Shown: positions 1 through 17,799 of the stretch, piece after piece
Position numbering within the stretch: the first letter of the stretch is position 1
Layout of the letters: every line of letters starts with the position of its first letter
From: a virus
Taxonomy: Duplodnaviria > Heunggongvirae > Uroviricota > Caudoviricetes
Length of the DNA stretch: 17,799 bases
IMG/VR virus record: IMGVR_UViG_2713896905_000007
Coordinates: 1 to 17,799 of that record
Direction: 5' to 3' (one strand)
Program-made: the position numbers and the translations under genes
The notes under the pieces: model-generated
Databases searched by the model: none
The model's input: the letters and a program-made list of their open reading frames with translations, nothing else
Told to the model about the DNA's origin: nothing

Positions 1-315
1 TTAGCATTTTTTTGACCGCGCGTTTCCGGACGTATTCTGTTCTCCTGTCCCTTTATATCGTCGGAATACCCGCCGCTCTTCAAATCCCATTCCCAACTCA
101 GAATGTAGTCTGTTGACCGCTTGTTTTATTTCTGTCAGGTTCACCGGTGAAACCGGAGTCCGGCGCGCCTTACGCAAACACTCTGCTCGTTTCTGTGCCG
201 CCACTTTTCTTTTCTGGTCATCACTTAGCTGTACCATCACTTTTGCCCATCGTTCAGCTGCTCTCCGGTACAGTCCTTTTTTCTCCAGACATTCTGCCAG
301 GTGATCATGTAGCAT
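1..315 (-). CDS. PerC-family (Pch-like) transcriptional regulator, 104 aa, complete
   Basis: ATG at 315 preceded by GGAGG with 7-nt spacing, TAA stop at 1-3. Basic small protein beginning MLHDHLAECLEKKGLYRRAAERW, resembling my recollection of PerC/Pch regulators carried by E. coli prophages. Lies distal to Rz, a typical moron position. Family assignment is from memory only. Confidence 0.5.
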   Translation of the reverse strand: MLHDHLAECLEKKGLYRRAAERWAKVMVQLSDDQKRKVAAQKRAECLRKARRTPVSPVNLTEIKQAVNRLHSELGMGFEERRVFRRYKGTGEQNTSGNARSKKC

Positions 316-778
316 AAGTGACCTCCGATTATCTACAGACTGCTATCCTGAATTTACCTTCCTTTAATGAAATAACAATAAAAAATAAATCACAGAGAAA
401 CAACAAAACAACACACAAAAAAAACTAAATAATAAACCCAAATAATCACCTTATTTTATTATTTTTTGAGAGAGCTATTACTGAACAAAAAACGCTGACT
501 ATATACTCAAAACCAAACAACTATTCTGCCAATCAGGTATCATGGCAACACAAGGAATTACCGTGTTTTTGCCTTCTCTGCCCATACAATACGGACATAT
601 ACTTCATACTCTATTGTAAATTTCCATCCATGCGCCCACTTCATTTATCTGTAAATAATATTCAAAATATTTATCACAGAAATCGTTTTTGGCCATGTTC
701 TGAGCACACTATAAAGTCCGGAACTGACTTTTTGTTAAATTACCTTAACGTTACCAGTAGCACCTTCATAACAAAACA

Positions 779-1243
779 TCACGGTATACACTGGGTACGG
801 ATATATTCCTGTGCTCCTTCCAGTTGCTTCTGCATTGTCATCAGCCGTTCTCTGAGGATGAAATAATCCCGTTCAGCGGTGTCTGCCAGTCGGGGGGAGG
901 CTGCATTATCCACGCCGGAGGCGGTGGTGGCTTCACGCACTGACTGACAGACTGCTTTGATGTGCAACCGACGACGACCAACGGCAACATCATTACGCAG
1001 AACATCATTTTCAGCTTTCGCATCAGCTAACTCCTTCGTGTATTTTGCATCGAGCGCAGCAACATCACGCTGACGCTGCTGCATGTCAGCGATGGTGGCG
1101 ATTGCCTGCTTCAGCTCACTGACTTTTTTATCACGCTGTTCTTTGTAGGCGATGGCGTTATCACGGTAATGATTGACCGCCCACGACAGGCAGACGATGA
1201 TGCAGATAACCAAAGAGGACAGAATCGCGGTTACTCTGCTCAT
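779..1243 (-). CDS. Rz: Rz i-spanin (lysis), 154 aa
   Basis: Near-identical over most of its length to lambda Rz as I recall it (MSRVTAI...[15 protein letters not shown]...[39 protein letters not shown]). Immediately follows the endolysin gene. Confidence 0.95.
841..1023 (-). CDS. Rz1: Rz1 o-spanin lipoprotein, embedded in Rz in the +1 frame, 60 aa
   Basis: Lipobox LVVVGC followed by proline-rich [22 protein letters not shown], matching lambda Rz1. Entirely nested inside Rz as in lambda. Confidence 0.9.
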
Positions 1244-1716
1244 ACCTCAATATCTCTGACCGTTCCGCCTGCTTCTTTGAATTTTGCAATCAGGCTGCCA
1301 ACTTTATGCTCTAACTGACCATAACCAGCGCCCGGTAGTGAAGCCCAGATATTGCTGCAACGGTCGATAGCCTGACGAATATCACCGCGATCAATCATTG
1401 GTAAAGCGCCACGCTCTTTAATCTGCTGCAGTGCAACAGCGTCCTGACTTTTCGGAGAGAAGTCTTTCAGGCCAAGCTGCTTGCGGTAGGCATCCCACCA
1501 ACGGGAAAGAAGCTGGTAACGTCCAGCTGCGGTTGATTTAAGTTGCGGGTTTAGCGTGACAAGTTTGCGAGGATGATCGGAGTAATCCGTGAATAGCTCA
1601 CCACCTACAATAACGTCGTAGCCGTGATTGCGGGTTGGCTGTCGCCCGTTATCCGTTCCTTCTGACCACGCCAACATATCGAGGAAAGCTTTACGCTGGG
1701 AATTTAGTACCTGCAT
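1240..1716 (-). CDS. R: Endolysin R (lambda-type lytic transglycosylase), 158 aa
   Basis: Strong similarity to recalled lambda R ([52 protein letters not shown]). ATG at 1716 preceded by GGAG. Overlaps the Rz start by 4 nt. Confidence 0.95.
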
Positions 1717-1719
1717 AAA

Positions 1720-2055
1720 TTACTCCTTAGAGCCACCAAACTTGTTACCGATTACTCGCATTGCAGCCCCACGAATAGCATCGACACCGATCAGCCCCAC
1801 ACCGCCACCAATGGCAACAGAAAGTGATTTAGGCCATCCGACATACTCAAGAGCGGATGCAAAGGTCAGCGTCAGAGCGCCACAGAGCAAAATCTCGAGC
1901 GTTTTTCGCTTCCAGCCACCACCACCGCCAAAATAGGCGATGCGCAAACCAGCCATAACGATCGACATAATCACTGCACCCAGCGGTGTGTCTCCACGCC
2001 ACCAGCTCTGAAACAACTCCAGCCAGTCCGGCCAGGTATTTGGGTTATGAGGCAT
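1720..2055 (-). CDS. Class I holin (three predicted TM segments), about 111 aa from ATG at 2055
   Basis: Sits directly upstream of the endolysin. Three hydrophobic segments (LGAVIMSIVMAGLRIAYF, TLEILLCGALTLTFASALEYV, SLSVAIGGGVGLIGVDAI) and a charged C-terminus. The ORF extends to 2151 but that would overlap the methylase 3' end; ATG at 2055 has GAGG upstream. Start is uncertain. Confidence 0.6.
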   Translation of the reverse strand: MPHNPNTWPDWLELFQSWWRGDTPLGAVIMSIVMAGLRIAYFGGGGGWKRKTLEILLCGALTLTFASALEYVGWPKSLSVAIGGGVGLIGVDAIRGAAMRVIGNKFGGSKE

Positions 2056-2131
2056 TTCGTCATCTCTCACCTCGCGATATTTGCGGGTGCTGTGTTGGAA
2101 ATAAAAAGACCACGCAACGTGGCCACCAGAA

Positions 2132-3184
2132 TTATTTCCCCACCAGTTCACTTACCTCTTTCACCGTCTGATTAAACCGCTCTGACTCAAGTTCAACACC
2201 TAACGCCCGACGCCCCAGCGCCATTGCTGCTTTTATTGTGGAACCGGATCCCATAAAAAAATCAGCAACCAGATCACCAGGTCGACTACTGGCATTGATT
2301 ATTTGCCGGAGCATATCCGCCGGTTTCTCGCACGGATGTTTACCCGGGTAGAACTGAACGGGTTTATGCGTCCAGACATCGGTATAAGGCACGGAGACTG
2401 ATACGGAGAAATAGCGCCGGAGAGATTTAAACTCATCCAGCAATTCAGAATATTTGCGATTCAGTGAATCATAAGATGCCACCAGCTGGTGGTGTGGTTG
2501 TTCCAGTTGTTGTTCCTGAAACTTCTCTGCCGCTATACGGGAAAAGAGTGCCTGTAACTTCCGATAGTCAGCCTCATTCGGCAACTGCCACTGACTGGCA
2601 CCAAACCAGTGGGAAACCATATTTTTCTTACCTGTGGCTTCGGCAATTTGTTTTGCCGTTATACCCAGTTCGGCACGAGCATCCCTGAAATACGATATCA
2701 GCGGTGCCATTATGTGCTGTTTGAGTTCCCTTTCTTTTGCCGCATAGCCGTCACTTTTGCCGCGATATGGCCCCTGGTAATGTTCAGCAAACAGAACGCG
2801 CTCTGTTGCCGGGAAATACGCCCGCAGGCTTTCCTTGTTGCACCTGTTCCAGCGTCCTGACGGCTTCGCCCAGATAATGTGATTCAGCACATTAAAGCGT
2901 TCACGCATCATAATTTCGGTGTCAGATGCCAGGCGATGACCACAGAACAGGTAAAGACTTCCGGCGGGCTTCAGTACCCGCCAGAACTGCGCCAGACACT
3001 GGTCCAGCCATTTCAGGTAATCATCGTCCCCCTTCCACTGGTTATCCCAGCTCTCGGGCTTCACTTTAAAGTATGGCGGGTCTGTGACTATCAGATCGAC
3101 AGAGTTTTCCGGTAAGGTCTGGATAAATTCCAGGCAATCAGCGTTGATTAACTCACAACTGGATATTTTTACAGTATTAGCCAT
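2132..3184 (-). CDS. DNA amino-methyltransferase (beta-class N6-adenine or N4-cytosine), 350 aa, no cognate restriction gene in window
   Basis: Catalytic DPPY motif near the N-terminus (LIVTDPPYF) and an AdoMet-binding FxGxG motif near the C-terminus (DFFMGSGSTIKAA). This motif order is the beta-class arrangement. No nuclease gene is adjacent. Confidence 0.85.
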   Translation of the reverse strand: MANTVKISSCELINADCLEFIQTLPENSVDLIVTDPPYFKVKPESWDNQWKGDDDYLKWLDQCLAQFWRVLKPAGSLYLFCGHRLASDTEIMMRERFNVLNHIIWAKPSGRWNRCNKESLRAYFPATERVLFAEHYQGPYRGKSDGYAAKERELKQHIMAPLISYFRDARAELGITAKQIAEATGKKNMVSHWFGASQWQLPNEADYRKLQALFSRIAAEKFQEQQLEQPHHQLVASYDSLNRKYSELLDEFKSLRRYFSVSVSVPYTDVWTHKPVQFYPGKHPCEKPADMLRQIINASSRPGDLVADFFMGSGSTIKAAMALGRRALGVELESERFNQTVKEVSELVGK

Positions 3185-3334
3185 AGATCAATAAGCGCTT
3201 CTCTGATAGGCTCATACCGCTTTTGCGCAAAGCAGATGGGCCTGAGGTTTGCTTGTGACCCCAACGCATGAGCAGATGGCTGGCAGGTGCCGCTAACACC
3301 CACCAGCCGCCCATTACCACAAATTAAAAAGCCT

Positions 3335-3514
3335 TCACTGCGGAAAGCGTCTGTAACAACCGAACTGATAATCTGCCAGACCCGCCATAACAAGCTGGGT
3401 CAGTATTAACTGGCAGCGTTCGCGTGAAAGGTAAGTATTCTGCGCAATCTCCCCGACGGTCGCCGGTTCGGTGACGCTTAATTCATTAAACACCACTCTG
3501 GCGGTTTCGGTCAT
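3335..3514 (-). CDS. Hypothetical small protein (59 aa) with winged-helix-like segment, below the ORF-track cutoff
   Basis: My own translation of the minus strand gives MTETARVVFNELSVTEPATVGEIAQNTYLSRERCQLILTQLVMAGLADYQFGCYRRFPQ*, with AGGA just upstream of the ATG. Lies between the tR'-like terminator and the methylase. A continuing out-of-frame ORF (3169-3393) suggests a possible frameshifted longer gene. Confidence 0.35.
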   Translation of the reverse strand: MTETARVVFNELSVTEPATVGEIAQNTYLSRERCQLILTQLVMAGLADYQFGCYRRFPQ

Positions 3515-3654
3515 ATCCTGCTGTTTTAGCAGTCTTTTTTCCTTTTCTGGTTAACGTGACATACCAATAACTCTTGTCGAAAAGGCCAGCAAGCTGAAAG
3601 ACCAGTATTCGCAACCACCAGCGCGTTTAACGTCCTGTGCTGTTTTTCGGACAC

Positions 3655-3677
3655 AAAAAAACCCGCCTGGTGGCGGG
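3655..3677 (-). terminator. Rho-independent terminator on the minus strand, candidate tR' of the late operon
   Basis: Minus-strand reading CCCGCC-ACCA-GGCGGG followed by TTTTTTT (plus coordinates 3662-3677 stem, 3655-3661 U-tract). Positioned about 85 nt downstream of the Q stop and upstream of the late genes. Confidence 0.7.
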
Positions 3678-3726
3678 CTGTAAAAATTCTTCTAACATCA
3701 GGCATAAAACGCCCATCGTTAGTGCG

Positions 3727-3754
3727 AATTTACCACGGATTCGTGAAAAATCAA
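3727..3754 (-). promoter_or_regulatory. Candidate late promoter (pR'-like) immediately after Q
   Basis: Minus strand TTGATT-16 nt-TAAATT, with a TG two bases upstream of the -10 element. Position matches the pR' of lambdoid phages between Q and tR'. Sequence-only prediction. Confidence 0.3.
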
Positions 3755-3759
3755 CAACA

Positions 3760-4581
3760 CTATCGCATTACCCTCTTTAACTGCCGCTCCGCCCATGCCT
3801 CCTCAATGTCAAACCGAACCACCAACGTATCGTAAAAACGCTTCACTGATTTTTTCCACGTATCAAGAGTGATAGCGCTCGTCACTTTGCATATGGCATT
3901 AAACGCCTCCGTTGACGGCAATCTTTCATAGCCACGACCACCACAACGCTGGCAGTCTCTGATAACAGGCATACCACGTTTTACCGACTCTTCACGATGA
4001 ATGGCGACACCACGCCCACGGCAATCCTTACAGGCGGTGGAGACCTCACCCTTTCCCCCGCATTCAGGACAGGCAACTTTTACCACTTCCCGGACTTTTT
4101 TCCATTCTTCCCAGTAAGACGGATACACACCCTTTGTACACTTTGCCCATACCGGCGGTTTACCATCCGGATACTGGACCTTGTTTGTAAAAACTACGCT
4201 TTCAATAAATTTTTTCCCACCGCAACAAGGGCACTGTTTTTTACTCGCTGCACTGCGGGCATAATCCTCAAAAGCGTACGAAGCCATAATGCGCATCACT
4301 GCCGGTTTTATTTCTGCCGGAAGTTTTCTTAACGCCGCCACGCCATCACACCGACTGAGAGCATATTCTGTCAGTAGTTCTGTTGCCCGCTCCCGGTCAT
4401 TCATACTGATGCCCATTTTCCCCAGGAACGCAGAAAATCCCATCTCAGCACGGTCTTGTGTCATACCCTGCGCAGCCATCACATCAGTGATACTCAGCGT
4501 ATCTTTTGACGTCGAGACGGATGCATCAGTCAGACCTGGCGATTTTGGGGAGTAGTATTTCGGTAAATCTTCCAGCTTCAT
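3760..4581 (-). CDS. Late-gene antiterminator Q (lambda Q family), 273 aa, with Cys-rich insertion
   Basis: N-terminal and C-terminal regions match recalled lambda Q (KYYSPKSP...TDVMAA.GM; DTLVV...). Central region carries four CxxCxGxG repeats. Start overlaps the rusA stop. Confidence 0.85.
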   Translation of the reverse strand: MKLEDLPKYYSPKSPGLTDASVSTSKDTLSITDVMAAQGMTQDRAEMGFSAFLGKMGISMNDRERATELLTEYALSRCDGVAALRKLPAEIKPAVMRIMASYAFEDYARSAASKKQCPCCGGKKFIESVVFTNKVQYPDGKPPVWAKCTKGVYPSYWEEWKKVREVVKVACPECGGKGEVSTACKDCRGRGVAIHREESVKRGMPVIRDCQRCGGRGYERLPSTEAFNAICKVTSAITLDTWKKSVKRFYDTLVVRFDIEEAWAERQLKRVMR

Positions 4582-4958
4582 TTATTGACCTGCCCGTCAT
4601 GCATTATTTCGTAAATCTTCACGCCCAGTCGCCCACCAGGAACGAGCTGACCGCGCACAATATTGATTTCATCAAACTGCTCGTCGTCTATAAGTAGTCC
4701 GGCATGCGTCAGCGCATCCAGTGGTGCCTTCAGGATATTGTCCAGGTCGCGGCGGCGCTTATCCGGTGGCTCTGCAATAATCTTTATCGCCAGCCTTCCG
4801 GACAGGTTTAATTTCAGCCGCTGCTGGCGAACAATTAGCGCCACATCACGGCGATAACGCTCACCGGCTTTTGATACAAAATATACGCCACCACGACGGC
4901 GCCAGTAGGTGTTCACCGACGGCGGGTAAGGCAAAACAAATTCTATGCGCTCAGTCAT
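4578..4958 (-). CDS. rusA: Holliday junction resolvase RusA, 126 aa
   Basis: Characteristic RusA motifs (PPSVNTYWRRRGG..., PDKRRRDLDNILKAPLDALTHAGLLIDDEQ) matching recalled E. coli RusA. Lies immediately upstream of Q, as in phage 82 and DLP12. Confidence 0.9.
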   Translation of the reverse strand: MTERIEFVLPYPPSVNTYWRRRGGVYFVSKAGERYRRDVALIVRQQRLKLNLSGRLAIKIIAEPPDKRRRDLDNILKAPLDALTHAGLLIDDEQFDEINIVRGQLVPGGRLGVKIYEIMHDGQVNK

Positions 4959-6014
4959 TTATGCTTTCCACTTCAGGACACCTGAATTTCTCGCGTGCAT
5001 TAAAAAACGAATCAGCAACAACAGCTGGCTGCCGTGTTTTTCTTCAAAATCTTTTACCCCGGCGTGCAGTTCGTTATGACATTTACGGCACAGCGGAATA
5101 ACAAACAAATCGTCAGCCTTTGTTCCCATCCCTCCAAGTCCATGACCAATGATGTGATGCGGATCATCTGCCTGATTGCCACACGTCATGCATTTCTGCG
5201 TTTTTACCCAACGCGTGTATACAGGCATCTCTTCCCGTTGTGGTTTCTGGCGCTGGAGATACTGAGCCGGTGACTCCGGATCAACGGCAATGCTTACCAC
5301 CGTCTTTTCCTGTGGCGGGTTTTGCTGGTGGGCGTGAGGCAGCGGCGCAAGATTTTTTGTGCGCTGCTTCAGTATGCTGGTGGCGGTCTGCTCTCCCGGT
5401 ACGATGTCGCTTTCACGGTACACTGAGCAGATTTTTTCCGCACGCAACCCCAGCGAACGACGTAATACTGACTCAGGTAATGCATCCGCCACCTGATTGC
5501 AGAGCGCCCACCAGGATAATTCAGCCAGCGATAATTCCCGCTCCTGCGTGCCATTCATTGCATGGCGTATGACGTCAATCATCCAGGCTGTCAGGTTTTG
5601 TTGAGCAAGTTGCCCGAGTGATTCGGAGGTCTGGTCACGCAGCTGATTGTCACAGTGCCAGCACAACACCATCGCGCCGGTACCGTAACGATGTATGACG
5701 GTTTCGCTGTGGTGATAGTCACCATGAGGCCACTGGCAGGATTTAACATGACGCAGGAGCCAGTCAGACAATGCGCCAGCGCCGCCAGCAGCACGAATAG
5801 CCCGCTCATCGCTGAAAAATGGCAGTAATGATTTATCTTCCACGAGCGGCTGGCGAACGGCAGGAACAGCTCCTGACGGCAGACTGCGCATGCTTTTCGG
5901 TTCCGGCTCCACCAGCACTCGAGGATTATGAAATACCTGCATGGATTCACGACCAGGCTTAAGGACCACCAGCCCGAGTTCCGGTACCAGAACAGGTCGA
6001 AGTAATACCCGCAC
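4959..6014 (-). CDS. DUF968-like (YdfU-like) phage protein with C-terminal Cys/His HNH-like motif, 351 aa
   Basis: Position between the hok/rem-like genes and rusA-Q matches ydfU of Qin. C-terminal CMTCGNQADDPHHIIGHGLGG...CRKCHNELH resembles a zinc-binding HNH-type fold. Start is GTG at 6014 preceded by GGAGG; an alternative ATG lies at 5942. Confidence 0.6.
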   Translation of the reverse strand: MRVLLRPVLVPELGLVVLKPGRESMQVFHNPRVLVEPEPKSMRSLPSGAVPAVRQPLVEDKSLLPFFSDERAIRAAGGAGALSDWLLRHVKSCQWPHGDYHHSETVIHRYGTGAMVLCWHCDNQLRDQTSESLGQLAQQNLTAWMIDVIRHAMNGTQERELSLAELSWWALCNQVADALPESVLRRSLGLRAEKICSVYRESDIVPGEQTATSILKQRTKNLAPLPHAHQQNPPQEKTVVSIAVDPESPAQYLQRQKPQREEMPVYTRWVKTQKCMTCGNQADDPHHIIGHGLGGMGTKADDLFVIPLCRKCHNELHAGVKDFEEKHGSQLLLLIRFLMHARNSGVLKWKA

Positions 6015-6015
6015 G

Positions 6016-6294
6016 TTACCTCCAAATCCGTTGCTGGAATGTGCGGGACGGACGCGGTGGCCGTTCGAAGTAAGGGAGCCTGACGTAGATTATCCAGTGA
6101 CGATAATCGAGGCTGAGGGCTTTCCTAAACTCATACCCACGTCTGCGGTAGTTCTGAATCAGCCATTCGGCCTGTTCTTCAGTGCATGGGTCGTGCTGGA
6201 ACCAGTCAGATTTGAATGCATGAGAACGCCGCCCGTGCCTGCTGGCAAAGGCGGCTGAATTATCAGAATTGTGTGATCTGGGATTTTGCGCCAT
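6016..6294 (-). CDS. Hypothetical nin-region protein, 92 aa
   Basis: ATG at 6294 with GGAG 7 nt upstream. Its stop directly abuts the downstream gene start, suggesting translational coupling. No recognised motifs. Confidence 0.55.
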   Translation of the reverse strand: MAQNPRSHNSDNSAAFASRHGRRSHAFKSDWFQHDPCTEEQAEWLIQNYRRRGYEFRKALSLDYRHWIIYVRLPYFERPPRPSRTFQQRIWR

Positions 6295-6360
6295 CGGCTT
6301 TCTCCGGTGGCACAGTGTTACTCAACAGGGGTTCAGCCCTGCGCTGAATTGTAGATGAAT

Positions 6361-6621
6361 TCACTCATCTTCAAAAGCAGAAAAACCAGCCTTAATCCCA
6401 GCTTCTTTCAGAGACGGCAACGATGTGACAAATTCATTTGCACGCAAAATAAAACCATCCGTCACAAGCCCATCCACCAAATGAATTAACGCAGCTCCAC
6501 TCTTCCTTTGTTGAGACTGTAAACATTTAATACGGCAGTGGCTGACAATAGCGCCATTCTCAACGCGCACAGTATAGAGGCCATCTTCACTAAAAATTTC
6601 ACGTAATTCTTCGATTTTCAT
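6361..6621 (-). CDS. Hypothetical small protein (86 aa) in the position of rem of Qin
   Basis: ATG at 6621 with GGAAGG upstream. Located immediately downstream of hok as rem is in Qin. Identity with Rem is not verified. Confidence 0.55.
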   Translation of the reverse strand: MKIEELREIFSEDGLYTVRVENGAIVSHCRIKCLQSQQRKSGAALIHLVDGLVTDGFILRANEFVTSLPSLKEAGIKAGFSAFEDE

Positions 6622-6703
6622 CAACAGAATCCTTCCAGATAAATAGCACTCCCCTGTTTGGGGTCCATCCCTCTTCTCCCTGCGCGCTACTTAAGTATTT
6701 TTG

Positions 6704-6733
6704 ATTCTATTCCGGCTCCGTCCAGAACTTCAA
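6704..6733 (-). promoter_or_regulatory. Candidate sigma70 promoter for the rem-like and nin genes
   Basis: Minus strand TTGAAG followed by TAGAAT at 17-18 nt spacing, located just downstream of the hok terminator. Sequence-only prediction. Confidence 0.3.
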
Positions 6734-6743
6734 ACGCGTTGAA

Positions 6744-6771
6744 AATAAAAACAAAAACCCGCCGAAGCGGG
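6744..6771 (-). terminator. Rho-independent terminator ending the hok mRNA
   Basis: Minus strand CCCGC-TTCG-GCGGG followed by TTTTTGTTTTTATTTT. Confidence 0.75.
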
Positions 6772-6841
6772 TTAAGTGCGGGTGCGTTGAGGATGCCTGA
6801 CACATCAGAGGTGGCGAGGGATTTCTCCCCCGCCTGGTCTC

Positions 6842-6997
6842 TTACTCCTCAGGTTCGTAAGCTGTGAAGACAGCGACCTCCGTCTGGCCGGTTCGGATTC
6901 GTACCTCGCAGAGGTCTTTCCTCGTTACCAGTGCCGTCACTATGACGGTTAAACAGATGACGATCAGGGCGATTAACATCGCCTTTTGCTGCTTCAT
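6842..6997 (-). CDS. hokD: Hok-family type I toxin (HokD/RelF-like), 51 aa
   Basis: MKQQKAMLIALIVICLTVIVTALVTRKDLCEVRIRTGQTEVAVFTAYEPEE matches recalled HokD/RelF. Single TM segment and conserved Cys. Confidence 0.9.
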   Translation of the reverse strand: MKQQKAMLIALIVICLTVIVTALVTRKDLCEVRIRTGQTEVAVFTAYEPEE

Positions 6998-7054
6998 AGC
7001 CTGCTTCTCCTTGACCTTTCGGTCCGTAAGAGGCAATCTATATGTGACGAGCAT
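6842..7054 (-). CDS. mok-like overlapping reading frame (70 aa) that includes hok
   Basis: ATG at 7054 with GAGG 8 nt upstream. The frame reads through into hok, as mok does in hok/sok loci. Confidence 0.5.
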   Translation of the reverse strand: MLVTYRLPLTDRKVKEKQAMKQQKAMLIALIVICLTVIVTALVTRKDLCEVRIRTGQTEVAVFTAYEPEE

Positions 7055-7140
7055 ATAGGGGCCTCACTTCGATTTATAGTCGGGTGGGGCTTTTATCTAT
7101 CTGCCGTTGGTGTTCATGCCTGAGGCAGATAGCCTCAAGC

Positions 7141-7168
7141 ACCCGCAGCAATTCTACTTAACTCTCCT
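7141..7168 (-). promoter_or_regulatory. Candidate hok mRNA promoter
   Basis: Minus strand TTGCGG-16 nt-TAGAAT. The predicted transcription start coincides with the 5' element (plus 7122-7135) that is complementary to the 3' element at plus 6778-6792. Confidence 0.4.
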
Positions 7169-7265
7169 TTTCCCGCAAATCGTTTTTATCCCCAGCGGCA
7201 AATCGAATACACCACCAGCGCCACCGCCATTGCAATTCCCATCGTTGCGAATGCTTCAGGCCAGG

Positions 7266-7985
7266 TCATTGACTCACCTCCAGCGGCGGTTCTGGTAGCG
7301 GCATCCAGTGAGTTGCTTGCCCAAGGTCATTACCCGGACTAACTGCTATACCTCCGCGTCGGAACGTGTCTCCGATATAGCGTGCGGAATATATTAATGG
7401 CCCAGCCTCGCTGTCGATATTCACCGAAATAAGCACGTTCTGGCTCTTTTCAGGCATTCGCTCACTGCAGCTTATCCAACTATCCGGAGTTCCCGGAGAG
7501 TTGCCCGACAGCTCGTTCAACTTGTAAGTCTGGCTTACAGGTTCGTCACCATTAAGCATGGCGTTGCTCCGCTCTATACCATCCAGCGCGATTCGCAGTG
7601 CCTGAATTGTGGTAGTGCTATCGTTTGGGGCTATTCCATATCGCTCGAATACAGCGATATGACCGCGCATAATCTCAGGTGTAAGTTCTTTGTAAGCATA
7701 AGCAAGAGACGCTGATGCATTATCCGGCACAACCGACGCAGGCGCGGCAGCATAAACAGGAATAACGTCCGCTTGCTCTTTATTGCTTTCATCCGTTAAA
7801 GCCCAGAATAATTTCCCGGCCGGATGTTTGAAAATATAAGCAATTGGTTCTGCTTCCAGAGATGCCAGAGCAATTTTGAATAACTCACCCTCTACTCGTG
7901 CCACCCCTGAATTGGGGTGGCATTTCGCAATCGCTATTTTTAATTTAGCTTCTTCGATTAATTGCTCTTTTGTTAATTCAGTCAT
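7266..7985 (-). CDS. Phage protein with C-terminal DUF551-like domain, 239 aa
   Basis: The C-terminal segment (WISCSERMPEKSQNVLISV...THWMPLPEPP) resembles the DUF551 domain common in nin regions of enterobacterial prophages. ATG at 7985. Confidence 0.6.
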   Translation of the reverse strand: MTELTKEQLIEEAKLKIAIAKCHPNSGVARVEGELFKIALASLEAEPIAYIFKHPAGKLFWALTDESNKEQADVIPVYAAAPASVVPDNASASLAYAYKELTPEIMRGHIAVFERYGIAPNDSTTTIQALRIALDGIERSNAMLNGDEPVSQTYKLNELSGNSPGTPDSWISCSERMPEKSQNVLISVNIDSEAGPLIYSARYIGDTFRRGGIAVSPGNDLGQATHWMPLPEPPLEVSQ

Positions 7986-8143
7986 TTTTCATTACCGCCC
8001 TTTCGGGCGGCCTCCTGATGTTTTGAGGGTGCAGGAATCCCTCCTGTTAAGGATTAAATTTTATTTACAGTGCTGAGATTAATTATTCAGATTTGGATTA
8101 TGTTTTCTCTTTCACTTCACGCAGTCCTGATTGTTAATTTGGC

Positions 8144-8560
8144 TCACAGTATCACCTCCTGCAAACTTCCCTTCCAGAAAGCCAGCACCCGTTGCATAGC
8201 TTCGCTCTGGCGGCACTCGAGACAAATTATGTTCTGTCGTCTGTTGTAACGACGTATTTCGCCATCTGGCAATGAATAAATCAGGTCAGGGTCGCTCTTC
8301 TTTTTCACTGCCGCTCTCGACATTTTTTTGCAGGCTTTTATCCAGTCCTTACGAGCCTGCTCCGAAGGAAATATTCCATGTCCTGAACCATATACTGCGC
8401 CACTAACTACCAGCTCTTTCGCCAGAACTTCTATCAGGTGCCTCGTTGCTCCGGTTTCATCCTCCAGTTGCTTACGTGTTTTCCGCCCATCCCGCTGTAC
8501 CAGCTCCACAATGCGCGCCTTCAGTTGCTTCCTGTATTCAGGTGTAAAAACGTTTCCCAT
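8144..8560 (-). CDS. Hypothetical protein, 138 aa from ATG at 8560
   Basis: The ORF extends to 8617, but ATG at 8560 has GAGG 5 nt upstream and sits just past the stop of the upstream gene. No recognised motif. Confidence 0.5.
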   Translation of the reverse strand: MGNVFTPEYRKQLKARIVELVQRDGRKTRKQLEDETGATRHLIEVLAKELVVSGAVYGSGHGIFPSEQARKDWIKACKKMSRAAVKKKSDPDLIYSLPDGEIRRYNRRQNIICLECRQSEAMQRVLAFWKGSLQEVIL

Positions 8561-8567
8561 AAACGCC

Positions 8568-9329
8568 TCACTTTTCCGACACAACGCGACTGGAGGAATC
8601 GACAATCTGTCGGACAATATCCCTGTGTTTATTCAGCTCCCGCAGTGCGGCACAGACTCGCTCCCACTTCTGGACACGGTTTTTTGCCCGGCGCAGTTCG
8701 CGGTTTGCCAGATGCAGCGATGGTAAAGTCAGGTCATCGGCTCGCGTTTTGGTGAACGATGGCAACGACTGCACAATGTCCGCCACAGTTTCTGTTTTAA
8801 TTTCTTCCTGTATTGCAGCTTCCGGCGCTGGTAACGCAACACCCGCTGGCTGAGGAAAGGCTTTACCACCATTTCCCGTTACCGATGCGGCTTTCGGTTC
8901 TGCTGGTAAATCATCGCCCGGCAGGCAGTAACGGAATTTACCGTTCTGATTTACACGAATCAGGCGACCTTTGCTGATTGCCTGAGCCAGCGTTGAAGCT
9001 ACTTTGCGTGATGTGGTACCGAACAACGTAGCCAGTTCATCCGCCGTTTGTGGTCCGCGTTGTTCAATCGTCGCGGTTAAATCGCACTCTGAGATTTTCG
9101 CTACTGTTGCTGTGGTGGTTTCTTCCGGCAGCTCTGCCTGCGCTGGCTGTTCCTGCTGAACGTTGTTATCAGCCACACGCCAGGTGTACGCGCTCTTATC
9201 AACAAAACCAGCCTTTTTCAGTTCCCATAGTTCGTTAAGCACTTCTTCACGACTGATATCAAGTCGCGCCGCAAGTTCTATGGATGTGGCTTTTCCCATT
9301 GCTTTCAGTGCGTCAAAAACAGTCTCCAT
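8568..9329 (-). CDS. Hypothetical protein with two predicted winged-helix DNA-binding segments, 253 aa from ATG at 9329
   Basis: ATG at 9329 preceded by AGGAG with 9-nt spacing; an alternative ATG at 9380 lacks a ribosome-binding site. Two HTH-like segments ([28 protein letters not shown] and [29 protein letters not shown]) and a basic helical C-terminus. Confidence 0.55.
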
Positions 9330-9351
9330 TAAATTTTTCTCCTGGTAAAAA

Positions 9352-10098
9352 TTACTTCGTGATTCCTGGCTGGACGACATTCTGGCGCCAGCTTTCCCAG
9401 TTAAAAGTCACCCAGCGCCCGCCGTTCATGGTCATGCGATCCATAATCCTCTCGCCGAGCAACGTTTTCATGGCCTCATAGTTCAGGTTTGTCAGCATCC
9501 CCATACTGCGCATCGATGCTGTCCGGCGATCAACAATCTGATGCAGCACCACCTGCTCGTTTTTCGTCTCACGCTGAATGCCAATTTCATCAAGAACCAG
9601 CAGATCCACTTCGCACAGTTCCCGCAAAAATTTTTCGCCTGACTGCCCGTCGTCATAGCTGGCGTGCAGGGCACTCATAACATCAGCCACAGTAACCACT
9701 ATCACTGTCTGGCCGTCTTTCAGCAGGCGATTTCCGATAGCCGCCGCCAGATGGTTTTTTCCGGTACCAGGTTTTCCGCTGAACGCGAAATTTGTGCATC
9801 CGGTCATCAGTTCATCAGCGATGGATTTCGCCTGACTTAACGCGTATCGCTGGCCGTCGTTCTGTACATGGTAATTCGCAAACGAGCATTTACGGTGCAA
9901 CGGCTGGATGCCTGAGCGATTCAGAATTTTTTCCACCCGCAACTGGCGATTCAGGCGGTTGATCTCCTCGCTACGCTTCTGGCCTTCAGCAAGTTGCCAC
10001 TCGCGCCACTCCGCTACCGTTCTGAATGGGGCGGTTACATGTGGCGGGGTCAGTCTGCGGATACGTTCCAGAACGCCGCCTGTCGCAATATTTTTCAT
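9352..10098 (-). CDS. DnaC/IstB-like helicase loader (replication protein P analogue), 248 aa
   Basis: Walker A motif [15 protein letters not shown] and Walker B motif LLVLDEIG. Starts 6 nt after the O-like gene. Confidence 0.85.
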
Positions 10099-10104
10099 GG
10101 TTCG

Positions 10105-11094
10105 TTACCCCCTGAACCCCGGCGGAATTTCGGTGTCCGGTTCAGAAATATGATTCACACAACGCTGTACAGGTGAACGCCCCAGGCGGATGACCAGTTC
10201 GTCCCATTTTTCGCGGAGCTTTGACGGGCTCATGATGTTTTTTACCCAGAATGGATCCCGCTGTACCCGCCCAAACATTTCGCAAATTTGTCTGTGAGTT
10301 CTGCCATCCAGCATCCGCATTGTGCGCACGTCATTGGCCCACGCGGTCCAGTTGGGTTCTTTCGGTCTCGTGATCTCGCCATCATCGCTGGCCGCCTGCT
10401 CGTAAAGACTCACGATTCGTCCCCAGATCCACTGTGCGCACGCCAAATCTTCCTGACTTCCCCACTGGCGTTTTTTCGCACTGAACACAACCGCATCAGG
10501 GTGTCGGGTTAAAAAATCCTGTTCAGCCGTCTGCGGGTCCGGTTGCGAAGCTTCCGGACGAGAAGTGTTTTTATTCTCTGTAGTAATCTCTGTTGTATTC
10601 TCTGTTGTATTCTCTGTTGTATTCTCTGTAAGATCATCAGGCCATTTTGACCCGATGACATTGGGTCGTTTTGAACCAATGGAGCGTGCCATTTTGACCT
10701 CTTCCATCGTGTCATTTTGACCTGATGGAGCGGCGCATTTTGACCTGATGGATTCGCTCACTTTGCCACCATCTAAAAGCTCACTCTCGTAATTAATCGT
10801 GTAAAAATTAGTCATATCACGCTTTGATTTGTTGAGCTTTTCGCAACGCAAAAGCCCCAGCGTTTTCAGACTTGCAAATGCACGTTTTAACGTTGATTCA
10901 GACCAGAACGGAAACTGTTCCAGCCATTGTTCCGTTGTGTTATAAATCCAGCGAACCCCGTCACATTCCACACCGGAATTGGTATCTCTCAACCAGTAAT
11001 GCAGCTGCTGTAACACAATGGCTTCGTTCAGACCTATTTCCATCGCCAGCTGAGTGTTAATAACCAGTGGGCGTTCAGCAAAAAGAAGACTCAT
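10105..11094 (-). CDS. Replication initiator (lambda O-like) with origin iterons embedded in its coding sequence
   Basis: Precedes the DnaC-like gene. Tandem repeats inside the ORF encode ENTTENTTENTTEITTEN, the arrangement seen at the lambda origin inside O. Start is uncertain: TTG at 11148 or ATG at 11136, 11094 or 11043; I chose 11094. Confidence 0.65.
   Translation of the reverse strand: MSLLFAERPLVINTQLAMEIGLNEAIVLQQLHYWLRDTNSGVECDGVRWIYNTTEQWLEQFPFWSESTLKRAFASLKTLGLLRCEKLNKSKRDMTNFYTINYESELLDGGKVSESIRSKCAAPSGQNDTMEEVKMARSIGSKRPNVIGSKWPDDLTENTTENTTENTTEITTENKNTSRPEASQPDPQTAEQDFLTRHPDAVVFSAKKRQWGSQEDLACAQWIWGRIVSLYEQAASDDGEITRPKEPNWTAWANDVRTMRMLDGRTHRQICEMFGRVQRDPFWVKNIMSPSKLREKWDELVIRLGRSPVQRCVNHISEPDTEIPPGFRG
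10573..10632. repeat. Five tandem 12-bp direct repeats (ATTCTCTGTTGT family)
   Basis: Read directly: attctctgtagt, aatctctgttgt, attctctgttgt, attctctgttgt, attctctgtaag. Confidence 0.9.
10643..10815. repeat. Second iteron family (CATTTTGACC, about 23-bp unit) plus adjacent AT-rich segment; putative replication origin
   Basis: CATTTTGACC at 10643, 10689 (as CCATTTTGACC), 10713 and 10736, with degenerate copies near 10666 and 10758. Several copies are followed by a GATG motif. AT-rich stretch at about 10785-10815. Confidence 0.65.
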
Positions 11095-11596
11095 AATTCC
11101 ATCCGGCTTTTTGTTGATATTGCTGACGATACGCATGCTTGAAAGCAATAGCTTTTTCTATAAGCTCGTCAGTCTCACGCTCCACAACAGCGGGATCTGC
11201 CAAAAGCAGACCGGACTCCACCACATCGCCATATTCTTTGTTTAACCCGGCGATCATGTATGTAATGCTTTTTCCGTCAGTAATTTCACGATACAACCTG
11301 AAATCACTTATCCGGATAGCCTCCATAATTGCCGGAATCAGCGCCGTGAATTTTTCCCGCTTATCCCTGGTATCAATAGCTTTCCAGCGTTCGAATATCT
11401 TCACCCGGTTGACGCCCAGCGCCCGTTGATCAACCGCGCCATCATCAAACGTGACGCGTTGAACATCGATGTTCGGGCGTTCTTTCAGAGCCCAGAATGC
11501 TTCCGTGATTAATATCGTCGCCTGCTCCTGTGTCATTCCTGGTCGGCATACCCAGGCATCCAGAGCCTCACAAACCTGTTCAGGGGTGATTTTCAT
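11075..11596 (-). CDS. Early protein in the cII position (possible CII-like or YdaT-like regulator), 173 aa
   Basis: ATG at 11596 overlapping the dicC-like stop. Lies between the cro-like and O-like genes. Functional call is by position only. Confidence 0.5.
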   Translation of the reverse strand: MKITPEQVCEALDAWVCRPGMTQEQATILITEAFWALKERPNIDVQRVTFDDGAVDQRALGVNRVKIFERWKAIDTRDKREKFTALIPAIMEAIRISDFRLYREITDGKSITYMIAGLNKEYGDVVESGLLLADPAVVERETDELIEKAIAFKHAYRQQYQQKAGWNYESSFC

Positions 11597-11807
11597 TGTT
11601 CAACCGCCCCGCCCGCTTTGCCTTACGATATTCGTCATAAACTTTGGGGTCGTACTGAAGTTCCCCGCCGGATGCCTCTTGCAGGCGCATCGCGCGACCT
11701 TCAGGAACAAGTTCCCCCCATGCAGCAACACTTGCCAGTTTCACTCCTGCGGCATTGGCAAGTTTTGTTTTGCTGCCAAAAAAAGTAATTGCGTCAACTT
11801 TAAGCAT
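11580..11807 (-). CDS. dicC: Cro-like HTH regulator (DicC-like), 75 aa
   Basis: Resembles recalled DicC (LK.DA..FGSKTKLA.AAG..LAS...W...VPEGRAMRLQEASGGELQYDPKVYDEYRK.KRAGRLNNENH). ATG at 11807 preceded by GAGGGGG. Divergent from the repressor gene. Confidence 0.8.
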   Translation of the reverse strand: MLKVDAITFFGSKTKLANAAGVKLASVAAWGELVPEGRAMRLQEASGGELQYDPKVYDEYRKAKRAGRLNNENHP

Positions 11808-11820
11808 CAAAACCCCCTCT

Positions 11821-11838
11821 TGTTAGATATTCCTAACA
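11821..11838. promoter_or_regulatory. Operator palindrome TGTTAG-N6-CTAACA between dicC-like and dicA-like genes
   Basis: tgttagatattcctaaca read directly. Overlaps the divergent promoter region (minus-strand TTGACT at about 11850-11855). Confidence 0.6.
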
Positions 11839-11887
11839 GTAATGTGCACGGGATACCTAAGTCAAGAAAAATTAGAATTACCTAACT

Positions 11888-12295
11888 ATGGATACAAGAA
11901 CCCTAGGCCAGCGAGTTCTGGCACGACGAAAAGAATTACGCCTAACACAACGAGAAGCTGCACGCCTCGCTGGGGTAGCTCACGTCACAATTTCACAATG
12001 GGAAAGAGACGAAACCCAACCGGTCGGGAAGCGGTTATTTGCTTTAGCTGATGCGCTGAAGTGCTCGCCTACATGGCTAATGTTTGGTGACGAAGACAAG
12101 GCACCAGTGCCAGCACAAGAACTTCATGTGGAAACCGAGTTAACTCCCAGCCACAAAGAATTGATCGAATTATTCGATGCTCTTCCCTCCTCCGAGCAGG
12201 AAGCCTTACTGTCTGAAATGCGCGCAAGAGTAGAGAATTTCAATAAACTCTTCGAAGAAATGCTTAAAGCACGTAAAAACAAATCAATAAAATAA
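11888..12295 (+). CDS. dicA: Prophage repressor, DicA-like (HTH XRE family), 135 aa
   Basis: Same length as DicA and strong similarity to recalled DicA (HTH ...TQREAARLAGVAHVTISQWERDETQPVGKRLFALADALKCSPTWLMFGDEDK..., C-terminal ...EMRARVENFNKLFEEMLKAR). Divergent from the cro-like gene. Confidence 0.85.
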   Translation: MDTRTLGQRVLARRKELRLTQREAARLAGVAHVTISQWERDETQPVGKRLFALADALKCSPTWLMFGDEDKAPVPAQELHVETELTPSHKELIELFDALPSSEQEALLSEMRARVENFNKLFEEMLKARKNKSIK

Positions 12296-12331
12296 CTCTC
12301 CTTTCAGATACTTAGATTCCCTCACTCTTTT

Positions 12332-12385
12332 TGTTAGATCAATCTAACAAAAAACACTTGCCACATTTGTTAGGTTATTCTAAAT
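12332..12385. promoter_or_regulatory. Operator pair and pL-like promoter downstream of the repressor gene
   Basis: Palindrome ttgttagat-ca-atctaacaa at 12331-12350 and a half-matching site tgttaggttattctaa at 12368-12383. Plus-strand TTGCCA (12358-12363)-17 nt-TAAATT (12381-12386) overlaps the second site. Confidence 0.5.
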
Positions 12386-12463
12386 TAATCTCCATCAAGA
12401 CACCGCACGGTGTTCTCAGCAAACAGTTCCGCTACCCCGGCGTTAAGGGGAAATGAGGTCAGC

Positions 12464-12619
12464 ATGGATACTATCGATCTTGGCAACAACGAATCTCTGG
12501 TGTACGGCGTGTTTCCCAACCAGGACGGCACATTCACCGCGATGACGTATACCAAAAGCAAAACGTTTAAAACCGAAAATGGTGCCCGTCGCTGGCTGGA
12601 AAGAAACTCAGGTGAGTGA
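12464..12619 (+). CDS. ydfA: YdfA-like small protein, 51 aa
   Basis: ATG at 12464 with GAGG 6 nt upstream. Length and position after dicA match ydfA of Qin. Identity is by position and length only. Confidence 0.6.
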   Translation: MDTIDLGNNESLVYGVFPNQDGTFTAMTYTKSKTFKTENGARRWLERNSGE

Positions 12620-12620
12620 T

Positions 12621-12749
12621 ATGGATTTCGACACAATCATGAAAAAGGCTTACGAAGAATACTTCGAAGGCCTTGCCGAAGGCGAAGAAACTCTCAGCTT
12701 CAGCGAATTTAAACAGGCGCTTTCCAGTTCGGCAAAATCTAACGGCTGA
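12621..12749 (+). CDS. ydfB: YdfB-like small protein, 42 aa (below ORF-track cutoff)
   Basis: My own translation: MDFDTIMKKAYEEYFEGLAEGEETLSFSEFKQALSSSAKSNG*. ATG lies 1 nt after the upstream stop, with GGTGAG upstream. Length and position match ydfB. Confidence 0.55.
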   Translation: MDFDTIMKKAYEEYFEGLAEGEETLSFSEFKQALSSSAKSNG

Positions 12750-12778
12750 TAAGCGAAACAACACCGCGAGGAATCAGT

Positions 12779-12997
12779 ATGCAGAAACGAGAACCCGTCA
12801 TCATCGCGCCAGACTATACCGATGATGAACTTTATGAGTGGATGCACCAGAAAATTAAGGCAGCGCAGAACCTGAAATGGGCCAATGAAGCCAGGGCTAA
12901 GCAGGCTGAAAATCTGTCCGCTCTGGAGCAGGATATCACCAGGCTGGAAAAAGCAGCGGCATTAAGCATTGCCAGAATGATTACATACCCGCGTTAA
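12779..12997 (+). CDS. ydfC: YdfC-like small protein, 72 aa
   Basis: ATG at 12779 with GAGGA upstream. Length and position match ydfC. Coiled-coil-like sequence. Confidence 0.6.
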   Translation: MQKREPVIIAPDYTDDELYEWMHQKIKAAQNLKWANEARAKQAENLSALEQDITRLEKAAALSIARMITYPR

Positions 12998-13338
12998 TAG
13001 CTAACCAACGAAGCTAAGGTTGGTAATTAAGGAGTTCTCCACGGGTGAGGTGGAGTGCGTGCGCCGGACACGGGTGAGCATCCGGCACTGACAGTTTACT
13101 GAAAGGATATTTCCCTGAAAAGTCAGGGCATAACGCGAAAGCGCACGGCGAGGTTTCTAGTTCACAGATAGCCTGTCGTTAAATTTTCGTCGACCGTGCG
13201 CTTCCGGTTGTGGCAATCCGCGAAATGGCGCGGCGGTAAGTATGGCGGGGTTATTCCTTCCCCCGTTGAGGACACCGGGTTGTCAGGTTGACCATACGCT
13301 TAAGTGACAACCACGCTGCAACGCCCTCTGTTATCAAT

Positions 13339-13396
13339 TTTCTGGTGACGTTTGGCGGTATCAGTTTTACTACGTGACTGCTCTGCCGCCATTTTT
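13339..13396 (+). ncRNA. dicF: DicF small regulatory RNA with terminator-like 3' hairpin and U-tract
   Basis: tttctggtgacgtttggcggtatcagttttactacgtgactgctctgccgcc followed by attttt is near-identical to my recollection of E. coli DicF (about 53 nt). Lies downstream of the ydfABC-like genes as in Qin. Confidence 0.8.
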
Positions 13397-13570
13397 AAAG
13401 TGAATTTTGTGATGCGGTGAATGCGGCTGAGCGCACGCGGAACAGTTAAAACTAAAAACAGTGTTATGGGTGGATTCTCTGTATCCGGCGTTAATTGTTA
13501 ACTGGTTAACGTCACCTGGAGGCACCGGGCACCGCATCAACAAAGTTCATTTGTAAAAATGGAGATAATT

Positions 13571-13792
13571 ATGATTGCTCATCACTTCGGAACTGATGAG
13601 ATTCCTCGTCAGTGCGTGACTCCCGGTGATTATGTTATTCATAAAGGAAGAACATATATTGCTTCGGTAAACAACATTAAAAAACAACGGCTCTATATTC
13701 GTGATTTTTCCACACAACACTGTATTAAGGAAACCATGATTAAAGTCTTCCTTGGTCGTGATGGTTTACCTGTAAAAGCAGAGTCATGGTGA
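13571..13792 (+). CDS. Hypothetical 73-aa protein in the dicB slot downstream of DicF
   Basis: ATG at 13571 with GGAG at 6-nt spacing; an upstream in-frame ATG at 13559 lacks a ribosome-binding site. Not recognisably DicB by my recollection. Confidence 0.55.
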
Positions 13793-13915
13793 GCAGTAAT
13801 AAAATAACTGCCACAATACGACATTCAGCTTAATGAATACATCAGATTTGATTCTTATATGTCAGCAATGGCAGGGATTTGTTCACCCTTAAATCTGTAA
13901 TGAGGTTAAAACAAA

Positions 13916-16381
13916 ATGAGTAAAGTCTTTATTTGCGCCGCCATTCCGGACGAACAGGCAACAGCAGAAGGCGCTAAACCTGTGGCCACTGCCATTGAAG
14001 CAGGCGACGAACGCCGGGCAAGAGCCAAATTTAGCTGGTTATTTCTGGAACAATACCCGGAAGCTCAGGACTGTGCTTATAAATTTCTTGTCTGCGAGGA
14101 TAAACCCGGCATGGCCCGCCCTGCTCTCGATTCCTGGGATTCCGAATATATGCAGGAAAACCGCTGGAATGAGGAGTCGGATTCCTTTGTTCCGGTCGCC
14201 CCTGAACCGGATACAGAAACTGTTAACTTTAATCAGTTATCTGAAGACAAGCGGGCTGCTGTCCTTGTCAGGTTCGGTACACATGAAAACATCACCGTGG
14301 ATATGGTCATCAATGCAAGCGGGCTTCTCGGCGATGACGAGATGACGACTTTTGATGGACACCTCACTGAAGCAATTATCAGGACTAAAGAAATTAACGC
14401 CATGTATCCTGAGCGTCAGACTGAGTACATCAACGACGCCAGACGTGATTTAAAACCAACAGCCAAATGGCCCGACGTTCAGGCGTATTTTCTCGAACGT
14501 AAAAAACGCATGGAAAAGGAGCGCAAAGAAGGTGGAGCATATAATTCCGTCGTCGATCTTGCCCGCGCCAGAGTCAACCGGCAAGGCACTGAAAACTCTG
14601 CAGGAAAAACTGGCTCCGTAACTGCTGTCATTCGTCGCGAATACAGGCAGACATGGAAAACACTGGATGACGAACTGGCCTACGCTCTCTGGCCTGGTGA
14701 TGTGGATGCCGGAAACATTGACGGCAGCATCCATCGCTGGGCAAAAAATGAAGTTATCGACAACGACCGCGAAGACTGGAAGCGTATCTCGGCATCAATG
14801 CGCAAACAGCCTGATGCCCTTCGCTACGACCGCCAGACTATTTTTGGCCTTGTCCGTGAACGTCCGATCGACATTCACAAAGACTCTGTGGCACTGAACA
14901 AATACATTACTGAATACCTGACGACAAAAGGCGTGTTTGAAGATGAAGAAACGGATCAGAGTCCTGCTGATGTTCTCCGGTCGTCAGCAACACAAACTGA
15001 TGCAGTGGAAACAGAAGTATCTGGCACCCAAAAAAATGAAAGCGCACTGGAAGCTGAACCATCTGTAGAGCGTGAAGGACCGTTCTACTTCCTCTTTACC
15101 GATAAGGACGGCGAAAAATACGGTCGCGCAAACAAACTGTCTGGTCTGAATAAGGCGCTGGCTGCCGGGGCTACTGAAATCACCAAAGAAGAATACGTCG
15201 CCCGAAAAAATGGCACATACACAGGCTTACCGCAAAATACCAATGCCGCACAAAACTCTGAACAACCAGAGCCGGTAAAAGTTAACACGGTCGAAACAAA
15301 TAAAAAAATGGAGACAGAAAATCTGCCTGATGCCGACAAAGTGCTTGCTGCATCACGCGGTGAATTTATTGAAGGAATTAGCGACCCGAATGATCCGAAG
15401 TGGGTTGAGGGGATCCAGACTCGCGATTCTGTGTACCAGAATCAGCAAGAAACGGAACAGAACGACCAGAAAGCGGAACAAAACAGTCCGGATGCGCAAC
15501 AAAATGGACCAGAAGTGCAACAGTATGAGCCAACAGCACAACAGGAGACTGAAAAAAGCTGCAATACTTGCGGCCGGACTGGCGGTGGAAAATGTCCTGA
15601 CTACGGGCCTGTTATGGGTAACACAACATATCAGGAAACATTCGATGAAGAAAATCTGGCTGAAAAAGATTCGGAGAAAATGGAAAGCACTGAGCATTCT
15701 CGTGAAGAGAGCGCTGGTGACGCTCAGCATGGCAATAGCAGTGATGAAACTGGCGAGACGGCAAATCCCTTAATTGTGATGAACGGTCATCATAAAATCA
15801 CATCCACCAGCGGAACGTGTGAACATCTGATGATCGACCTTGAAACAATGGGAACTAATACCAGTGCGCCCATCGTGGCTATTGGTGCAGTATTCTTCAA
15901 CCCACAGACAGGAGAAATCGGGCCGGTATTTTATATCGTTATCAGTCTGGTTGATGCAATGAACACAGGCGCGGTTCCTGATGGCGGCACTATCGAATGG
16001 TGGCTGGCGCAGTCCAGCGAGGCCAGATCTGCAATTTTAACAGACCAGACAAAACTGAAAGATGGACTGTTGTTGTTTCGGGAGTTCATCAACGAACACT
16101 CAGATGAAAAATTCGTTCAGGTATGGGGAAATGGCGTAGCTTTCGATAACGCAATTTTACGCACTTCATACGAACGTCTGAACATCCCCTGTCCGTGGCA
16201 ATACTGCAACGATCGCGATGTACGCACAATCGTTGAGCTGGGGAAAGCCATAGACTTCGATGCCAGAACGGCTATTCCATTCGAAGGTGAGCGCCATAAT
16301 GCACTTGATGACGCCCGTTACCAGGCAAAATACGTTTCAGTTATCTGGCAAAAACTGATCCCGAGTCAGGCTGATTTTTAA
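13916..16381 (+). CDS. Large prophage protein (821 aa): N-terminal region of unknown function, acidic Q/E-rich linker with Cys motif, C-terminal DEDDh-type 3'-5' exonuclease domain
   Basis: ATG at 13916 with GAGG upstream. C-terminal motifs MIDLETMG (Exo I), [12 protein letters not shown] (Exo II) and [10 protein letters not shown] (Exo III, H-x4-D) define a DnaQ-like DEDDh exonuclease. Occupies the exo/recE position between the early-left genes and xis-int. Confidence 0.8.
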
Positions 16382-16442
16382 TGTTCAACCGTCGCCAGTT
16401 GTCGTTGATATTCTGCAACTGGCGCGTTCCGGAGTGATAGCC

Positions 16443-16712
16443 ATGAGCGAACAGTACCTGATAACGCTCGACGAGTGGAAACCAAAACGGTTCAGTCTCC
16501 CAATAACAAACACTACCCTGGTGAAATACGGAAAACTAGGATACATCGTTCCAAGACCACAAAAAATTCGTGGGCGTTGGCTGATAGATCGCCGAGCAGT
16601 ATTTGTTGGGCCTGGTGAAACGGGAATTGCGCCGGAAATTCATACTGGCGATGATGATGCACTGAAGGAGGTTTTAACTCATGTCACCGAGGCCACGAAA
16701 AAACAGCACTGA
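16443..16712 (+). CDS. xis: Excisionase-like protein, 89 aa
   Basis: Small gene immediately upstream of and overlapping int. ATG at 16443 with GGAG at 8-nt spacing. Confidence 0.6.
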   Translation: MSEQYLITLDEWKPKRFSLPITNTTLVKYGKLGYIVPRPQKIRGRWLIDRRAVFVGPGETGIAPEIHTGDDDALKEVLTHVTEATKKQH

Positions 16713-17799
16713 CGTAGCCGGTCTTTACGAAAAGTTTGATCGCAGAACTGGCAGAGTTTACTACCAGTATAAAAATCCTGTGACTGGAAAATTTCACGGA
16801 CTCGGAACAGACAAAGGTAAGGCAGAAAAAATCGCTTCCACAGCCAATCAGCGAATAGCTTCAGCAGAAGCTGAATATTTCATGCGCAAAATTGATGAAA
16901 GTCCGTCAGCAACAAAACGTCGGGGTATCAGATTAAAGGCATGGGTTGATCGATATCTGAAAATACAGGACACGCGACTGAAAAATGGAGATATTGCAGC
17001 TACAACTCACAAAGAAAAAACTCGAATGGCTGCATACCTGGTTTCCCGTCTGGGAAACCACCCATTGAAAGAACTGGAAGTAAGAGACTTTGCATTAATA
17101 CTGGATGAGTGGCTGGATAAAGACATGGTCAGCACAGCGAGAGTAAATCGTGGATTATGGGTTGATATTTATAAAGAAGCACAGCATGCAGGAGAAGTTC
17201 CTCCTGGATGGAATCCTCCGGAGGCTACCCGTAAACCGATCCCTAAAGTAACCAGAGCCAGACTCACCCTGGAAGACTGGCAAAAAATTTACAACGCAAC
17301 GCCTGAAAAACACTTTATCCGTAACGCAATGCTTCTTGCGATTGTTACTGGTCAGCGCCGTGATGACATTTGCCACATGCGTTTTTCAGATGTGTGGAAC
17401 GAACACTTGCATATCACCCAGGGAAAAACCGGAATGCGTCTGGCGTTACCGCTTACACTACGCTGTGATGCCATTGGGATAACGTTAAAAGAAGTTATTG
17501 ATGGGTGCCGAGACAGAATATTAAGTCCATACCTAATCCATAGTCGGCACCAGAAACAACCGAAGCCGATGAGTAAAGACAACCTGAGCGACTACTTTGC
17601 CAAAGCACGGGATCTGGCTGGAATAATTCCACCAGCAGGAAAAACTCCGCCAACATTTCATGAACAACGCTCTCTATCAGAACGGCTGTACCGTGCACAG
17701 GGTATCGATACAAAAACATTACTAGGGCATAAAGTCCAGGCAACCACCGATCGCTATAACGATACTCGAGGTCAGGAATGGGTTAAGTTGGTTATTTGA
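16681..17799 (+). CDS. int: Tyrosine integrase (lambda Int family), 372 aa, complete, stop at window end
   Basis: Clear similarity to recalled lambda Int (AIVTGQRRDDICHMRFSD; GKTGMRLALP; PPTFHEQRSLSERLY; LLGHK...RYNDTRGQEW). GGAGG upstream of the ATG. Confidence 0.95.
   Translation: MSPRPRKNSTDVAGLYEKFDRRTGRVYYQYKNPVTGKFHGLGTDKGKAEKIASTANQRIASAEAEYFMRKIDESPSATKRRGIRLKAWVDRYLKIQDTRLKNGDIAATTHKEKTRMAAYLVSRLGNHPLKELEVRDFALILDEWLDKDMVSTARVNRGLWVDIYKEAQHAGEVPPGWNPPEATRKPIPKVTRARLTLEDWQKIYNATPEKHFIRNAMLLAIVTGQRRDDICHMRFSDVWNEHLHITQGKTGMRLALPLTLRCDAIGITLKEVIDGCRDRILSPYLIHSRHQKQPKPMSKDNLSDYFAKARDLAGIIPPAGKTPPTFHEQRSLSERLYRAQGIDTKTLLGHKVQATTDRYNDTRGQEWVKLVI

Follow-up and report, generated by a model that had tools for sequence, protein, structure and literature searches.

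What lies between the antiterminator gene and the holin gene of a lambdoid prophage, and is the small open reading frame found there a gene in its own right or one half of a broken gene? The question is raised by a 17,799-nt stretch of DNA from a Caudoviricetes record (IMGVR_UViG_2713896905_000007; hereafter the window, meaning the whole stretch analyzed), in which a sequence-only reading had joined a 59-aa ORF and an overlapping ORF in another frame into a single gene coupled to an orphan DNA methyltransferase gene. We compared this interval with homologous loci of other phages and bacterial genomes.

Organization of the locus

The locus belongs to a lambdoid prophage resembling SfV, phiP27, and mEp460, and its features, all encoded on the minus strand, follow one another in the order Q, tR′, small ORF, 150-nt gap, methylase, terminator, and holin. 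The Q antiterminator gene (3760..4581; 273 aa in the ORF list) matches PF03589 (Antiterm) with 165.8 bits. It is followed on its 3′ side by a tR′-like intrinsic terminator (3660..3679), an 8-bp stem with six GC pairs and a T-run, and the SfV annotation has a terminator at the matching position. A weak Trp_leader match (3653-3762; 23.4 bits vs 41) also falls on tR′, outside the leader described below. Downstream of the methylase gene, a second intrinsic terminator (2108..2124; 7-bp stem, then a T-run), again with a counterpart at the matching place in the SfV annotation, separates it from a lambda-S-type holin gene (1720..2055; PF05106, 94.5 bits); the E. coli EC12 annotation has a 336-nt holin gene at the corresponding position. 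No sigma-70-like promoter was found between window positions 1900 and 4000. Of 5426 complete E. coli genomes, 2982 carry the module, which is also found in many Stx-converting phages, where it is located between Q and stx. The interval is best read as three distinct parts of a lambdoid "moron" that is widespread and sits between Q/tR′ and the lysis genes, with the small winged-helix protein gene as its putative accessory part.

The methylase

The methylase gene (2132..3184) encodes a protein of 350 aa that matches PF01555 (N6_N4_Mtase) over residues 29-341 with 146.6 bits against a cut-off of 26.7, in agreement with the earlier assignment to the DPPY-containing beta class. DPPY (motif IV) occupies residues 35-38, within IVTDPPYF (32-39), and FMGSG (motif I) residues 310-314, within DFFMGSGST (308-316); the N-to-C order DPPY, TRD, FxGxG is the one that defines the beta class. 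The closest comparison is with M.EcoGII and M.EcoGI, prophage enzymes of E. coli O104:H4 that are non-specific adenine DNA/RNA methyltransferases. The window protein is identical to M.EcoGII at 289 of 349 residues over the full length (~83%), a figure to which the true identity may be slightly superior, since the M.EcoGII sequence was machine-read, with some errors, from Table S1 of PMC11551740. Such close full-length similarity is what membership of the family entails, and the two proteins share the beta-class motif order, a length of 349-350 aa, and a prophage location. The window copy differs in carrying S45, T89, and R114, where 141 of 153 relatives have G, I, and G. By predicted activity, it is an M.EcoGI/M.EcoGII-type non-specific adenine methylase of the N6-adenine kind.

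No restriction gene adjoins it, its neighbors being the small ORF and the lambda-type holin gene (PF05106), and the tR′-like terminator lies at 3679..3660; the earlier description of an orphan beta-class enzyme within the late operon, which is Q-dependent, is upheld. The methylase would be transcribed solely by Q-modified polymerase, during late lytic growth. That it might protect progeny DNA from restriction, as the earlier reading had suggested for orphan methylases of phage late operons, is also proposed by the M.EcoGII authors in passages of their paper (PMC5778455). In those passages, the M.EcoGII gene is described as silent in lysogens and its constitutive expression as harmful to cells, which gives tight control of such a gene a reason. 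The passages retrieved from the M.EcoGII papers mention neither an upstream leader nor the small ORF, and the word "upstream" does not occur in PMC5778455.

A conserved RNA leader precedes the methylase gene

The gap between the small ORF and the methylase gene contains a conserved element (3185..3322, minus strand), recognized by its sequence identity, covariation, and position at the methylase ATG. Its mean pairwise identity is 0.83, compared to 0.48-0.51 at the synonymous (third) sites of both flanking genes, that is, it is conserved about as strongly as non-synonymous sites. No other element of the locus is conserved to this degree, a point that the earlier reading had passed over. The covariance-model match extends over 3322..3176 and includes the ATG. 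In 155 of 157 loci, the methylase gene directly adjoins the leader, the end of which lies 17-19 nt past the methylase ATG in 153 of the 154 loci with a measurable distance, the conservation extending into the first codons of the methylase. No Shine-Dalgarno-like sequence can be read before the ATG. The leader is present also at loci devoid of the small ORF and thus appears tied to the methylase and not to that ORF. It should be noted that the main group of leaders is closely related (87% mean column identity). The first viral scan and the methylase protein search retrieved close relatives only, and it took a variant DNA pattern, and a query with the published ancestral SUPREM sequence, to reach divergent leaders.

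Base pairing of the element is maintained across 65 sequences, in which 92.9% of cells pair, compared to 31-42% with the partners slid. Double (compensatory) changes affect 22 of the 38 modelled pairs and 154 cells, against 12.9 and 37.8 in shuffles, and none of 500 shuffles reached the observed values; these counts lean towards the model, because the structural alignment was fitted to that one model. An all-against-all listing of column covariation was too noisy for use. G-U pairs and folding energies (−67.6 kcal/mol for the sense and −56.1 for the antisense strand) favor the sense strand; an antisense RNA, which would fold 11.5 kcal/mol worse and in which the G-U pairs would turn into C-A mismatches, was therefore rejected. 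The element thus displays what defines a structured leader: covarying pairs, on the mRNA strand, at a fixed site before a start codon.

At its 5′ edge, the terminator scan detected a hairpin, P0 (3331..3348), the loop of which holds the stop codon of the small ORF and the stem of which is followed by a U-run, a weak terminator-like arrangement. In the window, P0 consists of six stem pairs (three GC) followed by UUUUUAAUUU. The stems vary by lineage and yet always pair (CCUCC/GGGGG, CUGCC/GGCGG, CCUUC/GAAGG, CUGUC/GGCAG), the U-run ranges from strong to missing depending on the lineage, and a hairpin is found at the P0 position also in loci without the small ORF. It is followed by segment a (AUGGGC, 3314-3309) and the P2 hairpin (together 3278..3314), in which GGCUGGUGGGUG (3308-3297) pairs with CACCUGCCAGCC (3289-3278). 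Compensatory changes were observed in 9 of the 12 P2 pairs, both arms are wholly replaced in divergent variants (GGCAGAAG/CUUCUGCC and GACUGUAA/UUACAGUC), and all 30 P2 variants fold into the hairpin. A seven-codon leader peptide with two Trp codons (MGGWWVL*), starting at the AUG of segment a, was considered and rejected: it has no Shine-Dalgarno sequence, and helices P1 and P2 explain its sequence. Helix P3 (3248..3276; UCUGCU 3276-3271 with AGCAAA 3253-3248), the third pair of which occurs as C-G, U-A, A-U, or U-G and which in one locus (L169) is lengthened to nine contiguous pairs, overlaps segment b (GCUCAU, 3273-3268), which can alternatively pair with segment a. The next part (3209..3242) comprises segment c (GGCCCAU, 3242-3236), hairpin P4 (GCUUU 3233-3229 with AAAGC 3223-3219; U-A replaced by G-C in divergent variants), and segment d (AUGAGCC, 3215-3209), with the outer c:d pairs alternating between G-C and A-U. 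Directly 5′ of the ATG are segment R (GCUUAUU, 3196-3190) and UGAUC (3190-3186), together 3186..3196. Segment R has two alternative partners, forming either hairpin d:R, with compensatory changes in seven of seven pairs, or helix P5 with GGUCAcAAGC (3260-3250), within which, in P5b, A-U is replaced by G-C in 13 sequences and G-C by A-U in eight. The columns of c, d, and R covary three ways.

Neither Rfam nor the RefSeq annotation contains the leader. Rfam 15 (4227 families) yielded no match at E ≤ 1 between window positions 1900 and 4000, and none at E ≤ 0.5 was obtained for the leaders of seven diverse loci; RNA families already described, SAM/SAH riboswitches and phage sRNAs among them, were accordingly dismissed as candidates. 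A tRNA-like or tmRNA-like element was sought and not found, and our literature search found no description of the leader sequence or of an RNA at this place.

Two mutually exclusive folds and the likely role of the leader

The helices described above can combine into two mutually exclusive folds of nearly equal mean energy (−42.7 and −41.8 kcal/mol). State I consists of a:b, P2, c:d, P4, and the long-range helix P5, which extends to within one base of the AUG, whereas state II consists of a:c, P2, P3, P4, and hairpin d:R. Pairing is maintained at 93-97% also in those helices that only state I contains, and P5b and c:d among them show compensatory changes; on the extended set, support for the state-I helices is weaker, as 46 of 500 shuffles reach the observed count of double-changed pairs. 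The AUG is unpaired in state I and in state II, so that occlusion of the start site is not obvious. One phage group has a shorter leader with the a/P2/b part only; the two-state design is therefore not universal. Translation of the methylase by termination-reinitiation, via an upstream ORF that would terminate at an in-frame UGA located 3 nt 5′ of the methylase AUG, was also considered and rejected, as the frame of this ORF has no conserved start codon.

The gap is a conserved, folded leader RNA that probably acts in cis to set methylase expression, a regulatory role, together with its direction, that we infer from comparative data. The leader begins with the P0 hairpin, comprising the stop codon of the small ORF and the U-run, continues with a conserved multi-helix domain, and ends at the methylase start, which lacks a Shine-Dalgarno sequence. 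It would act post-transcriptionally and in cis, setting the amount of toxic methylase that is translated, and the route may be access to the start region, processing, or mRNA stability. That the leader goes beyond this and is a genuine two-state switch, representing a new class of RNA and responding to a specific trigger, we consider distinctly unlikely. Were it one, it might sense SAM or SAH or bind the methylase or the winged-helix protein; alternatively, it might be N6-methylated by the enzyme, which is of the RNA-active M.EcoGII type and would in this way limit its own synthesis.

A related reading, which we regard as rather unlikely, is that the structured RNA is not a translational regulator of the methylase but an RNase III/RNase E processing or stability element of the late transcript, a transcription attenuator acting together with P0, or a separate trans-acting sRNA. 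In state I, a:b and P2 together form an interrupted duplex of ~18 bp resembling phage RNase III sites; P0 and the U-run together resemble a terminator, the 5′ arm of which would be melted by ribosomes completing the small ORF; and the unpaired AUG of both folds fits the same reading. However, no promoter-like site precedes the leader and no terminator follows it, the leader ends at the methylase ATG with conservation reaching the first codons, and it is present in a single copy per locus, with no further copy elsewhere in the loci searched. Processing and translational control are, moreover, compatible with each other.

The small winged-helix protein

The small ORF (3335..3514, minus strand; 59 aa from an internal ATG) is a real, conserved gene for a winged-helix protein, as judged from codon-position identity, homologues, the AF2 model, and Foldseek. 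Identity is 0.51 at codon position 3 and 0.84 at positions 1 and 2, and 260 homologue clusters were collected, with a typical length of 63-65 aa. Counted from the conserved internal ATG, the protein spans 52-61 aa across 24 loci, and at most 67 aa from the annotated upstream ATG. Homologues begin 18 nt further upstream (MLKQQD...), where the window has CTG (3532-3530), a replacement of the usual ATG found in this locus only (1 of 116). The best AF2 model (pLDDT 89.9; the other four, 50-56) has helices at residues 3-11, 20-27, and 31-43 and a beta-hairpin at 47-56, in the order H1-S1-H2-H3-S2-W-S3 by which the winged-helix fold is defined, and the HTH-like segment that had been spotted earlier maps to helices H2-H3. 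Foldseek aligned the model with the winged-helix domains of IclR and MarR with TM-scores of 0.75-0.87. Pfam winged-helix scores are below the cut-offs (TrmB 18.0/25.6, MarR_2 13.9/27, HTH_24 13.1/21.9 bits), and a sequence search of solved structures with the small protein as query gave no significant match. The protein belongs to phrog_331, of unknown function in PHROG, and NCBI names its homologues TrmB/MarR-type winged-helix transcription regulators.

This protein could be a regulator or partner of the methylase, namely a controller-like transcription factor, a Com-like RNA-binding activator of translation, or a specificity subunit resembling PNB-2. Within the main family, 151 of 157 loci have both the small ORF and the methylase gene, the best-conserved part of the small protein is the predicted recognition helix RCQLILTQLVMAGL, and its fold resembles the DNA-binding winged-helix domains of IclR and MarR as well as the RNA-binding one of SelB (Foldseek). 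That a phage methylase can have a small wHTH protein as its partner is known from Stx phage PA8, in which, according to passages of PMC10810198, PNB-2 binds M.EcoPA8orf6770P and redirects the enzyme to 16S rRNA. Both systems have a small winged-HTH protein encoded just 5′ of a phage adenine methyltransferase (PNB-2 being co-transcribed with it), but the PA8 enzyme is of the MT-A70 (DPPW) type and encoded in another genome region, and PNB-2 has 143 aa and belongs to a different PHROG (phrog_1680), with no sequence similarity to the 59-aa protein (E = 0.13). The partnership is, on balance, unlikely: the leader and methylase occur without a detectable small ORF in 31 of the 80 loci of a more divergent methylase set, the small ORF is missing also at loci L118, L120, L130, and L153, the Pfam matches remain under their cut-offs, the window has CTG at the usual start codon, and M.EcoGII is active in vitro by itself, as stated in passages of PMC5778455.

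The gap as DNA or as coding sequence

It appears very unlikely that the gap works as DNA, be it as a Chi site for recombination or RecBCD protection, a module boundary for mosaicism, or an operator of the winged-helix protein. A Chi sequence does lie at 3307-3300, within the invariant 5′ arm of P2; among enterobacterial leaders, this arm varies much less than the 3′ arm. The window contains 12 Chi sequences where 0.63 are expected, and across related loci totalling 881 kb, Chi is about four times commoner on the sense strand. However, divergent variants without Chi still pair, via changes in both P2 arms; the variation of the 3′ arm is G-U-compatible, so that pairing is kept on the sense strand only; several Chi-less helices covary as well; and no operator-like repeated or palindromic sites were found. 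Chi may be an extra constraint on one arm of P2 rather than the explanation of the element.

As for coding, the earlier reading was right that the 59-aa ORF (3514..3335) and the 74-aa ORF (3393..3169, minus strand, with a TTG start) are in different frames, but the stop of the latter does not fall on the methylase ATG (3184-3182): it lies at 3171-3169, 13 nt inside the methylase ORF. The second frame is open from 3393 to 3169 in the window, overlapping both neighbors, and is open also in close relatives such as phiP27, L004, and L028. By contrast, stops interrupt it in 62 of the 70 distinct gap sequences of homologues, with stops and 1-nt indels found in all gap frames. Only eight of the 70 gaps are free of stops in any frame, and the frames differ among these eight, so the 74-aa ORF is a chance open frame and no gene; its product has no Pfam match. 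The gap, which measures 147-154 nt across 24 loci of genera as diverse as Escherichia, Mixta, Buttiauxella, and Erwinia, tolerates 1-nt indels, its substitutions track base pairs rather than codons, and the small-protein homologues, 63-65 aa long, share the same stop position. The two frames are never fused in homologues, the SfV, phiP27, mEp460, and RefSeq annotations all show two genes and a 150-nt gap, and the joint conservation of two overlapping frames as coding, the hallmark of a programmed frameshift, is not seen. A single gene of ~115 aa, split by a frameshift or read by a programmed one and coupled to the methylase, thus merits almost no credence and, on sequence comparison, is already refuted.

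Relation to known systems and implications

In the com-mom operon of phage Mu, a toxic DNA-modifying enzyme is likewise encoded on a late transcript, with a small ORF upstream and an mRNA leader structure that limits its translation. The window resembles it in having a small ORF and a structured leader before a DNA-modifying enzyme of a toxic type. Mu Com, however, is a zinc-finger RNA-binding protein and its gene overlaps mom, whereas the window protein is a winged-helix protein, its gene lies 150 nt from the methylase gene, and many phages have the leader-methylase unit without it. In restriction-modification systems, the timing of the restriction gene is set by C proteins, which have an Xre-type HTH and act on C-box operators. 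The window shares with these systems a small protein of DNA-binding type encoded 5′ of a modification gene, but the fold of this protein is a winged helix, a restriction gene is lacking, operator-type repeats, whether inverted or direct, are absent, and the locus does not qualify as a C-protein system. With two-state mRNA leaders (attenuators, riboswitch platforms, RNA thermometers), the element has in common at least four segments, two exclusive conserved pairings, and a location directly before a start codon; it differs in that the start codon is unsequestered in either fold and in matching none of the 4227 Rfam families.

For annotators, the locus is a caution that an open frame across the leader is not a gene. 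If the two-state switch is real, it would be present in more than half of the sequenced E. coli genomes. Enzymes of the M.EcoGII type are widely used tools that are toxic on expression, and the leader provides a concrete handle on how phages control them.

Organization and distribution of the locus

All relevant features of the locus are carried on the minus strand. The gene for the Q antiterminator (4581..3760; PF03589) is followed by a tR′-like terminator (3679..3660), a small ORF of 59 aa (3514..3335), 150 nt without an annotated gene (3334..3185), a gene for a 350-aa methyltransferase (3184..2132; PF01555), a second, intrinsic terminator (2124..2108) and the gene for a lambda-type holin (2055..1720), beyond which lie the endolysin and spanin genes. 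We regard this anatomy as highly likely. The same gene order is annotated in SfV (orf47/orf48), phiP27 (L23/L24), mEp460, cdtI, and many Stx2 phages, with Q on one side of the module and lysis or stx genes on the other. Of 5426 complete E. coli genomes, 2982 contain DNA resembling this region, and RefSeq annotates a hypothetical protein of 65 aa and the methylase, with 150 nt left empty between them. Because two intrinsic terminators (2108-2124 and 3660-3679) flank the small ORF, the gap (hereafter, the leader) and the methylase gene, and no sigma-70-like promoter is predicted in 1900-4000, this module depends on Q-modified polymerase; it is a moron-like insertion without a promoter. Two stretches of the Q protein (273 aa; 3760-4581) match the DnaJ CXXCXGXG zinc-finger profile just below the cut-off (30.2 bits, cut-off 32.7). 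Rfam also gave a weak Trp_leader hit across the Q stop and tR′ (3653-3762, minus strand; 23.4 bits, gathering score 41, E = 0.079), which probably reflects chance resemblance to a leader containing a terminator.

The window is rich in Chi sites (GCTGGTGG), with nine on the minus strand (1999, 2479, 3300, 3615, 5909, 5966, 7212, 15804, 17629) and three on the plus strand (2485, 5324, 5376), compared with 0.63 expected in these 17.8 kb from shuffled sequences (largest number, 3). Ten of the 12 lie within 1999-7219, and the nine minus-strand sites share the orientation of late transcription; across 881 kb of related loci, Chi occurs once per 1.16 kb in the sense orientation versus once per 4.6 kb in antisense. 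Such abundance may guard against RecBCD that enters from the right end of the genome, which lies nearby. Two sites form a back-to-back palindrome (CCACCAGCTGGTGG, 2479-2492) within the methylase ORF, and SfV, mEp460, E. albertii, and E. coli EC12 (loci L001, L003, L005, and L239) each have a sense and an antisense Chi at the corresponding position.

The small winged-helix gene and the frameshift hypothesis

The sequence-only reading had interpreted the small ORF and an overlapping 74-aa ORF in another frame (3393..3169, minus strand, TTG start) as a single gene of roughly 115 aa, broken by a frameshift or read by a programmed shift, and coupled to an orphan methylase. Both ORFs are present, and the methylase is indeed of the beta class, with DPPY toward the N-terminus and FxGxG toward the C-terminus, and has no adjoining restriction gene. 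However, the 74-aa ORF does not stop on the methylase ATG, as had been proposed, but 13 nt inside the methylase gene, and the idea of a single gene fails on comparison with 24 homologous loci from one-genome-per-species data (Escherichia, Klebsiella, Citrobacter, Salmonella, Kluyvera, Buttiauxella, Enterobacter, Mixta, Scandinavium, and others). In these, the small ORF is always separate; counted from a conserved internal ATG it spans 52-61 aa, and 147-154 nt then intervene before the methylase gene. When the gap is translated in three frames, most sequences show stops in every frame, and the frame changes from lineage to lineage through 1-base indels; a stop-free frame of any kind remains in only 8 of 70 distinct gap sequences and is not the same one throughout. 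Among 260 clusters of the small protein in the protein database, typically 63-65 aa long, a fused form of about 115 aa was not found as the norm. The 74-aa ORF is therefore rejected as a gene and considered to be a chance open frame in this lineage.

The small ORF, by contrast, is a genuine gene: codon position 3 has an identity of 0.51 across 19 diverse loci, compared with 0.84 for positions 1 and 2. The AlphaFold model built with 24 homologues as input comprises H1, a strand, H2, H3, and a beta-hairpin wing, with a pLDDT of 89.9 for the best model and just 50-56 for the remaining four. Foldseek matches to this model came from the winged-helix domains of regulators of the IclR and MarR types, from O-methyltransferases (N-terminal domains), and from the SelB RNA-binding domain (TM-scores on the query of 0.75-0.87); the protein scores under the cut-offs of the Pfam winged-helix families and belongs to PHROG family phrog_331, to which no function is assigned. 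We rejected both its assignment as a C-protein and a relationship to PNB-2, the wHTH partner of the phage PA8 MT-A70 methylase, a case showing that such methylase partners exist (PMC10810198). Homologues start six codons further upstream (MLKQQD), after a good AAGGA. In the window alone, one of 116 relatives, this upstream ATG is replaced by CTG (3530-3532, minus strand), and translation of the gene may here be weak and begin at the internal ATG (3514).

A structured leader upstream of the methylase

The gap is better conserved than its surroundings, with a mean pairwise identity of 0.83 versus 0.73 for both flanking genes and 0.48-0.51 at their synonymous sites. A leader HMM matched a single time in 157 of 158 sequences, with the methylase directly downstream in 155 of the 157, and the match ends 17-19 nt beyond the methylase ATG in 153 of the 154 loci with measurable distance. 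The leader is kept at loci without the small ORF (L118, L120, L130, L153), and a decaying remnant persists where the methylase is deleted (L018, L125). In one IMG/VR contig (L093; 2778261541_000004, about 926-1369), a deletion places the final codons of the small ORF immediately after the Q gene, leaving hairpin, leader, and methylase intact.

We modeled the leader RNA as five helices (P1, P2, P3, P4, and d:R, the last pairing segment d with segment R next to the start codon), using a covariance model from 57 distinct sequences. In 60 main-family sequences, 96.5% of cells hold standard pairs and 8 pairs show changes on both sides, values reached by 0 of 500 shuffles; sliding the partners reduces pairing to 25-42%. 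A search with the published ancestral SUPREM protein added phages with more distant methylases, most of which carry a diverged yet recognisable leader (60-100 bits). In the resulting extended set of 65 sequences, which are related by descent and aligned by fitting to a model derived from these same sequences, compensatory changes affect 22 of 38 pairs (shuffled mean, 12.9) and 154 cells (37.8), with a covariation score of 0.235 (0.100). Both arms of P2 have been rebuilt in several lineages (e.g., GGCAGAAG/CUUCUGCC, GGUAGAGG/CCUCUACC, GACUGUAA/UUACAGUC), P3 reaches nine uninterrupted pairs in one locus (L169), P4 shows a U-A to G-C exchange at one pair, and variation is compensated in all 7 pairs of d:R. 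The G/U-rich 5′ arm of P2 hardly varies within the main family; its 3′ arm alternates between C and U and between A and G, so that G-U or Watson-Crick pairing is kept on the sense strand only. The window leader folds at -67.6 kcal/mol in sense (z = -2.4) versus -56.1 in antisense. Taken together, the leader is very probably a folded, strand-specific RNA element whose structure is real and under selection. It matched none of 4227 Rfam families, either in the window or in seven diverse loci, and no occurrence of its sequence turned up in the searchable literature. The most fitting label is a new family of structured mRNA leaders, which are themselves a known kind.

One phage group has a leader of only ~95 nt, located ~100 nt upstream of the methylase match and reduced to the a/P2/b hairpin (L170, L171, L173-L176, L178, L179, L186, L193, L204). 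This first hairpin (AUGGCUGGUG/CACCAGCCAU) is kept, P3, P4, and segments c and d are missing, and the group has a related small ORF and methylase. A GATC (Dam site; 3186-3189, minus strand), part of helix P5 and 2 nt 5′ of the methylase ATG (positions -6 to -3), is invariant in the main family and in diverged full-length leaders; the short-leader group has TCGAT instead.

Two mutually exclusive folds

Four short segments of the leader, a (AUGGGC), b (GCUCAU), c (GGCCCAC), and d (GUGAGCC), are complementary in two ways, and AAGCG has two alternative partners, UUCGCU (P3) and CGCUU by the start codon (P5). State I combines a:b and P2 with P5 (GGUCAcAAGCG with CGCUUacUGAUC) around c:d and P4, that is, successive local hairpins and a closing helix ending one base short of the AUG. 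State II consists of a:c around P2 and P3, followed by P4 and the d:R hairpin. Helices specific to state I are 97.4% paired in the main family, with double changes at 5 pairs, and 93.0% paired in the extended set, where P5b is compensated from A-U to G-C in 13 sequences and from G-C to A-U in 8, as is the outer c:d pair; the overall test for state I in this set is weaker, 46 of 500 shuffles reaching the observed count of double-change pairs. Joint substitutions in the c, d, and R columns (C/G/C to U/A/U) match what pairing of d with both partners would produce. Mean energies of the two folds over 60 sequences are -42.7 and -41.8 kcal/mol, and the minimum-energy fold of the window is state I. 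Two alternative pairings are conserved.

The methylase and the possible role of the leader

By sequence, the methylase is a member of the M.EcoGI/M.EcoGII family, being identical to M.EcoGII at 289 of 349 positions in comparison with a machine-read copy containing a few errors (Table S1 of PMC11551740). Passages of the M.EcoGII papers describe adenine methylation in any context, on DNA and also RNA, harmful effects of constitutive expression and silence of the gene in the lysogen, and propose defeat of host restriction as its role (PMC5778455; PMC7544214). The window enzyme has S45, T89, and R114, compared with G, I, and G in 141 of 153 relatives; two of these columns are nearly invariant, and all three residues are shared with only one other locus (L028). 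Judging from these residues, the window methylase may be a weakened or decaying copy, and its activity should not be assumed.

The methylase gene lacks a Shine-Dalgarno sequence and its first codons are A-rich. The leader has a fixed position at the start of this gene for a toxic enzyme and is independent of the small ORF; we infer that it acts in cis to control methylase production. That it does so by regulating translation we consider an evenly balanced proposition. One possible route would be access to the start region, although the AUG itself is free in both folds, so that simple occlusion is not demonstrated. Alternatively, the leader could be processed, a:b/P2 being similar to phage RNase III sites, or transcription might terminate at hairpin P0 (3331..3348), which holds the small-ORF stop codon in its loop; since the 5′ arm of P0 lies within the last codons of the small ORF, translation of the latter would open it. 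The com-mom operon of phage Mu has a similar overall layout, with a small ORF followed by a structured leader and the gene for a toxic modification enzyme; the proteins are unrelated.

What the sequence-only reading had described is mostly ordinary, namely known genes and a spurious ORF; the RNA element at the place to which it pointed is well supported, widely distributed, and apparently undescribed.

What the first reader, a model, noticed from the sequence alone, without database searches (positions are those of the whole stretch)
6744..7170. Apparently intact hok/mok type I toxin locus with 5'-3' mRNA complementarity
The 51-aa Hok toxin is nested in a 70-aa mok frame with its own ribosome-binding site. 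The predicted mRNA 5' end (plus 7122-7135, cctcaagcacccgc) is reverse-complementary to a segment just upstream of the terminator (plus 6778-6792, gcgggtgcgttgagg), matching 14 of 15 positions with one bulge. This mirrors the tac/fbi fold-back that keeps full-length hok mRNA inert. Predicted promoter (TTGCGG-16-TAGAAT) to terminator spans about 390 nt, close to the roughly 400-nt hok mRNA of plasmid R1. A 9-bp inverted repeat (7086-7094 / 7113-7121) lies in the leader. Unlike K-12 hokD, which is recalled as sitting in the relBE operon, this copy looks like a self-contained module in the nin region. An antisense Sok-like RNA would be expected on the plus strand around 7011-7096 (possible -35 TTGACC at 7011-7016, U-tract near 7091-7096), but I could not define a convincing -10 element or terminator hairpin.
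Basis: partly seen in the sequence, partly recalled or inferred. Interest (0 to 1): 0.5.

Follow-up and report, generated by a model that had tools for sequence, protein, structure and literature searches.

The report
Intact prophage hok/mok/sok toxin-antitoxin module
This is an ordinary, structurally complete copy of the well-known hok/sok RNA-controlled toxin-antitoxin module (the intact form of E. coli hokD) in a Qin-like lambdoid prophage; relatives are annotated in most E. coli genomes and a close one has been characterised experimentally.

Summary
Window 6746-7178 (minus strand) holds a complete hok/mok/sok type I toxin-antitoxin module. It has a 51-aa Hok (Pfam HOK_GEF, DNA-identical to K-12 HokD) nested in frame in a 70-aa mok ORF. 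The conserved promoter is TTGCGG-16-TAGAAT, the mRNA is about 395 nt, and 5' tac pairs with 3' fbi. Folding also shows the ucb/mok-SD sequestering hairpin and the alternative tac/ucb stem once fbi is removed.

K-12 hokD is the same locus at the same prophage position, with everything upstream of the hok SD replaced by relBE.

Relatives are annotated as hokD in most E. coli genomes. The 86.6%-identical hokW-sokW of prophage Sp5 is experimentally characterised. Nothing here is new in kind.

One side result: the Sok seed/target segment is the hypervariable part of otherwise near-identical loci, and co-resident copies have non-cross-pairing seeds.

The parts
7173..7178 (-). hok/mok mRNA promoter -35 (TTGCGG)
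   Evidence: TTGC/TTGG is kept 16-17 nt upstream of the -10 in most (not all) variants whose upstream flanks differ. Only 3 of 6 match the consensus, so the generic scan did not call it.
7151..7156 (-). hok/mok mRNA promoter -10 (TAGAAT), 16-nt spacer
   Evidence: TAGAAT is kept in most of the homologous loci listed. It is identical in Sp5 hokW.
6746..7144 (-). Full-length hok mRNA, about 395 nt. The +1 at G7144 is inferred by homology to the R1 hok mRNA 5' end and to the start of the Rfam model. Cross-genus homology begins at about this position.
7133..7144 (-). tac element (GGGUGCUUGAGG), the 5' partner of fbi in the full-length mRNA and of ucb in the truncated mRNA
7117..7141 (-). Candidate metastable 5' hairpin of the nascent transcript (UGCUUGAGGC / GCCUCAGGCA, 5-nt loop)
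   Evidence: the repeat finder I4, 10 nt, 90% complementary. This is the role described for R1 in PMC9841398; assigning it here is inference.
7097..7132 (-). Upper hairpin of the tac-stem-loop.
   Evidence: Alignment pairs 13-20/58-65 are kept in 31 sequences, with A-U to U-A changes.
7084..7090 (-). ucb / anti-SD (GCCCCAC). It pairs with the mok SD in the full-length fold and with tac in the fbi-less fold.
   Evidence: Pairs 72-84/113-125 show compensatory changes.
7062..7065 (-). mok Shine-Dalgarno (GAGG), 7 nt upstream of the mok AUG
   Evidence: Read from the sequence. Sequestered in the full-length fold and free in the centroid of the truncated fold.
6842..7054 (-). mok ORF, 70 aa, in frame with hok and sharing its stop codon
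   Evidence: Same geometry as K-12 mokC/hokC and Sp5 mokW/hokW. The start is kept 56-58 nt upstream of the hok AUG in 103 of 103 unique loci, while the frame varies.
7038..7058 (-). Sok target hairpin around the mok AUG (CUAUAUG-CUCGUCA-CAUAUAG). The loop carries a YUNR-type CUCG.
   Evidence: The U-turn role is inference from R1 literature that I recall.
7007..7010 (-). hok Shine-Dalgarno (GGAG)
   Evidence: The K-12 hokD homology breakpoint lies just upstream, at about 7011.
6842..6997 (-). hok toxin ORF, 51 aa (MKQQKAMLIALIVICLTVIVTALVTRKDLCEVRIRTGQTEVAVFTAYEPEE)
   Evidence: Pfam HOK_GEF E=1.2e-23. The CDS is DNA-identical to K-12 hokD.
6813..6834 (-). 3' UTR stem-loop (GGCGGGGGA-GAAA-UCCCUCGCC), the likely protective 3' end of the processed, translatable mRNA
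   Evidence: Pairs 361-368/380-387 are kept with compensatory changes. The processing itself is inferred from R1.
6778..6792 (-). fbi element (CCUCAACGCACCCGC), with one bulged C
6746..6773 (-). Intrinsic terminator of the hok mRNA (AACCCGC-UUCG-GCGGGUU plus a U-run)
7011..7016 (+). Sok promoter -35 (TTGACC)
   Evidence: TTGACC or TTGCCT in 100 of the 103 unique homologs.
7034..7039 (+). Sok promoter -10 (CAATCT), 17-nt spacer. It aligns with CACTCT of the annotated K-12 sokC and with TAACCT/TAATCT of most homologs.
7046..7096 (+). Predicted Sok antisense RNA, 49-55 nt. It has a 9-nt single-stranded 5' seed (GACGAGCAU...), then hairpin 7055-7096 followed by UUUUAU. It starts 8 nt inside mok, as the annotated sokC and sokW do.
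   Evidence: Fold -21.1 kcal/mol, z = -4.9. Homology to sokC and sokW. Transcription was not tested.

Best explanation
This is a structurally intact hok/mok/sok type I toxin-antitoxin module of the hokD/hokW lineage, carried in the nin-equivalent region of a Qin/PPompW-like lambdoid prophage.

Proposed mechanism (the sequence elements are shown here; their behaviour is inferred from plasmid R1 and Sp5):
1. The minus strand gives a stable mRNA of about 395 nt.
2. While it is being made, tac is held in a local hairpin.
3. In the full-length RNA, 5' tac pairs with 3' fbi, and ucb sequesters the mok SD. The RNA is then neither translated nor bound by Sok.
4. Slow 3' trimming removes fbi. tac then pairs with ucb, the mok SD opens, and ribosomes translating mok run across the hok SD and allow Hok synthesis.
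5. The plus strand constitutively makes a short, unstable Sok RNA. Its 5' seed pairs with the mok start region of the trimmed mRNA, which blocks mok translation and leads to cleavage of the duplex.
6. When Sok supply stops (loss of the element, a transcription block, or prophage induction), the stored mRNA yields Hok, which damages the inner membrane.
For: - Hok domain, and a CDS identical to K-12 hokD.
- Rfam RF01794 at 105.5 bits.
- Full-length minimum-free-energy fold: tac/fbi pairing plus ucb/SD-mok, z = -7.9. Fold without fbi: the tac/ucb stem forms, and the SD is free in the centroid. This matches the R1 model summarised in PMC9841398.
- tac/fbi is predicted de novo by RNAalifold on 31 sequences. 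Pair 4/427 is U-A in 21, C-G in 8, U-G in 1 and unpaired in 1. The named structure gives 90% paired cells against 39-65% when partners are slid.
- Every homolog keeps a tac/fbi duplex of -17 to -27 kcal/mol.
- The mok start is conserved 56-58 nt upstream of hok in 103 of 103 loci although the frame varies. This fits a role for translation of mok rather than for the peptide.
- The Sok promoter and terminator are defined and conserved.
- The hok promoter -10 is kept in most homologs despite different upstream flanks.
- The locus type is annotated hokD in E. coli: 4716 of 5426 complete genomes match, and 3804 cover at least 80% of the query.
- The 86.6%-identical Sp5 hokW-sokW has annotated mokW, hokW and sokW. 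It was shown to be a working type I TA that raises phage release after mitomycin C (PMC8621323).
- Overexpressed HokD peptide is reported to be toxic (bioRxiv 10.1101/2025.08.07.668861).
Against: - No expression data exist for this copy.
- Both promoters are sub-consensus. The hok -35 matches 3 of 6, and the Sok -10 CAATCT lacks the first T. Neither was called by the generic scan.
- Chromosomal hokA, hokB and hokC loci are reported not to mediate post-segregational killing (cited), so intact structure does not prove activity.
- The predicted Sok (49-55 nt) is shorter than the annotated SokC (59 nt) and SokW (71 nt).
- The +1 positions and the 3' processing are inferred by homology only.
Confidence: 0.9

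Rival explanations
1. The module looks intact but is functionally silent, a tolerated relic like the K-12 chromosomal hok loci. Either promoter could be too weak, or processing and activation may not occur, so it neither kills nor stabilises anything.
For: - The sub-consensus promoters were not called by the scan.
- The Sok -10 variant CAATCT is found in only 7 of 103 unique homologs.
- Chromosomal hokA, hokB and hokC are reported inactive for post-segregational killing.
Against: - All regulatory elements are kept, with compensatory changes, across genera.
- The hok CDS is 99.4% conserved among 69 unique loci.
- The close relative hokW-sokW is active from its native prophage.
- A dead Sok promoter paired with a live hok promoter should be lethal.
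Confidence: 0.2
2. The molecular mechanism is the same, but the main biological role is not post-segregational maintenance. Instead it would be an induction-triggered aid to host lysis and phage release, as shown for hokW-sokW. Sok disappears on induction and Hok weakens the inner membrane before holin and endolysin act.
For: - PMC8621323: SokW is lost and HokW is made after mitomycin C in a RecA-dependent way, and a deletion halves Sp5 release.
- The promoter, tac and fbi are identical between the window and Sp5.
Against: - The window locus sits in the nin-equivalent region, not near the right end of the genome as in Sp5.
- The Sok region differs.
- Whether this prophage is inducible is unknown.
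- The effect reported for Sp5 is only two-fold.
Confidence: 0.35
3. The 5'-3' complementarity is coincidental and the mRNA does not fold back.
For: None beyond the fact that short GC-rich matches can arise by chance.
Against: - z = -7.9 for the whole fold.
- Only 7 of 7108 windows match the cognate duplex energy; these are expected to include overlapping windows at fbi and at tac's own complement, though their positions were not listed.
- Compensatory changes and conservation appear in all 31 homologs, including the R1-type locus.
Confidence: 0.02

Closest known systems
hokW-mokW-sokW of Stx2 prophage Sp5 / VT2-Sakai / 933W (AP000422; Takada et al. 2021, PMC8621323)
   Same: - 86.6% DNA identity over the module.
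- Identical promoter, tac and fbi.
- mok is in frame and 70 aa, and Sok starts 8 nt inside mok.
- The host element is a lambdoid prophage.
- The Mok/Hok protein is 83% identical, and the Hok part is identical except at its C-terminal end.
   Different: - The Sok hairpin is 21 nt shorter here.
- The Sok 5' seed/target segment differs. The window seed binds its own target at -25.1 kcal/mol against -7.4 for hokW.
- The terminator after fbi is different.
- The position in the prophage differs: nin-equivalent region here, near the right end in Sp5.
E. coli K-12 hokD (relF) in cryptic prophage Qin
   Same: - The hok CDS is identical, and the DNA is near-identical from the hok SD through fbi, the terminator and beyond (3 mismatches in about 310 nt).
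- Same neighbours on the downstream side (rem, ydfU, Q).
   Different: - K-12 lacks the promoter, tac, ucb, the mok start and sok. relBE abuts the hok SD instead, and there is no Rfam hit.
- The window copy is the complete, self-contained form.
E. coli K-12 hokC/mokC/sokC (gef)
   Same: - mok is nested in frame with a shared stop codon.
- The annotated 59-nt sokC has a -10 (CACTCT) that aligns with the window's CAATCT, and the same TTGACC -35.
- The leader is about 84% identical.
   Different: - It is a different Hok paralog, on the chromosome and not in a prophage, with IS186 next to it in K-12.
- The Sok seed is only partly cross-complementary (-14.5 kcal/mol against -25.1 for the cognate pair).
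hok/mok/sok (parB) of plasmid R1, the paradigm
   Same: - All the named elements (tac, fbi, ucb, mok SD, the Sok promoter inside mok, the Sok terminator opposite the ucb/SD hairpin) align column by column.
- The transcript is also about 400 nt.
   Different: - As I recall the sequence, R1 mok is in the +1 frame relative to hok. In the R1-type locus fetched here (L004) it reads in frame.
- R1 has a longer first hairpin (an 18-nt insert).
- Its tac is GGCGCUU and pairs with fbi without a bulge.
- It is plasmid-borne, and post-segregational killing has been demonstrated.

Membership tests
[quoted passage not shown] | Small hydrophobic Hok/Gef toxin ORF of about 50 aa | tested here: met
   51 aa, Pfam PF01848 E=1.2e-23, 82.9 bits against a cutoff of 22
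[quoted passage not shown] | Overlapping upstream mok reading frame with its own SD, whose translation crosses the hok SD | tested here: met
   70-aa ORF 6842-7054 with GAGG 7 nt upstream. The start is conserved 56-58 nt upstream of hok in 103 of 103 loci. The coupling itself was not tested.
[quoted passage not shown] | 5' tac / 3' fbi end-pairing of the full-length mRNA | tested here: met
   Minimum-free-energy fold, RNAalifold and pair counts with a compensatory change, duplex energies, inverted repeat
[quoted passage not shown] | ucb that sequesters the mok SD in the closed form and pairs with tac in the open (3'-trimmed) form | tested here: met
   Both conformations are recovered by folding with and without fbi. 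This is a computational test only.
[quoted passage not shown] | cis-encoded antisense Sok gene overlapping the mok translation-initiation region, with its own promoter and terminator | tested here: met
   TTGACC-17-CAATCT, and a hairpin at -21.1 kcal/mol (z = -4.9) followed by UUUUAU. Aligns with the annotated sokC and sokW.
[quoted passage not shown] | Match to the curated RNA model of the hok leader / sok region (Rfam RF01794) | tested here: met
   105.5 bits against a gathering score of 59, full length 1-157. The model matches the hok-sense strand.
[quoted passage not shown] | Both RNAs are transcribed, the hok mRNA is stable and slowly 3'-processed, and Sok is unstable | not testable with these tools
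   Needs Northern blots, RNA-seq or a rifampicin chase
[quoted passage not shown] | Hok is toxic and Sok neutralises it | not testable with these tools
   Indirect support only: overexpressed HokD is reported to be toxic, and HokW/SokW has been demonstrated.
hokD ortholog (Qin-type prophage position) | Same peptide and same flanking genes as K-12 hokD | tested here: met
   Identical CDS and 3' flank. rem-like ORF, DUF968/ydfU, RusA and Q lie downstream.

The most novel reading that the evidence does not exclude
The Sok seed / mok-start target segment may be a swappable specificity cassette.
- Among 69 unique loci that encode the identical HokD peptide, the hok CDS is 99.4% pairwise identical. 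The 23-nt Sok-target segment is only 70.6% identical and has 16 alleles.
- Co-resident copies in the three multi-copy genomes examined carry mutually non-pairing seeds (cognate -21 to -24 kcal/mol, non-cognate -3 to -13).
- The window carries one of the rarer alleles, and its Sok hairpin resembles the Photorhabdus and Citrobacter forms.

On this reading, diversifying selection or recombination keeps the several prophage-borne hok/sok modules in one cell orthogonal, so that each prophage polices only its own loss or induction. The observation itself is shown. The selective explanation is inference, and similar ideas exist for other antisense systems.
Probability: 0.35. Interest if true: 0.3.

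Novelty: already known. Interest (0 to 1): 0.1.

Why it matters
It matters little beyond correct annotation. The copy shows what the truncated K-12 hokD looked like before relBE replaced its leader. It also adds one more prophage-borne hok/sok module of a type already catalogued (T1TAdb and the Hok catalogue preprint) and characterised (hokW-sokW). Three practical points follow:
- Genome annotations list only the hok or mok CDS, so the Sok RNA (about 7046-7096, plus strand) and the mRNA elements should be added.
- Rfam's 'sok' model reports the hok-sense strand, which can mislead strand assignment.
- The hypervariable Sok seed suggests a testable orthogonality among co-resident copies.

Tried and rejected
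- The generic promoter/terminator scan called neither the hok nor the Sok promoter, because both are sub-consensus. It did find the hok terminator. The promoters had to be supported by conservation and by homology to annotated sokC and sokW.
- A cognate versus non-cognate comparison of tac/fbi duplex energies was barely discriminating (-21.3 against -19.9 kcal/mol; 16 of 31 sequences better than heterologous partners), because tac is almost invariant. I relied on the specific compensatory pair and the slide control instead.
- In alignment A2 the distal half of the tac/fbi helix is out of register for Photorhabdus, which has no bulge. This inflates the 'not paired' counts for pairs 7-12. Per-sequence duplex folding shows that they do pair.
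- I looked for the source genome. No complete E. coli genome covers more than 68% of the window, at about 92% identity. The prophage is a mosaic and the host was not identified.
- An 8-nt perfect inverted repeat flanks the module (6745-6752 / 7182-7189). I judged it to be at chance level (about 1.5 expected in 450 nt) and did not pursue it.
- I did not use the capped large protein, structure or metagenome searches. The identity of the locus was already unambiguous.

Full report
**1. Observation**

On the minus strand of the window there is a 51-aa ORF (6842-6997) nested in frame in a 70-aa ORF (6842-7054). Both match Pfam HOK_GEF (E about 1e-23).

The 5' element CCTCAAGCACCCGC is at plus 7133-7146, not 7122-7135. 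The 9-bp leader inverted repeat is at 7097-7105 / 7124-7132, not 7086-7094 / 7113-7121.

The following are as stated:
- fbi at 6778-6792;
- the promoter TTGCGG (7173-7178) - 16 nt - TAGAAT (7151-7156);
- the terminator (6756-6773 plus a T-run);
- plus-strand TTGACC (7011-7016) and TTTTAT (7091-7096).

The -35 lies just outside the stated end of 7170.

**2. Is the fold-back real?**

The minimum-free-energy fold of the predicted transcript (7144..6750, 395 nt) pairs nt 1-12 (GGGUGCUUGAGG) with CCUCA-[C]-ACGCACCC near the 3' end. Its z-score is -7.9 against 100 dinucleotide shuffles. The repeat finder independently lists the perfect 9-nt arm 6777-6785 / 7139-7147.

Across all 7108 overlapping 30-nt windows of the 17.8-kb sequence, both strands, only 7 bind tac as strongly as the cognate -21.5 kcal/mol. 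Their positions were not listed; overlapping windows at fbi and at tac's own complement are expected to be among them.

For comparative evidence I fetched 133 related loci. In distant genera (Photorhabdus, Kluyvera, Erwinia, Citrobacter) the DNA homology to the window starts at about the inferred +1 and ends at or shortly before fbi.

I aligned 31 diverse sequences, including an R1-type plasmid locus. On this alignment:
- RNAalifold predicts the end-pairing de novo (columns 1-6 with 425-430).
- Pair 4/427 is U-A in 21 sequences, C-G in 8, U-G in 1, and unpaired in 1.
- The named 12-bp helix gives 90% paired cells, against 39-65% when partners are slid by 1-3 columns.
- Every homolog keeps a duplex of -17 to -27 kcal/mol. 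Further compensatory changes appear at positions 11 and 12, for example GAGA/UCUC in Photorhabdus and Kluyvera and GAAG/CUUC in Citrobacter.

**3. The conformational switch**

In the full-length fold, ucb (GCCCCAC, 7084-7090) pairs with the mok SD (GUGAGGC, 7061-7067). When the 3' end including fbi is removed (7144..6796), the minimum-free-energy fold instead pairs tac with ucb. The mok SD is then unpaired in the centroid structure.

A third local hairpin could be the co-transcriptional metastable structure (UGCUUGAGGC/GCCUCAGGCA, 7117-7141). This is the scheme established for plasmid R1 and summarised in PMC9841398.

Shown here: the sequence elements, their predicted alternative pairings, and their conservation or covariation. 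Inferred: the 3' processing, its kinetics, and the translational consequences.

**4. mok**

The mok AUG lies 57 nt upstream of the hok AUG, in the same frame. This also holds for the annotated K-12 mokC/hokC (shared stop) and for Sp5 mokW/hokW.

In 103 unique homologs the mok start is always 56-58 nt upstream of hok, but the frame varies:
- in frame in 84;
- +1 in 7;
- -1 in 12, giving a 19-codon ORF that ends on the hok AUG.

This fits the published conclusion that translation of mok, not the Mok peptide, is what matters.

**5. Sok**

The plus strand carries TTGACC (7011-7016), a 17-nt spacer and CAATCT (7034-7039). This -10 aligns with CACTCT of the annotated K-12 sokC and with TAACCT/TAATCT in most homologs.

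The annotated sokC and sokW both begin 8 nt inside their mok ORFs. That places the window's Sok +1 at G7046.

From there the RNA has a 9-nt single-stranded 5' end. It then folds into a hairpin (7055-7096, -21.1 kcal/mol, z = -4.9) that ends in UUUUAU. The predicted length is 49-55 nt, shorter than SokC (59 nt) or SokW (71 nt).

The Sok 5' end is complementary to a hairpin around the mok AUG (7038-7058), whose loop CUCGUCA contains a YUNR-type motif. The U-turn role is my recollection of the R1 literature, not something tested here.

One caveat on the Rfam test. RF01794 ('sok') matches the minus strand, that is the hok-sense strand, from +1 to the hok AUG (157 positions). The same holds for the R1-type locus. 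The hit therefore certifies the hok leader/sok region rather than the Sok strand.

**6. What it is relative to known loci**

*K-12 hokD.* It is identical in the CDS and nearly identical (3 mismatches) from the hok SD (window about 7011) through fbi, the terminator and the downstream flank. Everything upstream is replaced by the 3' end of relE, and no Rfam match is found there. The window copy is therefore the complete form of the same locus, at the same prophage position. The order in the window, upstream to downstream on the coding (minus) strand, is:
- Cro-like and YdaT genes, a DnaC-like gene, DUF1627, DUF977 and DUF551;
- hok;
- a rem-like ORF, DUF968/ydfU, RusA and Q.

DicF lies further along.

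*Spread.* Full-length relatives are very common. 4716 of 5426 complete E. coli genomes match, and 3804 cover at least 80% of the 501-nt query. They are annotated 'type I toxin-antitoxin system toxin HokD', or 'gef: phage maintenance protein' in PPompW prophages at 98% identity.

*Sp5 hokW.* The hokW-mokW-sokW locus of Stx2 prophage Sp5/VT2-Sakai is 86.6% identical, with identical promoter, tac and fbi. That locus has been shown to be a working type I TA. Its Sok disappears and its Hok is made after mitomycin C in a RecA-dependent way, and its deletion halves phage release (PMC8621323).

*Catalogue.* A recent catalogue reports that hok is enriched in prophages and that overexpressed HokD is toxic (bioRxiv 10.1101/2025.08.07.668861).

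**7. Mechanism and role**

I commit to the canonical hok/sok mechanism (confidence 0.9 that the module is structurally a complete member; about 0.6-0.7 that it is active in its host).

The biological role is less certain. Three roles are compatible with it: maintenance of the prophage by post-segregational killing, an induction-triggered aid to lysis as for hokW, or exclusion of other phages as reported for R1 hok/sok (cited). The hokW data make the lysis-aid role a serious candidate.

**8. Side result**

Among 69 unique loci that encode the identical HokD peptide, pairwise identity is:
- 99.4% in the CDS;
- 97% in ucb and fbi;
- 94% in the tac-stem;
- only 70.6% in the 23-nt Sok seed/target segment, which has 16 alleles.

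The window's Sok seed binds its own target at -25.1 kcal/mol, against -7.4 for hokW and -14.5 for hokC. In three genomes with two or three full-length copies, cognate seed/target pairs score -21 to -24 kcal/mol and non-cognate pairs -3 to -13. This suggests orthogonal specificity alleles among co-resident prophage modules. It is an inference from a small sample, and it is not conceptually new for antisense control systems.

**9. Verdict**

The locus is a canonical, already known and widely annotated kind of element, so its interest is low.

Noticed in passing
window 7186-7269 (-): Unannotated 27-aa hydrophobic ORF (MTWPEAFATMGIAMAVALVVYSICRWG). Its ATG overlaps the stop of the upstream DUF551 gene (ATGA), and it ends 8 nt before the hok -35. 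tblastn gave 31 hits in the fetched loci. The ORF is open in all but one or two of them, mostly with conservative substitutions. It is not annotated in the two records inspected. It may be a real small membrane protein.
   Followed up: partly
window 6995-7144 (-); L004 332-503 (+): Rfam RF01794 'sok antitoxin' matches the hok-mRNA sense strand from +1 to the hok AUG (157 positions), not the antisense Sok strand, both here and in an R1-type plasmid locus. Strand calls from this model are the opposite of the real Sok.
   Followed up: yes
window 6854-6860 (-), hok codon Tyr47: UUACGAA, which I recall as the sequence of the tRNA-Arg(ACG) anticodon loop recognised by TadA, covers the Tyr47 codon. 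UACGAA is invariant and the first U nearly invariant in the 31 aligned homologs, including the R1-type locus. The Hok catalogue preprint states that hokC, hokD and hokE mRNAs undergo A-to-I editing that recodes Tyr to Cys at this position. The local fold is weak.
   Followed up: partly
window 7038-7060 (-) and loci L005-L091: The Sok seed/target segment is the hypervariable part of otherwise near-identical hokD-type loci (70.6% against 99.4% identity; 16 alleles). Co-resident copies in three genomes have non-cross-pairing seeds.
   Followed up: partly
window 7061-7090 compared with L120 (Photorhabdus), L130 (Citrobacter) and L053 (E. coli prophage): The window's short Sok hairpin / ucb-SD hairpin lacks the 21-22-nt insert present in most E. 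coli prophage copies and in Sp5. It is nearly identical to the Photorhabdus and Citrobacter forms, so the leader is mosaic.
   Followed up: no
window 13340-13391 (+): DicF antisense sRNA, Rfam RF00039, 70.2 bits against a gathering score of 48, full length. It fits a Qin/PPompW-like prophage with dicA/dicC-type immunity genes.
   Followed up: no
window 6704-6733 (-): This was the only consensus-grade sigma-70 match in the region (TTGAAG-18-TAGAAT, 9 of 12). It lies just downstream of the hok terminator and about 80 nt upstream of the 87-aa rem-like ORF 6361-6624, which has no Pfam match.
   Followed up: no
window 6745-6752 / 7182-7189: A perfect 8-nt inverted repeat (ATAAAAAC/GTTTTTAT) brackets the whole module. 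The upstream limit of homology with Sp5 hokW lies close to its upstream arm. It is probably chance (about 1.5 expected).
   Followed up: no
plasmid hits H43-H65 and phage P1 hit H123: Many E. coli and Salmonella plasmids of about 90-100 kb (and some larger ones), and phage P1-type genomes, carry a full-length relative at about 81% identity that is annotated hokD on the plasmids. This hok lineage is therefore shared between lambdoid prophages and what may be P1-like phage-plasmids.
   Followed up: no
whole window: No complete E. coli genome in the collection covers more than 68% of the window, at about 92% identity. The prophage is a mosaic not represented as a whole. The best single-locus match was a viral contig at 99.6% identity (L073).
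   Followed up: no

Follow-up and report, generated by a model that had tools for sequence, protein, structure and literature searches.

The closest described relative of the gene analyzed here is kilR of the Rac prophage of Escherichia coli K-12 (b1352; Conter, Bouché & Dassain 1996; Marepalli et al. 2025, PMC12482147), which also encodes a protein of 73 residues. As summarized in later accounts of Conter et al. 1996 (PMC3961180, PMC12482147), Rac kil blocks FtsZ-ring formation and causes filamentation, and the statements of KilR function in PMC12482147, PMC5793797, PMC10798246 and PMC3961180 each cite that study. At low expression K-12 KilR disrupts Z-rings and produces filaments (PMC12482147, PMC5793797), at high dose it delocalizes MreB and yields lemon-shaped or round cells (PMC12482147), and its toxicity is suppressed by extra FtsZ (PMC12482147, PMC5793797). 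Removal of the C-terminal 12 residues, an unstructured tail, abolishes toxicity, and a high-confidence AlphaFold3 model of the protein has been published (PMC12482147). With respect to expression, kilR is normally silent in K-12 (PMC12482147); it is silenced by Rho/NusG and comes on when OxyS represses nusG, and this induction halts division for a time, which helps DNA repair (PMC5793797, PMC10798246). Several kilR alleles have also been catalogued in O157:H7 (PMC12711010).

Lambda Kil is likewise part of the pL operon, where it precedes the recombination genes, and it causes FtsZ-ring loss and filamentation (PMC3961180); according to the literature it has no sequence relationship to KilR (PMC3961180, PMC12482147). 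Whereas lambda Kil needs ZipA and spares MreB, KilR is ZipA-independent, remaining toxic in ftsA* delta-zipA cells, and disturbs MreB (PMC12482147). In the Qin dicBF operon (ydfABC-dicF-dicB-ydfD; Faubladier 1990; Ragunathan et al. 2023, PMC10448788), the promoter dicBp is repressed by DicA, and a 1146-nt ydfABC-dicF transcript is found together with a 1608-nt read-through transcript via dicB-ydfD. The DicB protein works through MinC, whereas KilR is independent of known FtsZ regulators and ZipA and also affects MreB (PMC3961180, PMC12482147). We compare these systems with an operon in the window, by which we mean the whole 17,799-nt stretch of viral DNA that was analyzed, where a 73-residue open reading frame follows the small RNA DicF. 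Conter in 1996 and Faubladier & Bouché in 1994 are said to have already linked dicF-like sequences to Rac kil.

Results

The operon in the window runs in the order DicA-like repressor, promoter, ydfA-ydfB-ydfC, DicF, leader, kil, exonuclease, xis, int. Its first gene (11888-12295) encodes a DicA-like HTH repressor of 135 residues, assigned by its domain match; a Cro-like gene was also confirmed by Pfam. Between this repressor gene and ydfA lies a promoter-like site on the + strand (TTGCCA-17-TAAATT, 12358-12386), a weak match from a consensus scan only, which is a candidate equivalent of dicBp/pL. Its position is analogous to that of dicBp in Qin (PMC10448788), and promoter-like matches are not enriched in the region (2 found versus 3.0 expected from shuffles). 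The following genes, all on the + strand, are homologues of ydfA (12464-12619; Pfam DUF1391, PHROG 751; 51 of 51 residues, or 100%, identical), ydfB (12621-12749; PHROG 2061; 39/42, 93%) and ydfC (12779-12997; PHROG 1744; 68/72, 94%), with the PGAP-named genes of E. coli CE0007a serving as the reference for the identities. The DicF small RNA with its terminator hairpin (13340-13391, +) matches Rfam RF00039 over its full length (1-52) at 70.2 bits, against a gathering threshold of 48. The conservation of ydfA/B/C-like genes and DicF that had been proposed in the initial annotation is borne out by Pfam, PHROGs, the CE0007a identities and the RF00039 score alike.

Downstream of DicF, a structured and conserved leader, the 5′ UTR of kil, occupies positions 13392-13570 (+), as delineated by leader alignments, folding and a match to RF02076. 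It is followed by kil itself (13571-13792, +), by a Rac-derived cassette end of approximately 15 nt (13793-13807, +) that resembles the start of ydaE without its ATG, and by a right flank (13841-13915, +; alignment columns ~711-792) that is common to dicB-ydfD prophages and runs into the exonuclease gene. The exonuclease, the next gene of the operon (13916-16381, +; 821 residues), matches Pfam PF16473 at E 5.7e-67 and PHROG 2082 over its full length. Its N-terminal and central part is RecE-like (partial match to NF007259), and its C-terminus is a Rv2179c-like 3′-5′ exoribonuclease domain (PF16473). The left arm, comprising exonuclease, xis and int, is intact in the window. The exonuclease also has a fusion-like appearance. 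Only 591 of its 821 residues are identical to those of its CE0007a counterpart.

Regarding the kil gene, the reading frame at 13571-13792 (+) comprises 73 codons and a stop, and its translation is exactly the protein quoted previously. A Shine-Dalgarno GGAG (13561-13564, +) lies 6 nt before the ATG at 13571, in agreement with the good ribosome-binding site noted earlier, and both the GGAG and the AUG are predicted to be unpaired, with P(unpaired) of 0.93-0.98 in the ensemble. An alternative start at ATG 13559 would extend the protein to 77 residues and is without a Shine-Dalgarno.

Among the databases compared, the family of this protein is covered only by NCBIfam and PHROGs. Specifically, the protein matches NCBIfam NF008465 (PRK11354, 'FtsZ inhibitor protein') at 140 bits (E 1.9e-41; curated cutoff 92 bits), with residues 1-73 aligned to profile positions 1-73, and PHROG 294 ('Kil protein for bacterial septation inhibition') at E 7.9e-33. 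A gapless BLASTP alignment with K-12 Rac KilR, whose reference sequence was taken from a Keio-strain genome, shows 59 of 73 residues to be identical (81%) and 67 of 73 to be positives (92%; E 2e-47). Residues 1-22 and 56-73, the latter including the C-terminal 12-residue tail, are the same in both proteins, and of the 14 positions that differ, 9 fall within residues 45-55. The dN/dS relative to K-12 kilR is 0.155, which indicates that kil codes for protein and is subject to purifying selection apart from a single variable patch. Together with the full-length family matches, this value shows that the reading frame did not arise by chance. Codons 45-55 also vary in the kilR allele of a Rac-like prophage (L070), making them a hypervariable patch in an otherwise conserved protein. 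In other genomes the identical protein is annotated as kil or 'Rac prophage Kil protein' (PGAP; E. coli CE0007a) and as 'Kil protein' (phage Evi). The gene order relative to Rac and CE0007a provides the matching family context, with the gene in an early-left operon of lambdoid type and ahead of a recombination exonuclease.

In terms of DicB, BLASTP produced no alignment to O157 DicB (62 residues) at E <= 100, and neither Pfam nor NCBIfam returned a DicB family match. Pfam contains no family that matches the 73-residue protein, the solved structures of the PDB include no sequence relative of it, and the PADLOC defense models gave 0 families at E <= 0.01.

By every sequence-level and context-level comparison made here, the 73-residue protein thus groups with the KilR family and not with DicB. 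The reading frame is kil and encodes a KilR homologue; its setting is the early-left operon of a lambdoid prophage of the Qin/Rac type, and the protein very probably acts as a division inhibitor. The protein, its family, its function and the DicF-kil arrangement are all on record already. The initial annotation was right that the protein bears no relation to DicB, yet its view of an unrelated, uncharacterized protein gives way to a clear KilR homologue (140 bits to NF008465, PHROG 294, 81% identity to K-12 KilR), which is the kind of homology to another characterized protein that it had itself named as speaking against that view. Its suggestion of an alternative host-targeting effector co-expressed with DicF is correct in kind for a division inhibitor, and PADLOC lends no support to its superinfection-exclusion variant. 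The dependence on zipA that it had envisaged is a property of lambda Kil and has been shown experimentally to be absent for KilR (PMC12482147).

We infer that the window allele shares the activity of K-12 KilR, as residues 1-22 and 56-73, including the tail required for toxicity, are identical. Its potency or target preference could nonetheless differ, since 14 of the 73 residues are changed and these cluster at 45-55, within what is predicted to be the beta core. More tentatively, this variable patch may tune the preference of KilR for FtsZ versus MreB.

Existing annotations of the locus call for some care. PGAP misleadingly gives kil the product name 'cell division protein FtsZ', and it also reports a pseudogene, 'DicB, partial' (missing C-terminus), in CE0007a (L001 6162-6245), which corresponds to window positions 13461-13544, inside the leader. 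We considered this pseudogene as a DicB remnant and rejected it, as true dicB begins only past the end of the shared leader. The call is probably an artifact: in dicB prophages the leader frame runs into the dicB ATG, giving over-extended N-terminal DicB models.

With respect to the origin of the kil cassette, 601 bases around kil were compared by BLAST with 5,426 complete E. coli genomes, and the full DicF-leader-kil junction was found in at least 115 of them. Qin-type dicB loci match window positions 13300-13551 (query 1-252) at ~96% and match again from ~13841, and Rac-type loci match 13386-13807 (query 87-508) at ~82%, with Rac homology stopping at query position 508, which is window position 13807. 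In an alignment with the O157 dicF-dicB-ydfD prophage, DicF, ~160 nt of leader and the stretch just before the exonuclease gene are common to both, whereas the cassette at ~13552-13840 differs. The cassette and the last part of the leader are Rac-like up to 13807, including the ~15 nt of the ydaE start that lack its ATG. It is established that the kil cassette (~13552-13807) stands where prophages that are otherwise almost identical have the dicB-ydfD cassette. The protein does therefore occupy the dicB slot of Qin-type prophages, as had been claimed: the flanks are shared, and the cassette alone differs in the alignment. PGAP annotates an 'exonuclease' at the same place after kil and after dicB-ydfD. 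The left junction lies inside the ~160-180-nt leader common to dicB and kilR prophages, and the simplest history suggested by these sequences would be recombination within the shared leader at the left combined with an illegitimate join at the right.

The same 601 bases are 98.7% identical to CE0007a, unlike the wider stretch at 11400-17799 (6.4 kb), for which the best complete E. coli genomes are only ~88-89% identical. The prophage in the window is either a mosaic itself or belongs to a lineage that is rare among complete E. coli genomes.

Compared with K-12 Rac kilR, the window kil has the same Shine-Dalgarno and leader 3′ end (TTCATTTGTAAAAATGGAGATAATTATG) and the same setting in an early-left operon, upstream of a recombination exonuclease. 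The surroundings of the two genes differ on both sides. Upstream, the window kil has full DicF and ydfABC, whereas K-12 Rac carries ydaG/ydaF/sieB there and retains no more than a relic of DicF; downstream, the window kil leads directly to the 821-residue Rv2179c-type exonuclease, whereas K-12 Rac kilR is followed by ydaE-racC-recE. With the Qin dicBF operon the window shares the repressor type, ydfABC, DicF and the leader (96%), together with the logic of a small RNA acting on ftsZ mRNA and a small protein acting on FtsZ assembly, and O157-type dicB relatives additionally share the downstream exonuclease. The window cassette, however, is non-homologous to that of Qin, and the lysis gene ydfD is absent. 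DicB and the window kil hold the same slot after DicF and the leader, which is a positional equivalence only and not homology.

DicF and the leader are also found together in Rac-like prophages. In E. coli FDAARGOS_1059 (L070 2990-3041), a DicF above threshold (55.3 bits) directly precedes leader-kilR-ydaE-racC-recE, and K-12 Rac retains a degenerate DicF-like hairpin relic upstream of the kilR leader (L002 2951-3006; 39.1 bits, E 2.3e-5). DicF-leader-cargo accordingly looks like an old shared module. An 18-mer search of one-genome-per-species data located the leader only in Escherichia and Shigella, the ~50 other matches being due to chance. Three kinds of cargo follow the leader: dicB, kilR, and a gene whose product combines Ash (PF10554) and Rha (PF09669) domains. 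The last of these is present in Shigella flexneri and E. coli loci (L014 at ~3005-3700, as well as L048, L045 and L046), and in L014 the isrK and C4 antisense RNAs come next.

At the sequence level, the identity of the leader is 96% to the stretch between dicF and dicB in O157 and 82% to the region upstream of K-12 Rac kilR. Positions 13392-13585 fold with a minimum free energy of -63.8 kcal/mol (z = -4.56 versus shuffles), and a long closing stem (13392-13419 / 13530-13557) encloses several hairpins. Among these is a hairpin of 10 bp with a 7-nt loop at 13487-13513 (+; GGCGUUAAUU/GGUUAACGUC), in which CGTTAA (13489-13494) pairs with TTAACG (13506-13511); GTTAAC palindromes are found at 13497-13502 and 13505-13510. 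The inverted repeats described ahead of the reading frame in the initial annotation are thus present, although their placement at 13488-13510 was one base off. We also considered these repeats as a private operator of kil and rejected this, as they form one hairpin of a conserved leader common to dicB and Rac kilR. In the Rac version of the hairpin (GACUGUAAUU/GGUUGCAGUC), all 10 pairs are kept, with both sides changed at two positions.

Across 14 distinct leaders, 97.7% of the consensus-fold cells are paired, as compared to 35-46% when the partners are slid by 1-3 columns. Compensatory changes were observed in 3 leader pairs, 2 of which belong to the 13487-13513 hairpin, but on the pair-count measure this number is matched by 149 of 500 shuffles. 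The evidence from covariation is thin because the 14 leader sequences are close relatives, and we regard it as supportive, not decisive.

The leader (13382-13578, +) also aligns with the full length of the 206-nt Rfam model of STnc100 (RF02076), reproducing its closing stem and internal hairpins. At 39.8 bits (E 2e-7 to 1e-5, depending on search size), the match stays below the gathering threshold of 47 bits, and dicB and Rac-like leaders score 39.7 to 44.5 bits (L003 3090-3299; L070 3031-3220). Canonical STnc100 lies downstream of stx2, in the late region, and overlaps the Hfq-bound small RNA EcOnc27 (PMC12370729, PMC12711010). The leader described here has a different location, after DicF and before kil or dicB in the early-left operon. 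It is best regarded as a distant relative of STnc100 and not as a member of that family.

One reading of this resemblance is that 13397-13570 functions chiefly as a small RNA in its own right, of the STnc100 type, with kil expression being incidental. The full-length STnc100 match (E 2e-7, albeit below gathering), the stable fold (z = -4.56), the conservation of the leader before three different cargos with some compensatory changes, and the Hfq-bound nature of canonical STnc100/EcOnc27 downstream of stx2 (PMC12711010) are all consistent with such an RNA. It is nonetheless rather unlikely, given that the score stays under the threshold (39.8 < 47 bits), that no promoter or terminator of its own is predicted for the leader as a separate RNA, and that covariation is limited to 3 pairs in 14 closely related sequences, a level reached by 149 of 500 shuffles. 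Specifically, the consensus scan gave no + strand promoter-like site within 13392-13570, and the one minus-strand match (13501 to 13474) is within chance expectation. A separate small RNA would, moreover, not compete with the assignment of the reading frame as kil.

Returning to the leader as part of the kil transcript, we asked whether it hides the kil ribosome-binding site, with the terminator U-tract paired to the Shine-Dalgarno in the manner of a fourU thermometer. This was rejected for the window and Rac leaders (P(unpaired) 0.93-0.98 for GGAG and AUG). In dicB leaders the Shine-Dalgarno GAGGA is predicted to be paired with the terminator U-tract (P(unpaired) ~0.1), and any such control would therefore be cargo-specific. 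Papers with RNase III cleavage maps contain nothing on the leader.

The 5′ seed of DicF (GGUGACGUU, 13344-13352) is perfectly complementary to AACGUCACC at 13508-13516 in the leader. When the single-stranded DicF seed GGTGACGTT is set against the 9 leader nucleotides AACGTCACC, the site is seen to overlap the 3′ arm of the 13487-13513 hairpin, and the other leaders observed behind a DicF keep the complementarity, G-U wobbles included. It could be due to chance or could reflect an interaction in cis or trans.

Discussion

The arrangement of the operon suggests a mechanism that is modeled largely on Qin. By analogy, the DicA-like 135-residue HTH repressor (11888-12295) would keep the operon off in the lysogen, and on derepression transcription would start near the candidate promoter at 12358-12386. 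DicF would then arise by processing and termination of the operon transcript, and the fraction that reads through the DicF terminator would be translated into Kil and the exonuclease, as for dicB in Qin. Terminator read-through and repression by the DicA-like protein are both taken from Qin in this scheme, and the promoter corresponds to one weak consensus match. FtsZ would consequently be hit twice, with DicF blocking ftsZ translation and Kil blocking FtsZ assembly, and at higher levels Kil may also disturb MreB organization or MreB-dependent elongation. Kil would in this way take over the function of DicB in the same regulatory slot without being homologous to it.

Many Qin/Rac-type prophages are defective, which raises the possibility that kil is an inert relic in a decaying prophage, neither expressed nor functional. 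The K-12 kilR gene is normally silent (PMC12482147), and the start of ydaE just past kil has been lost in the window. Several features of the locus make such decay improbable, however. The reading frame and Shine-Dalgarno are intact, dN/dS is 0.155, the C-terminal tail needed for toxicity is identical to that of K-12 KilR (PMC12482147), the exonuclease, xis and int are intact in the window, and other genomes, along with the sequenced phage Evi, encode exactly the same protein. That the protein is instead an uncharacterized host-targeting effector without known relatives, such as a new toxin or superinfection-exclusion factor, is hardly credible, for although it has no Pfam family, no solved-structure match and no similarity to DicB, it also has no PADLOC defense-family match, and it aligns over its full length with NF008465 above the cutoff and is 81% identical to the well-studied KilR.

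With kil as a KilR homologue, the locus carries little weight as a discovery, since the gene is a known, annotated KilR allele. The DicF-kil arrangement is a recurrent one: phage Evi and Rac-like prophages have it, and so do at least 2% of the complete E. coli genomes. It offers an example of lambdoid mosaicism in which DicB and KilR, non-homologous proteins that are both directed at FtsZ, have been swapped behind the same small RNA and leader. Through this exchange of cassettes behind one small RNA and leader, such prophages therefore keep a paired attack on division by an RNA and a protein.

The ~180-nt leader (13392-13570) may have a role of its own, and a more tentative proposal is that it is an RNA module devoted to regulation in cis, as opposed to a passive linker that simply offers a site for recombination. 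This we regard as doubtful on present evidence, and it would be of moderate interest if true. The leader is conserved before three unrelated, mostly toxic cargos, and always follows a DicF-type terminator hairpin. It is possible that it serves as an RNase III or stability element that gates the yield of cargo from terminator read-through transcripts. Alternatively, it could be a target of DicF itself via seed pairing, in view of the perfect complementarity between 13344-13352 and 13508-13516.

Elsewhere in the window, the minus strand at 6995-7144 carries a hok/sok-type locus, whose sok antitoxin RNA matches Rfam RF01794 at 105.5 bits.

Follow-up and report, generated by a model that had tools for sequence, protein, structure and literature searches.

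The DNA analysed here, referred to as the window, is a stretch of 17,799 nucleotides from a tailed phage of the Caudoviricetes (IMG/VR virus record IMGVR_UViG_2713896905_000007, positions 1 to 17,799). It spans the lysis genes to the integrase, so that the whole early region is covered. A single ORF encoding 821 aa, starting with ATG on the plus strand, was located where a first reading made without database searches (the sequence-only reading) had placed it. It is the last large gene of a leftward early operon, the order of which is repressor, small ORFs, DicF, kil, the 821-aa gene, excisionase (xis) and integrase (int) (Table 1). That reading had taken the ORF for the only gene between DicF and xis-int, which was incorrect as a gene of the Kil/KilR family is also found there. 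Its assignment of the ORF to the slot of recE was sound: the arrangement kil-ORF-xis-int parallels kilR...recE-recT...xis-int of the Rac prophage. The xis gene begins 61 bp past the ORF, while on the source contig int is followed by potC, which the attachment site adjoins. This operon context is kept in prophages of E. coli as well as in the viable phages Evi, Tritos, mEp460_ev081 and vB_EcoS-640R1. A consensus scan, to be read as a weak negative, showed no more promoter-like or terminator-like sites around the gene than in shuffled sequence, and the 123-bp gap upstream of it had none; an independently expressed moron with its own promoter and terminator was set aside on this result.

Table 1. 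Genes and protein domains of the leftward early operon, with positions in the window
Feature	Position	Strand	Basis
DicA/cI-like HTH repressor, head of the leftward operon	11888..12295	+	Pfam HTH_3; PHROG transcriptional repressor families
DicF sRNA, upstream in the same operon	13340..13391	+	Rfam RF00039, 70.2 bits (gathering score 48)
kil, KilR-family septation inhibitor, immediately upstream	13571..13792	+	phrog_294, E 2.6e-34; Pfam KilR on source contig
YdfE/RecE-like DEDDh exonuclease gene, 821 aa	13916..16381 (stop codon included)	+	ORF listing; ATG start
N-terminal alpha/beta domain, aa 1-95, part of YdfE-type N module	13916..14200	+	
Helical domain of YdfE-type N module, aa 100-206	14213..14533	+	AF2; dN/dS
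Helical middle module, aa 245-340, common to RecE 278-351	14648..14935	+	AF2, pLDDT about 90-95
Small beta-hairpin and helix domain, aa 388-432 (GPFYF...GRANK...EEYxARKNG)	15077..15211	+	AF2, pLDDT 92-95
Acidic Q/E-rich linker, aa 460-621, common to RecE 442-592	15293..15778	+	56% identity, E 2e-58
Zinc-knuckle-like motif CxxC-x7-Cxx(C/Y), aa 549-566	15560..15613	+	Alignment of 116 relatives
DnaQ-fold DEDDh 3'-5' exonuclease domain, aa 634-816	15815..16363	+	PF16473; phmmer; Foldseek; conserved catalytic residues
Excisionase (xis), immediately downstream	16443..16712	+	phrog_629, E 3e-25; gene call on source contig
Tyrosine integrase (int)	16681..17799	+	Pfam Arm-DNA-bind_1 and Phage_integrase

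The 821-aa architecture is already catalogued. The PHROG profile phrog_2082 matches the protein end to end (aa 1-821 against 1-823 of 823), and NCBI contig BBVV01000004.1 carries an identical protein on which Pfam annotates YdfE_N, YdfE_C and Rv2179c-like domains. Precomputed Pfam matches to PF27430 (YdfE_N) and PF27432 (YdfE_C), both for the exact protein and for all of its close relatives, place it in the YdfE family. The nuclease-only arrangement has been published as well (PMC12315714, Table 1, ‘Tritos’ type). Full-length copies of the gene were found in 2281 of 5426 complete E. coli genomes (about 40%), with full-length homologues also in the viable phages Tritos, Evi and mEp460, so the rarity implied by the sequence-only reading does not apply to an architecture that is this widespread and that NCBI, Pfam and PHROGs all annotate. 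Searching the literature for ydfE or Rv2179c combined with phage returned no functional study. Comparison with three homologues gave dN/dS values of 0.10-0.48 in nearly all segments of the ORF, including the linker modelled at low confidence; purifying selection acts over its full length.

The predicted enzymatic class of the 821-aa protein is near certain. The Pfam family PF16473 (Rv2179c-like 3'-5' exoribonuclease) matches aa 636-811 over the entire profile (1-177 of 177, E 5.7e-67), scoring 225.3 bits against a curated cutoff of 27 bits. The family bears the name of an RNA exonuclease, Rv2179c, which speaks against a DNA substrate as preferred below. The DEDDh motif set that had been claimed for the last ~190 residues (DxE, D and H-x4-D) is complete: D641 and E643 lie in MIDLETMG (aa 639-646), D744 in a motif at aa 737-748, and H794 and D799 in a motif at aa 794-803. 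These five residues are conserved in 114-116 of the 116 full-length relatives and align with D7, E9, D119, H186 and D191 of T4 DexA, a protein that phmmer analysis against the PDB also recovered for this domain (E 2.5e-8). The predicted two-metal active site is intact and conserved. Using the AlphaFold (AF2) model of aa 634-816 (pLDDT about 65-91), Foldseek gave DexA (8kel) as best hit (E 1.9e-10), followed by REXO2, RNase T and Orn, all four at a probability of 1.00, and each of the best 50 matches listed is a DnaQ/DEDD-type exonuclease. Pfam and Foldseek agree, as had been proposed, on a DnaQ-like rather than a PD-(D/E)XK fold. At the position of DexA D169, within a gapped stretch of the alignment, the protein has F flanked by two Asp residues (D-F-D).

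The kinship with RecE and YdfE that had been guessed for the N-terminal region is supported by alignment, with residues 1-257 showing 67% identity to the YdfE fragment of the Qin prophage and residues 262-621 aligning with RecE 278-592 (E 6e-51). The YdfE-type N module was modelled by AF2 with pLDDT values of 70-86 using a shallow MSA and of >90 using a diverse one, and has dN/dS values of 0.28-0.41. The middle module (aa 262-336 against RecE 278-351, 24% identity, E 7.5e-5) is kept in nearly all relatives, regardless of their C-terminal domain, while the small domain that follows shows column conservation of 0.97-0.99 among the 116 relatives. The linker is modelled at low confidence, yet its dN/dS is 0.18-0.28; its core motif (aa 468-510) has 81% identity to RecE, and positions 445-603 of the NCBIfam exonuclease VIII model (NF007259) match aa 452-621. 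The Cys motif noted in the sequence-only reading is present at aa 549-561, although its relatives show a four-Cys motif, CxxC-x7-CxxC, the fourth Cys of which is Y563 here. Among the 116 relatives, C549, C552 and C560 are each kept by 115-116; at position 563, 115 of 116 have Cys, and Tyr (codon TAC) occurs only in the copy of the window. The RecE counterpart reads CNACGQTGGDNCPDCG. The N-terminal domains yielded no characterised structural relatives.

The absence of an annealase partner, as first suggested, was confirmed in the window by Pfam, PHROG and tblastn searches. A Pfam scan of 32 ORFs of the window detected no member of the RecT, Bet, Erf or Rad52 families, and PHROG scans of its unassigned early genes were also negative for annealase families. 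Likewise, no Gam-type/anti-RecBCD or SSB gene was identified in the window, detection in each case being limited to families represented in Pfam and PHROGs. With Rac RecT and the nuclease domain of RecE as queries, the best tblastn E-value against the window was 0.59 (RecE 601-866, no better than 0.78), and the 821-aa protein has no Pfam match to PF12684 or PF06630. The complete genomes of Tritos and mEp460_ev081, as annotated, also lack a RecT/Bet/Erf/Rad52-type gene and, like the window, SSB and anti-RecBCD genes.

The window is rich in Chi sites, with 12 in 17.8 kb against 0.63 expected, a number reached in none of 200 shuffles. Nine of the 12 are on the minus strand of the window, corresponding to the top strand of the conventional lambda map; seven of these lie in the nin/Q/lysis region (1999-7219), a distribution judged on 17.8 kb of prophage only. 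Chi counts are 9/2 in Tritos and 7/2 in mEp460_ev081. It has been described, in Table 1 of a 2025 paper, that the ‘Tritos’ type of Rec module possesses a nuclease but neither a SAP nor an anti-RecBCD function and that all four of its phages are Chi-rich (PMC12315714). The window shows the same combination, having an early-left nuclease without SAP, SSB or anti-RecBCD and at least four top-strand Chi sites clustered toward the right arm. Within the same source, Chi-rich lambdoid phages are proposed to form concatemers through RecBCD, 3'-5' DnaQ-type nucleases are stated usually to inhibit rather than promote homologous recombination, and DnaQ-type genes adjoining int are treated as probably lying outside the Rec module (PMC12315714).

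The best explanation of these data is that the gene is a RecE paralogue in which the PD-(D/E)XK 5'-3' nuclease was swapped for a DexA-like DEDDh exonuclease while the RecE/YdfE N-terminal scaffold was retained, an explanation to which, with the role proposed for it, we give about an even chance of being correct. The biological role itself is a best guess. Expression is probably confined to induction or infection, as with recE, and absent from stable lysogens. Acting on free 3' ends, the C-terminal domain would remove nucleotides; DNA is a likelier substrate than RNA, given that DexA, its closest characterised relative, is a DNA exonuclease. By analogy with RecE, the N-terminal scaffold would deliver or tether the nuclease to whatever the N-terminus of RecE recognises, either a host factor or a DNA end. 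The phage would depend on host RecBCD-Chi-RecA for concatemers, with the DEDDh enzyme as the only Rec-module function of its own, as in the published Tritos type; 3' tails would plausibly be trimmed such that ends become RecBCD substrates, or Chi-independent recombination would be suppressed. Trimming of DNA 3' ends by an induction-expressed exonuclease, in a phage that relies on the RecBCD of its host, is the most likely of the predicted activities.

It is also conceivable, though rather unlikely, that the protein serves in exclusion between phages or in defence, with a DEDDh domain that would destroy nucleic acid of superinfecting phages (modified DNA, as with EcD/‘HREX’, or the 3' ends of RNA phages, as with TONDOs), the N-terminus being an auxiliary or sensor region. 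EcD, a DexA homologue of E. coli, is reported to degrade 5hmC-containing T4 DNA and to protect against T4 (PMC12153337), and prophage DEDDh exonucleases with auxiliary domains are reported in a preprint to defend against MS2 and Q-beta (PMC13344964). In other prophages, standalone homologues of 183-190 aa, 58-89% identical to the C-terminal domain, are found at the corresponding position just ahead of xis-int, and the residue numbering of the homologue P0094 would fit A78 of EcD if translation begins at MIDLETMG. Judged from numbering only, EcD (HAK9828821.1) appears to be a member of this standalone prophage group; that such near homologues are reported as anti-T4 defence proteins weighs against the recombination role favoured here. 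If the exclusion reading were true, the ‘bacterial’ HREX proteins would really be prophage early genes. Features of the protein itself argue the other way. DexA W152, the equivalent of which is reported to be needed for 5hmC recognition, corresponds to C764; in the 116 full-length relatives this position holds C, H or Y and in no case W. Moreover, D716, the equivalent of the tetramer-forming DexA D90, is retained (D in 114 of 116 relatives), whereas its loss defines the EcD type. The gene is situated inside a repressor-controlled operon without a promoter-like site of its own, and viable phages keep it as their sole Rec-slot gene. Rac recE is silent in lysogens, which also counts against exclusion. 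The gene was also considered as part of an established defence system and rejected: the one PADLOC match, a weak one, was to a generic Cas-associated DEDDh model (E 4.7e-4), no other defence-system protein being matched and nothing being found for the neighbouring genes.

The new part of this analysis is a module map of scaffold and nuclease pairings among the relatives. The YdfE/RecE scaffold was found joined to a DEDDh nuclease, to the RecE nuclease or to a third, uncharacterised C-terminal domain (here C3, of the ZF40 gp07 type), and the domain at aa 388-432 occurs in the C3-type relatives P0372 and P0375 too. C3 was considered as a Rad52-like annealase; Pfam Rad52_Rad22 matched just one of four sequences, below threshold (E 0.095), leaving this unproven, and phmmer found no match to C3 in the PDB. 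The idea had arisen from the motif KKSLTDAxKKALSxLGFSADV, taken to be Rad52-like. Scanning viral contigs revealed no C3-type loci. Since purifying selection keeps the scaffold even when a catalytic domain of the opposite polarity takes over, its role cannot be bound to 5'-3' resection or RecT loading. A bolder reading, and in our estimate a distinctly unlikely one, takes the YdfE/RecE N-terminus to be not dispensable but a conserved and autonomous platform for delivery, made up of four domains predicted with confidence. It would be coupled interchangeably to the RecE 5'-3' nuclease, the 3'-5' DEDDh nuclease or the third domain (perhaps Rad52-like), with the DEDDh version as the single recombination function of Chi-rich phages lacking annealase and Gam, shaping ends for host RecBCD-Chi-RecA. 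For example, 3' tails would be blunted for RecBCD entry, or 3' tails on Chi-poor competitor DNA destroyed. The N-terminal region of RecE has been described to enhance linear-linear recombination, with its function unassigned (PMC11611040). If true, the platform reading would give a role to a region that has gone without explanation for decades, and would establish a new means by which temperate phages exploit RecBCD instead of inhibiting it.

A 3'-5' exoribonuclease trimming or degrading phage or host transcripts in early lytic growth, such as RNAs of the dicF-kil operon or mRNAs of the host, is quite improbable. The name of the best Pfam family, taken from the RNase of M. tuberculosis, the RNA/oligonucleotide enzymes that are the structural neighbours behind DexA (REXO2, RNase T and Orn) and the co-transcription of the gene with the sRNA DicF are all in its favour. 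DEDDh enzymes often cut RNA as well as DNA. However, it is the DNA exonuclease DexA that is closest among characterised relatives by both sequence and structure, the scaffold is common to a DNA exonuclease, RecE, whose nuclease domain relatives exchange onto it, and no RNA link was found for the N-terminal domains.

Whatever the family does, the copy of the window could be a decaying or impaired gene of a resident prophage without current function, for which the private C563Y substitution in an otherwise conserved Cys motif is the evidence, and this copy may indeed be impaired by it. We regard decay as very improbable given that the 821 codons are intact with all catalytic residues in place, that dN/dS against relatives is well below 1 and that the neighbouring prophage genes (Q, lysis, replication, int and xis) are intact ORFs as well. 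Finally, an ordinary RecE (exonuclease VIII) orthologue partnered with an overlooked annealase, as might be suggested by several phage records naming homologues ‘exodeoxyribonuclease VIII’ and by the partial match to NF007259, is already refuted: that model scores 243.4 bits against an equivalog cutoff of 1269 bits, with only the linker (aa 452-621) matching, a PD-(D/E)XK domain is absent by Pfam, tblastn and fold search, and no annealase gene is adjacent or, as described above, elsewhere in the window or in the two annotated phage genomes.

With regard to importance, a Chi-rich class of lambdoids proposed to depend on RecBCD has this gene as its sole function in the recombination slot, many records mislabel members of its family as ‘exonuclease VIII’, and some of the viable lambdoid phages bearing it stand next to Shiga-toxin phages.

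Among known systems are the cellular enzymes Rv2179c of M. tuberculosis and the DnaQ-superfamily 3'-5' exonucleases ExoI, ExoX, RNase T and Orn of E. coli. They belong with the 821-aa protein to one Pfam family or superfamily and have the same DEDDh active site, but are housekeeping enzymes without a phage scaffold, showing 13-20% identity in structural alignments. EcD/‘HREX’ and the standalone Rv2179c-like prophage proteins share the DEDDh domain and the position directly upstream of xis-int; unlike the 821-aa protein, they have no YdfE/RecE scaffold, and the group best fitting the numbering of EcD keeps the Trp and has lost the Asp equivalent to DexA D90, where the protein of the window has Cys and Asp. 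T4 DexA (exonuclease A, PDB 8KEL/8KEN), a phage 3'-5' DNA exonuclease that forms dimers or tetramers, is the closest solved structure by sequence and fold (identity about 30%), but it is a standalone protein of 227 aa with extra loops and W152, from a virulent phage with modified DNA.

Rac RecE (exonuclease VIII, E. coli K-12 b1350) resembles the 821-aa protein in its leftward early slot between kil and xis-int, its homologous linker with zinc knuckle (RecE 442-592 against aa 460-621), its helical middle module and its large size (866 aa) with a C-terminal nuclease; RecE forms tetramers. They differ in that RecE has a PD-(D/E)XK 5'-3' nuclease (PF12684) in place of the DEDDh 3'-5' domain and a different N-module in its first 277 residues, and in that recE is followed by recT whereas the 821-aa ORF is followed directly by xis. 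To the same family as the ORF belong YdfE of Qin (K-12 b1577, a pseudogene), TRITO_27 of Tritos, the protein of phage Evi and phrog_2082 (YdfE_N/YdfE_C/Rv2179c-like), the full-length genes of viable phages having 79-81% DNA identity to that of the window. The surrounding genes are the same, in the order dicF - dicB/kil - (ydfD) - gene - xis - int. In K-12, ydfE is cut by IS2 after about 256 residues, which leaves the model organism without the nuclease domain, while the copy of the window is of full length but carries C563Y. As for the Tritos-type module, the main text of PMC12315714 does not mention the chimeric RecE-scaffold/DEDDh architecture of its nuclease; it shares with the window a nuclease as its only component and many top-strand Chi sites, and Tritos itself carries an 823-aa homologue.

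The ORF listing gives one uninterrupted frame of 821 codons for the gene under study, and the motifs quoted from its product in the sequence-only reading, namely a full DEDDh set at the C-terminus and a Cys motif, are all present (Table). Residues 636-811 span the entire profile of PF16473 (Rv2179c-like 3'-5' exoribonuclease, E 5.7e-67), with RNase_T as a weaker sibling match in Pfam. T4 DexA (8KEL/8KEN) is the sole phmmer match among PDB sequences (E 2.5e-8), its catalytic residues aligning with D641, E643, D744, H794 and D799, which are kept in 114-116 of 116 full-length relatives. In the AlphaFold2 model of the full protein aa 634-816 are confident, and a Foldseek search of the PDB with this region places DexA first (E 1.9e-10), followed by REXO2, RNase T and oligoribonuclease; the best 50 matches listed are all DnaQ/DEDD-type exonucleases rather than PD-(D/E)XK. 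As sequence, profile and predicted fold agree, the DEDDh assignment of this putative exonuclease domain holds, and both the earlier observation and its structural interpretation are correct.

This intact and conserved site is carried on a RecE-type scaffold. A possible relationship of the N-terminus to RecE/YdfE-type proteins had been suggested, and BLASTP bears it out: aa 1-257 share 67% identity with YdfE, an E. coli K-12 Qin pseudogene product truncated by IS2, and aa 262-621 align with residues 278-592 of Rac RecE (E 6e-51). The homology stops near the start of the RecE nuclease domain, whose boundary has been placed at residues 564-606 (review PMC11611040). The match to the NCBIfam equivalog model of exonuclease VIII is confined to the linker (243 bits; cutoff 1269), and an identical protein encoded by BBVV01000004.1 (NCBI GCA_001514905.1) has the precomputed Pfam matches YdfE_N, YdfE_C and Rv2179c-like. 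With a shallow alignment, AlphaFold confidence was low over the greater part of the N-terminus; with a diverse alignment (50%-cluster representatives) the mean pLDDT of aa 1-450 was 83.6. Residues 340-625 are acidic and Q/N-rich (D+E 58, K+R 25) and are predicted to be largely unstructured.

Features of the 821-aa protein (aa) and of its gene neighbourhood (window positions)
Feature	Position	Strand	Remark
Alpha/beta domain	aa 1-95		AlphaFold model
Helical domain	aa 100-206		AlphaFold model
Second helical domain	aa 245-340		AlphaFold model
Small beta-hairpin and helix domain	aa 388-432		AlphaFold model
Segment against RecE 278-351	aa 262-336		24% identity
Segment against RecE	aa 346-451		similarity not detectable
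Segment against RecE 442-592	aa 460-621		56% identity
Core of the 460-621 block against RecE	aa 468-510		81% identity
Cys-motif region against RecE			69% identity
Cys motif	aa 549-561	+	present as quoted
MIDLETMG motif	aa 639-646	+	present as quoted
Second DEDDh motif	aa 737-748	+	present as quoted
Third DEDDh motif	aa 794-803	+	present as quoted
DicA-like repressor	11888-12295	+	head of gene order
Small ydfA/B/C-like ORFs		+	between DicA-like repressor and DicF
DicF sRNA	13340-13391	+	Rfam, 70 bits
kil	13571-13792	+	between DicF and exonuclease gene
821-aa exonuclease gene	13916-16381	+	between kil and xis
xis	16443-16712	+	directly after exonuclease gene
int	16681-17799	+	after xis
potC			beyond int, on contig BBVV01000004.1

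An exhaustive HMMER search with aa 1-450 of 1.84 billion cluster representatives (E 1e-3 or better) returned 182 clusters only. Mapping of the window protein and RecE segments onto the long matches showed the family to be combinatorial: the N-module is of YdfE or RecE(1-277) type, a helical middle module is nearly universal, and the C-terminus is a DEDDh domain, the PD-(D/E)XK nuclease of RecE or neither of the two. Both N-modules were found with both nucleases (four combinations), including RecE-N with DEDDh (P0380, P0451 and P0468 and, at the same genomic position, phage vB_EcoS-640R1) and YdfE-N with the RecE nuclease (P0371 and P0427). In about twenty clusters (P0372, P0375, P0396 and P0454 among them) the nuclease is replaced by a third C-terminal domain of ~260 aa, for which no Pfam family was found and which matches phrog_2489 and phrog_7838 (label 'exonuclease'). 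The C-terminal portion of gp07 of Pectobacterium phage ZF40 (gene at 2708-4873 in locus L015) is such a domain, and a Mu-Gam-like gene, xis and int lie directly downstream; records of Vibrio and Pseudomonas phages have the domain too. It contains KKSLTDAxKKALSxLGFSADV, a putative Rad52-like motif; the Pfam match to Rad52_Rad22 is sub-threshold only (E 0.095). Proteins with the third domain are probably the 'RecE-2' proteins, which PMC12315714 describes as being without a nuclease domain. The DEDDh domain also stands alone, in proteins of 183-190 aa with 58-89% identity to the window domain, and at least one such type (P0094) is the last gene ahead of xis-int in other prophages, in the same slot. 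Prophage-borne genes for a standalone 189-aa Rv2179c-like exonuclease (6001-6570 in loci L010-L012) were also seen with DndB-like, DUF2303 and YfdP genes on the upstream side and xis-int following directly; this type is probably the 'bacterial' defence protein EcD as published. The module map is the one new result of the analysis and offers a modest handle on the long-unexplained RecE N-terminus.

The window gene belongs to a very common, previously annotated family. By megablast it is found at a coverage of at least 80% in 2281 of 5426 complete E. coli genomes (best identity ~88%), and 15 phage records carry it. The nearest proteins (96% identity in Logan assemblies, 91% in many E. albertii) are annotated as 'exonuclease', '3'-5' exonuclease' or '3'-5' exoribonuclease domain-containing protein', and phrog_2082 matches from end to end. 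In pairwise comparisons with a copy from an E. coli prophage and with those of phages Evi and vB_EcoS-640R1, dN/dS was 0.10-0.48 in nearly all segments, low-complexity linker included, while dS between neighbouring segments jumped from 0.03 to >1.5; purifying selection thus acts over the full length of the gene, which is also a recombinational mosaic.

The 821-aa ORF had been described as the only gene between DicF and xis-int, which overlooked kil. E. coli prophages share this gene order, as do the viable phages Evi, Tritos, mEp460_ev081 and vB_EcoS-640R1. Near the gene, promoter-like and terminator-like sites show no excess over shuffled sequence; from this and the recurring gene order we infer that it would be co-transcribed from the early-left promoter and expressed on induction, by analogy with Rac recE. 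The reported lack of an annealase partner stands: the window has no detectable SSAP or Gam-type gene, and the annotations of the complete genomes of Tritos and mEp460_ev081 list none.

The only further recombination-related functions noticed in the window are a RusA Holliday-junction resolvase in the nin region (4578-4958, minus strand) and the adjoining DUF968/HNHc_6 protein (4959-6014, minus). An N6/N4 DNA methyltransferase gene (2132-3184, minus; Pfam N6_N4_Mtase, E 1.4e-42) separates the Q antiterminator gene from the holin gene, and its homologue in a related E. coli prophage (L003) is frameshifted. A hok/sok toxin-antitoxin locus (6842-7144, minus) comprises a Hok/Gef ORF (6842-7054) and sok antisense RNA (6995-7144; Rfam, 105 bits). 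The ORFs of a Ren-like exclusion protein/DUF977 (8144-8617, minus) and of DUF1627 (8568-9380, minus) overlap by 50 bases; their true starts are probably later than in these longest ORFs, BBVV01000004.1 calling 8144-8560 and 8568-9329. A PerC-family transcriptional activator gene at the window edge, past the lysis cassette (1-315, minus; Pfam E 5.4e-44), is a moron of virulence-regulator type. A 138-aa ORF (11469-11885, plus) has no family match, overlaps opposite-strand ydaT-like and cro-like genes and is probably not a gene.

Chi (GCTGGTGG) occurs 12 times in the window against 0.63 expected from dinucleotide shuffles, 0 of 200 of which reached 12. Nine of the twelve are minus-strand sites, which become 'top'-strand sites when the window is viewed in the usual lambda orientation, and seven of these nine fall within the nin/Q/lysis region. 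Most sites lie at 1999-7219; those at 15804 and 17629 are inside the exonuclease and integrase genes.

The only real interest of the window protein lies in its function. The phage is Chi-rich, has no detected annealase or Gam, and encodes the protein in its early-left operon; the protein is predicted, with roughly even confidence, to be made on induction and to trim DNA 3' ends in the replication and recombination of phage DNA, with the scaffold serving for targeting. RecBCD requires nearly blunt ends and 3'-5' ssDNA exonucleases modulate recombination pathways; it is thus conceivable, if quite unlikely, that the enzyme would prepare ends for RecBCD or suppress Chi-independent use of 3' tails. 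Exclusion of other phages is an unlikely role, suggested by EcD, an E. coli DexA homologue ('HREX') reported to degrade 5hmC DNA and to give protection from T4 (PMC12153337), and by 'TONDO' proteins, prophage-encoded DEDDh enzymes with auxiliary domains that are reported to block RNA phages (2026 preprint, PMC13344964); however, the equivalent of DexA W152 is C764, with Trp in none of the full-length family, the protein retains the Asp whose absence marks the EcD type, and the gene appears to be repressor-controlled. An RNA-directed role is very unlikely. In the CxxC-x7-CxxC motif, Cys 1-3 are kept in 115-116 of 116 relatives, and the fourth position (codon 563, window 15602-15604) is Cys in 115 of 116 and Tyr (TAC) solely in the window copy. 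This private C563Y could inactivate or destabilise the protein, or could reflect a sequencing error; that it impairs the window copy is possible but unlikely.

In lambdoid phages that lack an anti-RecBCD function, Chi has been shown to build up on the top strand of the right end, and concatemer formation via RecBCD has been proposed for them (PMC12315714, Genome Res 2025); the Chi pattern of the window matches this class. The chimeric RecE-scaffold/DEDDh architecture is not described in the main text of that paper. Its Table 1 groups four phages, all Chi-rich, as the 'Tritos' functional type, with a nuclease and no SAP, SSB or anti-RecBCD; top/bottom Chi counts are 9/2 in Tritos and 7/2 in mEp460_ev081. 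Since Tritos itself encodes an 823-aa homologue of the window protein, a nuclease without an annealase partner is, going by that table, an already published module type.
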